A DNA stretch of 64,000 nucleotides from Alphaproteobacteria bacterium (GCA_965228895.1 OZ245842.1:480001-544000); one strand, 5' to 3'; numbered from the stretch's first letter, positions 1 through 64,000 are shown. Notes: generated by a model not told the origin, from the sequence alone. Numbers and translations: made by a program.

Positions 1-65
1 TTAGCCGGCGGTTCTCTTCGACAACCGGATATTAATCTCGGGCTCTGACCATTGGTGAGGTTACT

Positions 66-617
66 TTGTCAGCGGACGTGAACGATGCTCGTGAGGACGA
101 ATTTGGCCCGCTGAACCGGCCTAACCGCACAATCGGTCTGATGAAGCGAGCCGGTAGCCGGGACCTGTTGTTGCGGGTTGCCGGTGGTCTGCTTGTTGGC
201 ATGGCGAGTTTTGTGGTGCTCGGGTCGGTCGCCGCGATCTGGGAGAACCCGTTTTTCGTTCGCATGACGCCGGTCCAGGGGTTTGAGATCGCTCTTCTGG
301 GCGCCATGTCTGCTCTGTTCGGAGTCTATGTGATCGTTCGCAGACCGACTTGCGGCTACAAGTTCAGCGGACTGGCGGGGGTTGTTGGTTTCATTGGGAT
401 CGCCTGCCCAATCTGCAACAAGATCCTGCTTGTCGTGTTTGGAGCCGAGGCATTGATGCTCTACCTCGAACCAAGTCGCTTGTGGTTCTCACTTGCAGGC
501 GTGGCGATGGCGGGCGGCGCGGTGGCACGCGAGCTGTGGAAACGTCGCGAACGTCCACACGGTACGATGACCAACAAGCTGGATACCGACCGAGACGAGC
601 CAATAGGGGAGACCTGA
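66..617 (+). CDS. Hypothetical multi-pass membrane protein with a CPICNK motif (possible metal-binding protein); start uncertain (ATG 141 also possible)
   Basis: Several hydrophobic segments, intramembrane C-P-I-C-N-K motif, sits at the head of the metal cluster. Confidence 0.6.
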   Translation: MSADVNDAREDEFGPLNRPNRTIGLMKRAGSRDLLLRVAGGLLVGMASFVVLGSVAAIWENPFFVRMTPVQGFEIALLGAMSALFGVYVIVRRPTCGYKFSGLAGVVGFIGIACPICNKILLVVFGAEALMLYLEPSRLWFSLAGVAMAGGAVARELWKRRERPHGTMTNKLDTDRDEPIGET

Positions 618-716
618 ACGGCCCCTGCGGCTGATCGGCTTGTCACAACTCTGAACACATCCGTCTTCGGTAGGGCGACAAAAATGACGAATTGCCTGTG
701 ATTTACAACGCGCGCT

Positions 717-1385
717 TTGATCGCCTATGGCCGTCAGGTGCCAAATGAGACTGCGGAAGAAGTACGAACGGTGGTAGACGGCATGCACGCCAGTTTGAGC
801 GACGACACAATTCACTCGCTCTTGATGGAGGTTCATCATGACATGATGAGCTATCTGACCCGTCGGCTCGGAAACTCTGACGAGGCGGCCGACGTTCTGC
901 ACGACTTCTATATCAAGGCCCTCTCGCGGATCGGCGCCGTTCGGGATACGGAGAAGATCCGATCCTGGATGCATAAGGTTCTTGCGACGACGCTCGTTGA
1001 CTATTATCGGGCCCAGGGAAAGAGGCGCCAATCAGAAGCCAACTACAAGCGTTTCGAAGACGATGTGCTTTCGCACGAGGGGGCTGACGACGAGGACTTG
1101 GCCGTATGTCTTTGTCTCTACAAATTGCTTCCGACCTTAAAGCCTGATCACGCCCAAATATTATGGCGGGCTGATCTGCTCGGCGAGACGCGCGGCGACA
1201 TTGCCGCAGCGCTAGGTATCAGCGAGCCCAACCTTCGTGTCCGTCTTCATCGGGCCCGCCAAGCGCTTCGCAGCCGGTTGGAACAGACGTGCCGTACGTG
1301 CCCAATTCACGGCTATCTGGACTGCGACTGCAGCTATAGCCGCGAAATCCGCAATGCCGTTGGATCAGAAGCGGCTGGGCTGTAA
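717..1385 (+). CDS. ECF RNA polymerase sigma factor, CorE-like (CxC linker and Cys-rich C-terminal domain)
   Basis: Sigma2 (EAADVLHDFY...SWMHKV...DYYR), sigma4 (IAAALGIS...RVRLHRARQALR), VCLC linker, C-terminal CRTCPIHGYLDCDC; start codon uncertain. Confidence 0.85.
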   Translation: MIAYGRQVPNETAEEVRTVVDGMHASLSDDTIHSLLMEVHHDMMSYLTRRLGNSDEAADVLHDFYIKALSRIGAVRDTEKIRSWMHKVLATTLVDYYRAQGKRRQSEANYKRFEDDVLSHEGADDEDLAVCLCLYKLLPTLKPDHAQILWRADLLGETRGDIAAALGISEPNLRVRLHRARQALRSRLEQTCRTCPIHGYLDCDCSYSREIRNAVGSEAAGL

Positions 1386-1407
1386 CAAACAAACGCTTTG
1401 ACCGTCT
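1381..1407 (+). promoter_or_regulatory. Putative ECF promoter TGTAAC-N16-CGTCT
   Basis: TGTAAC 1381-1386 and CGTCT 1403-1407; same motif and spacing at 3842 and 18465. Confidence 0.7.
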
Positions 1408-1475
1408 AAGAGACAGTTCTGTCCGGCGTGCCATATGCTGTGCGAGTTTATGTGCGCGCCGTTCTTTGATCCCAT

Positions 1476-1913
1476 GTGATCTTGATGACGAGCGGACGGT
1501 CAGCCTATGTCGCAACTAGACGAACCCAACGATGGCATGAATCTGGTCCAGACAAGACCGTGAATGCTCTGATCTATTTTCTCGTTTGGGCTCTGGCTAT
1601 CTATCTTGTCATGCGGGTTGTCTGTGGTTCACACGTCTCAGGTCGCGGCGATCGGAAAACTCAAACAAGTGACGGCAAAGCTATGGACGGATCGTCACAG
1701 GCTTCGTTGAAATGGGTTCCGCCGGCGAAGGACGTCGATCCTGTGTGTCGGAAGACTGTCAGCACGGACGAGGCGAGACCGAGCGTTCACGGTGGCGTCG
1801 TCTACTACTTCTGCTCATCCGAGTGCAGAGAGATCTTCGAAGCGGCCCCAGAGCAGTACGTCGGTCCGCGTGATGCAGTTCGTGACAATCTGTTGGAGAA
1901 TGCTGATGTCTGA
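1476..1913 (+). CDS. Membrane-anchored YHS/TRASH metal-binding domain protein (probable start GTG 1560)
   Basis: One TM helix, then DPVC...YYFCSSEC...FEAAPEQY. Confidence 0.8.
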   Translation: MILMTSGRSAYVATRRTQRWHESGPDKTVNALIYFLVWALAIYLVMRVVCGSHVSGRGDRKTQTSDGKAMDGSSQASLKWVPPAKDVDPVCRKTVSTDEARPSVHGGVVYYFCSSECREIFEAAPEQYVGPRDAVRDNLLENADV

Positions 1914-2244
1914 CGTGAATGCCCATCCGGCTACAGGTACGCCTTCGGAAGCGCCGGTGCCTCAGCAGCTTGCCGCGACCATCCCGATAGTCGCGCTCGG
2001 CATGAGTCTCGGCCTGTTTCTCGCGGTCACCTTTTCGCTTTGCGTTGCGTTCGATCTCTTGTTCCCGGGCCAGGCCATGTATCAAACGTGGCTGCGATTG
2101 CTTCCGGGCTTTACCTGGCTAACCTGGCCGAGTTTTCTGCTCGGTTTGGCCGAAAGTTTCGCATATGGCTGGTACGTCGCGCTGGTGTTCGGCCCGCTCT
2201 ACAATTTCTTCGTGGCCCGACAGGTTCGTAAAGGGCGTCTCTGA
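1906..2244 (+). CDS. DUF5676-like small membrane protein, typical of copper clusters
   Basis: GGAG RBS before ATG 1906; LLPGFTWLTWPSFLLGLAESFAYGWY...PLYNFF signature. Confidence 0.7.
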   Translation: MSDVNAHPATGTPSEAPVPQQLAATIPIVALGMSLGLFLAVTFSLCVAFDLLFPGQAMYQTWLRLLPGFTWLTWPSFLLGLAESFAYGWYVALVFGPLYNFFVARQVRKGRL

Positions 2245-2419
2245 GCCTGACGTCCAAGCCCGGGTTACGGTAATGCCCATTTTCAGGTTCAGTTTGCGAC
2301 GTATCTCAGTCATGGGTCCGCCGGCGGCGCACTGTCGGCGCCTCTGACGTCCGATCCTATTCGGCCAACGTTGCCGCCTTAGAGCCGTATTGGCGGAGGT
2401 ACAGTCCGCCAGTCGCCGG

Positions 2420-2433
2420 TTGATCCTGATCAA
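2420..2433. promoter_or_regulatory. FNR/FixK-type box TTGAT-N4-ATCAA
   Basis: Exact TTGATCCTGATCAA, intergenic, about 110 bp upstream of ORF 2542. Confidence 0.55.
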
Positions 2434-2541
2434 TGCGAACATTCGCCATGACGGCGACGCTGCCTGGTGCAGTCTTCTCTGCTGCGTTCGTGTGAGCGGT
2501 GGAGTAGGATGCCGTGAGAGCAATCGAGGCCCGGCGCCGCC

Positions 2542-2952
2542 ATGAGACTTAGCCAAACCTTCGTCGTTATGCTGCAGATCCTGTTCGTCGCGGCATTTGC
2601 CTTGGTTCCTGGGACGCTGGAATCTGTCGACGGGTCCAAGTCTCAGTCATCTGTTACCTCGATCCAAGCTGCCTTGCCCTCCCTTTCTAGCGCCCAAGAG
2701 GCTAACACTCTGGCGAACCCGACCTTGGAGACCAAGGTCGAATTGCGTGGACAGTATGGTGGTGAGCATAGTTCTGAGATGGCCAGTCACTCGTGCGCCA
2801 TGCCGGGACTGCACAACTGCATGCCGATGCTGTCAGACATGATATTCGTGGCCTCAGGCGAGACAGGTTGTTCGTTTGAGGTGGGGCCCAGTGTGCTGTA
2901 CTCCGAGATTTTCCCTCCGCAGAATGGCCATCCGCCTAAGCTGATCTCCTAG
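2542..2952 (+). CDS. Hypothetical exported protein with a His/Cys/Met patch and C-terminal HPPK (CopL/DUF2946-like architecture)
   Basis: N-terminal hydrophobic signal, HSSEMASHSCAMPGLHNCMPM, ends PPQNGHPPKLIS. Confidence 0.5.
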   Translation: MRLSQTFVVMLQILFVAAFALVPGTLESVDGSKSQSSVTSIQAALPSLSSAQEANTLANPTLETKVELRGQYGGEHSSEMASHSCAMPGLHNCMPMLSDMIFVASGETGCSFEVGPSVLYSEIFPPQNGHPPKLIS

Positions 2953-3177
2953 ATCGGCTCATCTCGGCTGACCTCGAGTATTCGGCGACTCAACGCCGGG
3001 TTCTCGACCAAAGATCACCAAATCGCGCACCCGCTGCTCAGTAGGGTTAACGCATCAGCCTTGGATGGCTCGGTCGAGCTGTTGAAGCCCGAGGTCGACA
3101 CAGTCGGCGGGCATTCGTTTCATCGAAATTGGAGTGGGCGTGGTTTGTCTACACCACGCTCGAACAGGGAGAGCGAG

Positions 3178-3816
3178 ATGGGTGCTGAACAGCCCGAAGG
3201 TCAACATGCCATCCCCACGGGATATGTGCATCTGGAGAATGATCCCGCGATTTGCGCCAAGGATTTGCTGCGAAGAGAGCTGATGGAGGCTCTCATTGAA
3301 AACCGAAGTAACTTCCTAGGCTACCTTCAGAAGCGAATGAATGACCGCGACGAAGCCGAAGATGTCCTTCAAGACTTCTATTTGCGCGCGATCTCGAAGG
3401 TCGAGCAGATAAGGAGCGCACGGTCAATTCTCCCCTGGTCGTACAGCGTGTTGAAGTCTGTTCTCAGTGATCATTTCCGTCGGAAGATGGCTGCCAAGAG
3501 AGTGCAGCAGGAACTCTCTGACGAGCAATCGGCCGAGAATCACGTGCAGATTCAATCCGCAAATAGGGCGGATTGCCGATGCTTTTACAGCCTACTGCCT
3601 GGATTGAAGGCCGAGTACGCAACGGTTCTGGCCCGGGTGGATCTAGCGGGCGAATCTCACGAGGAGGCCGCACGCTCGCTTGGCATCACTGCCGCCAACC
3701 TGCGGGTGCGTTTGCATAGAGCGCGACAAGCTTTGAAGAAATCCCTTCGAACTTCTTGCGAAGAGTGTCGTTTGAACGAGTGTTTTGATCACGAAACATC
3801 CGGACATAGGCACTAG
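3178..3816 (+). CDS. Second CorE-like ECF sigma factor
   Basis: EAEDVLQDFY, DCRC linker, RVRLHRARQALK, C-terminal CEECRLNECFDH; purine-rich RBS before ATG 3178. Confidence 0.85.
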   Translation: MGAEQPEGQHAIPTGYVHLENDPAICAKDLLRRELMEALIENRSNFLGYLQKRMNDRDEAEDVLQDFYLRAISKVEQIRSARSILPWSYSVLKSVLSDHFRRKMAAKRVQQELSDEQSAENHVQIQSANRADCRCFYSLLPGLKAEYATVLARVDLAGESHEEAARSLGITAANLRVRLHRARQALKKSLRTSCEECRLNECFDHETSGHRH

Positions 3817-3841
3817 GACGCAGCGGTAACCGACAGAAAAC

Positions 3842-3868
3842 TGTAACGGACCCGCTGGTGGTGCGTCT
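3842..3868 (+). promoter_or_regulatory. Putative ECF promoter TGTAAC-N16-CGTCT for the copA operon
   Basis: TGTAAC 3842-3847 and CGTCT 3864-3868, about 60 bp before the copA ATG. Confidence 0.75.
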
Positions 3869-3930
3869 TAGTAACTGCTGGCGTTTACCTAGATGGCGAC
3901 CGGCGAGGGATCTGCCACTTTGGACTGATA

Positions 3931-6477
3931 ATGAACGCAGAGTACGCCACTGTGACTCCGATCCGGGCAGCGAGGCCAAAATCGCCAAATTTGCTCGAGC
4001 ACCTAGACATAACCATTAGCGGAATGACTTGCCGTCACTGCCCGTCACATGTCGAAGCAAAGCTAAAAGAGATGGATGGTGTCGACGGTGTGCAGGTGAA
4101 CCAGTCAAGCCATACCGCCAGCATCGACTATCGTCCAGACCGTGTCTCGGTCGGCGAGCTTATTCGGGCCATCAGATCTGCGGGTTTTGTCCCAGGCACG
4201 GCGAACGCTCACTTTCTTATCAAGAACATGCACTGCTCGTCCTGCGTGATACGCATCGAACTTGCACTTCAGGCCACACCCGGCGTTGTGTCGGCAAGGG
4301 CAAACATCGGTCCTAATGCCGTTGACATTGTGTATCAACCCGAGATCGTCGACTTTGCTGAGCTTCGCCGCGCGATAGAGTCCGCCGGGCATCAAATTGA
4401 TGAACCGACACCGGACGACATCTATACGGCGGTCGAGACGGATGTCGACCCCGCAGAGCTGGCGCGAGCTCGAGAGTACGGCGCTCTCATGCGCAAGTTC
4501 TGGTTTGCTGCCGTCGTGTCACTCCCTGTTATGGCGTTGAGTTATCCTGACTTGATCCCGGGTCTGCGCGATTGGATGCCGGCAGGCAGCGGAACACGCC
4601 AAGTTGTCTGGGGACTCCTCGGCATCTTGACTTTTCCCGTTCTGGTTTGGTCGGGATCGCAGTTTTATACCGGTATGTGGCAAGCGTTGAAACATCGCGC
4701 CGCCAACATGCATACGTTAATCGCAATCGGGATCACTGCTGCGTATCTCTACTCGGCAGTAGCCGTTGTCGTCCCGGGTTGGTTTCCGGATCAGGCTCTG
4801 GTCGAAGTGTTCTGGGATGTGTCGGCCGTCGTCGTCGCCCTTGTCGTCTTGGGGCTCGCTCTTGAACTGAAAGCGAAGGGACGGACTTCTGAGGCGATCA
4901 AGAAACTGATGGGCCTTCGGGCCAAAACGGCTCGCGTTGTCCGCACCGGCCATGAGATTGATCTTCCGGTCGAAGAAGTGGTCGTTGACGATGTCGTTGT
5001 TGTACGGCCAGGTGAGAAGGTGCCGGTTGACGGCGAGTTGATCGACGGATCGAGTGCGGTCGACGAATCGATGATTACCGGTGAGTCCATGCCGGTCGAA
5101 AAGAGCGTCGGCGATGAGGTCATTGGGAGCACGCTCAACAAGACCGGCAGTTTTCGCTTTCGTGCTACCAAGGTCGGCAAGGACACGGCGCTGGCTAACA
5201 TCATCCGGATGGTCAAGGATGCGCAGGGGTCCAAAGCGCCGATCCAGCGCGTTGTCGACAAGGTATCGGGCTACTTTGTCCCGACTGTCATGATCCTCGG
5301 TGTCCTCGCTTTCATAGCCTGGTACATCGTTGGGCCCGAGCCGCGAATTGTCTACGCGACCATCGTGCTGGTCACGACGTTGATCATAGCGTGTCCCTGT
5401 GCGCTGGGGTTGGCAACCCCTACGTCGCTGACGGTTGGCATCGGTAAAGGTGCCGAGAACGGCATTCTTATTCGCTCCGGCGATGCGTTACAGACCTCGG
5501 AGAGACTTGGTTCTCTTGTTCTCGATAAAACAGGAACCATCACACGCGGAGAGCCGGCACTGACCGACGTGATCGCTGCTGAAGGCGCGAACGAGGAAGA
5601 AGTCTTGCGCCTTGCCGCATCGCTGGAGCGCGGATCAGAACATCCGCTCGGCGAGGCGATTGTCAAAGGCGCAGAAGCTCAGGTTCTCATCCTCTCAAAG
5701 GCAGAGGGTTTTGATGCAATTCCTGGGCATGGCGTGAGCGGTCGCATCGACGAACGACAAGTTCTGCTCGGCAACGCCAAGCTGATGCGCGACCGCGGGA
5801 TCGACATTGAGGCCTTGACGGACAGCTGGGAAAGATTGGCCACAGAAGGTAAAACGCCAATGTATGTGGCAGTCGATGGCCAGGCGAGCGGTCTCGTTGC
5901 CGTCGCCGATACGGTCAAATCGGATTCGAAACAGTCCATTGATATCCTCAAGGCAATGGGCATCGAAGTCGTGATGCTCACAGGAGATAATCAGCGTACC
6001 GCCGATGCTATTGCTCGTGAGGTCGGCGTCGACCGTGTCTTTGCAGAAGTTCTGCCGGATGACAAAGCGCATGAAGTTCACAAACTTCAGCTCGAAGGCA
6101 AGCGCGTCGGCATGGTTGGCGACGGTATAAATGATGCGCCGGCATTGGCGCAGGCGGACGTCGGTTTTGCGATCGGCACCGGCACCGACGTTGCCATCGA
6201 GGCAAGCGATGTAACCCTCATAAAGGGCAGCCTTATAGGTGTTGTGACTGCGATCGAAATCAGCCGCGCAACGATGAAGAACGTTCGCCAGAACCTGATA
6301 GGAGCCTTCGGATACAACACGCTCGGAATCCCCGTGGCGATGGGTGTGTTTTATCCCTTCTTTGGTCTGCTTCTCTCGCCGCTGATTGCTGCAGCCGCCA
6401 TGGCCTTGAGCTCCGTAACCGTCGTGACAAATGCCAATCGCCTTCGTCTCTTCCAGCCCAGGAGAGTCGTACAATGA
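3931..6477 (+). CDS. copA: Cu(I)-transporting P1B-type ATPase with two N-terminal HMA domains
   Basis: GMTCRHC and [33 protein letters not shown] and MALSS motifs. Confidence 0.95.
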
Positions 6478-6851
6478 CCCCGGATCGCTGGATCGTTCTT
6501 GCCGGCGGACTTGCACTTGTTGTCTTCATCGTGTGGTTCTTCTGGCTGAAAAGCGCCAAGGGTGTGCGAGCTGCTGAGACTAGCGGCGGTCGGCAGGAAG
6601 TGATGGTTCTGGTTAAGGGAGGCTACACACCAGACACGATCGTCGTGCGCCATGGCAAGCCCGTGCGCCTGAACTTTCGTCGGGAGGAGACCGCATCGTG
6701 CTCAGAGCGGGTCATTCTCACCGACTTCAACAAAAGTGCTGAACTACCGACGGGAGAGACGGTGCCTCTCGAATTCCTCCCAGAAGACCCAGGAGAGTAC
6801 GAGTTTACATGTGCCATGGGCATGTTTCGCGGAAAGCTAATTGTCGAGTAG
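6474..6851 (+). CDS. Membrane-anchored cupredoxin-domain protein (CupA-like)
   Basis: TM anchor, [20 protein letters not shown]; ATGA overlap with copA. Confidence 0.85.
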
Positions 6852-6860
6852 GAATCAGGA

Positions 6861-7109
6861 ATGCCAGATTTGCGGAACTCAGAGATAGTCGGCTCTTCCC
6901 GATTCAGGTTCGGCTTGGGGCTGCTCGTTTTTTTCGTCGTTGCCATGTATCTGCTTTGGGATGAGCACGAGGCGCACATCCTGGGTTACCTGCCTCTAAT
7001 TCTGATCTTGGGCCTGTGTGTTGGCATGCACTTCTTCATGCACGGCGGTCATGGCAAGCATCGTCATGACCATGACGAAGATCAAACGCCGCCCGGTCGT
7101 GGAGGCTAG
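6861..7109 (+). CDS. DUF2933-like small membrane protein with His-rich tail
   Basis: EHEAH...LPL...CVGMHFFMHGGHGKHRHDH. Confidence 0.8.
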   Translation: MPDLRNSEIVGSSRFRFGLGLLVFFVVAMYLLWDEHEAHILGYLPLILILGLCVGMHFFMHGGHGKHRHDHDEDQTPPGRGG

Positions 7110-7111
7110 CA

Positions 7112-7777
7112 TTGCAGTCTAACTCATACGGCTTGTGGATCCTGGTCGCCATAAACTCGGCAATTTTCATTCTGTTTGCGTTTAGTTTCTTCAAGCCGCA
7201 ATCGACTCGTGACTGGCGATCCTTAGGGGCGTTCAGCGGATTCATCGTCGCGCTCTTCACCGAGATGTACGGCTTTCCGTTGACGCTCTATTTCCTCTCG
7301 GGTTGGCTCGAAAGTAGCTATCCAAACATTGATTGGCTAGCGCATGATTCCGGCCATCTTCCCGAGATGCTCTTTGGCTGGACAACGAATCCGCACTTCG
7401 GTCCATTCCACATCCTCAGCTTTGTGTTTATCGGTGGCGGCTTCATTCTTCTGTCGTCGGCGTGGCGCGTACTGTTCAAGGCACAACGAACCGGCGGGCT
7501 TGCCAGAACGGGACCCTACGCACGCATTCGTCACCCGCAATATGTTGGTTTTGTGCTCGTCATGATCGGTTTCCTGTTTCAATGGCCGACCATCCTGACG
7601 CTTGTCATGTTTCCCATTTTGCTCGTCATGTACTGGCGCCTCGCCTTGCGCGAAGAGAGGGAGGTGGAGGCCAAGCTGGGAGAGACATACCGACGTTACG
7701 CCTATCAGGTGCCCCGATTCATCCCTCGCTTGCGTACCAGAGGTGCTGACCCGTCAATGGAACAAGAGTGGCAGTGA
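7112..7777 (+). CDS. Isoprenylcysteine carboxylmethyltransferase/PEMT-family membrane protein
   Basis: EMYGFPLT, TGPYARIRHPQY, EE...Y..Y...VPRFIP. Confidence 0.85.
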   Translation: MQSNSYGLWILVAINSAIFILFAFSFFKPQSTRDWRSLGAFSGFIVALFTEMYGFPLTLYFLSGWLESSYPNIDWLAHDSGHLPEMLFGWTTNPHFGPFHILSFVFIGGGFILLSSAWRVLFKAQRTGGLARTGPYARIRHPQYVGFVLVMIGFLFQWPTILTLVMFPILLVMYWRLALREEREVEAKLGETYRRYAYQVPRFIPRLRTRGADPSMEQEWQ

Positions 7778-7925
7778 ACGGTCGAGGTGAAGTCCTTGCC
7801 AGACTGAACCTTGTGCGGCGGAGGTGGCGGCATGCTGGTGCATCGTTGCAGCCCTGGGCTCGACGAGGCGCGATGTGCCTGCCGACGGGGTCACAGAAAG
7901 TTCCGATGCATGGAGTTGAAACTCA

Positions 7926-9002
7926 ATGAGACAATTACATGGTTTAGGCCTGTTCCTATCAGTCGCTGCTGTCTTTCTCGTTGTTACCTCTATTGAAGCC
8001 GCAGCGGCCGAAAGGGTCTTCATACCGCTGGGCAGCGACGATAAAATACTGATAGTCGATGCCGAATCGGACGAAGTTGTCGGAGAGATTTCAGAGATCC
8101 CGGCGGTGCATGGATTGGCCGTTACACCAGATGGCCGTCTTCTGGTCGCTGGTAGTTATGAGGAAAACCCTCTCGACGACGCTATCGCAATCGAAGGTAG
8201 CGACATATCGATCAATGAACATCTGGAGCACCACTACGCACCGGCGGACGGCGGGGCCGATGGCGATCCCATGTTCAGCACCGTATCGATCATAAGTACG
8301 TTCGATGGCGAGACGGTCAGCAAGGTGGACGTGCCGGGTGCCGTGCATCACGTTGCTATAAGTCCGGATGGGCGCACGGCTGTTGTCACCCATCCGTATG
8401 GTGATCGAATCACCGCCATCGATCTCAAGAGCGCGGAAGTCACGGCGACAGTCGAGACCGGTTTGCTGCCCAACTACGTCGTCTTTGCTCGCGACGGCAG
8501 CTCCATCTTCGTGAGCAATGCGGGGGACGCCTCGATCAGCCAAATTGAAACATCCCAGTGGTCCATCATGCGGGAGATCCGGGTTGGCCAAGCCCCGGAG
8601 CACGTGGTTCTGTCACCGGATGGGATGCGGCTTTATGTGAACAACGTCAACGACGGCACCGTCTCGATTATCGACACCAAGGCCGGTATCGTCGTCGATA
8701 CGATCGCCGTCGGGGCAACGCCTCACGGTATCGACATTTCTGACGACGGGGCCACTTTGTTTGTGGCGGCGCTTGGCGAAGACAGTCTTGTTGCCGTCGA
8801 CCTTACGACCGGCACCCAGTGGCGCGCGAGCCTCGAGCCCCAACCGTATCATCTGGCTGTGATCAGGCGAATGGACAAGCTCTATGTATCCAGTGCCGAA
8901 TCGCCGTGGGTCTGGGTGATCGACCAATTCACGCTTTCACTTGCTGGAAGGATCGCCATCGAGGGCAAGGGCCACCAGATGGTGCAGGTCTCAACCAAGT
9001 AG
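7926..9002 (+). CDS. Exported YncE/YVTN-type beta-propeller protein
   Basis: Signal peptide; repeated P-x-x-V-x-x-S-P-D-G-x-x-L-Y-V blades. Confidence 0.85.
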   Translation: MRQLHGLGLFLSVAAVFLVVTSIEAAAAERVFIPLGSDDKILIVDAESDEVVGEISEIPAVHGLAVTPDGRLLVAGSYEENPLDDAIAIEGSDISINEHLEHHYAPADGGADGDPMFSTVSIISTFDGETVSKVDVPGAVHHVAISPDGRTAVVTHPYGDRITAIDLKSAEVTATVETGLLPNYVVFARDGSSIFVSNAGDASISQIETSQWSIMREIRVGQAPEHVVLSPDGMRLYVNNVNDGTVSIIDTKAGIVVDTIAVGATPHGIDISDDGATLFVAALGEDSLVAVDLTTGTQWRASLEPQPYHLAVIRRMDKLYVSSAESPWVWVIDQFTLSLAGRIAIEGKGHQMVQVSTK

Positions 9003-9135
9003 GTGCCGCGAGATCGTCGGCGCGCAGCCCTTTCTAGCTTGCAAGGCGGGAACGAGTTGTTGAGGCAGGCTGATGGTGAGAGCAAGGATGCTCGAGTTCG
9101 TATTGCGTAACCGTGTCTGAGGGAGGGCCGCGGTC

Positions 9136-9567
9136 ATGTCGGTGAAAGTCCAGCGCCTGTTTCTGCTGTTGGCCGTTGTTGTTGTGATTGTGGCGGCAAT
9201 CGTTGGGCTGACGGTTCTGCGATCGTCTGATGAGTCCGCCGTTGTGCCCGTCGTTATCCCTATGCTCTCCACTCAGGCCATCGAGGGCCGCAGTTTGTTC
9301 GAAGCTAACTGTGCTCAGTGCCACGGCGTCAATGCAGCAGGCTCTGACAAGGGGCCGCCGCTGGTACACAACATCTATAATCCAGGTCATCATGCAGATG
9401 TCAGTTTTGTATTGGCCGCTTTGCGGGGCGTACCGCAACATCACTGGGACTTCGGAGACATGCCGCCCCAGCCCCAGGTCTCGGCTGACGAAGTCTCGCT
9501 GATTGTCGTCTACATCCGCGAATTGCAACAGGCAAACGGGATCGCTTATCAGGCCCACGAAATGTGA
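9136..9567 (+). CDS. Membrane-anchored mono-haem cytochrome c
   Basis: TM anchor, CAQCH, GPPL...YNPGHH, HHWDFGDMP. Confidence 0.9.
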   Translation: MSVKVQRLFLLLAVVVVIVAAIVGLTVLRSSDESAVVPVVIPMLSTQAIEGRSLFEANCAQCHGVNAAGSDKGPPLVHNIYNPGHHADVSFVLAALRGVPQHHWDFGDMPPQPQVSADEVSLIVVYIRELQQANGIAYQAHEM

Positions 9568-9637
9568 GGTGTTTCGGCCAAGACGCAGTCTCTAGTCGAC
9601 AGGCATCGGCAGTCGTCCGGACAAGGACGGTAAGCGA

Positions 9638-10384
9638 TTGTCAGTGAGGAACCGCGCAGTGCGAGATGTCATAGGATCAGACGAGGGACATGTATCCCGT
9701 AGGATTCCCTACATACGTGTTGTGTTTATCGTTGCGCTGCTCGCCGTGTTTGCCCTTTCGGCCGTCGTGTTGGATCGTGCCGATGTCGCATCAATCCTCG
9801 GTGATGCGGATAGATTGAGATACTGGATTACGTCACTTGGTCCCTTGGCGCCTGTGGTAATCGTTGTACTCATGGCGTTGGCAATTGTGATCTCGCCGTT
9901 GCCCAGCGCGCCCATCGCATTGGTCGCAGGCGCCGTCTACGGACATCTTTGGGGCACTGTGCTTGTCGTCGTTGGCGCCGAACTCGGCGCGCTGGTGGCG
10001 TTCCTGCTGGCGCGTACTTTGGGATATGAGGCTCTTAAGCGGTGGTTTGGTGATCGGCTTGACGTAGGGTTGTTCGGTTCTCAGAACGTGCTTACCGGAA
10101 TTGTATTCGTCAGCCGCCTGTTGCCGTTTCTTTCCTTCGACCTTGTGAGCTACGCGGCAGGCCTAACGCCGCTGAAGACATGGCGTTTCTTGATCGCGAC
10201 GCTTGCCGGAATTGTGCCTATGAGTTTCCTGCTTGCGCACTTCGGTGGGGAGTTTGTCAGTGTCGATGAGCGAAGGATTGTCTTGGCCGCGCTGGCACTG
10301 GGAGCAGTTACGCTTCTGCCGGTTGCAATTCATATGGTCTGGAAAAGGGTGCGCCGAATCAAAAACCAACAGGCAAGAAAGTAG
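9638..10384 (+). CDS. TVP38/TMEM64 (DedA/VTT domain) membrane protein
   Basis: PLPSAPIALVAGAVYG, RLLPFLSFDLVSYAAG...AT..GIVP; start uncertain. Confidence 0.85.
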   Translation: MSVRNRAVRDVIGSDEGHVSRRIPYIRVVFIVALLAVFALSAVVLDRADVASILGDADRLRYWITSLGPLAPVVIVVLMALAIVISPLPSAPIALVAGAVYGHLWGTVLVVVGAELGALVAFLLARTLGYEALKRWFGDRLDVGLFGSQNVLTGIVFVSRLLPFLSFDLVSYAAGLTPLKTWRFLIATLAGIVPMSFLLAHFGGEFVSVDERRIVLAALALGAVTLLPVAIHMVWKRVRRIKNQQARK

Positions 10385-10395
10385 TTGCTGCGATC

Positions 10396-10426
10396 TTGAC
10401 CTTCCAGTTGGTGGAAGCGTCATTTT
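10396..10426 (+). promoter_or_regulatory. CueR-type promoter: -35 TTGACC, 19-bp spacer, -10 CATTTT, with operator ACCTTCC-N7-GGAAG
   Basis: TTGACCTTCCAGTTGGTGGAAGCGTCATTTT matches the CueR operator and MerR-type spacing. Confidence 0.8.
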
Positions 10427-10471
10427 GTCGAAGAACAACCGGAATCAACCGATGACAGGTGAGGATGGTCC

Positions 10472-10864
10472 ATGAATATCAGTGAGGCAGCAGAGCTTTC
10501 TGGTCTGTCGGCGAAGACCATCCGCTACTACGAACAGATTGGGCTGATACAGCCGGCCCAACGAGGCAGAAGCGGGTATCGTAACTACAGCAAGACTGAC
10601 GTTCACGTGCTCCGGTTTCTCAGTAGAGCGCGTGGCCTTGGGTTTAGCGTTAAAGAGTGCCGAGACCTTCTTGCGCTCTACAATGACAAACAACGCGCCA
10701 GCGCAGATGTTAAGCGCTTGGCGCAAGACCGCATTGCTGATGTCGATGAACGAATTGCCCAGCTGCAGAGGATTCGAACGACGTTGATGGATCTGGTCGA
10801 AAAGTGTCACGGCAATCATCGGCCGGACTGTCCTATTCTTGAGGAACTGGTCCAGGGTTATTGA
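10472..10864 (+). CDS. cueR: Cu(I)-responsive MerR-family regulator
   Basis: MNISEAA...KTIRYYE, RASADVK (Ser at the monovalent-specific position), CHGNHRPDCPIL. Confidence 0.9.
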   Translation: MNISEAAELSGLSAKTIRYYEQIGLIQPAQRGRSGYRNYSKTDVHVLRFLSRARGLGFSVKECRDLLALYNDKQRASADVKRLAQDRIADVDERIAQLQRIRTTLMDLVEKCHGNHRPDCPILEELVQGY

Positions 10865-10901
10865 CCATGAATGGCTGTGGCGGGTGCCAAGGGAAAGACT
10901 G

Positions 10902-11450
10902 GTGAGCAACAACACCTGGGTAAAAGTCGTTCTTTTGCTCCTCTTGGCTGGCGTTGTGTCGACGACCGCCTTCGCAGGCGGGCATCCGGTCGGGTTGATC
11001 GTGCACAACGATCCGGTCGCGTTAGAGGCCGTAGAGTTCGAGGATGCTGACGGTGGATCTCTCACGCTAGAGGACTTTCGAGGGCGCGTTCTCTTGATCA
11101 ACGTCTGGGCTACGTGGTGTCCGCCCTGTCGCGAAGAAATGCCGACTCTCGACAGACTGCAGGCCGAGCTCGGAGGTGACCGCTTCGAGGTCCTGGCGTT
11201 GTCGATCGATCGAGACGGTGTCGAGGCCGTGCGTCGTTTTTTCGAGAGCATCGGAATAGAGAGCCTCGCCATCTACGTTGACACGTCCGCAAGGATCTCG
11301 GAGTCGCTGCGGGTCGTTGGTCTGCCTACCACCGTTCTGGTCGATGCAGAGGGGCGCGAGGTGGCGCGCGCGATTGGCCCCTACGCGTGGGATAGCCCGG
11401 AGATTGTCGACACCCTCAAGGGATTTATCGACGAGCCGACAGGAGGATGA
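10902..11450 (+). CDS. TlpA-family thiol:disulfide oxidoreductase
   Basis: Signal/TM segment, NVWATWCPPCREEMP, GLPTT; GTG 10902 chosen as start (ORF opens at 10839). Confidence 0.9.
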   Translation: MSNNTWVKVVLLLLLAGVVSTTAFAGGHPVGLIVHNDPVALEAVEFEDADGGSLTLEDFRGRVLLINVWATWCPPCREEMPTLDRLQAELGGDRFEVLALSIDRDGVEAVRRFFESIGIESLAIYVDTSARISESLRVVGLPTTVLVDAEGREVARAIGPYAWDSPEIVDTLKGFIDEPTGG

Positions 11451-11583
11451 TCGAAACGCTGGTCGTCCCGGTTCGAAGCTTCGGTGCAACGAGGAAACTG
11501 TACCCCGTATGAATTGACAGATGGGCCAGCTTGTCGTGACAGGACAACAACCACGCCAGTCGAGACGTTTCTGAGCGGGCGTC

Positions 11584-12225
11584 GTGAACGACGTCTCGTC
11601 ATCGCATGGACTGTGGAGCCTCGTCGTCATCGACTCCGCGGTGACAATTCTCTTCGCTTTCAGCTTGCTGCGGCCGTCCACAAAAAGAGAAAGGTGGCCG
11701 TTCGCGCTATTCTCGCTCTGCCTTATTGCGTTCTTCTTTGAGAAATTGGGATTCCCGCTGACAGCGTACGTGATCTCGGACTTGGTCGCTTCAGCGTTTC
11801 TTGTTGGGGATCCGATCTCGTCGCCAAGCGGGTCGCTGTTAAATCTGCTCTACGGCGATTACGCCGGTATCGTACGCGTGATCGGCCTGATCCTTGCTGG
11901 CGTCGGCATCGTAGCGATGGTTTGGGCATGGCAGGCGCTTCAACGTGCGCGACGGCATCAAAAGCCCGCGACCGACAGACCGTATACCTGGGTCCGTCAT
12001 CCGCAATATGCAGGACTCATCCTGATGCTGTTCGGCGTCATCTTAATGCTTCCTACATTTCCTTCGATAGTCGTAGCTCCCGTGGTCGCCTGGCTCTATG
12101 TCAGGCTTGCAATCGATGAAGAAAAGGACTGCCTCAGGGTTTTCGGTTTCGAGTACCGTCAGTACGTCGAGAGAACTCCAGCGTTCGTTCCTCGTTTGTG
12201 GTCGCTCTCAAAAGACGGACTCTGA
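11584..12225 (+). CDS. Second ICMT/PEMT-family membrane protein (paralogue of 7112-7777)
   Basis: HGLWSLVVI..., GFPLT, PYTWVRHPQY, TPAFVP. Confidence 0.8.
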   Translation: MNDVSSSHGLWSLVVIDSAVTILFAFSLLRPSTKRERWPFALFSLCLIAFFFEKLGFPLTAYVISDLVASAFLVGDPISSPSGSLLNLLYGDYAGIVRVIGLILAGVGIVAMVWAWQALQRARRHQKPATDRPYTWVRHPQYAGLILMLFGVILMLPTFPSIVVAPVVAWLYVRLAIDEEKDCLRVFGFEYRQYVERTPAFVPRLWSLSKDGL

Positions 12226-12396
12226 ATGGGCCAGATTGAATACATCGCCGATGGAGGGACGGCTGGAAGTGCACCGCTTCGTGGCATCGTGCTGTTTGTT
12301 CGGCCCGTAAGAATTCAGCATAAGGTCATTGTTCTGCCGCGACGAACTGTTGGCCGGGTCAACTCTCACACCCTGAGGATACAGGCCGCTCACACC

Positions 12397-13326
12397 TTAG
12401 GGATCATCTTGATCATGCTCGTCGTCGCCTACATGGCCAATTTCATCGCTATGACTTTCGGAACCAGTGGCACCGTCGTGGGAATGTTCCATCAGCTTGA
12501 TCGCGTCGTCGGTCAGGTCGGATTCCGAGAAGTCATGCTGAGCCTCGTCATCATGCACAAACGCGACGATGTGGCCGAGCTCTTCGCCCGAGAACAGAAT
12601 CTGTCCGCCCAGCGCGTCTTCCTGGGCGCCGATCATCAGGGGCGCCACGCGCCACATCTTGGCGGCGAAATCGAAAGGGTTCATGACCGGCATCATGGCG
12701 TGCGCGTCAAGCGCCGCCGCATCGTGGCCGCCGACGCCGTTGACGGCATGGCAGGCGACGCAACCTTTAGTGACGAACAACCCCTTGCCAAGTTCGGAGT
12801 CCATGGGCGGCATCACGAGGCGGGTGCTGCCCGGCATCATCGCCATGCCGTCGGCCATATCCATTACGTGGTCGGGGTCGTCCATCATGTCCGTCATCAT
12901 CTCCGACATCGTGTCGTGGGCGCCCATAGCGGCGTCTGCGCCAGCAGTCGCCTCGCGCAGCCAGTCGATCAGATCCTGGCGGTCATGATCGTCATCGATA
13001 CCGCGGAACGACATGCGGCTTCCGGGCAGAAACGACCGGGGGTTGGCGAGAAATGCATCGAGGGATGTATCGTCCCAGACAATGCCGGAGTCGCGCAAAA
13101 CGCCAGAGTAACGATAGCCTTCCTGTGTGCCGGCCTCGCGGCCAAACAAGTCAACCAGCGTCGGGCCCACCTTGTGTTCTCCAGGCCTCAATGTATGGCA
13201 TCTCGCGCAGGACTCAAAGAGTTCCTGGCCGATCTCCGAACCGCCGCTTGCCTGGGTGGCCGCATGAGGGTAAGCGGCAAAAGTAATGAAGATGGTGGCC
13301 AGAAACCTGATGCAGCGCGCTAACAT
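12397..13326 (-). CDS. Periplasmic di-haem cytochrome c with Met-rich linker and His/acidic tail
   Basis: CARCH in a cyt c2-like domain (KVGPTL...PGSRMSF), second haem CVACH, linker MSEMMTDMMDDPDHVMDMADGMAMM; GAGG RBS before ATG 13326. Confidence 0.9.
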   Translation of the reverse strand: MLARCIRFLATIFITFAAYPHAATQASGGSEIGQELFESCARCHTLRPGEHKVGPTLVDLFGREAGTQEGYRYSGVLRDSGIVWDDTSLDAFLANPRSFLPGSRMSFRGIDDDHDRQDLIDWLREATAGADAAMGAHDTMSEMMTDMMDDPDHVMDMADGMAMMPGSTRLVMPPMDSELGKGLFVTKGCVACHAVNGVGGHDAAALDAHAMMPVMNPFDFAAKMWRVAPLMIGAQEDALGGQILFSGEELGHIVAFVHDDEAQHDFSESDLTDDAIKLMEHSHDGATGSESHSDEIGHVGDDEHDQDDP

Positions 13327-13533
13327 CGTGAACCTCGCGGATCTGTGAATCCCCAGGCAATTCATCCCATGCAACATAGGACATATGGACTAGGTTGACC
13401 AGAATTCTGACAAGTTTCTGCTGTCGTCCATCTCCCCTGCAGCTAAGGGTTTCCGTGGGATACTACTCTTGTCGTGTGGTCACTTGGTCATTGGACCGTA
13501 AGTCACTCCGATCGGCTGCTAACTGATGATTCG

Positions 13534-14892
13534 ATGAGACCGGACCCCATAATCCCGCAAGCCGACATGCCGGCGACACTGCGTGTTGCACTGCGCGAGT
13601 CGGAGCGCCAAGGCGAAGTCGTTGCGGCGCTTTTTCGCCTGCTAATCTTCGTCACCATGCTGGCGGCGCTATGGGGTGAGCTCGGAACGGCTCACTTTGG
13701 CTCACCCCTGCTTGCGGTGATTGTCGTTTACGGGGTCGCCAGTCTGGTCGGCTTGGGTTTGGCCTATCGCAAAGTGTTCCATCCCGTTATCCCGTTCCTC
13801 TTCGTCTTCGTCGACCTGACCGTGCTCGCGCTGTCGATTGGCATGGTTGCCAGCATGCAAGGAATGAGCATGTCATCGGCGTTGACTCTGCCGATGTTTT
13901 CCCTTGCGTTCGTCCTCTTGATCCATGCGTCGCTGCGGTATCGCCCATGGCTGGTCATATTCGGCGCGGTCTTGTTTGTTGGTCTCGCATCGTCGTTGTG
14001 GCGAGTGAGTTGGCCGTCGACCGATATGGCGATGGATCGAGGGTCAACGATGTCGACTATGTCGATGATGAATTCCGAAGAATGGAGTATGGCGTCAGGA
14101 GACTATCTGATCCCGCTGCTCTTCTTCGCAGTCGGCGCGATACTCCTGTTTTACACGGTGCAACGGACGCGGAGGCTGCTTGGACGCACCCTAAAGGACA
14201 GCCAGCGTGTTGCCCAGCTTTCGCGGTTTTTCTCGCCCGAGGTGGCAACCCGGCTCGCTGTCCAGGATCATCAGACCGAGGAAGTTGGCCGCCGAGAAAA
14301 TGTCGCCGTTATGTTCGTCGATATTCGCGGATTCTCTCGAATGGCTGAAACAATGAGTCCGGAAGAGCTGACGCGGTTCTTGTCGGACTTTCGCAGTGAG
14401 GTGTGCGACACCGTCTTCCGGCACGGCGGGACGATCGACAAGTTCATCGGCGATGCGGTGTTGGCGGTTTTCGGTACGCCGGAACCCAAGAGCGACGACG
14501 CAAGACGTGCCGTCGAGGCGACCCTGTCGGTTGCGCGCGCCATGTACGTTTGGAATCGTTCGCGTGCGGGTGCTGGTGCAGCAACTGCGGGCATAGGTGT
14601 TGGCACGCACTACGGTCCGGTTTTCGCCGGCGTCATCACGTCCGGACAAATCCTCGAACACACGGTGATCGGCGACGTTGTCAATGTCGCGCAAAGACTG
14701 GAACGCTTGACCCGGTTGCGTGATGCGGACGTTGTCCTGTCGTCGGACCTCATGGAAGCTTCGGGCCTCGATGCCGCGGGCTTGGCGCTGGTGCGGGAAG
14801 ACGAGGTGGAGCTGCCGGGGCATACGGGACGGATCAATGTCTTCTATGGACCAATGGTCGAAAAAAGCGGAACCATTGACAAGCTTGATTGA
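13534..14892 (+). CDS. Membrane-bound class III adenylate cyclase with a Met-rich loop
   Basis: About six TM helices, FVDIRGFS, DKFIGDAV, EHTVIGDVVNVAQRLE; start uncertain (13474-13567). Confidence 0.88.
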   Translation: MRPDPIIPQADMPATLRVALRESERQGEVVAALFRLLIFVTMLAALWGELGTAHFGSPLLAVIVVYGVASLVGLGLAYRKVFHPVIPFLFVFVDLTVLALSIGMVASMQGMSMSSALTLPMFSLAFVLLIHASLRYRPWLVIFGAVLFVGLASSLWRVSWPSTDMAMDRGSTMSTMSMMNSEEWSMASGDYLIPLLFFAVGAILLFYTVQRTRRLLGRTLKDSQRVAQLSRFFSPEVATRLAVQDHQTEEVGRRENVAVMFVDIRGFSRMAETMSPEELTRFLSDFRSEVCDTVFRHGGTIDKFIGDAVLAVFGTPEPKSDDARRAVEATLSVARAMYVWNRSRAGAGAATAGIGVGTHYGPVFAGVITSGQILEHTVIGDVVNVAQRLERLTRLRDADVVLSSDLMEASGLDAAGLALVREDEVELPGHTGRINVFYGPMVEKSGTIDKLD

Positions 14893-14923
14893 TGTCGCTG
14901 CTGGCGCTTTCTGTCGTGCTTCT

Positions 14924-15139
14924 TTACGAGCCTCTCGCGGCTGCCGATCTCGCCACCTGGATAGGTGGACAGGGCACGGTACCGTACGAGCAGAAGACGC
15001 AGCAATCGCCCTTTTTGGGTCTCAGGAGTTCGCCGCAGCCCCTGCAGTCATAGAAGAATTGGCAAGCGTCGATGGGCATCGTCTCGCGCGCGCGGTGACC
15101 GCAATGCGGACACGTGATCGTCGACTGTCGGTCGGTCAT
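14924..15139 (-). CDS. GDCCVxC-domain small Cys-rich protein
   Basis: TITCPHCG...MPIDACQFFYDCRGCG...GDCCVFCSYG..PCPPIQ. Confidence 0.85.
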   Translation of the reverse strand: MTDRQSTITCPHCGHRARETMPIDACQFFYDCRGCGELLRPKKGDCCVFCSYGTVPCPPIQVARSAAARGS

Positions 15140-15339
15140 GCCAGTCGTCTTCTCCAGAAAGCGTAGATCGTGATGCCGATGAACAGCGCAAGCGCGGGGA
15201 AGAGGATGTAGTCGAGCCAGCCGACGATGGCTGAAAGGCCGACAGCAGTGACCAAAACGACAAGGATCGGCGTAATGCAGCAGATGGCAACAATGATGCT
15301 TCCGACGACACCGGTCCGAAGCAGGGTTTCGTTCTTCAC
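15136..15339 (-). CDS. merF: Mercuric ion transport protein MerF-like
   Basis: LLRTG..G...AICC.TPILV...GLSA..GWLDYILFPAL; lacks a C-terminal Cys pair. Confidence 0.8.
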   Translation of the reverse strand: MKNETLLRTGVVGSIIVAICCITPILVVLVTAVGLSAIVGWLDYILFPALALFIGITIYAFWRRRLA

Positions 15340-15605
15340 GTCAACGGCTGTCCCAGGCCGGCAGCCATCAAGACCTCCAGGTCAGGGCCGCGTTGCGCGC
15401 AGCAATCTGCGATCTTGCCGTCGATTACGACCGCCGGAACCGAATGAACACCGAGCTCCTTTGCTCGCTTCGCGACGCGTGGATCGGCCATGTCGAGGAT
15501 CTCGACATCACACGATGCGCAGGCCTTTTCTTTGATCTGGTAAATCGCATCGGCACAGACCGGACACCCGGCACTGAAAATCTCGATCTTTCTCGTCTTT
15601 GCCAT
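15336..15605 (-). CDS. Small thioredoxin/glutaredoxin-like protein
   Basis: IEIFSAGCPVC, GVHSVPAVVIDG, extra CASC and CC. Confidence 0.8.
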   Translation of the reverse strand: MAKTRKIEIFSAGCPVCADAIYQIKEKACASCDVEILDMADPRVAKRAKELGVHSVPAVVIDGKIADCCAQRGPDLEVLMAAGLGQPLT

Positions 15606-15648
15606 GACAACGACTCCTTCGGTCTTGCGTTTCTAAGGTCGTGGTCAC

Positions 15649-15679
15649 AAGCTAGTTCCTGTAGTAGCTACAGGTTCAA
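15649..15679 (-). promoter_or_regulatory. MerR-type promoter: -35 TTGAAC, 19 bp, -10 TAGCTT, with dyad CCTGTAG-N3-CTACAGG
   Basis: Perfect 7-bp dyad at 15658-15674, overlapping a 19-bp spacer, pointing into the trx-merF-GDCCVxC operon. Confidence 0.85.
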
Positions 15680-15689
15680 GAGGAATCTC

Positions 15690-16106
15690 ATGAGCCAAGA
15701 AAATCCTTCGTTTTCCATCGGAGAACTCGCAAAACACACAGGCTGCAAGGTCGAAACAATACGATACTACGAGAAGATTGCGCTGCTACCTCCGCCACCT
15801 CGGACGGGCGGCGGCCACCGCCTCTATTCCGAGAACCACGCTAGGCGTCTCGGTTTCATACGCCGGGGCCGTGAACTCGGTTTCAAGCTGGACGAGATCC
15901 GCCTGTTGCTTCGGTTGGCCGACGGTGACGAATACAACTGTGACATGGTCAAGGAGATCACGCTCCATCACCTGCAGAACGTGAAAGAGAAGATCAGAGA
16001 CCTCAAGAAGCTCGAACGAACGCTGACAACGGTGTCGAGCGCTTGTCAGGGCGGCATCGCACCCGACTGCCCTATCATCGAGACTCTGTTCAGCATGAAC
16101 AGATAG
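15690..16106 (+). CDS. MerR-family divalent-metal regulator, divergent from the merF operon
   Basis: FSIGELA...VETIRYYE, YNC at the start of the dimerisation helix, CQGGIAPDCPII; AGGA RBS before ATG 15690. Confidence 0.9.
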   Translation: MSQENPSFSIGELAKHTGCKVETIRYYEKIALLPPPPRTGGGHRLYSENHARRLGFIRRGRELGFKLDEIRLLLRLADGDEYNCDMVKEITLHHLQNVKEKIRDLKKLERTLTTVSSACQGGIAPDCPIIETLFSMNR

Positions 16107-16202
16107 GTGGTTTCTTAGATGGTGGTGATCGAACTTACTGGTATTCTAGGAATTGAGCCGTAGGCGGGATAGACCCGCCCACGGTTATCGTTGACTTAGC
16201 CT

Positions 16203-16751
16203 TCACATGCCGCCGCAGCCCATGCCGATGAGCTGATTGGCTCGCTGTTTCTGTTCGTCGGTCAATGCCGCATAGAGTTGTTCCGTCGCTGGACGTATGG
16301 CCTTCATCGAATCAACCATTGCCTCCATGCCGCTGATCCGTGCATCCATCCTGGCGATAACGTCGCCTGACTGCATGGCCTTCATCATGTCCTGGCGCAT
16401 GCCTTGCATGGTCGCGACGCGATCCTCGACGGCTGTCGCATAACTGTCCCATGCACCCATCTGGGCATCGGTGATGCTCAATTCAGTCTTGAGAAAGGCC
16501 AAGCGACCAGCAGCAACGGCATCCATGTGCACATGATCGTTCATCATGCCTTGGCCACCCATGCCCTGGTCCTGACCCATCATTCCCTTGTTCATCATTC
16601 CCTGACCGCCCATCATGCCCATCATCGGACAGTTGCCACCCATCATTCCCATGGTGCTTGGGACATCGCCCGACATGTGGGCGAGAGAAGGTGAAGGTGC
16701 GGCCATCCAGACGACCAACACCGCTGTTGCCGAGATCAATAATTTCTTCAT
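16203..16751 (-). CDS. Met/Gly-rich periplasmic Spy/CpxP (LTxxQ) family protein
   Basis: MKKLL signal peptide, MGMMGG repeats, LSITDAQ...W, LTDEQK. Confidence 0.8.
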   Translation of the reverse strand: MKKLLISATAVLVVWMAAPSPSLAHMSGDVPSTMGMMGGNCPMMGMMGGQGMMNKGMMGQDQGMGGQGMMNDHVHMDAVAAGRLAFLKTELSITDAQMGAWDSYATAVEDRVATMQGMRQDMMKAMQSGDVIARMDARISGMEAMVDSMKAIRPATEQLYAALTDEQKQRANQLIGMGCGGM

Positions 16752-16818
16752 GACGCGTTCCATTCTCCAAAGGACTTCTGACAACTCGGATGGATAAACC
16801 CAAGCCGTCGTGAACGTC

Positions 16819-16832
16819 TTGATCTGCGTCAA
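16819..16832. promoter_or_regulatory. FNR/FixK-type box (TTGATCTGCGTCAA)
   Basis: One deviation from TTGAT-N4-ATCAA, about 70 bp upstream of the Spy-like gene start. Confidence 0.5.
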
Positions 16833-17017
16833 AAAGCCGCACCGCTGCGCACAATTTCACGTGATCAGAACCGCGCAGCTGGCCCATGTCCCAAGATCCG
16901 AATGCGCTGTGCCGGCGTTACGCCATGGTCATGTGAAGGACGACAGTAGAGCTTAACCTTCCGGGAACTGGAACCGTATTGCCGAGCGGCGTCAGCACAA
17001 AAAGCGCACGTTGATGA

Positions 17018-18388
17018 TTATGGTCGGCGCGCGCTCTTTGAACTCTCGGACTTGACCTGCAAGAACAGCCTTTCGCCAAGAAACACCAGCACGAGCCCCA
17101 CCACCGATGCGTAGATTACGGTCATGTCCGTCGAGGCCTTGATGGCCAGGAGGGCCCCAAGCACGACGACGTCGAGGACAATTGCGACAATCAGGATGAA
17201 TGCGGATGCGTTGATTTCTTTTCTGAGATGACGCAGGACGCCCCATTGAACAACGATGTCCATGACGATGTAGAATATGGCGCCCAGCGACGCGATCCGG
17301 CCGAGGTCGAAGAAGACGGTGAGAATCATCGCTGCGATAACAGTATAGACGAGCGTGTGTCTCTGGATGCTGCCCGGCATGCCAAAATGGCTGTGCGGGG
17401 CGAGCCCCATTTCAGTGATCATAGCCAGCATACGTGAGACAGCGAAGACACTGGCAATTACACCAGACGTCGTTGCAATTATCGCGAACAGCACGGTGAA
17501 CCACAGGCCATAATCGCCAAACGCCGGTCGGGCAGCCTCTGCAAGCGCGTAGTCCTTCGCACTGACTATCTGGCCAAGCGTAAGATTGCTTCCGACGGCA
17601 AAGGCGACAAGCACGTAGACAACGACGCAGATCGCGATCGCGATGATGATGGCGCGACCGACATTCTTATGAGGCTGAACAATCTCACCGCCACTGTTTG
17701 TGATGGTCGTGAAACCCTTATAGGCGAGAATGGCGAGGGCTATGGCGCCGACAAAGCCCCACGGAGATGTTTCCGTCGGACCAGCCGAGACGCTGTCAAA
17801 ACTCAACCCCGTTACCCAAAGTCCGGCGATGGCGAACAATGCAATCCCGCCGATTTTGATGAAGGCCATAAAGAACGACAACGTCTGGATGAAACGATTG
17901 CTAAGGATGTTCACGAGGAAGGCGAATGAAAGAAGTCCGACACCCAGCGCCGGGACAAGCCACGTGTCCTTGCCGACGTCAAACAGCTGTAAGGTGTAGG
18001 TGCCGAACGTCCGAGCAACAAGGCTCTCGTTGATAACCATGGAAAAGTACATGAGTAGTGCGCAAGCGCCGGTCATCATGGACTTGCCGTATGCCTTCTC
18101 CAGGAACATCGCAATTCCGCCGGCGGACGGGAACGCATTCGACATTTTCACATAGGCATAGGCGCTGAACGCCGTCACCACCGCCGCTGCAAGAAAGGCA
18201 AGCGGGAAGAGTTCGCCGGCAAGCTCCGCGACCTGGCCCGTTAATGCAAAGATTCCAGCGCCGATCATGACGCCGGTCCCCATGGATATGGCACCGATCA
18301 GGGTGAGGCTATTGGCCGCATAGTGCGCGGACCGACCATGCTTTGAATGATTTGCAGTGTCGTGCTTATCGCCCACATCGAATCTCAA
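17018..18388 (-). CDS. APC-superfamily amino acid permease
   Basis: GTGVMIGAGIF, PSAGG, LAYKGF; many TM helices. Confidence 0.9.
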   Translation of the reverse strand: MRFDVGDKHDTANHSKHGRSAHYAANSLTLIGAISMGTGVMIGAGIFALTGQVAELAGELFPLAFLAAAVVTAFSAYAYVKMSNAFPSAGGIAMFLEKAYGKSMMTGACALLMYFSMVINESLVARTFGTYTLQLFDVGKDTWLVPALGVGLLSFAFLVNILSNRFIQTLSFFMAFIKIGGIALFAIAGLWVTGLSFDSVSAGPTETSPWGFVGAIALAILAYKGFTTITNSGGEIVQPHKNVGRAIIIAIAICVVVYVLVAFAVGSNLTLGQIVSAKDYALAEAARPAFGDYGLWFTVLFAIIATTSGVIASVFAVSRMLAMITEMGLAPHSHFGMPGSIQRHTLVYTVIAAMILTVFFDLGRIASLGAIFYIVMDIVVQWGVLRHLRKEINASAFILIVAIVLDVVVLGALLAIKASTDMTVIYASVVGLVLVFLGERLFLQVKSESSKSARRP

Positions 18389-18464
18389 TTGGCGTGTCGC
18401 ACAAAACTACACCTCACATCATTGACCGCCAATCAAAGGATAGCCGTCGGGCGAAAAGAAAAAC

Positions 18465-18491
18465 TGTAACGATCGGAGGCCTGACACGTCT
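18465..18491 (+). promoter_or_regulatory. Putative ECF promoter TGTAAC-N16-CGTCT
   Basis: AAAACTGTAACG...CGTCTTA, almost identical in its conserved boxes to the copA upstream site. Confidence 0.75.
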
Positions 18492-18522
18492 TACTCGGCA
18501 CTAGTGGAGTAGAGAGGTCACG

Positions 18523-19170
18523 GTGCTTGTCAAGACGAGACGTGCGACCGAAGACGATCTATCGTTCATCGGGTGGGCGATGTACGCGGCAGCACGCTCG
18601 CAACTCCATGAGTGTCCTTGGAACACGATCCTCGGAGAACGAAAAACGCAAACCCGGCGTTTCCTCGAGTACGTTTCGCAGTCGCGCGCCGTACACTGGT
18701 GCCACGTTTCCACGTTCTGGATCGCGGAAGTGGACGGAAAACCCGCTGCGGCGATGAGCAGCTATGCACCTGCAACAGAGGGTGCTGAAGCTCTCGCTCA
18801 GTCGATACTCGATGTCGCTGAGTCGGAGTTCGACTTTCCGAGGTCGCGGCTTCGCCAGGTGAGCGAACGTCTCCAGACCGCAACATTGGGGCTTCCCAAT
18901 GATCTACCGGAAGTTTGGGGAGTCGAAAATGTCGCAGTTGTTCCTGCGCATCGTGGCAAGGGCCTGGTCGAACGACTGTTTGACAGGGTGTTCGAGGAGG
19001 GCCGTGAGAAGGGTTTCGACCGCGCACAGATCTTGTGCCTCATTGGCAATCTGCGCGCTCAGCGAGCCTGGGAACGTAACGGCTTTGAGGTGTTCTTGCA
19101 GCAGACAAGTCCGGCGTTTGACAGGTTGTTTGGAACACCGGGCGCCAAGCTTCTTGCCAGGGATCTGTGA
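18523..19170 (+). CDS. GNAT-family N-acetyltransferase
   Basis: RRATEDD, VAVVPAHRGKGL, N.RA...WERNGF. Confidence 0.85.
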   Translation: MLVKTRRATEDDLSFIGWAMYAAARSQLHECPWNTILGERKTQTRRFLEYVSQSRAVHWCHVSTFWIAEVDGKPAAAMSSYAPATEGAEALAQSILDVAESEFDFPRSRLRQVSERLQTATLGLPNDLPEVWGVENVAVVPAHRGKGLVERLFDRVFEEGREKGFDRAQILCLIGNLRAQRAWERNGFEVFLQQTSPAFDRLFGTPGAKLLARDL

Positions 19171-20330
19171 CGTTGTCGGTTCTCACTCTCTTTGATCAGA
19201 ACATGAGCGTTCGACGGGGATCGCAATCGTTGAGAACAACGGCAGCTGAATGCGCAAGTCGAGACGACAAGATCTTGATCATAGGCGGGTATGGCAAGGT
19301 GGGACGCCTCATCGCCGATCGACTGGCACCAGGATTTCCCGGCCGGGTTGTCCTTGCCGGACGAAACCGAGCCAAGGCTCAATCGGCCGCAGCGGCGATT
19401 GGACATGGCGTCGAAGGGCGTCACATTGACGTCCTAGACACGAAAGGCAACCACGCACTTGACGAAGTCCGTCTGGTGTTGTCCTGTCTGGATCAGGCCG
19501 ACACGAAACTCGTCGAGCAGTGCCTCGCTCGAGGCATCGACTATGTGGACATCAGCGCTAACTACGAATTTCTTTTGAATGTCGCCAAGTTTGACAGCTT
19601 GGCGAAGCAAGAGAACGCCCGTGTTCTGCTGAGTGTTGGTGTTGCGCCCGGGCTGACCAACATGTTGGCAGCGCGTCTCCGGTCGCGAATGGAGAGCGTC
19701 GACCGTATCGACATTCTGCTCGAAATCGGACTGGGTGACGACCATGGCAAGGCTGCAGTCGAGTGGATGTTCGACAGTTTCGATTCTGAGTTTCAAGTAC
19801 TGGAGGCCGGTCAGCTAAGGTCTGTTCGAAGTTTTGACGAAAGCATGTCGATTCGCCTGCCGGGACAAGCCGCGAAACGCAGCGCATATCGCTTTGGTTT
19901 TCCAGATCAGCTTGTGATTGCGCGGTCACTGGATGTGCCCACAGTCTCAACGTGGGTCCGCTTTGACAACCGCATGGTGACATGGCTGTTTGCGAAGGCC
20001 TCTCGGGCCGGTCTCGGTTGTCTGCTTCGACTTGGGCTGTTGCGAAAGCTGGCCGTTTGGCTGTTCATGAAGATCCATTGGGGTTCAGACATCTGTGGCA
20101 TTGGTGTCCGGGCGATGGGTCGGTCGAGCGGCGGTTCGCAAACTCTGATCCTCGGCGTTATCGGTCGAAGAGAGGCCGTCATGACAGCAATTGTCGCGGC
20201 CGAGTCCGTCCGACAGCTCTTGTCGGGGAGACTGGAGCCCGGCGTCTATCACAGCGACCAGGCGATAGCCCTCAATCCGGTTGTTTCGGCACTTAAGAAC
20301 GAGATCCCGGACCTCGTCGTAGTCTTGTAA
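19167..20330 (+). CDS. Saccharopine dehydrogenase-like NAD(P)-binding oxidoreductase
   Basis: ILIIGGYGKVG, LAGRN, YVDIS, SVGVAPGLTN. Confidence 0.8.
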   Translation: MTLSVLTLFDQNMSVRRGSQSLRTTAAECASRDDKILIIGGYGKVGRLIADRLAPGFPGRVVLAGRNRAKAQSAAAAIGHGVEGRHIDVLDTKGNHALDEVRLVLSCLDQADTKLVEQCLARGIDYVDISANYEFLLNVAKFDSLAKQENARVLLSVGVAPGLTNMLAARLRSRMESVDRIDILLEIGLGDDHGKAAVEWMFDSFDSEFQVLEAGQLRSVRSFDESMSIRLPGQAAKRSAYRFGFPDQLVIARSLDVPTVSTWVRFDNRMVTWLFAKASRAGLGCLLRLGLLRKLAVWLFMKIHWGSDICGIGVRAMGRSSGGSQTLILGVIGRREAVMTAIVAAESVRQLLSGRLEPGVYHSDQAIALNPVVSALKNEIPDLVVVL

Positions 20331-20377
20331 TGCCTCACATCGGATCGGCGAGGTCGGCGGCATGGTGAGGAGAACGA

Positions 20378-20944
20378 TTGCTTATGTCCTATACCGCTCA
20401 TAGCGCATCGCATGCTTTCAAAACTCAGGGCGTGAAGCGCCGAGATTTTCTATTTTTAGCAAGTGGCGCTGTTTTTGTGACGGGTGCTGCGGTCGCCATG
20501 TGGCCCGTAATTGACAGCATGAATCCGTCCGAGGATGTTCTTGCCCTGTCCTCGACCGAGCTTGACCTAACCTCCATCCAGCTGGGTCAGCGCGTCACCG
20601 TGAAATGGCGGGGGAGTCCGGTCTTCATCGTCCGGCGCACAACCGAGGAGATCACGCGCGCCAGGGCGGATGACGACGATCCCGATCTCATTGACCCGTC
20701 AACCGACGCCGAGCGTGTTCAGCGGCCCGAGTGGTTGGTTGTCATCGGTATCTGCACGCATCTAGGCTGCATACCGCTCGGCCAAAAAAACGGAGATCCT
20801 CTCGGTCGGTATGGAGGATGGTTCTGCCCCTGCCACGGCTCGGTCTACGACTTGTCAGGACGGGTACGGCGCGGCCCGGCGCCGCGCAATCTCGATCTTC
20901 CGCCATACATCTTCCTCGACGACATGCGTCTTCGGATCGGATAA
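20378..20944 (+). CDS. petA: Ubiquinol-cytochrome c reductase-type Rieske Fe-S subunit (orphan; no petB/petC adjacent)
   Basis: KRRDFL Tat anchor, MNPS.DVLA, KWRG.PVF, CTHLGC, CPCHGS, GPAPRNL. Confidence 0.9.
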
Positions 20945-20974
20945 CCAGCGGCGGCGATCACCAAGTTGATCCGT

Positions 20975-21592
20975 TGCGAGCCGGCGTCAGGCCTGCTGAT
21001 GATCGCGGCCATCCTGCTTGCGTTGGCCGCCGCCACCTCTGCTTTTGCGCCAATCTAAGCGGCCGTCCACCACCTACCGGTTCATGTTCGTTCTGGGCCC
21101 CGGGTCATCGACGAACCACTCGTGCAATGGATCAATGAAGGGCTGATGGCGGTCTTTGTCCTGCTTGCCAGTTTCGATGACATGGGCGCTGTCGCCATTA
21201 TCGGCCTGTTCTACGGCGAAGCCCTCGCTCCTACGCCACTCCTGCTTGTCGGCCTTGCCCTTTTGAACCGGTTCGGCATCGTCCGGCCGACAGCCTATGT
21301 GACCGTTGATCTGGTACCGTGGGTCGCGATGCTGAAGTCCGGGCTTGAGGCCGCGCTCGCGGGATTCATCGTGGCGCTGGCGGAGCCTCTGCACATGTCA
21401 GGCAGACCCTGTTCATCATCGCTGCGTAAGGTGGAAAGTCGACCTCATCCCTGGTGTGCGCTCTTCATCATCCCGCTATTCGCCTTCTGTGGTTCCGGCG
21501 TCGTCATGGACGCGGCTGCGGTTGCCGGCGCACTTGTGATTCACCTGACAACGCGGCAATCTCGGTGTACAGCGAAGAGGCAGATCTCCTGA
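20975..21592 (+). pseudogene. nhaA: Degraded NhaA-type Na+/H+ antiporter
   Basis: NhaA-like pieces (WINEGLMAVF, DDMGAVAIIGLFY, LKSG, HPW...IIPLFAF) joined by large deletions; in-frame TAA at 21056. Confidence 0.75.
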
Positions 21593-21711
21593 AGAGGTCT
21601 GTGTATATCGAGGTGGTTGTACCAGTCGCCAGCGGACGAATGTTACAGGCTTGGTTCAGGGCCCCTTTCGCAAGATAACCCGGAGCGGCGATTGCAGCCC
21701 GTTCGAGAAGT

Positions 21712-21900
21712 TTCCCTGATGTACGGACGGATCTCCCTGTTCCATTGCGTAGGGAACTTGCCTCTGGCTTGCTGATAAGGCTGCAAGAGATCGGCCGAAA
21801 AACTCAGAAACTGGCCAAAATCACAGATTTTCCCCGTATTCTCCCTGCTAACAGAGAAATCGCCACAGAGACGGTTCGCAGCGGGCTGCCCGCACCGCCA
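21712..21900 (+). repeat. Dispersed TTCCCTG-box element, copy 1
   Basis: Boxes at 21712, 21733, 21830 and 21841; ends CTGCCCGCACCGCCA, identical to 47015-47029. Confidence 0.85.
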
Positions 21901-22087
21901 GTCTCCTTGTCCGGCCATTTACCATAAAGCAGATTGTGGCGCTGACTTGTACGTCGAGTGTTGCAGGCCGTGTCTTTCTTGCGAAGTGAGGGTCGAGAGC
22001 TGAGACGGCTGGCTGATCGGCACGGGCCACTCTCTACACCAAGGCTGAGTGGCCCGCGCCGTCGATACGCATTTGTGACGAGGTCAG

Positions 22088-22798
22088 CTACGCAACGGCC
22101 GGCCGGTTGATCTCAGCAAGGACTTCCATCAAGACATCCGCCGTCCGCTTGGCCGACATCGGGTTTTGGCCGGTGACGAGCAAGCCGTCGCGATGCACGG
22201 TATCCGACCAGTTGCTGCCGGGGTTGACCTTGGCGCCAAGTTCCTCGAGCCGGGTCTGCAGAAGGAACGGGACGATGCCGGTGAGGCCGAGTTGTGCCTC
22301 TTCGGCATTTGAAAAGCACGTTACCGTGCGGCCGGCGATGAAGGGTTTGCCTGATGGGTCGGTGACGTTCACCAAGGCACTGGCACCGTGACAGACCGTC
22401 GCAACCGGTTTGCCGGCGGCAAGGAAGGCCTCGAGGAAGGCCTTTAGTTCGAAGGAGCGCGGGAAATCCCACATCGTACCGGTCCCACCGGATATGTAGA
22501 CCGCGTCATAATCGTCGACGCTTGCCTCACCGATCTTGGATGTCGCAACGACTTTGGCCATGGCTTCCTTGTCTTCAAGAAACCGACGGGTCTCGTCAGT
22601 CTGCCATTGGTCTTTCTTGCTTTCAGGGTCGATCGGCGCATCACCGCCGGCGGTCGACGCAACGGTCGTTTCGGCGCCCAGATCGTTCAACGAGCAATAG
22701 GGAATCGCAAGCTCCGACAACCAGAAGCCGGACGGCAGGCCGGTATCGCCCAGTTTGTCGGTCGAGGTCACGATGAAGAGGACTCTTGGGTTCGTCAT
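22088..22798 (-). CDS. DJ-1/PfpI (type 1 glutamine amidotransferase-like) protein
   Basis: GFWLSELAIP, YDAVYISGG.G, VCHG, LVTGQNP. Confidence 0.9.
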   Translation of the reverse strand: MTNPRVLFIVTSTDKLGDTGLPSGFWLSELAIPYCSLNDLGAETTVASTAGGDAPIDPESKKDQWQTDETRRFLEDKEAMAKVVATSKIGEASVDDYDAVYISGGTGTMWDFPRSFELKAFLEAFLAAGKPVATVCHGASALVNVTDPSGKPFIAGRTVTCFSNAEEAQLGLTGIVPFLLQTRLEELGAKVNPGSNWSDTVHRDGLLVTGQNPMSAKRTADVLMEVLAEINRPAVA

Positions 22799-22836
22799 GG
22801 TCGAAGTCTCCTTGAAGCGCTTATGTGGATTGAGAG

Positions 22837-23904
22837 CTAGTTCTTGAGCAGGACGGCTTTCTTGAGGTCAGCGACGATGCGCACTTGCGCACCGATCTCG
22901 ATCTCGCTGTCGGCAGGCGCGGAAACGATCAACTCGATATCGTCGTGACCCTCGGGCACGACACTGAGGCGCATATGCGTGCCGTGGAACACCAGATCGC
23001 TGACCAGGCCATTGGCGAATGCTGGTTCGGCGGCGCCGTTCATCAGCTTCAGATGCTCTGGGCGAAGCGAGACCTGCACGTCGCCGCCTTCGCGGGCGCT
23101 GTCGCCGGTCGGGCATGTCAACGTCCCGAGCGGCGTATCGACCGTCGTCTCTCCCGCCGTCACCGTCTTGACCGTGCCGGGCAGCAGATTGCTGGATCCC
23201 ATAAACGTCGCGGTGAACTCCGTAGCGGGCTGTAGGTATACCCGCTTGGGCGAGCCCTGATCCTCGACGGCGCCGTCCCGCATAACGACGACATTGTCGG
23301 CCAGACTCATGGCTTCTTCCTGGTCATGGGTGACATGGATGAAGATCGAGCCGATTTTGCGCTGTAACCGGTGCAGTTCGTCCTGCATGCGCCGGCGCAG
23401 ATGGAGGTCGAGCGCGCCGAGCGGCTCATCAAGCAACAGTATGACGGGCTCGATCACCAGGGCGCGGGCCAGGGCGATTCGCTGACGCTGGCCGCCTGAC
23501 ATCTCGTCGATCTTTCGATCGCCAAAATCGGTCAAGCCGATCAGGTCGAGCATCCGATCGACGGCATTGTTTATCTGCGCCTTTGACTTGCCATGCATAC
23601 GAAGACCGAACGCAACGTTCTTGCGCACCGTCATGTGCGGGAACAGTGCGTAGTCCTGAAATACGGTCGCGGTTGGCCGGTCGGCCGGCGCCATGTCTGT
23701 AATGTCCTGGCCATGCACGATGACGCGACCCGCACTGGGCTGGACGAAACCGCCGAGGATCGAAAGCAACGTCGTTTTCCCGCTGCCAGACGGTCCGAGC
23801 AGGACGACATACTCGCCATGCTCGATCGTAAGGCCGACCGACTTCAAAGCCTGGACGTCGCCGTAAGACTTGGAGAGGTCCTGGAGGATGACGGCACTAG
23901 ACAC
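22837..23904 (-). CDS. ABC transporter ATPase, PotA-like
   Basis: GPSGSGKTT, MSGGQRQR, LLLDEP, VTHDQEEA, TOBE-like tail. Confidence 0.92.
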   Translation of the reverse strand: MSSAVILQDLSKSYGDVQALKSVGLTIEHGEYVVLLGPSGSGKTTLLSILGGFVQPSAGRVIVHGQDITDMAPADRPTATVFQDYALFPHMTVRKNVAFGLRMHGKSKAQINNAVDRMLDLIGLTDFGDRKIDEMSGGQRQRIALARALVIEPVILLLDEPLGALDLHLRRRMQDELHRLQRKIGSIFIHVTHDQEEAMSLADNVVVMRDGAVEDQGSPKRVYLQPATEFTATFMGSSNLLPGTVKTVTAGETTVDTPLGTLTCPTGDSAREGGDVQVSLRPEHLKLMNGAAEPAFANGLVSDLVFHGTHMRLSVVPEGHDDIELIVSAPADSEIEIGAQVRIVADLKKAVLLKN

Positions 23905-24697
23905 GGTTTGATCCTCTTCTTGCCGCCAGGACCGAAATGGTCAGCAGGAACAACCCGAGTGAAAGGCCGAACACGATGGTGCCCGTCGCGTTGATGATCG
24001 GGTTAAGGCCGGAACGCACGGAAGTCCAAATCTCGACCGGAAGCGTCGCGTCGAACTGTGACAACAAGAACGCAATAATGAACTCGTCCCACGAGAGCGA
24101 GAAACAGAGCGCGAATGCAGCGATGAACGCGGGCAACAGTGAAGGCAGCACCACGAGCCCTAGGACCTGCCACTCTTTGGCCCCCAGGTCGCGCGCTGCG
24201 TTCTCGAGGTTGACCTGACTGGCGCCAATCTGACTGTAGAGAATGGCAAACGCGATCGGCAGGTTGATGACGATATGACCGATGATCACGGTCAGAAGCG
24301 AGCGCGGCATGTTGATCTGGCCGAAGAAAACAAGCAGTCCCATGGCGATCGTCAGATAGGAGAGCATGGCTGGTGCCAGCAGGAGCCAGGAGATTGTTTC
24401 CGCGAAACGCAGCTTGTAGCGAACCAGGCCGTAAGCCGCGAAAAATCCGAGGGTGCAGGAAGCCGTTGCCGATACCGCGCCGACGAAGACGGAATTGATC
24501 AGCGCGCTCATCTTGTTCTCATCGGCGAGCGCGGCGGCATACCATTTGAGTGTCAGGCCGTGCAGCGGCGGCATCGGCAGCGCGCCGTCCTGAAAAGAGA
24601 ACAGCACGAGGACCAGCACAGGGCTGAATATGAACAGGTAGAAGAGGCTGCCATAGATCGCGCCGCCCACCAGCAGTGACTTGTCCAGTGAGAGCAT
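23897..24697 (-). CDS. ABC transporter permease, PotC-like
   Basis: TM helices, LENAARDLGA (EAA motif), SWDEF. Confidence 0.9.
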   Translation of the reverse strand: MLSLDKSLLVGGAIYGSLFYLFIFSPVLVLVLFSFQDGALPMPPLHGLTLKWYAAALADENKMSALINSVFVGAVSATASCTLGFFAAYGLVRYKLRFAETISWLLLAPAMLSYLTIAMGLLVFFGQINMPRSLLTVIIGHIVINLPIAFAILYSQIGASQVNLENAARDLGAKEWQVLGLVVLPSLLPAFIAAFALCFSLSWDEFIIAFLLSQFDATLPVEIWTSVRSGLNPIINATGTIVFGLSLGLFLLTISVLAARRGSNRV

Positions 24698-24701
24698 GTC
24701 G

Positions 24702-25607
24702 TCAGCTCCTCGACACCTTGAGCCAACGGCTGAACAACAAAACACCAATAATCACCACGCCCATCATGATGAAGCTCAAGGCCGCAGCCTGTGGCGTGTT
24801 CGCCATACGCCCGACCTGCAGTACGATTGTTTGCGGCATTAACAATTCGTTGCTGCCACCAATGATCTGCGGCGTGACGTAGTCGCCGATGGCGAGCACG
24901 AAGGTGAGGAACACACCGACCATTACGCCCGGGATGCTCATCGGTAGAACGACTTCGAGGAACACCCGGAAGGTGCCCGCACCCAGATCACGGGCCGCGC
25001 GAATGATGTTTTTGGGGATCAGGCGCATGCTGACATAGATCGTCAGCGTCATGATCATGACGAAGTAATGAACGAAAACGATCAAGACCCCGGCGCGACT
25101 GTTCACCAGGGTCAATGGTTCGCTGATCAGGCCGATGTCGAGCAGGGCGCGGTTGAACAGGCCGCGTTCCGACAGCAGCAACAGCCAGCTATAGGTGCGC
25201 ACGACATAGGATGTCCAAAACGGCAGGACGGCGAGAACAAGGGCGGCAATCTGCCAACGTCTGGGGACGATGAAGGCAATCGTCGCGGCCAAGGCGTACG
25301 CTAAGGGAAGACTGATGACGATCGTCGCGACGGTCAGCTCGAGAGAATTGACCAGGGATCCGATCAGGTAGTCTTTTTCGAAGAACTTCTCGTAGTTCGC
25401 GATCGTCGGATCCGGCAGGATCTTGCCCGACGACCGCTTCAACAGGCTGTGCCACGTCATCAGCGCAATCGGCACGATGAAGAAAATGGCGGCAAAGATA
25501 AGCGCGGGGAGCGCATAGGCCCACCCGCGCCGCGCATCGGATGACAAGAGCGCGCGCCGACTGGCCGTGTCGGCCGCGGAAGTCGTCTCGGTCGTGGTCA
25601 TCGCCAC
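24702..25607 (-). CDS. ABC transporter permease, PotB-like
   Basis: LPFWTSYVVRTYSW, AARDLGA, GDYVTP. Confidence 0.9.
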   Translation of the reverse strand: MAMTTTETTSAADTASRRALLSSDARRGWAYALPALIFAAIFFIVPIALMTWHSLLKRSSGKILPDPTIANYEKFFEKDYLIGSLVNSLELTVATIVISLPLAYALAATIAFIVPRRWQIAALVLAVLPFWTSYVVRTYSWLLLLSERGLFNRALLDIGLISEPLTLVNSRAGVLIVFVHYFVMIMTLTIYVSMRLIPKNIIRAARDLGAGTFRVFLEVVLPMSIPGVMVGVFLTFVLAIGDYVTPQIIGGSNELLMPQTIVLQVGRMANTPQAAALSFIMMGVVIIGVLLFSRWLKVSRS

Positions 25608-25646
25608 GCGCTCACGTCTGAGAGGCTGTCATTCCGTGACCCGATA

Positions 25647-26714
25647 CTAGTGGGCCAGGAACTCCGTCCACAGTTCGAGCATCGCCTCATCGAGCTCCGG
25701 ATCGACGGCGCCATAGTCATAGGTGTTGCTCAGGTAGGCGTCGATTTCAGCCCAACGCAAACTGCTTTTCTGTTCATCCGTCAACGCCGCCTTGGCGTTA
25801 ACCGGCATGGCGTTGTAGCAACTTGCCATGGCGACCCGGGCCTGGCCTTCGGGGCTCATCAGATACTGGGCGAACTTCAGCGCGAGGTCCTGCTTTTCGG
25901 AGTCCTTGAAGATGCCTACTGACTGGCTCCAGCGCAGGCCACCCTCAACCGGCGTTCCCCAGTCGAGATAGGGTTTCTCGCCTTGCAGCGGCGCGACGAA
26001 CTCGGCGACGCCGACCAGCACATCGACGTCGCCCGCCGCAAGCGCCGTTTGCGTCGCGACGATGTCGCCGACGAGTTTCGTGTTGTCCTTCAATGCGAAC
26101 AGATCCTCGCGGACCACATCGAGGGAGGCCATATCGAAGTCGTTGGGGTTGATGCCGTGGCGAAGGCCGAGTGTCTTGATCACCGGCAGATAATAGTCAT
26201 AGACGCCGACGCGGCCCTCCATCTCCGGATCGAGCAGGATATCGAGAGACAGCGAGCCGTCGGATCCAACGGTACGGCTGTCGAAGGCGAGCGTGTTAAA
26301 GCCGAACTTTTCCGGTACCGCCCAGAGCGTGCCACCGGACTCGTGAAGGTGCGGGGTTTCGGCGCCGTCGAAGATATCGTCGTAAGGGAAGTCTGCTTTG
26401 TTGAGAGGCTGCAACCATCCGGCTTCGCCCATGCGCAAGACATCGGCACTGTCGACGACAATGACATCCCAGTCGCCGGGCTGCGACTGCTCCAGGATCG
26501 AGATGGCCGCGCCCGTCAGCTCGTAGACCTTGACATTGACCTTGACGTCATGGGCTTCCTCGAACGGCCGAATGATGTTCGGATCGTCGTGATCGCACCA
26601 CGTCATGAAGTTCAGTTCTTCGGCGGCATTGGCGCTGCCTACAGCGAAGCTCAGGCCCGTTGCAACTGTAATGGCCGATGTGCCTTTTAGAATGTCCCGT
26701 TTCGTGAGTTTCAT
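25647..26714 (-). CDS. ABC substrate-binding protein, PotD/PotF-like, Tat signal
   Basis: KRDILKG signal, FEEAHDVKV, DWDVIV, PEKFG. Confidence 0.88.
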   Translation of the reverse strand: MKLTKRDILKGTSAITVATGLSFAVGSANAAEELNFMTWCDHDDPNIIRPFEEAHDVKVNVKVYELTGAAISILEQSQPGDWDVIVVDSADVLRMGEAGWLQPLNKADFPYDDIFDGAETPHLHESGGTLWAVPEKFGFNTLAFDSRTVGSDGSLSLDILLDPEMEGRVGVYDYYLPVIKTLGLRHGINPNDFDMASLDVVREDLFALKDNTKLVGDIVATQTALAAGDVDVLVGVAEFVAPLQGEKPYLDWGTPVEGGLRWSQSVGIFKDSEKQDLALKFAQYLMSPEGQARVAMASCYNAMPVNAKAALTDEQKSSLRWAEIDAYLSNTYDYGAVDPELDEAMLELWTEFLAH

Positions 26715-26766
26715 TGAACCCTCCCTTGTTATGGTTTCGGTTATCAGCCAGGCCGGTCTGGGCCTG

Positions 26767-27795
26767 TTACTGCAGGTAGTTCATGGCTGGATTGCCCCGC
26801 GGAAACTTTTTCAGCCAGTGCAGGTATTCGACGAATTGTTTGTCTTCCTTGATCAGGAAGCCCGGCGCGAAGTGCAGTTTGTTGAGGATGGGTAGATCCT
26901 GCGCAATGAAGCGGACCTCCATGTCCATAATCGCTTCGGCCTTGTAGCGCGCCAACTTTTCAGCTTCTGCGGTGCCGTCGCCCTTGGGCACCAGAATCTG
27001 CATGTAGAACTCCATCTCCTGGGGGCCGGGCTGACCCATCGGATTGAGCATGGTGTACCAGTACCCGTCGAGCGTGCCCTGTTGGGTATAGAAGTTCGTG
27101 CCGTGGATCTCGATGCGGTACGTCGTGGCTTCACCAAGCCAATGCTTGCCAACAAACGTGAATCCGCACCAATGGTCTTCCCAGTCGATATCGGTTTCGG
27201 GCGCATCGTCGGACGAATGAAAGTCGTGCAGGGTGGCGAAGTGCTGCCAGTCAAAAGCGTTCGCCGTAATCATTTCGGGGTCGCAGTTGATTTTGGTGAC
27301 GGGCGCTTCAATCACCATCAGTTCGTCGTCGGCGTAGTCGAGGTCCGGCAGTTCCCACGTCGCTTCTTCGCCATTGAATGCAAAGATGAGCCCCCATCGC
27401 TCGCGTGTCGGAAAGGCGAAGACCGCCGCGTTTTTCGGTGGTGCCGCGCCGATCCTGGTGCCCACACACTTGCCGTTCTCACCGTACTGCCAGCCGTGAA
27501 AGGCGCAGCGCAGGGTGTTGCCCTCGACGCATCCGCCTGACAGATCAGCCCCCATGTGAGCGCAGTACGAACTGAAGACGCGCGCCTCACCGTCTTCGCC
27601 GCGGAACACCGCGACCTGTCCGCCGAGGAACCGGCGCGCGATGACCTTGCCCGCGGCGACATCGCTCGACCGGCAAATCGGATACCAGCTTTGGCTATAC
27701 ATGCCGCCGTCGCCTTGTGCCGGAATCTTCATGATCGGCCGTGCTCTGACCGGCGCGTCCTTCGGTGCGGTTTTCTTCAGCGGGGTAACACTCAT
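26767..27795 (-). CDS. Rieske non-haem iron oxygenase, catalytic subunit
   Basis: CAHMG...CAFHG Rieske motif, NAFDWQHFATLH and QD mononuclear Fe ligands; GAGG RBS before ATG 27795. Confidence 0.88.
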   Translation of the reverse strand: MSVTPLKKTAPKDAPVRARPIMKIPAQGDGGMYSQSWYPICRSSDVAAGKVIARRFLGGQVAVFRGEDGEARVFSSYCAHMGADLSGGCVEGNTLRCAFHGWQYGENGKCVGTRIGAAPPKNAAVFAFPTRERWGLIFAFNGEEATWELPDLDYADDELMVIEAPVTKINCDPEMITANAFDWQHFATLHDFHSSDDAPETDIDWEDHWCGFTFVGKHWLGEATTYRIEIHGTNFYTQQGTLDGYWYTMLNPMGQPGPQEMEFYMQILVPKGDGTAEAEKLARYKAEAIMDMEVRFIAQDLPILNKLHFAPGFLIKEDKQFVEYLHWLKKFPRGNPAMNYLQ

Positions 27796-28155
27796 CGATA
27801 CGCCCTCATGGTTTGGTTTCTGGTCCAGCGACATGGTGCGGGATGCGCACGAGCCCTGGAGGCCGTTCTTCTCCAATGTCAAAACCGTAACATCGTCGCA
27901 GTTAGCGTGTTCATCTAAAGATCAAGTCCTCAGCTATACGATCACCTGGATATCTCCTAAAAACTGATGATGGACGTGGTCCATTGCGAGTCTGGCAACG
28001 CTACGGTGGTTTCTTCGAAAAAATTCCCGATACGTGGTTAGATTATTTGGCTATCATGCTGCCTGTCAGATGAACAATTGAGAAAATCGATCAAAATTTC
28101 CGATAGTCTAGATGATCATGCTATTTTAGTGATGAAGTAAAGTGATATGACCTAG

Positions 28156-29310
28156 ATGGCTCTCTCAGATGAAATCGAGATTGCGGCGCCGGAACGAGGG
28201 GCTTCCAAGCTGGCCTGGAGCGGTCTGAAGCCGTTTCGGATTGTCGGCCTTCGTGATGAAAGCGATGTGGTCAGAAGCTTTTGGCTCGCGCATGAGGACA
28301 GTGACGCGCTGCCCATGTTTTGGGCCGGTCAGTACATTCCGATCCGTTCGAAGGAGGTCGGCGGCGGCCGGCCGCTCATGCGGACCTATTCCTTGTCTGA
28401 AGCGCCGGGTAACAACCGCACGTTTCGGATTTCCATCAAGCGCGAGGAAGGTGCCCTCAACGGCATTCTGCCGCCGGGCGTGTTCTCGAATTACATGCAC
28501 AGCAGCATGACCATCGGTGACTCGCTGCTCGTGGGCGCGCCGCGCGGCAACTTCAGGCTCCAAGCGGCGGGTGACGCGCCCGTGTGCCTCTTGAGCGCGG
28601 GTGTCGGTATCACGCCGGTCTTCAGCATGCTCGCGCACCTGGTCTTGACGGACAGCCGCCGGCCGATTTGGTTCGTGCACGGCACGCGCAACGGCCGCCT
28701 TCATGCGTTCCGCGAGGAGGTGCGAGGACTGGTCTCCGACCGCCCCTGGATTCAGTCCCACATCTGCTACAGCCGACCGCTCCAGGCTGACGCACGGCAG
28801 CACTACTTCGACAGCGTCGGCCGTGTTGATCTCTCGCTCGTGCTGTCACTCGATCTGCCCGCTGAGACCCACTACTTTCTATGCGGTCCACTCGGCTTCT
28901 TGCGGGACCTGTTCCATGGTTTGCGGCGTCGCGGTGTCGACCCTTCGCGGATCCACTATGAACACTTCGGGGCAGCGATCGACTTGGCACTCGAGGCGTC
29001 GGCGTCGGACAAGACCAAGGAGCCGCCCAAGGTGCGGCCACGGCGAACCGGCGAAGAGGCGACCGTCACGTTCGCCAGGTCCGGTCTGGTGGCTCAGTGG
29101 GATGGCTCGGTTGATTCGATTCTCGAGCTGGCGGAGTCCGCGAACATCTCCGCCATGTACAGCTGCCGCTCTGGTGTCTGCCAGACCTGTTCGTGCCGCC
29201 TTCAAGAAGGCGCCGTCGAGTACTTCAACGAACCGGCGGCCGAACCCGAACCGGGCGAGGTTCTCATCTGCAGCGCCCGGCCTCGGGGCAACATCGTGAT
29301 TGATTTGTAG
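28156..29310 (+). CDS. FAD/NAD(P)H reductase with C-terminal 2Fe-2S ferredoxin (oxygenase reductase)
   Basis: RTYSL, SAGVGITP, FLCGP, CRSGVCQTC...LIC. Confidence 0.9.
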   Translation: MALSDEIEIAAPERGASKLAWSGLKPFRIVGLRDESDVVRSFWLAHEDSDALPMFWAGQYIPIRSKEVGGGRPLMRTYSLSEAPGNNRTFRISIKREEGALNGILPPGVFSNYMHSSMTIGDSLLVGAPRGNFRLQAAGDAPVCLLSAGVGITPVFSMLAHLVLTDSRRPIWFVHGTRNGRLHAFREEVRGLVSDRPWIQSHICYSRPLQADARQHYFDSVGRVDLSLVLSLDLPAETHYFLCGPLGFLRDLFHGLRRRGVDPSRIHYEHFGAAIDLALEASASDKTKEPPKVRPRRTGEEATVTFARSGLVAQWDGSVDSILELAESANISAMYSCRSGVCQTCSCRLQEGAVEYFNEPAAEPEPGEVLICSARPRGNIVIDL

Positions 29311-29325
29311 TGGAGGTAAGCCAGC

Positions 29326-29844
29326 ATGGCATTGACCGATACAAGCCCTGGATCCAGTCGCGCACGCCGAAGCCGCGATCTCGACAACAGGGATATCGTG
29401 ATCCTGCGCGAGCTGCAGGCCAACGCACGAATTTCGAATGCCGAGCTCGCGCGGCGCGTCCACTTGAGTCCGACACCTTGTCTGGAGCGCGTCAAACGCC
29501 TTGAGAACGAAGGTTTCATCGAGCGCTACACAACGCTGCTTGACCCGAAGAAGGTCAATGCCGGGCAGACGGTGTTCGTCGAAGTAACGCTCGACCGGGC
29601 GTCAGAGACCTGCTTTGCCGATTTTGCCAAAGGGATCGAGACAGTCTCGGCCGTGGCTGAATGCTTCATGGTCGCTGGTGGTTTCGACTACTTGGTGAAG
29701 ATCAGGGTCGCCGACATGGACGAGTACCGCCGCATCTTGGGCGAAGAGTTGACGACGATTCCGGGCGTCGCCCAAACCCACACCTACGTCGTCATGGAAC
29801 GTATCAAGGAATCCGTGATCATACCGTTAGGTGATCCCGCGTGA
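29326..29844 (+). CDS. Lrp/AsnC-family regulator
   Basis: LDNRD..IL..LQANARISNAELARRVHLSPTPCLERVKRLE, GGFDYL. Confidence 0.93.
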   Translation: MALTDTSPGSSRARRSRDLDNRDIVILRELQANARISNAELARRVHLSPTPCLERVKRLENEGFIERYTTLLDPKKVNAGQTVFVEVTLDRASETCFADFAKGIETVSAVAECFMVAGGFDYLVKIRVADMDEYRRILGEELTTIPGVAQTHTYVVMERIKESVIIPLGDPA

Positions 29845-30128
29845 TGCGGATTTGAAGTACAGTTAATCGATGGAGGAAGTGTGTGGCGACCGATGGTTCG
29901 GTACCGTTGAATTCGTCTCACGGCCTTGGGCGCTCTTCTCATTTGACGCCACGGATGCCGCAGGTTCCAAATCCTGAGTGTGAGGGCTTCCATGCAGCCG
30001 CAGCGGGGACTTGGCGGCGTTCATGGGGACACAACGTCGTACCGGTGACTGGTGATGGACGCAGGCTGCTTCATTGACGGGCCTGTCGCGTTAGTTGATC
30101 TGCCCGGCGTTGTTGGCGAAACCGCGGG

Positions 30129-31604
30129 ATGACCATGCAGACTCTACCGAACATCGTGTGGATGGTGAGCGACCATCAGCCGTTCGGCAATCGTGGTCCC
30201 GAGGCGCTGTCATTCGCCGTGCAATCCAGGTTGGCACAGGAGGGAACGCGTTTCGCTCGGGCCTACACGGTGTTGCCGGTCTGCAGCCCGGCCCGCGCCT
30301 CCATGCTGACGGGCGTCTATCCGCATCGCCACGGCCTGACCGAAAACGATGGGCGCTTTGGCGGTCGCGCCGGGCTCGACCCCGGCGACTGGCTCGTCAA
30401 CCGGTCCTTGAGCGATGCCGGTTATCGCTGTGCCTGGTTCGGCAAATGGCACCTTGATCAGCGACGCCCGGCACAAGCCTATGGTTTTGAGGGGTACTCA
30501 CTGCCGGGCTATGGCTATCCTTACGGGTCGTCCGCTTACCGGGACTATCTGAGTCGTTTGGGACTTGCTGCGCCTGTTGCCACGATCGACATGCCCGGTG
30601 AATCCGGCCGTCCGGCCGGGACCCGTATCCGACTGGCCGAGATGGACGACTGGTTCGACTACGAAGCCGGCGTCGCCCGCCTGGATGGGCCCGTCGAAGC
30701 ACACGAAGCTTACTTTATTGCGCGACTGGCATCGGACTGGATTCACGAAACCGGCGACGAGCCTTTCTTTTTGCGCGTCGATCCTTGGGGCCCTCATCCG
30801 CCTTACATGCTGTCGTCTGCCTTTTTCGGCCAATTTGACGCGAGCGATGGCCACGCGGCTCTCTCACCCAACGCGCTGGCCGCAATTGATCATCGCCCTG
30901 ACCATCATCGGGATTATCGCGACTACTGGTACAACACGCTGCAGCTGGACGGGACGGGGTGGCAGCGTATGGGTGCTGCCGCGCTCGCCCATGCCGCCCT
31001 GGTCGAAACTGCCCTGACGCATGTCTTGGACGCTATCGACGACAAAGGCATTGCCGATCGCACGCTTGTCATATTCACGGCCGATCACGGCGATGCGGTG
31101 GCGTCGAACGGCGGCGTCGCCAACAAGGGAAGCCTCATGGTTGAAGAAAGCATGCGGGTGCCCTTGTTGATCCGCGGACCGGGATTCGAACCGGGTGCCG
31201 TGTGTGACACTCTTGTCACCAATATGGATGTTGCGCCGACGATCCTGGAACTCTGTGGGTTGATCTGTGAACGAGACTTGGATGGCGAAAGCCTGGTCGG
31301 CGTGGCGCGTGGTGAGCGGACGTTCGCTCGTCGCGGTCTTATGGCAGAGCATTATGGACTGCACGAGCGCATCGTGCAGAGAGCCTACTACGACGATCAC
31401 TGGAAACTCGTGGTTCAGCAGGACGGATTTCAGGAACTGTACGATCTCGACAGCGATCCCTACGAACTGAACAATCTCGCCGACACGCGGTCGTGTGAGC
31501 CGATACTGCGAAAACTGCATGCCGGACTGGTCGCGGCAGCCGTCGCAAGCCATGACGGCGAGATCAGTCTTTTCGACGGTCTTGAAGCGGAAGGACCATC
31601 GTGA
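30129..31604 (+). CDS. Cys-type (formylglycine) sulfatase family hydrolase
   Basis: PNIVW..SDH, CSPARASMLTG, GKWHL, TADHG, ELYDL..DPYE..NL. Confidence 0.92.
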   Translation: MTMQTLPNIVWMVSDHQPFGNRGPEALSFAVQSRLAQEGTRFARAYTVLPVCSPARASMLTGVYPHRHGLTENDGRFGGRAGLDPGDWLVNRSLSDAGYRCAWFGKWHLDQRRPAQAYGFEGYSLPGYGYPYGSSAYRDYLSRLGLAAPVATIDMPGESGRPAGTRIRLAEMDDWFDYEAGVARLDGPVEAHEAYFIARLASDWIHETGDEPFFLRVDPWGPHPPYMLSSAFFGQFDASDGHAALSPNALAAIDHRPDHHRDYRDYWYNTLQLDGTGWQRMGAAALAHAALVETALTHVLDAIDDKGIADRTLVIFTADHGDAVASNGGVANKGSLMVEESMRVPLLIRGPGFEPGAVCDTLVTNMDVAPTILELCGLICERDLDGESLVGVARGERTFARRGLMAEHYGLHERIVQRAYYDDHWKLVVQQDGFQELYDLDSDPYELNNLADTRSCEPILRKLHAGLVAAAVASHDGEISLFDGLEAEGPS

Positions 31605-31750
31605 AATCTGTTGTCTTTATCGGCCTCGGCGTCATGGGGCTTCCCATGGCCAGTCATCTCCTCGCCAAGGGATTCGATGTGCTGGGCTCAGATGTCGCGA
31701 GCCCGCCGCGCGATGCGTTGGCGTCGGCGATCATGACGTCGATGCCTTGA
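31601..31750 (+). pseudogene. Truncated 5' fragment of a 3-hydroxyisobutyrate dehydrogenase-like gene
   Basis: VKSVVFIGLGVMGLPMASHLLAKGFDVLGSDVASPPRDAL then stops after 49 codons; close match to the start of the gene at 34681. Confidence 0.8.
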
Positions 31751-31984
31751 CTTGGCCGGGTAACGCTGAATCCGTTTCAATGCATGCAGCGTACTTCTCA
31801 TTTGACCTGATGATGTATTCGCTGTCCTAATTACGTTAGTATAGATGTCCTCATATTTTAACGTCTAAATATACATACAACCCTTAGAGAAGGAATGTTG
31901 TATGTTTTTCAAATCAAGTGTGTCAGTTATTTAAATTTTGTAAATATTGTCTCCATGTGTTCAACAGTCGCACGGGCGAAGTGA

Positions 31985-32860
31985 ATGCAAAGGTCCCGCG
32001 ATACAGGTCGTCCGTCAGTCGGTCGCTACGCGACCGAAGACCTGTTTGATACAGCGCGCTATCCATTGGACGAGCGCGGCTCGCCGAACTATCAGGCGGT
32101 CGTTGAACAGGCACGCTCCGGTCTTGAAGCAGAGCGTTGCGCGAGGCTCGAGGGTTTTGTGCGGCAAGACATCCTTGTGTTGATGCAGGAGGAGGCGGAA
32201 TCGCTTGCGCCGCGCGCTACCTACACGGAGAAGGACCTCAATCCTTACTTCAGTGATCCCCCGCCGGATTGTCCGCCCGATCATCCGCTGCGTCGTTTTT
32301 CGCCACGGCGCCATGGCATGGTCCGTGGCGACATGCTCGACAGGAGCGGTGCAATCTGGGCCGTGTTTCAGAATGCTGATCTCTGCCGGTTTGTCGGCGA
32401 TTGTCTAAGACTTGAGCAGCTCTACACCTACCGGGATCCTTATGGCTGTGTGAACGTGAACGTGCAGCCACGCGGCCGGGAATTCGCGTGGCACTTCGAC
32501 CACAACGACTTCACCGTTTCGATGGGTCTGAAGCAGCCCGCCCAAGGCGGCGTCTTCGAATACGTCCCTGACATTCGCACGCGCACGGAAGAAAACTACG
32601 ACGACGTCCAACGCGTGCTTGATGGTGATCGCAGCCAGGTGCGCGTTCTGGCGCTACGGCCCGGCGATCTTCAGCTGTTTAGAGGCGGCTATAGCCTGCA
32701 TCGGGTAACGGCAGCTGAGAGCGGCGAGCGGCATAGCTTGCTATTGAGCTACGTGACGGATCCCCATCACATCGCGACGCCGGATTATGCCCTGCGCCTT
32801 TGGGGAGACGTGCATCCAGACCAGAGGGAGGCCGCAGCCAGTACACACGGCGTGCGTTGA
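31985..32860 (+). CDS. 2OG-Fe(II) oxygenase, BesD/HalD-like family but with an HxD motif (likely hydroxylase)
   Basis: FAWHFD, GGVFEY, PGDLQLFRG..SLHRVT...R. Confidence 0.7.
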   Translation: MQRSRDTGRPSVGRYATEDLFDTARYPLDERGSPNYQAVVEQARSGLEAERCARLEGFVRQDILVLMQEEAESLAPRATYTEKDLNPYFSDPPPDCPPDHPLRRFSPRRHGMVRGDMLDRSGAIWAVFQNADLCRFVGDCLRLEQLYTYRDPYGCVNVNVQPRGREFAWHFDHNDFTVSMGLKQPAQGGVFEYVPDIRTRTEENYDDVQRVLDGDRSQVRVLALRPGDLQLFRGGYSLHRVTAAESGERHSLLLSYVTDPHHIATPDYALRLWGDVHPDQREAAASTHGVR

Positions 32861-32934
32861 GACGATAGGTGGTCAGATCCATCGACTGCGAACGATGGCG
32901 GTCGGAGTTTTCAGCGAGGAACGGGAGGCAAGTC

Positions 32935-34512
32935 ATGTCGAAGAAACACAATAAAGGATCATTGTCACTCCATAGCGATCGGCGCACCGTTCTTGTCGGC
33001 GGTACGGCCGCTGTTGGCGCAGTTTCGCTTGGTCTTTCCGTGACGGCCTTGGCGCAAACGCCACAGAAGGGGGGCAAGTTCGTCGTCGGCATCTCGAACG
33101 GCGCCAGCACCGATACGCTCGACCCCGCGACCTTCTCATCGGCCTTGCAGATCTTCTTGGGTTACTCGTTGCGCAACAATCTCACCGAGATCGGTTCGGA
33201 CGGCTCGCTCAAGCCGGAACTGGCGGAGAGCTGGGAATCCGACGACGCCAAGACCTGGTCGTTCAAGCTTCGTAATGGTGTTGTGTTTCACAACGGCAAG
33301 TCACTCGATGCCAATGACGTCGTCGAGTCGCTGAAGCTGCACCTTGGTCCGGACTCCGCATCGGGAGCGGCATCCTTGCTCGAGGCGGTCACCTCCGTTG
33401 CGGCCGATGGCAATCAGCGGGTCACGGTCGAACTGTCGCAGGCCAACGCGGATTTCCCGTTCATCTTGTCGGACTATCACTTCAACATCCTGCCGGTTGG
33501 TTCCGATGGTTCGCTTGATACCAGCGGCGTCGGGACAGGCGGCTATGTGCTTGAAAATTACGACCCCAGTGTCCGGACGCTGCTCACCCGCAACGATAGC
33601 TATTGGAAGGAGGGCGCAGCCTTCTTTGACGCCGGCGAGGTGGTTCTCATTAATGACCCGACGGCGCGAGGCAGCGCGCTGATGTCCGGCGATATCGACG
33701 CGATCAACGAGGCTGACACGAGAACGGCCGCCTTGATGGCCGACAACAGCGACGTCATTGTCGAGTCGGTTCCCAGCGGGTTTCACCCGACCTTCGCCAT
33801 GCGCACCGATATGGCGCCCTTTGACAACAACGATGTGCGCTTGGCGCTGAAGTACGGCATCGACCGCCAGGCGCTGGTCGACATCATACAAGGGGGCTAT
33901 GGCAGCGTGGCGAACGACCAGCCCATTGCACCGTCCATGCCTTTCTATGATCCAAACCTGGAGCAGCGTCCCTACGATCCCGACCGGGCCAAACATCACT
34001 TGAAGCAAGCCGGTCTGGACAGCCTTCAGGTTCAGCTCAGCGCCGCGGATGGTATTTGGCCGGGCTGCGTGGATGCCGCGACCATGTATCGTGAGCAAGC
34101 CATGCCGAGCGGCATCGATATCGAGGTCATCCGCGAGCCGAATGACGGCTATTGGTCCGATGTCTGGCTGGTCAAACCTTTCGTTTCCAGCGCTTGGGGC
34201 GCCCGCCCGACCGCCGACATGATTTTCACGCAGGCTTATGCGGCCGGTGGTGCCTGGAACGAGACCGCCTTCGAGAACGCCCGTTTCAACGAGTTGCTTG
34301 TCGCCGCCCGGGCAGAGCTCGACGACAGCAAACGCGCTGAGATGTACAGCGAGATGCAACGGCTGGTGCACGACAACTCCGGCGCCGTCATCCCGTTCTT
34401 CCGTAATCATGTTTATGCGCGGCGGACATCAATCGAACACAGCGGACAGCTGGCCTCGAATTGGCAGCTTGACGGCTACAAGGCGATGGAGCGCTGGTGG
34501 GCTGCCGGCTGA
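32935..34512 (+). CDS. ABC substrate-binding protein, family 5 (peptide/nickel type), Tat signal
   Basis: DRRTVL signal, LDP, PELAESWE, FKLRNGVVFHNG, GTG.Y. Confidence 0.92.
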   Translation: MSKKHNKGSLSLHSDRRTVLVGGTAAVGAVSLGLSVTALAQTPQKGGKFVVGISNGASTDTLDPATFSSALQIFLGYSLRNNLTEIGSDGSLKPELAESWESDDAKTWSFKLRNGVVFHNGKSLDANDVVESLKLHLGPDSASGAASLLEAVTSVAADGNQRVTVELSQANADFPFILSDYHFNILPVGSDGSLDTSGVGTGGYVLENYDPSVRTLLTRNDSYWKEGAAFFDAGEVVLINDPTARGSALMSGDIDAINEADTRTAALMADNSDVIVESVPSGFHPTFAMRTDMAPFDNNDVRLALKYGIDRQALVDIIQGGYGSVANDQPIAPSMPFYDPNLEQRPYDPDRAKHHLKQAGLDSLQVQLSAADGIWPGCVDAATMYREQAMPSGIDIEVIREPNDGYWSDVWLVKPFVSSAWGARPTADMIFTQAYAAGGAWNETAFENARFNELLVAARAELDDSKRAEMYSEMQRLVHDNSGAVIPFFRNHVYARRTSIEHSGQLASNWQLDGYKAMERWWAAG

Positions 34513-34533
34513 TTGCGTCATAGACCAAGTCGT

Positions 34534-34570
34534 GGGGAACGCTCTCTCCTGCACGTTGAGAGCGTTCCCC
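34534..34570 (+). terminator. Stem-loop downstream of the binding-protein gene (terminator or mRNA stabiliser)
   Basis: GGGGAACGCTCTC / GAGAGCGTTCCCC, 13-bp perfect stem with 11-nt loop, no U-tract. Confidence 0.5.
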
Positions 34571-34680
34571 CGACGCGTCACTCGGCATGTTTGCCTCGGA
34601 TACAACCGGCTTCAGACGTTCTCTTGCTAGTTTGCGATAGGGTCAAACCCTAAGATCAGTTGGTTGAGAGGAGGAACGTC

Positions 34681-35565
34681 TTGAAGACGATCACGTTTAT
34701 CGGGCTCGGCGTCATGGGCCTCCCCATGGCGAAGAACCTCGTTGCCAAGGGTTTCGATGTGTTGGGCTGCGATATCGCGAGCCCATCCCGCGATGCCCTC
34801 GTGGAAGCCGGTGGTCGTGCTGTCGACCCGGACGCGTTGTTGCTCGACGGACACGACGCGGTCATCACGATGCTGCCTGAGGGAACCCATGTTCGTGAGG
34901 TCTATAAAGACCTCGTATTCCCCCAAGCAAACTCGGACATGGTTCTGATCGATTGCTCGACGATCGACGTCGAGACGACGCGCTCGCTGTCCATCGCAGC
35001 CGAGGCTAAGGGGCTCGCCATGGTCGATGCGCCGGTCTCCGGCGGTCACGCGGCGGCAGGTTCCGGGCAACTGAGCTTCATGATCGGCGGCAGTGACGAG
35101 GCGGTGGCCCGCGCATGGCCGCTCCTGGAACAGATGGGTGCCAAGCTCCAGCATTTCGGTGCAAGCGGCATGGGTCAGGCCGCGAAGGCCTGCCACAACA
35201 TGATCTGCGGCATCACCGCCATGGCCGTCTGCGAGGGATATGCGCTGAGTCAGGCTCTGGGCCTGGACGCCGCTCAGTTCCACGCTCTGTGCAAAGGCGC
35301 GGCGGCGCAGAGTTGGACGCTGGAGAACCGCTGCCCGATCCCAGGCGTCGCGCCGGACGTGCCATCGAGCAACGGTTATCAGCCGGGTTTCGCTGCCCGA
35401 CTGATGGCGAAGGATCTGCGCTTGGCCCAGACGGCGGCCAAAGCCGCCGGCCTGGAGACGCCGTTCGGCGCGGAGGCGGCGCGCAAGTTCACCGACTTCG
35501 CCGCCGGTGATGATGGCGACCTCGACTTCTCGGCATACTATCGAACCTTGCGCCCGGAGACCTAG
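34681..35565 (+). CDS. mmsB: 3-hydroxyisobutyrate dehydrogenase-family oxidoreductase
   Basis: FIGLGVMGLPMA, DCSTID, DAPVSGG, GQAAKACHN, LMAKDL; GGAGG RBS before TTG 34681. Confidence 0.85.
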   Translation: MKTITFIGLGVMGLPMAKNLVAKGFDVLGCDIASPSRDALVEAGGRAVDPDALLLDGHDAVITMLPEGTHVREVYKDLVFPQANSDMVLIDCSTIDVETTRSLSIAAEAKGLAMVDAPVSGGHAAAGSGQLSFMIGGSDEAVARAWPLLEQMGAKLQHFGASGMGQAAKACHNMICGITAMAVCEGYALSQALGLDAAQFHALCKGAAAQSWTLENRCPIPGVAPDVPSSNGYQPGFAARLMAKDLRLAQTAAKAAGLETPFGAEAARKFTDFAAGDDGDLDFSAYYRTLRPET

Positions 35566-37080
35566 ATGGCAGAGAACATAGCTGACATGACATCCGCGTC
35601 GAAGACGCTTGAACCACGGCTGCCCGTCGACGGTGTCGCCGGCAGTTTCGTCAACGGCACCTGGCATCGGCCGGAGAGTGGCGAAAAACTGACCGTCGAG
35701 AACCCGTCGCGGCGCACGCCTCTGGCGGAGGTCGGGCGCGGCACGGCGCGCGAGGTCGACCTGGCTGTCAAGGCGGCGATGGCGGCGTTCCCCGCCTGGC
35801 GGTCGCTTGCGGCGAGCGAGCGCGGCCGCATGCTGACCGAGCTCGGCGACCGGCTGATCGCCGATGCCGAGGAGGTCGCGCGGCTTCTGGCCGCCGAGAC
35901 GGGCAACGCCATCAAGACCCAGTCGCGTGGCGAGGTGATGGGGGCGGCCGGCGTGCTCAAGTACTATGGCGGCGTCAGTGTCGAGCAGAAGGGCGAGACC
36001 CTGCCATTGGGACCCGGCATCTTCAGCTATTCGACGCGCGAGCCCCATGGCGTTGTCGGCTCGATCATTCCCTGGAACTCGCCGTTGCAGTTGGGCGCGG
36101 TCAAGATTTCGATGGCGCTCGCCACCGGTAACACGCTTGTCCTGAAGCCGGCCGAAGATGCGCCGCTTGCCGTCTTGCGCCTGGTCGAAATGGCCGCCGA
36201 CATCTTCCCGCCGGGCGTCTTCAATGTGGTGACCGGGCTGGGCGAAGAGGCGGGCGCAGCGCTCGCCCGCCATCCCGATGTCGCCAAGGTCTCGTTCACC
36301 GGTTCGTCGGAGGTCGGCAAGCTGGTCGCGTACGCCGCCGCCGACCGCATCGCCAACGTCACGCTGGAACTGGGCGGCAAAAGCCCCTGCATCGTCTTGC
36401 CTGACGCGGCCGAAGATGCGCATCTTGAGAAGACCGTCACGGGTATCTGCAACGCCATGCGCTTTGCCCGGCAAGGCCAATCGTGTACGGCGGGTTCGCG
36501 CCTGTTTGTTCACAGGTCCGTCTGGGACACGATCATGCCCCGGGTCGCCGAGAAGGCCGCCGCCATGATTGTCGGCGATGCCCTCGACCCGGACGTCGAC
36601 ATCGGCGCGGTCATCAACGGCGAGCGCTATGGCGCCATCCGCGCCTATGTGGCGGAGGCCGAAGCGGAAGGCGCGACGTTCCTGACCGGCGCGACTCCGC
36701 CCGACGATCCGCCGGGTTTTCAGCCGATCCCGACGGTCCTAACCGGGCTCGACAACAGCTGGCGCATTGCGCGCGAAGAGGTGTTCGGTCCGGTGCTGGT
36801 CGCCATCCCCTGGGACGACGAAGACGAGGTCGTTGCCATGGCGAACGACACCCATTATGGGCTCGCAGCGTTCATCTTTGCGCGCGATGCCAGCACAATC
36901 GTCCGCATGACCCGCGCGATCGATGCCGGCTGGGTGCAGGTCAATCAGGGCGGCGGCCAGATCCCCGGCATGTCCTATGGCGGCACCAAACAGTCGGGTA
37001 TTGGTAGCGAATACTCGATCGAAGGCGCGCTGGAGGCTTACACGTTCCGCAAATGCGTGACGATCGCGGTCGATCCCTGA
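35566..37080 (+). CDS. NAD(P)-dependent aldehyde dehydrogenase
   Basis: IPWN, KPAE, FTGS, LELGGK, QGQSC, EEVFGP. Confidence 0.95.
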   Translation: MAENIADMTSASKTLEPRLPVDGVAGSFVNGTWHRPESGEKLTVENPSRRTPLAEVGRGTAREVDLAVKAAMAAFPAWRSLAASERGRMLTELGDRLIADAEEVARLLAAETGNAIKTQSRGEVMGAAGVLKYYGGVSVEQKGETLPLGPGIFSYSTREPHGVVGSIIPWNSPLQLGAVKISMALATGNTLVLKPAEDAPLAVLRLVEMAADIFPPGVFNVVTGLGEEAGAALARHPDVAKVSFTGSSEVGKLVAYAAADRIANVTLELGGKSPCIVLPDAAEDAHLEKTVTGICNAMRFARQGQSCTAGSRLFVHRSVWDTIMPRVAEKAAAMIVGDALDPDVDIGAVINGERYGAIRAYVAEAEAEGATFLTGATPPDDPPGFQPIPTVLTGLDNSWRIAREEVFGPVLVAIPWDDEDEVVAMANDTHYGLAAFIFARDASTIVRMTRAIDAGWVQVNQGGGQIPGMSYGGTKQSGIGSEYSIEGALEAYTFRKCVTIAVDP

Positions 37081-38345
37081 TGAACCGGGATCGTTTCGGC
37101 AACCCGATCGATCCGAGTGTCGGCTACGCCAGAGGCACGCTGCTTGGTTCCAGCGCCGACGAGGTCAGGCGGTTGCGTCACGCTCAGTCCGTGGCGGGCG
37201 CGCGTGTTACCGAACAAGGCCCTGACAGCATTGCGATCTTCACCGGCAACTCCCGGTACTTTCCGCTGGGTGGCGACGATGTGTCGACGCTTTGCGAAGA
37301 GTGGGTTGGGCCGGGTTTGTTCAAGGACCGCTTGCGCGATGTCGCGGTGTCTCATCTGGGCGGTGGCGACGGCGATGACGCCGCGGTGTTCAACCGAACC
37401 AGCGCCGGTATTGTTGCATCGATCCTTGCGTTGTCGAACAGGCGACCCGTCATCTCCGTCGTGCCGGACGGCGACCGCTCCCATGCCTCGGTGGTGCGCG
37501 GTTGCCGTCTCGCCGGCGTGCCGCTGGTCGAGGTTGCGGGTTCGTCCGACTGTGCCGAACCGATCGCCGAGCATCGGCCTTGTCTTGTCATCGTCACGAC
37601 TGTGACCAGCACGCTGAGCCGCCTTGACGACGCGCGAACCGAGGCTGCGGTGGCCGCCGCCAAGAGAGCTGCCGCTATCACCTTGCTGGACGAGGCGTAT
37701 GGCGCCCGGCTGCGCACCGTGCTCCATGATGGCAGGCCGAGCCTCGCCCTGGGCGCCGATCTCTCGATCACCAACGCCGATAAGGCCGGGCTTGCCGGAC
37801 CGCGCGCTGGTGTCATGGCCGGATCGCCGGGCGTGCTGATCCCTGTGATCGCGCGGGCAGCGGAGCTCGGTATGGAGGCGCGGGCGCCGATTGCGGCTGG
37901 CGCCATGCGCTCGCTAGAGGCCTTCGACCCCGCCATGTTGCTGGACGAAGCGCGCGACGGGCGCGCCATCGCCGATGTTTTGGCCAACTTGTTCGATGAC
38001 AAGGTCGTTCAACGGTCCGACCTCGGGCCCATGATCGATGAAGAGGATGTGCACGCGATCGTCGTGCGGCGCGCCGGGGTTGAGCGCACGGATATCGTGC
38101 CGGCGGAGACGACGTCGGCCATCGGCATGTTGCTGCTGCGTGACCATGGTGTGCTGACCACCAACACCCATGGCCAGCCGGGTGGCCGCGTTTCGCTTAG
38201 GCTGAAGCCGACACCCGGTGCCGTGGCGCGAGCCGGCGGAGCCGCCGCGTTGGGTGCTGCGGTAGGCGACGCGATTGATGAGGTCGCCGGGAACTTCGGT
38301 AGTCCCAGCTGGCTCGCCAACCTGATTTTTGGGAGCGATGCATGA
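37080..38345 (+). CDS. SelA-like PLP-dependent enzyme (MJ0158-like), function unknown
   Basis: VFNRTSA, HASV, LDEAYGAR, NADKAGLAGPRAG (PLP lysine). Confidence 0.7.
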   Translation: MNRDRFGNPIDPSVGYARGTLLGSSADEVRRLRHAQSVAGARVTEQGPDSIAIFTGNSRYFPLGGDDVSTLCEEWVGPGLFKDRLRDVAVSHLGGGDGDDAAVFNRTSAGIVASILALSNRRPVISVVPDGDRSHASVVRGCRLAGVPLVEVAGSSDCAEPIAEHRPCLVIVTTVTSTLSRLDDARTEAAVAAAKRAAAITLLDEAYGARLRTVLHDGRPSLALGADLSITNADKAGLAGPRAGVMAGSPGVLIPVIARAAELGMEARAPIAAGAMRSLEAFDPAMLLDEARDGRAIADVLANLFDDKVVQRSDLGPMIDEEDVHAIVVRRAGVERTDIVPAETTSAIGMLLLRDHGVLTTNTHGQPGGRVSLRLKPTPGAVARAGGAAALGAAVGDAIDEVAGNFGSPSWLANLIFGSDA

Positions 38346-39358
38346 CTGTTTCGCGAGAAAAACTTGCGCATCTGGATGACCGGCTTGATCGCCTCGCCAA
38401 TCTCGATATCGGTAACCGTGGCGTCGAGTATCTCTATGACGCGTCGCGCGCGCTTCAAGGCGGCTCGCTTGCGGGGCGCGCTGCCGATCGTCTGCTCGCA
38501 GTGCCCCAGGGTGGCACGGTCATCATGACCACCGGCTCGGTTTCGCGTGCATGGATTACGCCGGAGATCGGTGAGAACGACGGTCCGTCCGGTGCCGCCG
38601 CCGTCGCACGCGCCCTTGTACTGGCTCGCGACGTCACCTGCATTGTGCTCGCCGAAGACGCGCTGCTCCAACCGATTGGTGCCGTCATGACGTCGGCAGG
38701 ACTGACTTGCGTCGACTTTGAAACGGCCCGTGCGGCCCGTGCCGATGGCAGCCTGGCGACCGTGGTTATGCAGAGCTATCCGACCGACGATGCAGCGGGG
38801 GCGAAGGCCGCTCATGACCTGCTCGATGACATGACGCCTGACCTGCTGTTCTCGACAGAGCGGGTCGGGCGCAACGAAAGAGGCATCTACCACAATATGG
38901 GCGGGTTGGATTACGGCATGGGCCGCGCGCGCGTCGACCTATTGTTCGATGAGGCGCTCGCACGCGGACTGCCGGTCGTCGCCGTTGGCGATGGGGGCAA
39001 CGAGATCGGCATGGCCAGCGTACGTGACGCGGTGGTCGCCCATGTGCCGTTCGGTGACCGCTGTAAGTGCGGATGCGGCGGCGGCATCGTTGCGGTAACG
39101 GGCGCCGACGTGCTTGTCACGGCAGCCTGCTCGAATTGGGGTTGTACGGCCATCACGGCCGCCATGGCGGCGCGCACCGGCGACGCGCGGTTGCTCCATA
39201 CGCCCGAGGCCGAAGGCCGGCTCCTGGACTGCATGGTCGCGAACGGCCTCATCAATTCGACACACGGAATCGTTGATGACAACGTTGACGGCATCGCGCG
39301 TGCGAGCCACGTCGCCGTGGCCGAGCTATGCCGTTCGATTGTTGCGCCGGTACTTTGA
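38342..39358 (+). CDS. DUF4392 / D-glutamate cyclase-like protein
   Basis: GNRG, ENDGP.GA, ER.GR...G.YHNM.G, GDGGNEIGM, SNWG. Confidence 0.8.
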   Translation: MTVSREKLAHLDDRLDRLANLDIGNRGVEYLYDASRALQGGSLAGRAADRLLAVPQGGTVIMTTGSVSRAWITPEIGENDGPSGAAAVARALVLARDVTCIVLAEDALLQPIGAVMTSAGLTCVDFETARAARADGSLATVVMQSYPTDDAAGAKAAHDLLDDMTPDLLFSTERVGRNERGIYHNMGGLDYGMGRARVDLLFDEALARGLPVVAVGDGGNEIGMASVRDAVVAHVPFGDRCKCGCGGGIVAVTGADVLVTAACSNWGCTAITAAMAARTGDARLLHTPEAEGRLLDCMVANGLINSTHGIVDDNVDGIARASHVAVAELCRSIVAPVL

Positions 39359-39479
39359 TCGGTTGCATTCGCTTGGATGAATTCCTCCTGCGATAACTCG
39401 CGACTTTTGGAATTGAGTCCGGCCAGAAGCGTCACCTATCGTCTTCGAACGGTAGGTGACCAATCATAGGATATGACCA

Positions 39480-40979
39480 GTGGCACAACGACGGCGACGC
39501 AACAGTCCGGAGACCGTGGAAGCAACACGGGCGGCGCTGCCTGTGGGCGGTCGCTTTCAGCCGCTGACATCGGGCAAGTCCGGAACGATTGTTCAAGCGG
39601 CGTTCGACATCGTCGAACGCATTGGATTTGCCGACTGCGCGCCGCATCTTGTCGAACTTGCCTGCGCGCAAGGTGCGCAACAGCGGCCTGACGGCCGACT
39701 GACGTTTCCTCGTGGCATGGTCGAAGATGCCCTTGGTCGTGCCGCCCGCAAGGTGGAACTGCCGGGCTTCGTTGTCGACAAAGGTCTCGAGATCGGCGGC
39801 GGCCGTGTTCACATCGGGACCGGCGGTGCGGCGGTCGAGATCCTGGATGCCCACGCCATGGCGTTTCGCGATGCCGGGCTCGACGACCTCTATCGCCTGA
39901 TGCGGATCGTCGGGGTCAGCGACAACATCCACTACGGCGTCCGGCCCGTTGTCGCGCGGGATATGCCGACCCCGTTGGAACTGGACATCAACACGGCCTT
40001 CGCCTGTCTCAAGGCGACCGCGAAACCGATCGGCGTCAGTTTCGATTCAGCGGCGCATATGGCGCCGGTGACACAGCTTTTCGATATGGCGCTTGGCGCA
40101 GACGACAGGTTTCGGGCCCAGCCCTTCTGTTTTGCCGTGATCGTCCACGTTGTCCCGCCTCTGCGCTTCGCGGCAGAGGGTCTGGCCGTTATGGAAGCCG
40201 CGATCCGCGCGGGCATGCCGCTGCAGATTTGCTCGGCTGCCCAGGCCGGTGCGACCAGCCCGGTAACCCTGGCGGGCGCCCTGGCCCAGGGGCTCGCCGA
40301 ATGTCTGGGCGGGCTGATGATGGTCGATCTGATCGAGCCCGGCTTCCCCTGTATCTTCGCTTTCATGCCGTTCATTTCCGATCTCAGGACCGGTGCCATG
40401 ACCGGCGGCAGCGGTGAAGCGGCGGTGGCCAACGCAGCGGCGGCGCAACTGATGCTTGAATTGGGCCTGCCGTCGACCGTGTCGGCCGGCATGACCGACG
40501 CCAAGCTCGCCGATGCCCAAGCTGGTTACGAGAAGGGATACACGGTGGCGCTCGCCGCCCAGGCCGGTGCCGACATGATCAACCTGTCGGTCGGCATGCT
40601 CGGTTCGATCATGGCGGCATCGCCGGAAGCGCTGGTCATCGACAACGACATGTGCGGAGCGATCCTGCGTTCGGTGCGCGGCATCGAGGTGTCGGATGGT
40701 GCGATTGATCTTGAATTGATGGAACGCGTGGTCTGCGGTCCCGGGCATTACCTCGGCGAGGCCCAGACGCTCGCGATGATGAAGTCGGAATACACCTATC
40801 CCGAACTCGGCGACCGTCAGAGCATCGCCGATTGGACCGAAGGCGGCGCGAAATCGATCTGGCAACGCGCAAGGGAGTGCGTCGCGGAGATCGACGGGGC
40901 TGAACCGCCAAGCCATCTGCCCGCCGACCGCGAGGCGCAGATCAGGGCGGCTTTCCCCATTCACCTGCCGACGATGTAG
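39480..40979 (+). CDS. Trimethylamine methyltransferase (MttB) superfamily protein, no pyrrolysine
   Basis: GTGGAA, AGATSPVTLAG, SDLRTGAM.GGSGE, DAQAGYEK, GPGHYL; no in-frame TAG. Confidence 0.88.
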   Translation: MAQRRRRNSPETVEATRAALPVGGRFQPLTSGKSGTIVQAAFDIVERIGFADCAPHLVELACAQGAQQRPDGRLTFPRGMVEDALGRAARKVELPGFVVDKGLEIGGGRVHIGTGGAAVEILDAHAMAFRDAGLDDLYRLMRIVGVSDNIHYGVRPVVARDMPTPLELDINTAFACLKATAKPIGVSFDSAAHMAPVTQLFDMALGADDRFRAQPFCFAVIVHVVPPLRFAAEGLAVMEAAIRAGMPLQICSAAQAGATSPVTLAGALAQGLAECLGGLMMVDLIEPGFPCIFAFMPFISDLRTGAMTGGSGEAAVANAAAAQLMLELGLPSTVSAGMTDAKLADAQAGYEKGYTVALAAQAGADMINLSVGMLGSIMAASPEALVIDNDMCGAILRSVRGIEVSDGAIDLELMERVVCGPGHYLGEAQTLAMMKSEYTYPELGDRQSIADWTEGGAKSIWQRARECVAEIDGAEPPSHLPADREAQIRAAFPIHLPTM

Positions 40980-40982
40980 ACC

Positions 40983-43403
40983 ATGAAATCCCACGCCCAA
41001 GTGGTCGTCATTGGCGGCGGCGCGGTCGGTACCGCGATCCTCTACCACCTGGCTGTAGGCGGCATCACCGACACGCTTTTGCTTGAGAAGGACGAACTGA
41101 CGGCGGGTTCAACGTGGCATGCGGCCGGCAACATCCCGACCTACGCGAACTCCTGGCTTGGCATGCGTGCCGGCAATTACGCCTGGCGGCTCTACAAGGA
41201 TCTGAGCGAGGCGGTCGACAGTCCGATCACCTACCGCCACACGGGCGCCTTCTGGCCGGCTCACACGTCGGAACGCATGGCGCTGTTTCATCACCTGACC
41301 GGCGTTTCGCGCAGTGCCGGATTTGATCTTCAGATCTTGTCGCCGACTGAGATGGAGGCCTTGCACCCCTATTGGCAGGCCGATGACACGGTCTTGGGCG
41401 GTATCTTCGATCCTTATGAGGGCGATATCGATCCCAGCCAACTGACCCAGGCGCTGGCCAAGGGCGCCCGCGATCTGGGCGCCGAGATCGCACGTTTCAC
41501 GCCGGTGACCGGTCTCGCCCAGCGGTCATCCGGCGAGTGGGATGTCAAGACGGAGAAGGGGGACGTGACCGCCGGCATCGTGATCAACGCGGCGGGTTTC
41601 TATGGCGCGAAGATAGCCGCGATGACAGGCCAGCATCTGCCCGTCACGACGCTGGAGCACCAATACCTCGTGACCGATCCCGTGGAGTCTCTGAAGCAGG
41701 ACCCATCGCTTTTTCCGCTCGTCCGTGATCCCGACATTCGTTTCTATCTGCGCCGCGAGGGCAACGGTTTCCTGTTCGGCTCATACGGTCACGCCGGCCG
41801 CCCGGCCTGGCCGGACGGACCGCCCGATGACTTCGCCCATCAACTCTTCCCCGACAGCGTCGACGACATCTTGGACGTTCTCGAAGAAACACTCGTCCAC
41901 GTGCCTATCCTGGGCGAGGCGGGCGCGCAGCGGTTCGTCAATGGCCCCATTGCCTACGCGCCTGATGCCCTGCCGCTGGTCGGGCCGGCGGGCGGTCTCG
42001 AGAACTTCTACCACGCGACGGGCGTTCAGATCGGCATCACCCAATCGGCGGCGATCGGCAAGGCGATGGCCGAGTGGATCACAGAAGGCGAGACGGAATG
42101 GGATCTCGCCGCCTGGGATCCCCGACGATTTGATTCCTGGGCAAGTCATCACTATGCGTCCCGCCGCGCCTGTGAACTCTATGAGCTGCAGTACGCGATT
42201 CCCTACCCCCACCGGATCCTGAAATCCGCGCGCCCGGTCCAGGTGACGCCGCTCTATGACACGTTGGTGGAGCGCGGCGCGGTGATGGGCCAGATCGCCG
42301 GATGGGAGCGCGCTTTCTGGTTTAAGCGCGATGGCGCGACCGATTCCGGCGCACTGAGCTTCGGCGACGAACCCTGGCACGCCGCCGTTCGCGCGGAATG
42401 CCAGACCGTGCGCGATGCGGTCGGTGTCATGGATCACGGCGGTTTCACCAAGTACACGGTCGGGGGTCCTGGCGCCGAAGCCTACCTGTCGCGTGTCTTC
42501 TGCGGTGGCATCCCGAAGCCCGGCCGTGTCCGGTTGAGCTACATGCTGACACCCAAGGGCCGCATCTTGTCGGAGGCGACGATTGCGCGGCTTGCAGACG
42601 ACCGATTTCTGCTCTGCGGACCGACGCTTGCCGACCAGCGGGACTTTGACTGGCTGACGCAACACCTGCCGGACGATGCTAGCGTGAAATTGGAACGCGG
42701 TGCACGGCACGACGCGGCGTTGATGGTCATGGGCCCGAAATCGCGTGACCTGCTGGCACCTCTGACCAATGCGGATCTCGGTGCCGATGCGGCGCCATGG
42801 ATGAGCGTTGCCGAAATCGATCTCGCCGGTGTTCCGGTAACGGCGATGCGTGTCTCCTATGTCGGTGAGCTCGGTTGGGAATTGCACCTGGCCGCGTCCG
42901 ATCTAACGGAACTTTACGGGGCCGTGTGCGAAGCCGGCGATCATCATGGCCTCTGCGACTTCGGCTCTTACGCGCTCAACGCCATGCGGATCGAAAAGGG
43001 CTATCACGGCTGGGGCACAGATTTTGGCGTCGAGTACACGTTATTCGATGCGGGGCTTGGGCGTTTTGCCAATCTCGAGAAGATCAGCTTCGTCGGACGC
43101 GATGCTGTCGTCGCGCAGGTCCAATCAGTGCCGGACTGGTCCTTTATTGGGCTGGAGATCCTTGATCCCGGCCCCGACGCGCTCGCCAGCGATCCCATCG
43201 TCAGAGATGGCACATGGATCGGCTACATCACCTCCTGCAGCATGGGTTTCCGCACGGAAAAACATCTGGCGCTCGGCTATGTGCGATCGGGAAGTGTGGC
43301 CATAGGCGATCGTTGTGTGGTCTCGATCTTCGGAGAAGAGCGCACGGCCGTGTGCCATTCTCCTCACGTCTACGATCCCGACAACCAACGGCTCCGCGCC
43401 TAG
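40983..43403 (+). CDS. GcvT-domain FAD oxidoreductase (dimethylglycine/sarcosine dehydrogenase family)
   Basis: VIGGGAVG, GSTWHAAG, GWER..WF, SYVGELGWEL, RIEKGY, YDP. Confidence 0.92.
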   Translation: MKSHAQVVVIGGGAVGTAILYHLAVGGITDTLLLEKDELTAGSTWHAAGNIPTYANSWLGMRAGNYAWRLYKDLSEAVDSPITYRHTGAFWPAHTSERMALFHHLTGVSRSAGFDLQILSPTEMEALHPYWQADDTVLGGIFDPYEGDIDPSQLTQALAKGARDLGAEIARFTPVTGLAQRSSGEWDVKTEKGDVTAGIVINAAGFYGAKIAAMTGQHLPVTTLEHQYLVTDPVESLKQDPSLFPLVRDPDIRFYLRREGNGFLFGSYGHAGRPAWPDGPPDDFAHQLFPDSVDDILDVLEETLVHVPILGEAGAQRFVNGPIAYAPDALPLVGPAGGLENFYHATGVQIGITQSAAIGKAMAEWITEGETEWDLAAWDPRRFDSWASHHYASRRACELYELQYAIPYPHRILKSARPVQVTPLYDTLVERGAVMGQIAGWERAFWFKRDGATDSGALSFGDEPWHAAVRAECQTVRDAVGVMDHGGFTKYTVGGPGAEAYLSRVFCGGIPKPGRVRLSYMLTPKGRILSEATIARLADDRFLLCGPTLADQRDFDWLTQHLPDDASVKLERGARHDAALMVMGPKSRDLLAPLTNADLGADAAPWMSVAEIDLAGVPVTAMRVSYVGELGWELHLAASDLTELYGAVCEAGDHHGLCDFGSYALNAMRIEKGYHGWGTDFGVEYTLFDAGLGRFANLEKISFVGRDAVVAQVQSVPDWSFIGLEILDPGPDALASDPIVRDGTWIGYITSCSMGFRTEKHLALGYVRSGSVAIGDRCVVSIFGEERTAVCHSPHVYDPDNQRLRA

Positions 43404-43480
43404 AGCGGATCATGGTTAGATGGAACCGCTTAACGGTTCCATCTAACCATGTGAATCCGCTCTTTATCGATCTGCTCTAG
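43400..43480. repeat. Palindromic intergenic element (RIME/MITE-like), copy 1, bounded by CTAG
   Basis: 18-bp perfect stem 43411-43451; ends CTAGAGCGGATC / GATCTGCTCTAG; 61/66 identical to the reverse complement of 62517-62582. Confidence 0.85.
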
Positions 43481-43492
43481 CCGGTCAAACCG

Positions 43493-44410
43493 TCAGAACC
43501 CGCCTTTAGGTGATGTGCACCACTCCACGAGATGCTGCGCCGTCGTTACGACTGGCCCGACGTCGGGCTCGTCGCCGCGCGAGACCGCCTGCCATGGGAT
43601 CATGATGCCGTCGGCGCCCACCTGCATGGCGGCAATGCGCCCGCTGTCGATATGGGGACGCATCGCCCAGCCTGCGAGAACGCTGGTGCCTTGGCCGGCG
43701 GCGACCAGTTCGACAATCGCCTCGGGCAGTTCGACGGTAGCGCCCCATCGCGGGTAGTAACCCTCGGCGCGGAACAGGCGCGCGAACTCGCGGTCGGGTT
43801 CCGGTACTTTGGTGTAGGTGATAAAGGTCTCGCCTTCGATATCCTCGCCCCCGATATAGGCCTTGCCGGCCAGCCGGTGGTCCGGCGGCGTGATGAAGAG
43901 CAGGGGATCGTCGAACAAGGGCCAGTGCCGTGCCTCGCGTAACGATGCCTCACCGGACATCACGACAAGATCAACCTGGCGGTTGGAGAGTGCCTGCAGC
44001 GGATCGCGTCCGGCTGCGGCCATGACCTGAATGTCGATACCACTCGTCTTGCCGTGAAAGTAGGTCAGAAATCCCGGCAGCCAGTGATAGGAGCTGTAAG
44101 CCTCGACGGCGACGCGGACAATGTGGTCCATGCCGTTGTTCATGCGCCGGACGTCGGCTTCGACACGTTCCATCTCGACCAGCCAGCGGTCGCTGGCATC
44201 GGCCAAGTACTCGGCCGCCGCGGTCATGCGGAGCCGCTTGTGCAGGCGCTCGAAAAGGCGCACGCCAAGCCGGCGCTCCGCCTCCTTGATGCGGTGCGAC
44301 AAGGCCGATGGTGTCAGGCCCAATTCGTCGGCCGCGTCGGTCACGCGCCCGGTGCGTCCGATCGCCCGGATCATCTGCAAATGGCGCAAGTCGAGGAGAG
44401 GTTCGGGCAT
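43493..44410 (-). CDS. LysR-family regulator (MetR-like)
   Basis: LDLRHL...VTDAADELGLTPSALSHRIKEAE. Confidence 0.92.
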   Translation of the reverse strand: MPEPLLDLRHLQMIRAIGRTGRVTDAADELGLTPSALSHRIKEAERRLGVRLFERLHKRLRMTAAAEYLADASDRWLVEMERVEADVRRMNNGMDHIVRVAVEAYSSYHWLPGFLTYFHGKTSGIDIQVMAAAGRDPLQALSNRQVDLVVMSGEASLREARHWPLFDDPLLFITPPDHRLAGKAYIGGEDIEGETFITYTKVPEPDREFARLFRAEGYYPRWGATVELPEAIVELVAAGQGTSVLAGWAMRPHIDSGRIAAMQVGADGIMIPWQAVSRGDEPDVGPVVTTAQHLVEWCTSPKGGF

Positions 44411-44515
44411 CAGTCTGGCTGAATTTCATTCACCTAAACACCCTAATGTTGTTATTGCGGGTCAGTCAAACATCAAAAAGACTACGGTCCTGAGTGTTAT
44501 TGGGAGTTAAGATCC

Positions 44516-45859
44516 ATGGCCACGTCACCATCTGTTGCCGTCAATCCCGCAAGCCAGGACACCGCCATGGCGCCGACGCAGAAGACCGACGCCGAACGCG
44601 ATCTGATCGAGCGCGCCGCGCGGGTTCTGCCCGCTGGCGGGTTCGGTAACTTCGATCCCTCTGTTGTCATTCGAGAGGGCCGTGGCGGGCGCGTCTGGGA
44701 TGAGAGTGGCAACGAGTATGTCGATTTCCTGCTCGGCTCCGGTCCCATGTTGGTCGGCCACGGCAATCCCGAGGTCATCGAGGCGGTCGAGGAACAGCTG
44801 CGCCGCGGCGTCACCTTCTTTGCTTCCAACGCCGCCGGGATCGAACTGGCCGAGGCGATCTGCGAGGCCGTGCCGTGTGCCGAACAGCTGCGCTATGTCA
44901 GCACCGGGTCGGAAGCCGACATGTACGCCATCCGGCTCGCCCGCGCCCATACCGGCCGCAGCAAGATCCTGAAGTTCGAAGGCGGTTATCACGGCATGTC
45001 CGGCGAGGCATTGATGAGTCTCGCACCGCAACGGCTGGAGAACTTCCCGCAGGCTGTGCCCGACTCCGCCGGCATTCCTGAAGCCGTGCGCGATAGCGTG
45101 ATCGTCGCGCCGTTCAACGACGCGGACTTTGCCCGGCAGCTGATCGAAGAATATGCCGACGAGATCGCCGGCGTCATCGTCGAGCCGCTGCAGCGTCTGA
45201 TCCCTCCGGCGCCGGGTTTCCTTGAGACGTTGCGCGAGGAGACGACGAAACACGGCATCGTTCTCATCTTTGACGAGGTGGTGACCGGCTTTCGCCTCGC
45301 CTATGGCGGCGGCCAAGAACGCTATGGCATCACGCCGGACATCTGCACGCTCGGCAAGGTGATCGGCGGCGGTTTTCCGCTTGCCACGATCGCGGGCCGG
45401 GCCGAATTCATGGCGCATTTCGATAAGGCGAAGGTCGGGTCCGAGGGCTTTACGTTTCAGGTCGGCACGCTCAGCGGCAATCCTGTCGCCGCCGTGGCGG
45501 GCCTCAAGACGCTTGAGATCCTGCGCCGTTCCGGAAGTTACGAGCGGATGCGCGAGACCGGCCGGACGATCATGGCGGCGCTCCATGATCGCCTGACCCG
45601 TGTCGGCATAGCACACCAAATTGTCGGCGACGCCGTTCTCTTTGACGTCGTCTTCACGGACCGGCCGGTCAGGGACTATCGCGATGTGCTTAGCGCTGAC
45701 GCCGGATCGCTGAAGACCTTCAACGCGGTTCTGCGCGAGCGCAGGATTCTTAAATCCGAGGGAAAATTTTACATCTCGCTCGCCCATGATGCCGATGATG
45801 TCGCGCACACGGTGCAGGCGATTACCGCGGCCGCCGATCGGCTTGGTGAGGCGACATGA
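44516..45859 (+). CDS. Class III PLP aminotransferase (glutamate-1-semialdehyde aminomutase-like)
   Basis: GNEYVDF, GSEA, FEGGYHG, FDEVVTGFR, GKVIGGGFP, GTLSGNP. Confidence 0.9.
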   Translation: MATSPSVAVNPASQDTAMAPTQKTDAERDLIERAARVLPAGGFGNFDPSVVIREGRGGRVWDESGNEYVDFLLGSGPMLVGHGNPEVIEAVEEQLRRGVTFFASNAAGIELAEAICEAVPCAEQLRYVSTGSEADMYAIRLARAHTGRSKILKFEGGYHGMSGEALMSLAPQRLENFPQAVPDSAGIPEAVRDSVIVAPFNDADFARQLIEEYADEIAGVIVEPLQRLIPPAPGFLETLREETTKHGIVLIFDEVVTGFRLAYGGGQERYGITPDICTLGKVIGGGFPLATIAGRAEFMAHFDKAKVGSEGFTFQVGTLSGNPVAAVAGLKTLEILRRSGSYERMRETGRTIMAALHDRLTRVGIAHQIVGDAVLFDVVFTDRPVRDYRDVLSADAGSLKTFNAVLRERRILKSEGKFYISLAHDADDVAHTVQAITAAADRLGEAT

Positions 45860-46773
45860 CGACGTTCGAACCCTATCGTGGCGTCATCGCGCCCAACCTG
45901 ACACCCTTCAACGACGATCTCAGCATCGCGTCGGATCTCTACGTCGCCCACGGCAAGGCGCTGTTGGACGGGCCCTGCGTCGCGCTGGCGCCGTTCGGCA
46001 CGACCGGCGAGGCGCTCTCGGTCGCGTCCGACGAACGCATTGCCGCGATCAAGGCGCTGATCGATGCCGGCGTCGACCCGCAGCGTCTGGTGCCGGGAAC
46101 CGGACTAACCAACCTGCCGGAGACCGTACAGCTGTCGCAGGCATGTCTGGACATGGGCTGCGCCGCCGTCATGACGCTGCCGCCGTTCTACTTCAAGGGT
46201 GTCTCCGACGACGGCCTCTATGCCTACTTCGCGGAGCTGATTGCACGTATCGATCGCGCGGCGTGCCGCATCTTCCTCTACCACATCCCTCAGGTTGCCG
46301 GCGTCGGTATCCCGACTGCGGTCGCCGCCCGGTTACGCCGCGACTTCCCGGGCGAGATCGTTGGCATCAAAGACAGCTCCGGTGACTGGGACAACACAAG
46401 GGCGCTACTCAATATCGACGGGTTGATTGTCTATCCCGGCTCGGAACTGCCGCTCTTCGAGGCAATGGCGCTGGGCGCGCCGGGCTGCATCTCGGCCACG
46501 GCAAACCTGAATGGGGCGGCCATCGCCGAGGTGATCGCACTCATTGAGCACGGAGATATGGACACCGCCAAGTCCAAGTTTGGGCACGTCCGCGACGTCC
46601 GCATGATGTTTCAACACTACGCGCCCATCCCAGCACAAAAGCGACTTCTGGCGATGGCAACAGGCGAAAAGCGCTGGGCCAACGTGCGCCCACCACTCCA
46701 GGCCATGGATGAAGAAGCCGGTCAAACGCTGGCACGTGACCTGAGGCCGGGGTTGGTTGTTCAACACGCTTGA
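45856..46773 (+). CDS. DapA/NanA-family class I aldolase/lyase
   Basis: TPF, GTTGE, LPPFYFK, LYHIP, GIKDSSGD. Confidence 0.9.
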   Translation: MTTFEPYRGVIAPNLTPFNDDLSIASDLYVAHGKALLDGPCVALAPFGTTGEALSVASDERIAAIKALIDAGVDPQRLVPGTGLTNLPETVQLSQACLDMGCAAVMTLPPFYFKGVSDDGLYAYFAELIARIDRAACRIFLYHIPQVAGVGIPTAVAARLRRDFPGEIVGIKDSSGDWDNTRALLNIDGLIVYPGSELPLFEAMALGAPGCISATANLNGAAIAEVIALIEHGDMDTAKSKFGHVRDVRMMFQHYAPIPAQKRLLAMATGEKRWANVRPPLQAMDEEAGQTLARDLRPGLVVQHA

Positions 46774-46818
46774 GACGTGTTGAGAACACTGCAAACAGCT
46801 TTGCCGCCTAAGGCGCAC

Positions 46819-47029
46819 TTCCCTGATACGGCACAAAAACTCCCTGATCGGTGACGAGGTTTCCCTGTTCGGTTGTTTAGGGAACTCTACTTTAGTCTAT
46901 TGAAATGACTGCCGGACCTTGGCCGTAAAACACAGATTTCGCCGAAAGCTGCAAAAGTTCCCTGTGTTTTCCCTGTAAACGGGGAAGTCCCCGCAGAGAC
47001 GGGTTCTATCGAGACTGCCCGCACCGCCA
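46819..47029 (+). repeat. Dispersed TTCCCTG-box element, copy 2
   Basis: Boxes at 46819, 46840, 46861, 46958 and 46969; ends CTGCCCGCACCGCCA. Confidence 0.85.
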
Positions 47030-47280
47030 TTCTCCAGCACCACCATTCTTCATCATGCAGATTATGTGAACACTACTCCAACTGCGTTGGCCCGGGTGCC
47101 GACGCTTCATACGGCCCTTGCTTCTGACAGGAGTCTCGTGAGTTTGGAAGGGGCGACAGAGCCCTGACAAAGTTCGGTGCGGTAAGCAGCGGGGCCGGCT
47201 GGAAGAATGGCGCCTCGATGGCGGTCTCCGGCAACTTCGAAATCCCAGACTTAAGCCTGCGATCTATTCGCACACGATGT

Positions 47281-47333
47281 TGATTGACACATCAGTCAAC
47301 TGCTGCCTATGGTTTTGACTGATGTGTCAATCA
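47281..47333. promoter_or_regulatory. Tandem operator: two TTGAC-N6-GTCAA sites forming a perfect 19-bp inverted repeat over a TTGACA -35
   Basis: TGATTGACACATCAGTCAA-N15-TTGACTGATGTGTCAATCA upstream of hypB. Confidence 0.75.
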
Positions 47334-47448
47334 GGTACGGATAACAGCGTATCGGCGGGCACGCTAAAGGGGCCATTAGCGAGTAAAGAAGCCGGAACAA
47401 CGGGCTCAAAAACGTCCCTGATGCGCACGAAGTAGGGAGGGCGAACCG

Positions 47449-48321
47449 ATGTGTGCGATTTGCGGATGCGGCGGCGACAACCCGGGGGGCCGAACCGGCG
47501 CGCATGATAGCCGCCGTGCCGCCCATCACCACGACCACCACCACAACCACCACCACAACCACGATCACATCCATGCCGCCGGCGCGGCGCTCGACGAGAC
47601 GAACCTTGTCGAAATCGAGAGAGACCTTCTTTCCAAGAACGATCGCTTCGCCGCGGCGAACCGGGATCGCCTTGCCCATGATCGGGTGCTAGCCCTCAAT
47701 CTCGTGTCGAGCCCGGGCGCGGGAAAGACTTCGCTGCTGGTCGAAACGGTCGGGTCGCTCCGCGGCAAGATGCCGGTCGGCGTCATCGAAGGTGACCAGG
47801 AAACCAGCAACGACGCCGAGCGCATTCTCGCCACCGGTGTCGATGCTGTTCAGATCAACACCGGACGTGGCTGCCACCTGGACGCCCACATGGTCGGCCA
47901 TGCCCTGGATGATCTGCCGTCGCTGGCCGGCGGCGTCGTGTTTATTGAAAATGTCGGCAACCTCGTATGCCCGGCCGCCTTCGATCTGGGCGAGGCCGCG
48001 AAGGTCGTGATCCTCTCCGTGACCGAAGGCGACGACAAACCGCTCAAGTATCCCGACATGTTCGCCGCCGCGCAGATGATGATCCTGAGCAAGATCGACC
48101 TTCTGCCCCATGTCGATTTCGATCCCGATCGCGCGCTGGAACGGGCGCGGCGAATCAACCCGAATCTCGATTGTCTGCGGCTTTCGGTACGCAGCGGAGA
48201 TGGCATGACGGCATGGTTCGATTGGATCGAGCAACGCGCTGCTGCTGTCGGCGGTTCGCCGCGGACCACCGGCCGCGACGCATGCCCCGTGACGAAGGGG
48301 GAGGCCCATCGCCATGCATGA
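47449..48321 (+). CDS. hypB: Nickel-insertion GTPase HypB
   Basis: MCAICGC, His-rich tract, [34 protein letters not shown]. Confidence 0.95.
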
Positions 48322-48736
48322 ATTGGCGTTGGCGCGCAGCCTGGTTGAGATGGTCGATGACTACGCCGCGCAGAATGGCGACCAGGTGGTGCGGCGTATC
48401 CATGTCCGGCTGGGTCAAATGTCGGCCATGACGCGCGCCCTCTATTTCTGTTTTGACTCCGTGTCGCGCGGCACGCGTAGCGAAGGCGCCGTGCTCGATA
48501 TCGAAGAGATACCGCTGACCGTCAGGTGCCGCCACTGCGACGAAATCAAGACGCCGAGCGGGCGCTACAACTTCCGTTGTCCCGACTGCGGTATGCCGAC
48601 GCCTGAAATGATCACCGGCCGGGAGATGCAGTTGACCGCGATCGAACTAGGCCCACCGATCACGGCGGTGCCCGCCACCGACTCCGATATGTCTCACACC
48701 CCTCACGGAGAGCCGCATGCCGTCCCAATCTCCTGA
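48314..48736 (+). CDS. hypA: Nickel metallochaperone HypA
   Basis: MHELALA, CRHC...CPDC, GREM. Confidence 0.93.
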
Positions 48737-49796
48737 CGCCTGGGACTTCGTTCCCCACCAACATCGCGGGCCCCATCGAGAGGTCGAGCCGGACGCCCAC
48801 ATCCGTTCGCCAAGCAAACACAACGGTCCGTTCAAGTCGCCGGGGTTGCGGACCTTTATGGGCGCGCCCTATTGCGAGCCCGACCGCGAGAAGGTTCGCG
48901 CTGCAGGCGCCAAGGTCTGCTTCCTGGGGGCGCCCTGGGATCAGGGCACGATCGTGCGGACCGGCACGTCGAGCGGGCCGGAAGGGGTGCGCGAAGCCTC
49001 GACCCACTACTTCCCTTACATGTTTGAGTACGACGTCGACCTGCTGACGTTCTTCAACGTTGTCGATTGCGGCGACATTCCCATCGTTCCCGGCAACAAC
49101 CCGCTGTCACAGGCCTATATGTGCGACTACGTCACGGAATGCCTGGAAGGCGGCGCCAAGGTCATTCTTGTCGGCGGTGACCATTCGGTGCCGATCCCCG
49201 GCGCGCGGGCGTTGTCGCAGTATCTCGGTCGCCACAAACCCGATGCCACGATGGGGTACCTGCACGTCGACTGTCACCTTGACGCCGCAGTCGATTGGGG
49301 CGGCATCGAAATCACCAACGCGTCGGGACCGCCGGAAGCCCTCAAGCTGCCCAACTGCAACGCCCGGAACATGGCACATATGGGTTCGCGCAACGGTCTC
49401 AATCCCAAGGACTGGCTGGATTTCTGGATCGACAACGATATCCCGATCGTGCCGATGTCCGAGGTCGTGGAGAAGGGTATCGAGCCGTGCACACGGTTCA
49501 TCCTGGACCGGGCGTGGAACGGGACCGAGGCGCTCTACTTCTCCTGGGATACCGATTCCCTTGACGCCAGCTGTATGCCGGGGACCAGTTGTCCTGAGTG
49601 CTACGGCATCAAGGCGCGCGAGGCCATTCAGGTGGCCCGCATTCTAGGCGAGTACGGCGCCGATGTGCTGGAACTGGCGGAACTCGCGCCGGTGTTCGAC
49701 GCCAGCCAGATGAGCACGAAGCTCGCCTGCAACTTGATCTACCACTACCTCGGCAGTCGTGCCGCGACGCTTCGCGACCGTGGCGAGGCGCCATGA
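48717..49796 (+). CDS. Ureohydrolase (agmatinase/arginase fold), catalytic subunit; MfmA/dimethylguanidine hydrolase-like
   Basis: GGDHS, DCHLD, DTDSLD metal ligands intact; TNAS instead of the canonical His; from memory, N-terminus PHQHRGP and YFPYMFEYDVDLL resemble MfmA. Confidence 0.85.
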   Translation: MPSQSPDAWDFVPHQHRGPHREVEPDAHIRSPSKHNGPFKSPGLRTFMGAPYCEPDREKVRAAGAKVCFLGAPWDQGTIVRTGTSSGPEGVREASTHYFPYMFEYDVDLLTFFNVVDCGDIPIVPGNNPLSQAYMCDYVTECLEGGAKVILVGGDHSVPIPGARALSQYLGRHKPDATMGYLHVDCHLDAAVDWGGIEITNASGPPEALKLPNCNARNMAHMGSRNGLNPKDWLDFWIDNDIPIVPMSEVVEKGIEPCTRFILDRAWNGTEALYFSWDTDSLDASCMPGTSCPECYGIKAREAIQVARILGEYGADVLELAELAPVFDASQMSTKLACNLIYHYLGSRAATLRDRGEAP

Positions 49797-49848
49797 CCCC
49801 TGCATCAATTCCACTCGCTCAACAATCGTTCCGTCAGGAGACCTGTCC

Positions 49849-50892
49849 ATGAATCCGGCCAAGGCATTCTTGCATCTGTTCTCACCCCTGGGCGGCGACG
49901 ACGCGGATAACTACCGTTCTCCGGGGCAGATTTCGTTCCTGCGCGCACCCTTCGTATCGGTTGACAAGGACGCGCTGCAGAACGCGAACGCAACCTACGC
50001 CTATGTCGGCGCGCCCTATGACGAGGGCAATGTCGGCAAGCCCGGTTGCGAAGACGGCGCACGCGAGTTTCGTGTCGCGTCGCTGGACTATTTTCCTTAC
50101 TGGTTCGAGTTCAACGTCGACCTGCATGGATCGTCCATCGATTGCGGCGATGTCCAGATGCCGCGCGTCAACCCGAAGGTCGCGCACGAGCGTATCTATG
50201 ACACCGTGCGTACTGTTCTTGATGCCGGCCTGACGCCGATTATCTGTGGCGGCGACCGCTCCATCTCGATCCCAGCGGCAAAGGCGCTGTCCGATCATCT
50301 CGGAAAGGACCGCAAGATGGGCTACATGCATCTGGGCGCCCATCTGGACATGGCCGACACCTGGGCAGGCGAAGAGAACGTCAGCACCTGTGCCCTGGCG
50401 CGCATCACCGAACTAGAGAATTTGAACCCGGCGAACGTCGCTCATATCGGCGCCCGGAATTCGTTCAACCCGAAGGACCATCTCGACTTGGTCAAACACC
50501 GTGGCATCCGGTTCCATCCGATGTTCGAGGTCCTTGAGCGGGGTATTGACGACGTTATGGATGAGGCGGTCGAAAACGTCTGGACCGGCACCGATGGCCA
50601 GTACGTCAGCTTCAACTTCAACGTCATGGATTCATCGGCCGCACCTGGCGTTACGGCGACTGAGAGCGGTGGCCTTGAATCCCGGGAAATCATGCGTGTC
50701 GCCGCCAAAATCGCTGATCGTGGCGGACCGGCGGTCATCGACGTAACCGAGCTTTGCCCTATGTTCGACATCAGCGGATCGACATCGCGCATGGCCGTCT
50801 GCGTCGTCCTGCGAATCATGGCCGGCATCGCCGCCAGGGACGGCGCCGTGATCGACGACACCATTCGTCGGCCCGGGTGGCAACACGGCTAA
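49849..50892 (+). CDS. Ureohydrolase-fold non-catalytic subunit; MfmB-like
   Basis: Metal ligands degenerate (GGDRS, GAHLD, NFNVMD); from memory, start MNPAK...HLFSPLGGD resembles MfmB; AGGAG RBS. Confidence 0.85.
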   Translation: MNPAKAFLHLFSPLGGDDADNYRSPGQISFLRAPFVSVDKDALQNANATYAYVGAPYDEGNVGKPGCEDGAREFRVASLDYFPYWFEFNVDLHGSSIDCGDVQMPRVNPKVAHERIYDTVRTVLDAGLTPIICGGDRSISIPAAKALSDHLGKDRKMGYMHLGAHLDMADTWAGEENVSTCALARITELENLNPANVAHIGARNSFNPKDHLDLVKHRGIRFHPMFEVLERGIDDVMDEAVENVWTGTDGQYVSFNFNVMDSSAAPGVTATESGGLESREIMRVAAKIADRGGPAVIDVTELCPMFDISGSTSRMAVCVVLRIMAGIAARDGAVIDDTIRRPGWQHG

Positions 50893-50986
50893 CTGAGAGT
50901 GCTCACCCGCCACGGCTCGACCTGTGGCGCGGTCACGAACAAGAAACGTACGAGGCTTCACAACGATCAATAAGGGGAGATGTGGT

Positions 50987-52087
50987 ATGACTATGCGGAC
51001 CAACAAGTTCAGGCATTCAGTAAGCCGACGTTCATTCTTGTCGGGCGCGGCCGGCGCCGCGTCGGTTGCGGCGACGGGTTCGCTTCTGCCGAGCCGGGCC
51101 CATGCCGCCGGCGAGCTCAACATTCTCGTTTGGTGCGATCACGCGGATTCGAAACTGCTCGAGCCTTTCGAGCAGGCGCACGACGTCAAGGTCAATGCCA
51201 AGACCTATGAGGGGACCGGCACCGCGCTTTCCATTCTCGAACAGTCGGCGCCGGGCGACTGGGACGTCATCGTTATCGACGCGCCCGATGTTCCGCAGGT
51301 CGCGGATCTCGGTATCCTGACCGAACTGTCGGATGACATCGCGCCGTGGAACGACATCTTCCCGCAATTGCGCGACGCCCCATACACGCGCGTCGACGGC
51401 AAGGTTTACGCGATCCCCGAAAAGTTCGGCTATTACGGCTTCTGCTACAACAAGGATGCCGTGGACGCGGCCGACGCCAAGAAAGGCGATATCGCCTGGA
51501 ACGAGAAGTACAAGGGCCGTATCGGCGTCTACGACTACTACTTCCCGGTCATACAGATGGTCGGGCTCTCAATGGGCAAGAAGCCGGCCGATATCACCGC
51601 CGATGACCTCGACGCTATTCGCGAGCGGCTGCTCGCCATGAAACCCAACGTCAAAATGATCGGCGATATCGTGAGCGTGCAGAATGCGCTCGTCACCGGA
51701 TCGGTCGATGTCATCGTCGGCGGCGCGGAGTTCGCCGTTTCCAATCTGATGCCGAGCAACCCGCAGCTTGACTGGGTGATCTCCGATGATGGTGGCCTGA
51801 TCTGGAACCAGGGCATCGGCATCTTGAGCGACAGCAACCGTCAGGATCTGGCGGCCGAGTTCATCAAGTGGATCATGAGCCCGAAAGGCCAGGGTCTGCT
51901 GGCGACGTCGGAGTGTTTCTGGGCGATGCCGGCCAACGAGACCGCTGAAATCTCCGATGCCGACAAAGCCAATCTGCGCTGGGACGATCAGGCTGACTTC
52001 CTCGCGCGGTCCGAGGTCTCCCTGTTGCCCGATGTCGAGATGGACGCGGCCATGCTCGATATCTGGACGGAGTTCCTGCAGTCCTAG
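50987..52087 (+). CDS. ABC substrate-binding protein, PotD-like, Tat signal
   Basis: SRRSFL, WCDH, PGDWDVIV, PEKFG; paralogue of 25647-26714. Confidence 0.9.
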   Translation: MTMRTNKFRHSVSRRSFLSGAAGAASVAATGSLLPSRAHAAGELNILVWCDHADSKLLEPFEQAHDVKVNAKTYEGTGTALSILEQSAPGDWDVIVIDAPDVPQVADLGILTELSDDIAPWNDIFPQLRDAPYTRVDGKVYAIPEKFGYYGFCYNKDAVDAADAKKGDIAWNEKYKGRIGVYDYYFPVIQMVGLSMGKKPADITADDLDAIRERLLAMKPNVKMIGDIVSVQNALVTGSVDVIVGGAEFAVSNLMPSNPQLDWVISDDGGLIWNQGIGILSDSNRQDLAAEFIKWIMSPKGQGLLATSECFWAMPANETAEISDADKANLRWDDQADFLARSEVSLLPDVEMDAAMLDIWTEFLQS

Positions 52088-52200
52088 CTTTTGGGGGGCT
52101 GACTGTTGGACGAGCCCAATCTTAGGACGTTCGACGGGCCCGGCGCTTATCAGCGTCGGGCCGGCGTCGCGCGGATCAAACTGGTTGTGATCAGGTTTCG

Positions 52201-53097
52201 ATGACCAGCCGCGTCGACAGCGATGACCGGCGCGCCTTGGGTGATGTCGATAAGCTCGGGGGCCTCGCGCTGACGCGATGGATGGTCTATCCGGCGCTGA
52301 TCTTCTCTCTGTTGTTCTTCGTCACGCCGTTCCTGGTCATGGCGGCCGTCAGCCTGTGGCAGCGGCTTCGCGGGAAGCTTGAAGCCACATGGACGTTCGC
52401 CAACTACGAAAAGTTCTTCTCGCGCGACTACCTCGTCGAGGCATTGATCAATTCGATCGAGGTGACCGTGATAACCACGGTCGTCAGCATCGTGATCGCC
52501 TATCCGCTGGCCTACATCCTGGCTTATCGCGTTCCCGTCAGATGGCAGAAGGTGTTGCTGATACTCGCGATCCTGCCGTTCTGGACCGCTTATGTCGTGC
52601 GTTCGTACAGCTGGCTTCTGGTGCTGTCCGACAACGGCATCATCAACTCGTTCCTGATGTCGCTGGGCGTGATCGCCGAGCCCCTGACCCTGGCCTATAC
52701 GCGCGGCGCCACCATCCTTGGGTTTGTTCATTTCTTCACGATGCTTCTGACCCTGACGATCTATGCGAACCTGATTCAGATTCCGCGTTCCTACCGTCAT
52801 GCCGCGGCCGACCTGGGCGCTTCCTCCCTGCAGATCTTCCTGCGCGTCACACTGCCGCTCAGCATACCCGGTGTCGCCGTCGGTGCGTTTCTGACCTTCG
52901 TCATTACAATCGGTGACTACATCACGCCGCAGATCCTGGGCGGCAACACCGAGGTCCTGGTGCCCCAGGCCATCATTCTGCAGATCTCGCGCGCCGCTGA
53001 TTTCCCCATGGCGTCGGTGATGAGCGTGACACTCATGGTCGTCGTCACGGGCATCTATTTTGCCTGCGCGCGCTACCTCAAGATGGACCGGCTATGA
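52201..53097 (+). CDS. ABC permease, PotB-like
   Basis: LPFWTAYVVRSYSW, AAADLGA, GDYITP. Confidence 0.9.
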   Translation: MTSRVDSDDRRALGDVDKLGGLALTRWMVYPALIFSLLFFVTPFLVMAAVSLWQRLRGKLEATWTFANYEKFFSRDYLVEALINSIEVTVITTVVSIVIAYPLAYILAYRVPVRWQKVLLILAILPFWTAYVVRSYSWLLVLSDNGIINSFLMSLGVIAEPLTLAYTRGATILGFVHFFTMLLTLTIYANLIQIPRSYRHAAADLGASSLQIFLRVTLPLSIPGVAVGAFLTFVITIGDYITPQILGGNTEVLVPQAIILQISRAADFPMASVMSVTLMVVVTGIYFACARYLKMDRL

Positions 53098-53888
53098 TCA
53101 GGACGTGGCTCGGACAAAGCGCGGCCGGCGCCTATCTGCTGCTGGGCCTCGCCTTCATCTATCTGCCGGTGGTTATCCTGGTTCTGTTTTCCTTCCAGGA
53201 TGGCGACCTGCCGGTGCCGCCGTTCGAAGGGGTAAGTCTGCAGTGGTACGACAAGCTGTTCGCCAACGAACGCCTGCTCGATGCCCTCATCAACTCGGTC
53301 ATTGTCGCGGTGCTGTCGGGTGCGGCCACCACCTTGCTCGGTTTCCTGGCAGCCTACAGTCTGTCCAGGTCGCCGGTGCGCTTTGAAGGCGCCGCGCGCT
53401 TCCTGTTGATCGCGCCGATCACCGTGTCCTATCTGATCATCGGCATGGGCCTGCTCACGACGTTCAGCGTGGTCGGCATCTCAAAGTCGCTCTTCGCGGT
53501 CGGTATCGGCCATGTCGTGATCAACCTGCCGCTTGCCTTTGCGATTATCTATTCGCAGATGAGCGAGCGTCACAAAAACATCGACGCGGCGGCCCATGAT
53601 CTCGGCGCCAGCGACCTGCAGACGATCCTGCTTGTCTCCGCACCGATGATGAAAGTGCCGCTGATCGCGTCTTTCTGCTTGGCCGCGACGCTATCATGGG
53701 ACGAATTCATCATCGCGTTCTTGCTGAGCAGCTTCGAGGTCACGTTGCCGGTCATTATCTTCGAAATGCTGCGGGCCGGTCTGACGCCGGAGGTCAATGC
53801 GGCGGGAACGCTTGTTTTCGCTATCTCACTCACGATCATCATGATCGCAGCGGCCGCTTTGTTGTTCAGGCGGGGGGATGAACGATGA
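53094..53888 (+). CDS. ABC permease, PotC-like
   Basis: SFQDG.LPVPP, AAHDLGA, SWDEF. Confidence 0.9.
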   Translation: MIRTWLGQSAAGAYLLLGLAFIYLPVVILVLFSFQDGDLPVPPFEGVSLQWYDKLFANERLLDALINSVIVAVLSGAATTLLGFLAAYSLSRSPVRFEGAARFLLIAPITVSYLIIGMGLLTTFSVVGISKSLFAVGIGHVVINLPLAFAIIYSQMSERHKNIDAAAHDLGASDLQTILLVSAPMMKVPLIASFCLAATLSWDEFIIAFLLSSFEVTLPVIIFEMLRAGLTPEVNAAGTLVFAISLTIIMIAAAALLFRRGDER

Positions 53889-54955
53889 ACGACAGCCTTG
53901 TCGCCTTAAAAAATGTCCGAAAGAGCTACGGCGAGCTCGTCGCGCTGAACGACGTCGACCTCTCGATCGATCAGGGACAGTTTGTCGTCCTGCTTGGTCC
54001 CTCGGGCAGCGGCAAAACGACGCTGCTGTCGATCCTCGGCGGTTTTACCACGCCGACGTCGGGCGAGGTGTGGATCGATGGGCAGGACGTGACGACCACG
54101 CCGCCCGCGCAACGCCCGACCGTCACGGTATTTCAGGACTATGCGCTTTTTCCGCATATGACGGTCAGCGAGAATGTCGGTTTCGGTCTGGCCATGCGCA
54201 GGGTTCCACGGGGGCAGCGCAAACAACGGGTCGAGAGTGTTCTGGAAACCGTCGGGCTTCACGATCTCGGTGGCCGCCGGATTGACCAGCTTTCCGGCGG
54301 CCAGCGCCAGCGTGTCGCGCTGGCGCGCGCCATCGTTGTTGAGCCGGCGGTTCTGCTCCTCGACGAACCCCTGGGCGCGTTGGACCTTAAGATCCGGCAG
54401 CAGATGCAGGAGGAACTGGTCGAGCTGCAGCGCCGGATCGAGACGACGTTTGTGCACGTCACCCACGATCAGGAGGAGGCCATGAACGTGGCCGACGTCG
54501 TCGTCGTGATCAACAAAGGCGCCATCGAGGACGTCGGACCGCCGGAGCGCGTCTATCTGCGCCCGGCCAGCCTGTTCACAGCGACGTTCATGGGCGACAG
54601 CAACATTCTAAGCGGCAAATCGATCGCATCGAATGGCGTTCAGGCGACGATCGACACGCCTTTGGGCGCCATCGTGGTCGACGGTCATATTGACGTCGGT
54701 ACGACCGCGCACCTATCCGTCCGGCCGGAGCAGATCAAGGTCGGTGCGGCGCAGTCTGACGACATGCTCAGTCTGGGTGACGCTCAGATATCGACCATGG
54801 TCTTTCAGGGCGCCCATCGGCGCTGCCACGCCCGGCTCGGGCCAAATCAAGACGTCGACTTGCTGTTATACGTACCGCCTGAGCAGGACTTGACGCCGGG
54901 CCAATCGGTCTCCATTCAGGTGCGCGCCGCCGACATCGTGCTCTTGCGGGATTGA
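53885..54955 (+). CDS. ABC ATPase, PotA-like
   Basis: GPSGSGKTT, LSGGQRQR, LLLDEP, VTHDQEEA. Confidence 0.93.
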   Translation: MNDSLVALKNVRKSYGELVALNDVDLSIDQGQFVVLLGPSGSGKTTLLSILGGFTTPTSGEVWIDGQDVTTTPPAQRPTVTVFQDYALFPHMTVSENVGFGLAMRRVPRGQRKQRVESVLETVGLHDLGGRRIDQLSGGQRQRVALARAIVVEPAVLLLDEPLGALDLKIRQQMQEELVELQRRIETTFVHVTHDQEEAMNVADVVVVINKGAIEDVGPPERVYLRPASLFTATFMGDSNILSGKSIASNGVQATIDTPLGAIVVDGHIDVGTTAHLSVRPEQIKVGAAQSDDMLSLGDAQISTMVFQGAHRRCHARLGPNQDVDLLLYVPPEQDLTPGQSVSIQVRAADIVLLRD

Positions 54956-55018
54956 TGGCCTGTGGGCCGCGTTCGGCTGCCTCGGAAGGATGACGGTGAG
55001 TAGCTTCAAAGGTCGTAA

Positions 55019-55636
55019 GTGATGGTAATGACGCAGGACAACAAACGGAATGCGACGGCCGAAGCGCTACTGGAGGTGGCGCTCGAACTCTTTTCCACGC
55101 GGGGATATGCGGATGTCACGATCCAGGAGATCGCGCAGAGGACGAACACGACCTATTCGCTGACATACTACTATTTCAAGAACAAAGAAGAGCTGTTCCA
55201 CGCGGCCGTCGCTTATTCCATCGATCAGGCGATCGAGAATTACAAGCAACTGGAAGGGCGTCACAGCTCGCCCGTCGAACTGATTGACGACTGGTTTGAC
55301 AGCAACATCACCTACGCGGAATCGCTAAAGCGCGCCGTTAAGATCATGTTCGAGTTCTCCGAGAAGCGAGACGGGTCGCCTTCAGTCGCGAGCTATGTCG
55401 AGTACTTCTATGAGTTCGAACGTAGTCTTCTGGCCGATTGCCTGCGGCGTGGTGTCGAGCAGGGTATGTTTGAGTGCGCGTCGCCCGAGTCCACGGCGGC
55501 TTTTATCTCAACGCACATTGACGGCATTTTTCATGGTGCTCTTGTCCGTCCTGGTTTGAACATCGAAGCGGCGATGTCGGAGTTGAAGACCGTCCTCTGG
55601 CAACTTCTCAAGTTCGAACCGCCAAAGGAGCACTAG
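55019..55636 (+). CDS. TetR/AcrR-family regulator
   Basis: ALELFSTRGY..VTIQEIA...YYYFKNKEELF. Confidence 0.92.
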   Translation: MMVMTQDNKRNATAEALLEVALELFSTRGYADVTIQEIAQRTNTTYSLTYYYFKNKEELFHAAVAYSIDQAIENYKQLEGRHSSPVELIDDWFDSNITYAESLKRAVKIMFEFSEKRDGSPSVASYVEYFYEFERSLLADCLRRGVEQGMFECASPESTAAFISTHIDGIFHGALVRPGLNIEAAMSELKTVLWQLLKFEPPKEH

Positions 55637-56103
55637 TTGGCATTCAGTCACGAGCCCGACAAGCGAAACTCAAAACGGCAGGCCAAGACGCTTGAGGGTT
55701 TCCGCCTTTGCGGCGTAGCCCATTTCGTTTGGCTGGATTGTTCTCCTGACGCATCAAGGAACATCGCTGATCGGACGACGACAGACCTAATTCGATTGGG
55801 TAGGGAGGTTCCAGCTCCGCCATTGAAACAGCGCCAGGAACTTACCCAACAAACCAAAGGTCTGACAGGAAACGTGATATCTCTCAGATCGTTGCCGATT
55901 TGCGGGTGATCCAGTTGGATACGGGTTGGCAGTTAGCCCAATCCACGTCTTTCCACCGTGCATATCATGGCTCTCGGGGAAGAGGGATCTGGATGTGGCG
56001 TGCTCGTACTGGCTTTCGCAACGATCGCTTCTGACTCTGGACATCCGCTATCGATCGAACGGGACGACGCTGCTTAGGTCGTGTTGGATTTTTCCCGGTT
56101 TTT

Positions 56104-56936
56104 CTAACTCGACCTTCCTCCCGTCCCCCGTAAACGGGCGACCTTGCTGAGAAGGTCGAACCAGAAAGGCGCCCCCAGGCTGATAGCGGCGACCGTGATG
56201 GCCCAACCCAGAACTGTCTTGAGCCATTCCACAAGTCCGACCGGCGGTTCGTTCCACCCAATTGGAAACATCTCTAGCCTTTGCAGGGTATCCGTCATCT
56301 CCTCGTTTGATGTCGTTGAGTCCGCAACCACTTCTGCTTGGGCTGCGAGCTGCGTGCGCAAGGCATCATTACTCCAGAGCTGTTCGACAAGGTGTATGGA
56401 GCTGGCGTTCGTCGCGATCGTGACGGCCGTGGCGATGACAAAGATGATCACCTTGACGTGCCGGGCATACCATCCAGACATCCTCGTCATACCCCCATCA
56501 AACCATGAGGCCAGGCGGTCTTTGAAACGTTGGCCACGTCTTCGCCTTGTGTCAGCCAAACGTCGAGGATGTTCTTAATCGGGTTATCGGTTTCGATCTT
56601 TCCGATGACGTCGCGAACTTCGTCTGCCGTACACGCCACGTATGATTTCTCGGCGTTATCCCTGGCAGTCAACTCGAGGAGAACGGTGCTCAGAGTCTCC
56701 GGTGCAATGTATGACGGCAGCTTGCCGTCTTTGGCCGGGTTCCCAATCAACGGATGGCGGTAGACCCTTTGAGCTTACTGATCACCGTCCAACCGCCTGA
56801 TACCGGCGTTGAGGTTTTTGGACCTCGGTCCATACATGCTGGCAATCCATTCCTGAACGGAGGATGCGACCAAACTCAGCACGATATAGAAAAGAATGGT
56901 GCCGAGGGCGATGTCGATAGCGGGATGATCAAGCAT
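56104..56936 (-). pseudogene. Disrupted conserved hypothetical membrane protein
   Basis: MLDHPAIDIALG...VQEWIA; in-frame TAA at 56775-56777; HPLI...PSYI; frameshift near 56540; WFD..M.R.SGWY...AISLGAPFWFDLL. Confidence 0.7.
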
Positions 56937-57047
56937 CTTGGTCTCCATCAATGTCTGCTCGAACCTTAGGAAACGTTCTTCACAACGTGGTGCTTGCGGC
57001 CCAGAACCGTCTATCCCGTGCTGAAGACAGCATGTGTCAGGTCGTCA

Positions 57048-57352
57048 TTACGGCTGTGCACTCGTTTGGCGCTCCAGGATCATGGCGTCTACCTGGGCCA
57101 GATTGCTTCGTAACTCTTCCGCATGGTCGTCGGTGTTGTCCGCGTCGGCGTAGAAGTGCTGACCCAAGGCTGTTTTGCGCTGCCGCCCAGTAGAACGGCA
57201 CGCGCTCCAGGGTCTACTCTTCCAAGGTCGCCTGAAATGCCGACACGGCATCTTCAGCGTGAGCCGAGTCGCCGCTTCGCCCGCCCAGCGCCGTCAGCGC
57301 GTTGCCCAAATTGTTCTGCGCCATCGCCCAGTCGAGCGGCAGGCGGTCACGC
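57048..57352 (-). pseudogene. Tetratricopeptide-repeat gene fragment
   Basis: PLDWAMAQNNLGNAL and VPFYWAAAQNSLG repeats with an internal stop and no start. Confidence 0.65.
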
Positions 57353-57403
57353 GGATCAATACACAATGGCCCAAGTCTAGGGGGCTAGGACACGGCGAGA
57401 TAC

Positions 57404-57485
57404 TTCCCTGACGAGCTGAGTTGCTTCCCTGTTAACAGGGAAGTTTCGACAAAGATGGGCTCGCAGTGGACTGCCCGTGCCACCA
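57404..57485 (+). repeat. Dispersed TTCCCTG-box element, copy 3 (short, divergent)
   Basis: Boxes at 57404 and 57425; perfect palindrome CTTCCCTGTTAACAGGGAAG at 57424-57443; ends CTGCCCGTGCCACCA. Confidence 0.75.
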
Positions 57486-57519
57486 ATTTCCCATAGTGCA
57501 GATTATGGCATGATGCGCG

Positions 57520-57717
57520 AAGGCTATGGTTTGCGGCGATGGTTGAGTTGAATTTTGGGAACCAACGGCGGACGATTTTGTATGAGCCGTCGATGCCGTG
57601 TTCGGCCCGCATCATCTCGACGTTACGCAGGGACAACGCGAAACTGGCATAGAGCCAGAGCGTGTCGGGGATGACCTGAGGTGAGGGTTGATGTCGGCTG
57701 TGCGAGATGTCTTGCAT
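57520..57717 (-). mobile_element. IS6-family transposase N-terminal remnant
   Basis: RH..SPQVI...LWLY..F.LSLRNVE.M.AE.GI..SY..VRRW..KF resembles the IS6 transposase N-terminus; no DDE core. Confidence 0.7.
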
Positions 57718-57793
57718 CTGACGGCAGCAGCAGCCGATCGTTGCGGCAGCTCGTTAGTGTGACATTGCCTCGAACCAATCTTAGCATAAGACC

Positions 57794-58720
57794 ATGCCAA
57801 TTCTGCTCCCAGACTTTCCTTCGTTCAGCTCACTGGTTGCTTTGGACAGTGTCGTGCGGACCGGAAGCTTCGCGGCGGCGGGGCGCGAGCTTCATGTCAG
57901 CGAGGTCGCGATAAATCGGAAGGTCGCCGAACTGGAAGCATGGCTCGGCACAGATCTGGTTGTCCGTCGACGGCCGCGAATTGTGGTAACGGACGATGCC
58001 AAGGCGATTGCATCGGTGTTTCGAAACGAAACGCAAAAGATTCGCGATGAACTCAGCCGCATTCGACGTCTCAAGAGATCCACCAATCGCGTGACCGTCT
58101 ATGTGTCGACGGCATTCTCGCTTTTTTGGTTGTCTCCTCGAATTCACCGCTTGCATGACCAACATCCGAACCTTGAACTCAACATCGTATCAAACGTTCG
58201 CTCAGACCGTTTCGACCCCGAAGAATGCGACATGGCCATCGTCTATACGGACCAAGAGATAGATGGATTCGAGAATATTCTGCTTTTTCATGATGACATC
58301 GTCCCGGTCGCTAGCCCCCAATATTTGAAATCTCGCAAGAGGCGCAAGCATTGTGGCGATTTCTCCCAAGACACCCTTTTATGCCTCGCCAAAAGCAACA
58401 GTCTGTTTGTCGATTGGGATTTCTGGTTCGAAGCCACCGGTTACGTTGGTCAACCCGGTCAACACCGCGAAGTCTTCAACGATTATGGGCCGATGATCAT
58501 GGCTGCCATCGAAGGCATCGGCGTTGCGATGGGATTTCGTCGGGGTATCGCGCTGGCGATCGAGGATCATCGGCTTGTTGAAGTCGTAAACACGAGCGTC
58601 CCTGCGCCCGGCGACTACAGACTTTTGGTCAGTAAGAAAAGAAAACGTAATTCACCCGAAACGGTGGCTGTGTTTCGCGACTGGATCATCGGCGAAGCTC
58701 GCAAGGGTTCTGAAACATAA
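57794..58720 (+). CDS. LysR-family regulator (GcvA-like)
   Basis: GSFAAAGRELHVSEVAINRKVAELEAWLG, WLSPR. Confidence 0.9.
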   Translation: MPILLPDFPSFSSLVALDSVVRTGSFAAAGRELHVSEVAINRKVAELEAWLGTDLVVRRRPRIVVTDDAKAIASVFRNETQKIRDELSRIRRLKRSTNRVTVYVSTAFSLFWLSPRIHRLHDQHPNLELNIVSNVRSDRFDPEECDMAIVYTDQEIDGFENILLFHDDIVPVASPQYLKSRKRRKHCGDFSQDTLLCLAKSNSLFVDWDFWFEATGYVGQPGQHREVFNDYGPMIMAAIEGIGVAMGFRRGIALAIEDHRLVEVVNTSVPAPGDYRLLVSKKRKRNSPETVAVFRDWIIGEARKGSET

Positions 58721-59035
58721 ACCCGAGTTGTTCCGGCGTGCTGTGACCACACCTCTGGAGCTTCGAAATTTTATCCCGCCCCTCAACAGCGGTCCGGATC
58801 AATCCGAACGTCAAGTTGCGTCATAAGAACCAATCAGTAGATTTTCGCGTCCCATCATATCTGCAACCGTATGACGGCTCGGCGCTAATGCGCCTAAGCA
58901 CCACGACGCAGTCTTGGCGATATCGGAATCACCGATGCATCGCGCTGGACCTGGCGGAGACCAGGCACGGGCGTTTTTCGTCCGGCTACGTCGGGGATTA
59001 CGGCAAGCAGGCCATCCAAGCGGAAGGGAACAGTC

Positions 59036-60313
59036 ATGCCACTTGGCAACACAACGCTGGCAAGCAAGACCTACCCTCACCGCGACGCCCTGTCCCATCG
59101 AGCGTCGGGCATGTCCCTAAAGGACAACGAGCCACAAGCAGACATGAACCGCATGCGCCAGTACAGACTTGGGCGCCTACAAGAACAAATCCGAGATATG
59201 GAGTATGCGGGGGCTCTGCTTTTTGACCCGGTCAATGTTCGCTATGCGACGGGCATCAGCAGCTATGCTGTCTACGGGCTGCACAATCCGCTTCGATGTG
59301 TCTTCGTGCCACCCGACGGGCGCTGCACACTGTTTGATCATGACAATCTGGAGTACTTCGGAGAGCAGCTTGGCATTTTTGATGACGTTAGAAACATGCC
59401 GACGCTTTCGTTCTTCTACTACGGAAACTTGCTTCAAGAAGCAGCCGACAAGTTCGCCCAAGACGTAGAGGTTCTGGTCAGCGACAGAGGGGCGGGAAAC
59501 AACAGGATTGCGATCGATCGTTTCGAGCCTTCGTTGGCGCGCGGGTTCTCACATACGAACCTTGAGATCTGCGATGCACAGGAGCCCGTCGAAAGAGCGC
59601 GTTCGGTAAAATCGGATGACGAAATCCACTGTATTCTGCACGCCATTTCCATCGCCGAAGAAGCACTCGGTGAAATCCGTCGTGCGTTGAAACCTGGCGT
59701 TACCGAAAATGAAATGGCGGCTCTTCTTCAATACGTTAATGTCAAGAACGGCGGTGAGTGGAGCGAGTACAAACTGATCTCTTCGGGCGGGCGCACCAAC
59801 CCATGGGGCCAGGAAGCAACGGATAGAAAAATTCGGTCGGGCGAACTCCTCATCGTGGATACGGGCATGGTCGGTCCTCTGGGGTACTTCGCCGATCTGA
59901 CCCGAACCTTCATCTGCGAACCATGTAGTCCCACGACAGAGCAGAAACGCCTCTACGCCATCGCCCTCGAGAACATTGAATACAACATGGCCGTCATCAA
60001 ACCGGGAATGACGTTCACCGAATTCTCCCATGCGTGTTGGGAGCTGCCGGAAGAGTTTACTGGAGACCGGTATCCAACGCCGCTGCACGCCGTGGGCATG
60101 CGGGGTGAATGGCCGATGTTGTGTTATCCGATCGACTTGCATGAGCGCGGTCATGAAGGGGTGATCGAAGCCGGCATGATCCTCTCGGTCGAGAGCTACA
60201 TCGGTGCGACCGATGGGACAGAGGGCGTAAAGCTTGAAGAGCAGGTTCTGGTGACAGATGGCGGAATTCAACGGCTCTCGACGTTCCCCTATGAAGCGTT
60301 GTTGATGGCTTGA
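59036..60313 (+). CDS. M24 (Xaa-Pro peptidase fold) protein, DddP-like
   Basis: LFDPVNVRYATG, SGGRTNPWGQE, DTGMVG..GY.ADLTRT, HAVG, ESYIG...EGVKLEEQVL. Confidence 0.8.
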   Translation: MPLGNTTLASKTYPHRDALSHRASGMSLKDNEPQADMNRMRQYRLGRLQEQIRDMEYAGALLFDPVNVRYATGISSYAVYGLHNPLRCVFVPPDGRCTLFDHDNLEYFGEQLGIFDDVRNMPTLSFFYYGNLLQEAADKFAQDVEVLVSDRGAGNNRIAIDRFEPSLARGFSHTNLEICDAQEPVERARSVKSDDEIHCILHAISIAEEALGEIRRALKPGVTENEMAALLQYVNVKNGGEWSEYKLISSGGRTNPWGQEATDRKIRSGELLIVDTGMVGPLGYFADLTRTFICEPCSPTTEQKRLYAIALENIEYNMAVIKPGMTFTEFSHACWELPEEFTGDRYPTPLHAVGMRGEWPMLCYPIDLHERGHEGVIEAGMILSVESYIGATDGTEGVKLEEQVLVTDGGIQRLSTFPYEALLMA

Positions 60314-60843
60314 TCACGACACAGGCGACGCACCTTGTCACAAGCTCGAACGCACGACATGGGCTACTGGGCCTGTCGTGCGGCGCTACGCAATGACGTG
60401 GGTCGTGTCGCGCCATCCGGCGAATGTGTCGCTCCTTCTGGCGCGGTGCTCGGGCTCAGGTCCCTTGATATGTGAATTGACTCCTAAGAAATATTATTTA
60501 TGATTGATCAATGCAGGTGTTTTTGACCCGAACGTCTTCAAGCTGGATCGCGTTTGGCGCTCTGCCGACAGAATCGTTGGAAAAACGGAAGTCGAAATCA
60601 TGCGCAATTTGATGATCGGACCGGTCTAGAGGCTTGCAGCTAAGGATCCGACGTCGTGATGCGGTTCATCGCATGCCCGGCAAGTATTGGATCGTCTTGT
60701 CTGGAGTCCGAAGACCAAAGCGGGATCGTTTCGAACCGGTCGACAGCACGGTCTGCGCATAACGCGTGCGGCCCTGAACAGTGACGTTGCCGATGCGACC
60801 GGTCATCGGCCAACCCATAAAACACCATAGAAGGAGACGCAAA

Positions 60844-62433
60844 ATGGTGAACAGGAGTACAAGTATCGAGGCAACACGTCGTAACGTTTTGGCAGGTGGC
60901 GCGGCGGCAACGGCGGCCACGTTGGCCGGATCGGCTATCCTAAAACCCGGCGAAGCACAGGCCGATGAGCCGAAGCGCGGCGGCAGTTTTCGGATAGGCA
61001 GTGGACATGGGTCGTCGACCGACTCGACCGATCCGACGACCTACGAGAACGGCTTCACCACGCTGATGGCGTTGGGCGGCATACACAACTACCTCACCGC
61101 GATCGGACCGGATGGCCAGATGGAGGCCGAACTGGCGGAGGAGTGGACACCGAACGCCGATGCATCACAGTGGACCTTCAAGATCCGTCAAGGTGTCGAA
61201 TATCACAACGGCGGCACGGTTACCGCAGCCGATGCCAAGGCTGTGCTGGACCACCATCGCGGTCCGGATTCAACGTCCGGTGCGGCGGGCATTCTAAAGC
61301 TGATCACCGAGACAAAAGCCGATGGCGACATGCTGATCGTTACCTTGGACGGCCCCAATGCCGACTTTCCGATCATGATGTCCGACTATCACGTTCCGAT
61401 CACACCCATGCGCGACGACGGCACACCCGACCCGTCAGGAAACGGTGCGGGCAGTTACATTCTGCAGGAATACAATCCCGGCCAGAATGTGCTCATGACG
61501 CGTAATCCAAACTATTGGCGCAGCGACGTCGCCTGGGTCGACGAGGCCGAGATCTTCACCATTGCCGATCCCACAGCACGGCAGAACGCGCTCGCCTCCG
61601 GCCAGGTTAACTTGATCGATCGTGTTGACCCGAAGATCGCCGCCTTGCTTGGCGAAAACCCGAATGTTGCGATCGAATCAGTGCCGTCTACACTGCATTA
61701 CACGCTGCCGATGCGCACGGACACGGCGCCGTTTGACGACAACAATGTTCGCTTGGCCCTGAAACACGCGCTTAACCGCGATGATGTCGTTGACAAGATC
61801 CAACGGGGTTACGGCATGGCCGGCAACGATTCGCCGATCACGCCGGCCAACCGGTTCTACAACAGCGATCTCGCGCCGCTGGAATACGACCCGGAGAGAT
61901 CGAAATACTACTTGAAGCAGGCTGGTCTCGATTCCCTGTCCGTTGACCTTTCGACATCCGACGCGGCCTTCGTTGGCGCCGTTGACATGGCGGTCCTCTA
62001 CAAGGAACACGCGGCACCCGCCGGGATCGATATCAATGTCGTGCGCGAGTCACCGGACGGCTATTGGTCGGATGTCTGGATGCAGAAGCCGTGGTGCACA
62101 TGCTACTGGGGCGGCCGGCCGACGGAAGATTGGATGTTCTCGACAACCTATGCCTCGGACGCGCCGTGGAACGATACGTTCTGGTCGCATGAGCGCTTTG
62201 ACGAATTGCTGGTGATGGGCCGCGCCGAGACCGATGGCGACATGCGACGCGAGATCTATTGGGAGATGCAACAGATTCTGCAAGACGAAGGTGGCGTTGT
62301 TGTCGCCATGTTCGCCAACCACGTGGATGCGCGCAGCACCAATGTGGCGCACGGACCTCAGACTGCCGGTAACTGGGCGCTGGACGGCAGCCGCTGTATC
62401 CAGCGTTGGTGGTTGGAAGACCCGACCGCTTAG
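60844..62433 (+). CDS. ABC substrate-binding protein, family 5, Tat signal (paralogue of 32935-34512)
   Basis: TRRNVL, ELAEEW, PFDDNNVRLALK, DGYWSDVW; GGAG RBS. Confidence 0.92.
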   Translation: MVNRSTSIEATRRNVLAGGAAATAATLAGSAILKPGEAQADEPKRGGSFRIGSGHGSSTDSTDPTTYENGFTTLMALGGIHNYLTAIGPDGQMEAELAEEWTPNADASQWTFKIRQGVEYHNGGTVTAADAKAVLDHHRGPDSTSGAAGILKLITETKADGDMLIVTLDGPNADFPIMMSDYHVPITPMRDDGTPDPSGNGAGSYILQEYNPGQNVLMTRNPNYWRSDVAWVDEAEIFTIADPTARQNALASGQVNLIDRVDPKIAALLGENPNVAIESVPSTLHYTLPMRTDTAPFDDNNVRLALKHALNRDDVVDKIQRGYGMAGNDSPITPANRFYNSDLAPLEYDPERSKYYLKQAGLDSLSVDLSTSDAAFVGAVDMAVLYKEHAAPAGIDINVVRESPDGYWSDVWMQKPWCTCYWGGRPTEDWMFSTTYASDAPWNDTFWSHERFDELLVMGRAETDGDMRREIYWEMQQILQDEGGVVVAMFANHVDARSTNVAHGPQTAGNWALDGSRCIQRWWLEDPTA

Positions 62434-62442
62434 GCGCGTGAC

Positions 62443-62582
62443 CTAGAGCAGATCCTGTTTTGATGGAATCGCTTGGCGATGACATCAAGGCAGGTGGATC
62501 TGCTCTACTCATCGACAAAGAGCGGATTCACATGGTTGGATGGGACCGTCAAGCGGTTCCGTCCAACCATGATCCGCTCTAG
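62443..62582. repeat. Palindromic intergenic element (RIME/MITE-like), copy 2, two hairpins, bounded by CTAG
   Basis: CTAGAGCAGATC...GATCCGCTCTAG; second half is the reverse complement of 43400-43465 with 5 mismatches. Confidence 0.85.
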
Positions 62583-62992
62583 CCTTGAAAGCACCGGCCG
62601 TCTTCCTCAATGCTGACCGGTTTGGCGGTTTTGAACAAGGCAAGCTGTTTGCCATCTGCAACGAACATGGGGCAATCAGATCCGTAAAGGCGCTGCGCCA
62701 CCTTGATGCCTGCCATGACGTTGATGTCCGCATGACCGATGACGATCCCGGCCGGTCCGCAGCCACGGCGGAGCATGTCAGCGATGTTCCCGGGCGTGCC
62801 GCCTGATCCTCGAACCATCGGTACAATGAGGCATGTACCGCCAATGGCCTTGCCCACTTGCGGATGGCTCTGATCGATAATCAGGCCGCTCTCGTAGTCG
62901 ATGCCGCCCCAAAAGCTGATCGAGGTTTCGAGGACGAGAGCCGGCGCGTTGATCGTTCCCGCTATGACCGGCTTAAGGTCGATGACAGTCAT
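62579..62992 (-). CDS. Aconitase X swivel (DUF126) small subunit
   Basis: ISFWGGID..SG.IID..HP..G, RGS. Confidence 0.88.
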   Translation of the reverse strand: MTVIDLKPVIAGTINAPALVLETSISFWGGIDYESGLIIDQSHPQVGKAIGGTCLIVPMVRGSGGTPGNIADMLRRGCGPAGIVIGHADINVMAGIKVAQRLYGSDCPMFVADGKQLALFKTAKPVSIEEDGRCFQG

Positions 62993-64000
62993 GCCCCGAT
63001 CGCCATGTCCGGGTCCGTCCAGACTTCACCGCGAACGGCTGACTCAACACACTCGCGTAGGCTTCCGATGGTTGCCTGAAGTTTGAGTTCGCCCGGCGCA
63101 TAGTAAGCGAATTTGCCGGAGTTGGTCATGACGCGGCCGTCGAGTCCGTGGACGTTCGGGCGCCAATAAAGGCAGGTGTCGGCGACGGGGGTCACACCGG
63201 CGGATTTCAATGTCTCGATCCAGCCCTTTTCCCTGGCGCGTTCCAGCACGTATCGGTTCATTTGAATGTAGAAAAAAAGCCCCGCCTTGATCGACCGTCC
63301 CTCTATGAGTTTGGCGAGCAGGCCGACCTCGGCAAGCGAGGCATGGGGCGTACCGACGACGACCGCGTCGATCGTTCCTTTGTCGAACTGGGTGAGTTCC
63401 GCTTTCGCTGATTTCAAGAGTGAGATGGAAATCGTATCCCGTTTCACCGGTTCTCTGCCGCCGGTGGCGGTGTCCAGTGTCGGTGCTTCCGGTGTTAGGC
63501 CGACCGCGTGATACATCGCTACGCCGCCGGCTGCGGCACCGGTTGCACTGATCGCGCGTAGATTTTCAGGTGTCGCTTTTTGGGGAATACCAAGCAGAAC
63601 GGGAATGTCCATACCGGCCTTGCGTCCCATGGCATGACCAATCAGCTGGTAGGAGAGGTCGTCGGAGGCGAATGCCTCCGGGAGCGCTTCGATGTCCAGG
63701 ACCAGCGTTGCCCGGCGACCCTCGTCCGTGTGCAATCCCATGTAGGGGACCCGTCCGGTCAGCGCGGCGGCCATGTCGAGATAGTCGCCGTATTTCAGCG
63801 TGCGTGCGCCGACCACACTGTTGAAATAGGAAACTGCGTTTGATTCCGATACCGCAATGTGCGCGCCAGAGGTCGGGCGGCCGGGCAACTGATAGGGTGC
63901 GCAGGTAAGAGCCAGGCGGCAACCAATTTGTTTGTGCAGGTCCGTCAGCGCAATCGAGCGCTCGGCGGCCCATTGCCCGTACGTATCGGACCGCAGCTTC
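62989..64000 (-). CDS. Aconitase X catalytic (DUF521) large subunit, truncated by the window edge
   Basis: Frame open to position 64000; TCAPY, SESNA...NSVVGART, AALTGRVP..GLH, TPEA, GTPH, DTC, TNSGK.A.Y. Confidence 0.9.
   Translation of the reverse strand, partial: KLRSDTYGQWAAERSIALTDLHKQIGCRLALTCAPYQLPGRPTSGAHIAVSESNAVSYFNSVVGARTLKYGDYLDMAAALTGRVPYMGLHTDEGRRATLVLDIEALPEAFASDDLSYQLIGHAMGRKAGMDIPVLLGIPQKATPENLRAISATGAAAGGVAMYHAVGLTPEAPTLDTATGGREPVKRDTISISLLKSAKAELTQFDKGTIDAVVVGTPHASLAEVGLLAKLIEGRSIKAGLFFYIQMNRYVLERAREKGWIETLKSAGVTPVADTCLYWRPNVHGLDGRVMTNSGKFAYYAPGELKLQATIGSLRECVESAVRGEVWTDPDMAIGA

Follow-up and report, generated by a model that had tools for sequence, protein, structure and literature searches.

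A run of nine genes in an alphaproteobacterial genome, spanning positions 47449 to 55636 of the window (the whole 64,000-nucleotide stretch of DNA that was analysed), probably forms a self-contained unit that would import a small guanidine and split it with a nickel enzyme. By sequence, this enzyme belongs to the family that includes metformin hydrolase (MfmAB) and its precursor, dimethylguanidine hydrolase (DmgH), both first reported in 2024. Within that family it falls in a distinct, well-populated clade whose pocket is remodelled. It is about an even call that a natural guanidine different from 1,1-dimethylguanidine, probably one with a bulkier amine part, is the substrate; 1,1-dimethylguanidine itself is kept as the null hypothesis.

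Gene content and nickel supply

ORF and profile searches of the window found all nine cassette genes on the plus strand where the original prediction had placed them, and profile matches confirmed each member of the predicted set (hypB, hypA, a ureohydrolase pair, potD-B-C-A-like genes, and a TetR gene). The first gene, hypB (47449..48321), encodes a nickel-inserting GTPase (TIGR00073, 275 bits against a cut-off of 121) whose translation contains an N-terminal CxxCGC motif, a His-rich stretch, and a P-loop. It overlaps by 8 nt with hypA (48314..48736), which encodes a nickel metallochaperone (PF01155, E 5e-28) with an MHE N-terminus and two CxxC pairs and which in turn overlaps by 20 nt with the gene for the catalytic ureohydrolase subunit, alpha (48717..49796; 359 aa; Arginase family; E 4e-167 to the MfmA structure 8snf in a PDB search). 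For the gene of the non-catalytic paralogue, beta (49849..50892; E 9e-158 to MfmB, 8ryi_C), the start is most probably the ATG at 49849 (347 aa) and not the GTG at 49759 of the mechanical ORF, since this ATG is preceded at 8 nt by a GGAG and gives an N-terminus, MNPAK, that lines up with MfmB residue 1; with this start, beta and alpha do not overlap.

The remaining genes encode a periplasmic binding protein distantly related to PotD (50924..52087; SBP_bac_8 PF13416, E 2e-27), which carries a twin-arginine signal (TIGR01409) and probably has its true start at a Met near 50987, two ABC permeases matching BPD_transp_1 (PotB-like, 52201..53097; PotC-like, 53094..53888), a PotA-like ABC ATPase with a TOBE domain identified by profile matches (53885..54955), and, as the final cassette gene, a TetR-family regulator (55019..55636; PF00440, E 4e-15). 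Ahead of hypB, a perfect 19-nt inverted repeat with a 15-nt spacer (47281..47333, plus strand) is a putative TetR operator; it overlaps a promoter-like site (TTGACA, 18 nt, TATGGT) at 47284-47313, and related GATTGAC...GTCAATC palindromes occur 100-200 nt 5' of hypB in loci L011, L012, and L023. An Rfam search of positions 46500-58000 at E<=1 returned no guanidine riboswitch and no other family, except for one chance miRNA match.

The description of hypBA as hydrogenase-free proved correct well beyond the window, as no NiFe hydrogenase match was found genome-wide in the 98.7% complete single contig. The accompanying statement that no urease is present is true for the window but not for the genome, which has urease alpha genes at two places, 2.81 and 3.87 Mb. 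The only copy of hypA in the genome is the one inside the cassette, and hypA adjoins alpha at all 42 other loci of the clade, as hypB does at 37 of them.

Alpha and beta as probable catalytic and non-catalytic subunits

All six metal ligands are intact in alpha (H, D, H, D, D, and D at H159, D184, H186, D188, D277, and D279 in MfmA numbering), as they are in 43/43 clade members. The corresponding columns of beta read R, G, H, D, N, and N, so that four of the six ligands are lost, where the family is defined by the loss of three to five in an adjacent paralogue. The predicted motifs GGDRS, GAHLD, and NFN are all present in the beta translation. Alpha has N200 aligned where arginases and agmatinases carry a catalytic His, a position whose role is treated by Tassoulas 2024 and Li 2024, and it retains E321, while beta keeps the cap residues Y22 and F82 (roles of the alpha catalytic and beta cap residues in Tassoulas 2024 and in section 10 of Li 2024).

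Alpha is 66.6% identical to both MfmA and DmgH alpha, and beta is 63.9% identical to MfmB. Agmatinase SpeB models score alpha below their cut-offs (TIGR01230, 114.4 against 174.3; NF002564, 112.1 against 302). Together with the PDB matches given above, this agrees with the expected grouping of the pair with MfmA/MfmB and DmgH, and the identities, along with a clade of its own at 100/100, suit the predicted "divergent relative." For relatives of this enzyme, Sinn 2024 reports no activity of alpha by itself, a need for both beta and co-expressed HypAB, and control of specificity by alpha.

A separate and populous clade

A careful tree was built from the 83 alpha sequences of the examined loci with beta sequences as the outgroup, from which the alpha group is split at 100/100. 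The window alpha belongs to a distinct 43-member clade (support 100/100), the most populous among the examined loci, and lies outside the 12-member DmgH/MfmA clade. The stem of the window clade, at 0.48 changes per site, is the longest internal alpha branch of the tree. Its placement beside the DmgH clade is weakly supported (63/83), with an exclusive sister relation in 24% of bootstrap trees. The hosts are alpha- and gammaproteobacterial genomes, mainly uncultured MAGs, and their titles include Arenicellales and Candidatus Poriferihabitaceae.

Eight of the 42 other clade genomes hold a second alpha/beta system from another clade, and at locus L029 two alpha/beta pairs adjoin each other, which argues against redundancy of the systems. 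A window-type cassette and a DmgH-clade system were found together in none of the 42 genomes. As the second systems come from clades without a characterised enzyme and never from the DmgH clade, the window clade could be the marine counterpart of DmgH.

Importer, regulator, and mobility of the cassette

A homologous binding protein is encoded beside 39/42 other window-clade loci, 5/11 DmgH-clade loci, and 0/27 others, and the DmgH-clade proteins are 61-64% identical to that of the window. A TetR homologue occurs at 19/42 and 10/11 loci of the two clades, respectively. The ABC importer had been presented as distinctive of this branch, which overstates the case given its occurrence in the DmgH clade, and the sharing of importer and TetR with that clade fits a shared substrate class. 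The best PDB matches of the binding protein are polyamine binders, but at E 3e-16 or weaker, so they give no clue to the ligand.

A same-genus genome (G002) lacks exactly positions 47037-56022 of the window, as seen by blastn of its contig C9, and this ~9.0-kb indel segment holds the entire cassette. Relative to G002, the cassette has been gained or lost as one unit. Another genome (G001) has window positions 47707-55621 at 86% DNA identity. The word TTCCCTG is found 13 times in the window (expectation, 6.65), a count reached in 2/100 shuffles, and seven of the 13 copies fall in two clusters (46819-46975 and 57404-57442). The prediction that TTCCCTG elements bound the segment is correct for the left junction, where one cluster lies, but not for the right, as the other cluster is ~1.4 kb past it. 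The element is a dispersed intergenic repeat with nine matches in its own genome; the copy at 46950..47066 (plus strand; two TTCCCTG words and an inverted copy) abuts the left junction and is kept in G002, where it lies 68 bp from the equivalent of window 56023-56949.

A remodelled pocket and the possible substrates

The pocket of the window alpha is composed of T81, C185, A201, and T289-S290-C291. Positions 81, 201, and 289-291 are published pocket positions (Sinn 2024; Tassoulas 2024; Li 2024), and Q81 and C201 are among the residues whose replacement reduced MfmA activity in the work of Tassoulas 2024. Position 81 is T in 42/43 window-clade sequences and Q in 40/40 others; position 201 is A in 43/43 and C in 38/40 others; position 291 is C in 42/43 and A or S in 40/40 others. 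V191, A320, and a four-residue insertion are found in all 43 members. C185, by contrast, is the state of 28/28 sequences in clades other than those of the window and DmgH and so is no marker of metformin hydrolysis. The three segments flagged as active-site-proximal are therefore rightly so described and are changed across the clade. All three also differ from MfmA as predicted (QGT against QGQ, TNAS against TNCS, and PGTSC), although the MfmA motif in the last case is PGNSA and not the PANS that had been given.

The replacements Q81T and C201A each put in a smaller side chain and would be expected to widen the pocket, not tighten it. An altered pocket of this kind points towards a different natural substrate without establishing one. 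Our tentative reading, held at slightly under an even chance, is that the window clade represents a third substrate class of heteromeric nickel ureohydrolases, with its own matched importer and repressor, acting on a natural guanidine bulkier than dimethylguanidine.

It is also quite possible, if on balance doubtful, that the cassette enzyme is a marine DmgH orthologue that converts 1,1-dimethylguanidine to dimethylamine and urea, the pocket changes being neutral or a matter of fine-tuning. Divergence alone is no proof of a new substrate, because a homologue ~70% identical to DmgH hydrolysed only dimethylguanidine (Sinn 2024), and the presence of importer and TetR in the DmgH clade, the lack of any genome among the 42 with both systems, and the position of the DmgH clade as the nearest in the tree, if only at 63/83, all suit an orthologue. 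Against this stand the near-complete replacement in this clade of Q81 and C201, which the other clades keep almost without exception, the fact that substitutions at both residues lowered MfmA activity (Tassoulas 2024), the length of the clade stem, and the clade-wide insertion.

A substrate such as free guanidine, as used by GdmH, or monomethylguanidine in place of a disubstituted guanidine is unlikely. GdmH, too, depends on nickel and HypAB, its structure 7esr belongs to the next-best group of matches to alpha (E 7e-45), and other clades of the family adjoin glutamine-synthetase-like genes and ureases, which would suit methylamine release; but GdmH is a homomer and a much remoter relative, the presumed widening of the pocket points the other way, and the Rfam search around the cassette found no guanidine riboswitch.

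A metformin hydrolase is very improbable. The cassette shares family and operon logic with MfmAB, and C185 and S290 are as in MfmA, but the first of these is common to the other clades and the N289-S290-A291 signature is replaced by T-S-C. The known metformin hydrolases are reported to be >97% identical to each other (Tassoulas 2024), against 66.6% here, and of the homologues described by Li 2024, those at 93.8% and 71.2% identity were ~20,000-fold less active and one at 61.7% was inactive. Equally hard to credit is an ordinary Mn-dependent homomeric agmatinase beside a hypBA pair that serves the distant ureases and adjoins it by coincidence: the two ureases do need nickel and agmatinase models do match weakly, but at 114 against 174 and 112 against 302, and the 8- and 20-nt overlaps of hypB, hypA, and alpha, the 42/42 adjacency of hypA, the gain or loss of the cassette as a single unit, and the presence of N200 where agmatinases have a conserved His (Tassoulas 2024) all speak against it.

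Proposed role of the cassette

The cassette is probably a catabolic unit for a small, cationic, N-substituted guanidine, for which we infer the following course. The Tat-exported PotD-like binding protein and the ABC transporter would bring the compound in, and TetR, bound to the palindrome that overlaps the promoter, would be released by it. In a genome that has no hydrogenase for them to serve, HypB and HypA, made from genes translationally coupled to the alpha gene, would load two nickel ions into alpha, which may be active only as a heteromer with the metal-free beta, possibly an alpha2-beta4 hexamer by analogy with MfmAB and DmgH. The guanidine would then be split into urea and an amine, and the urea could pass to the two ureases encoded elsewhere.

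If the substrate is dimethylguanidine, which Sinn 2024 describes as so far not found in biology, DmgH would be extended to marine bacteria and a natural marine source of dimethylguanidine would be implied. If instead the clade is a third substrate class, the cassette would be the sign of a flow of guanidine nitrogen so far unrecognised in marine or host-associated communities, and the metformin enzyme would have arisen from one twig of an already substrate-diversified family. The window represents the largest clade found in the family, and does so from a complete genome; the pocket of this clade is distinct and fixed, and its nine-gene layout is portable. Three parts of the cassette (enzyme, binding protein, and repressor) are usable for ligand finding, and T81, A201, and C291 are candidate specificity positions. 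Knowing the substrate would help to tell the natural role of these nickel enzymes, the pocket positions that govern specificity, and the origin of the drug-degrading enzyme.

Comparison with known systems

MfmAB, also called MefH or MetCaCb, from Pseudomonas mendocina MET-2 and Aminobacter (PDB 8SNF, 8RYI, and 8X3G), resembles the cassette in its catalytic alpha and ligand-degenerate beta, in having hypB and hypA immediately upstream, and in a TetR gene in the cluster. The six metal ligands, N200, W193, W232, and E321 of alpha and Y22 and F82 of beta are conserved between the two. The pockets differ (T81, A201, T-S-C, and the four-residue insertion in the cassette; Q81, C201, and N-S-A in MfmA), as does transport, for which the cassette has an ABC importer and no HupE/UreJ gene, whereas the MfmAB cluster has a CodB permease. 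The cassette lies in a 5.5-Mb single-contig genome, whereas MfmAB is a transposon-borne plasmid copy.

GdmH (Sll1077; PDB 7ESR and 7OI1) is a ureohydrolase that depends on nickel and on HypA/HypB-like proteins for its maturation, as proposed here for alpha. It differs in being homomeric, much more distant in sequence, and in retaining the catalytic His where alpha has N200 (Tassoulas 2024).

DmgH of Aminobacter niigataensis DSM 7050 (locus L087) represents the nearest characterised clade in the tree and has the same architecture, with a PotD-type importer and TetR gene at some and most loci of its clade, respectively. It is nevertheless separated at 100/100, and the importer and TetR genes lie 5' of hypB in DmgH-clade loci but 3' of the enzyme genes in the cassette. 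The DmgH-clade pocket has Q81, S/A at 185, C201, and S-T-S (Q81, C201, S288-T289-S290, and S184 in Aminobacter numbering), in contrast to T81, C185, A201, and T-S-C here. The DmgH pattern may not be required for dimethylguanidine activity, as a homologue from Hyphomicrobium sp. SMAG_U6089, 70% and 68% identical to DmgH, acted specifically on dimethylguanidine (Sinn 2024). From this level of identity, it probably belongs to the clade of loci L065 and L079 (71.2% alpha and 68-69.5% beta identity to DmgH), which has a third pocket pattern (Q81, C201, T-T-A, and C185) and a context of an NMT1-type transporter, glutamine-synthetase-like genes, and urease. If so, changes at 185, 289, and 291 alone do not switch the substrate.

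Gene content and family assignment

Nine co-directional genes were found by ORF calling and profile searches at window 47449-55636, and the gene content first read from the sequence is therefore real. The first, hypB (TIGR00073, 275 bits; cut-off 121), carries a CxxCGC motif at its N-terminus as well as a His-rich stretch and a P-loop, and overlaps by 8 nt with hypA (PF01155), which has an MHE N-terminus and two CxxC pairs. Two Arginase-family genes directly follow hypBA, first the catalytic subunit (alpha), which overlaps hypA by 20 nt, and then a ligand-degenerate paralogue (beta), which most likely starts at the ATG at 49849, with GGAG 8 nt upstream and an N-terminus that aligns to MfmB residue 1. 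Next come the genes of an ABC importer, namely a PotD-like binding protein that bears a twin-arginine signal, two permeases, and a TOBE-domain ATPase, and then that of a TetR regulator. The binding protein probably starts at a Met near 50987, immediately 5' of the twin-arginine motif; a PDB search with it gave no clue to the ligand, distant polyamine binders being the sole matches.

When compared with all PDB sequences, alpha matched metformin hydrolase subunit A (E 4e-167) and beta matched subunit B (E 9e-158), followed by the guanidine hydrolase chains 7esr and 9fek (E 1e-43 to 1e-45), with agmatinases at E 1e-20 or weaker. All scores against the agmatinase, formimidoylglutamase, and arginase models were under the curated cut-offs in the profile search, and the proposed kinship with MfmAB and DmgH is upheld. 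Globally, the window proteins are 66.6% identical to both reference alphas and 64% identical to both reference betas, the references being MfmA/MfmB from plasmid pMET-2 (L089) and DmgH from Aminobacter niigataensis DSM 7050 (L087). These two are 93.9% identical to each other, in agreement with the 93.5% given by Sinn et al. 2024. In the alignment, alpha retains all six metal ligands together with N200, W193, W232, and E321, while the ligand columns of beta read R, G, H, D, N, and N and its cap residues Y22 and F82 are retained (residue roles taken from Tassoulas 2024, Li 2024, and Sinn 2024). The assignment to the MfmAB/DmgH family is secure, the enzyme being a predicted heteromeric ureohydrolase served by HypAB, with a dedicated importer and repressor. 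The enzyme lies outside the characterised DmgH clade and is predicted not to be a metformin hydrolase.

Phylogenetic placement

Among 5.8 billion proteins, a word-indexed search identified 154 relatives at E<=1e-30. Species-representative genomes were then scanned for loci that encode such proteins; of the 129 found, the 80 most similar were used and the other 49 left out. Trees were built from 83 alphas (the window, 81 from the best 80 of 129 loci, as L029 has two, and MfmA), with six betas as outgroup. In the careful tree (LG+G4), in which the long-branch rows L050, L076, L060, L058, and L026 were retained, the window falls inside a clade of 43 with support of 100/100, and the characterised Aminobacter enzymes form a separate clade of 12 (100/99). 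The original prediction of a divergent relative of MfmAB is thus borne out, with the window in a clade of its own, separate from that of DmgH and MfmA. No internal alpha branch is longer than the stem of the window clade (0.48 changes per site). This clade joins a group made up of the DmgH clade and a five-member clade at just 63/83 support. An exclusive sister pairing of the window and DmgH clades had support of 87 in a quick tree, was not recovered in the careful tree, and occurred in 24% of bootstrap trees.

Record titles within the window clade name MAGs of alpha- and gammaproteobacteria, Arenicellales and Candidatus Poriferihabitaceae among them, which indicates that the cassette has crossed class boundaries. 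No paper characterising a marine or window-type member was found in literature searches, and the supplementary trees of the 2024 papers may already include such sequences.

Active-site pocket and the question of substrate

Judged from the alphas of the best 80 of 129 loci plus the window and MfmA (MfmA numbering), the window clade is large and has a fixed and distinct pocket. Its pattern is T81, C185, N200, A201, and T-S-C at 289-291, matched exactly by 39 of the 43 members (T81 in 42/43, A201 in 43/43, C291 in 42/43). The DmgH clade without MfmA (n=11) has Q81, S or A at 185, N200, C201, and S-T-S; MfmA itself has Q81, C185, N200, C201, and N-S-A; and the other clades (n=28) have Q81, C185, N200, C201 (26/28), and T-T-A. 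V191 and A320, the neighbour of E321, are also specific to the window clade, as is an insertion of four residues ahead of the D184 strand (43/43). According to Tassoulas et al. 2024, Q81 and C201 are among the residues whose mutation cost activity, and according to Sinn et al. 2024, positions 289-291 together with 185 could tip DmgH towards metformin. The differences from MfmA listed in the original prediction are thus at pocket positions known from publications, and the whole clade shares them, so that they are not peculiar to the source genome.

Pocket divergence is no proof of a new substrate, because a Hyphomicrobium homologue 70% and 68% identical to DmgH still hydrolysed dimethylguanidine and not metformin, as described by Sinn et al. 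2024. Among the best 80 of 129 loci, identities matching these values occur only in the five-member clade and a few others (L065 and L079, 71.2% for alpha and 68-69.5% for beta), and DmgH-clade members outside Aminobacter are 75-81% identical. By identity level, we infer that the Hyphomicrobium homologue belongs to the five-member clade. If so, (i) dimethylguanidine specificity would be compatible with T-T-A/C185 and S-T-S/S185 pockets alike, and (ii) positions 185 and 289-291 would predict the substrate poorly. Q81 and C201 do not vary in the DmgH and five-member clades and, among these groups and the window clade, are changed only in the latter; their replacement is the best sequence argument for altered specificity. 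Since T81 and A201 are both smaller side chains, the window-clade pocket may be roomier. Judged from sequence, a substrate other than dimethylguanidine, perhaps another natural guanidine, is about as probable as not. Li 2024 describes RsMetCaCb, 61.7% identical to MetCa, as inactive.

Genome setting and mobility

The source genome is a single contig of 5.53 Mb (98.7% complete), on which the window occupies 480-544 kb. The original prediction had held that no hydrogenase or urease is present. A whole-genome profile search found no NiFe hydrogenase large subunit, and the first half of that claim holds genome-wide, but outside the window there are two urease alpha genes, at 2.81 and 3.87 Mb. The cassette copy of hypA is the only one in the genome. 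A NicO-type nickel permease is encoded at 2.94 Mb, and no HupE/UreJ was found in the source genome. Beyond the locus, this genome gave 23 further ureohydrolase-family matches to alpha (24 in total) at E<=1e-5, some genes being split over two matches, and its set of guanidino-compound hydrolase paralogues is unusually large.

A window-type alpha (at least 83% identity) was present in 8 of 24 other same-family genomes and in one of the two same-genus genomes; 16 genomes of the class that belong to different families gave no match at E<=1e-100. In the same-genus genome G001, the cassette is 86% identical at the DNA level and its flanks are 83-84% identical. The second, G002, is without the cassette, and on its contig C9 the counterparts of window 46950-47036 and 56023-56949 are just 68 bp apart, which makes 47037-56022 (~9.0 kb) one insertion/deletion unit; the cassette moves as a nine-gene unit. 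Profile searches showed no transposase or integrase within 47037-56022. Carriage on a plasmid or transposon was considered and rejected: when the 8.2-kb region was compared with 72,556 plasmids by megablast, no place covered at least 80% of it and the only matches were short pieces of hypB and the ABC ATPase, and a plasmid protein search returned only three Pseudomonas MfmA plasmids, at 65.8% identity.

The TTCCCTG elements had been thought to bound the segment, which proved true of the left junction only. This junction abuts a ~115-nt repeat with two TTCCCTG words, an inverted copy, and a conserved tail (46950-47066; also at 21830-21906 and 57404-57510), whereas 1.4 kb separate the TTCCCTG cluster on the right (57404-57442) from the indel. 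The repeat has nine BLAST matches in the source genome (seven on the + strand at 381-562 kb, two on the - strand near 4.24-4.25 Mb), also occurs in G002, and has no Rfam match. It is a dispersed element and not a boundary pair.

Genes for methylated-amine and amino-acid catabolism lie on both sides. Upstream (35566-46773) these are an aldehyde dehydrogenase, a D-glutamate cyclase-like gene, an MttB-family methyltransferase, a DAO/GCV_T dehydrogenase of the dimethylglycine type, a LysR regulator, a class-III aminotransferase, and a DHDPS-family gene, and downstream (59036-60313) an M24 creatinase/prolidase-like gene. The upstream block is not part of the cassette, since its queried part (40011-46763) is conserved in the cassette-free G002. 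Between the DAO/GCV_T and LysR genes (43399-43471) lies a near-perfect ~70-nt hairpin (-47 kcal/mol, z-score -11), with dozens of copies scattered in G001 and G002 at 83-96% identity, which looks like a REP- or MITE-like element. The 2.1 kb 3' of the TetR gene (55640-57790) has no Pfam-matching ORFs; G002 retains two parts of it (56023-56949 and 57171-57354) at 75-76%, and a 151-aa minus-strand ORF is among the conserved sequence.

Putative regulation

A perfect 19-nt inverted repeat (47281-47299/47315-47333) overlaps the only promoter-like site 5' of hypB (TTGACA, 18 nt, TATGGT; 10/12 positions matched) and fits a putative TetR operator. GATTGAC...GTCAATC palindromes lie 100-200 nt 5' of hypB in the related loci L011, L012, and L023, with looser ones in L039 and L049; in many other loci no similar palindrome was found at the thresholds used. 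Riboswitch control was rejected, as the sole Rfam match at E<=1 within 46500-58000 was a chance miRNA on the palindrome. Terminator-like sites were not enriched (6 observed vs 8.4 expected).

Comparison with the DmgH clade and other clades

Neighbouring genes were counted in fetched loci only, from the best 80 of 129 (42 other window-clade, 11 DmgH-clade, and 27 other-clade loci). hypA was within the locus in 42/42, 11/11, and 17/27 of these, respectively, and hypB in 37/42, 11/11, and 17/27. Clustering of 1,448 ORFs from 81 loci and the window yielded no recurrent extra gene beside the window-type cassette beyond the nine; the larger leftover clusters were opposite-strand shadow ORFs or confined to few loci. 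Neighbours in the other clades include an NMT1-type ABC system, a glutamine-synthetase-like gene, and an AsnC regulator, with urease genes in five or six loci (for example L065:4404-8741, L069:14033-16452, and related loci), a neighbourhood that would suit the release of urea and a small alkylamine.

Among the best 80 of 129 loci, eight of the 42 window-clade genomes have a second alpha/beta pair, from other clades (L012/L070, L016/L067, L034/L066, L035/L084, L044/L072, L046/L073, and L047/L062, with both pairs adjacent in L029), so the window clade is not redundant with those clades. None of the 42 combines a window-type cassette with a DmgH-clade system, and co-occurrence is silent on whether the window clade and DmgH differ. 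At L029:5617-11100 (CBDAUJ010000003.1), the order is alpha, beta, hypB, hypA, alpha, beta, importer, the two pairs coming from different clades, and one hypBA apparently serves both. The other-clade second systems L062, L066, L067, and L070 lack both hypA and hypB within the ~4-10 kb fetched upstream and may depend on the cassette's HypBA in trans.

The claim that the cassette has its own ABC importer stands in that a homologous PotD-like binding protein occurs in 39 of 42 other window-clade loci (of the three without it, L047 ends at a contig edge), but the importer is not unique, being also found in 5 of 11 DmgH-clade loci, though in none of the 27 loci of the other clades. A TetR gene is within the locus in 19/42, 10/11, and 0/27, respectively. 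In the DmgH clade, the importer lies 5' of hypB, and its binding protein is 61-64% identical to that of the window, whereas the Aminobacter and Pseudomonas loci have a CodB permease and a HupE/UreJ gene in its place. Therefore, the importer and repressor link the window clade to the DmgH clade rather than setting the window branch apart.
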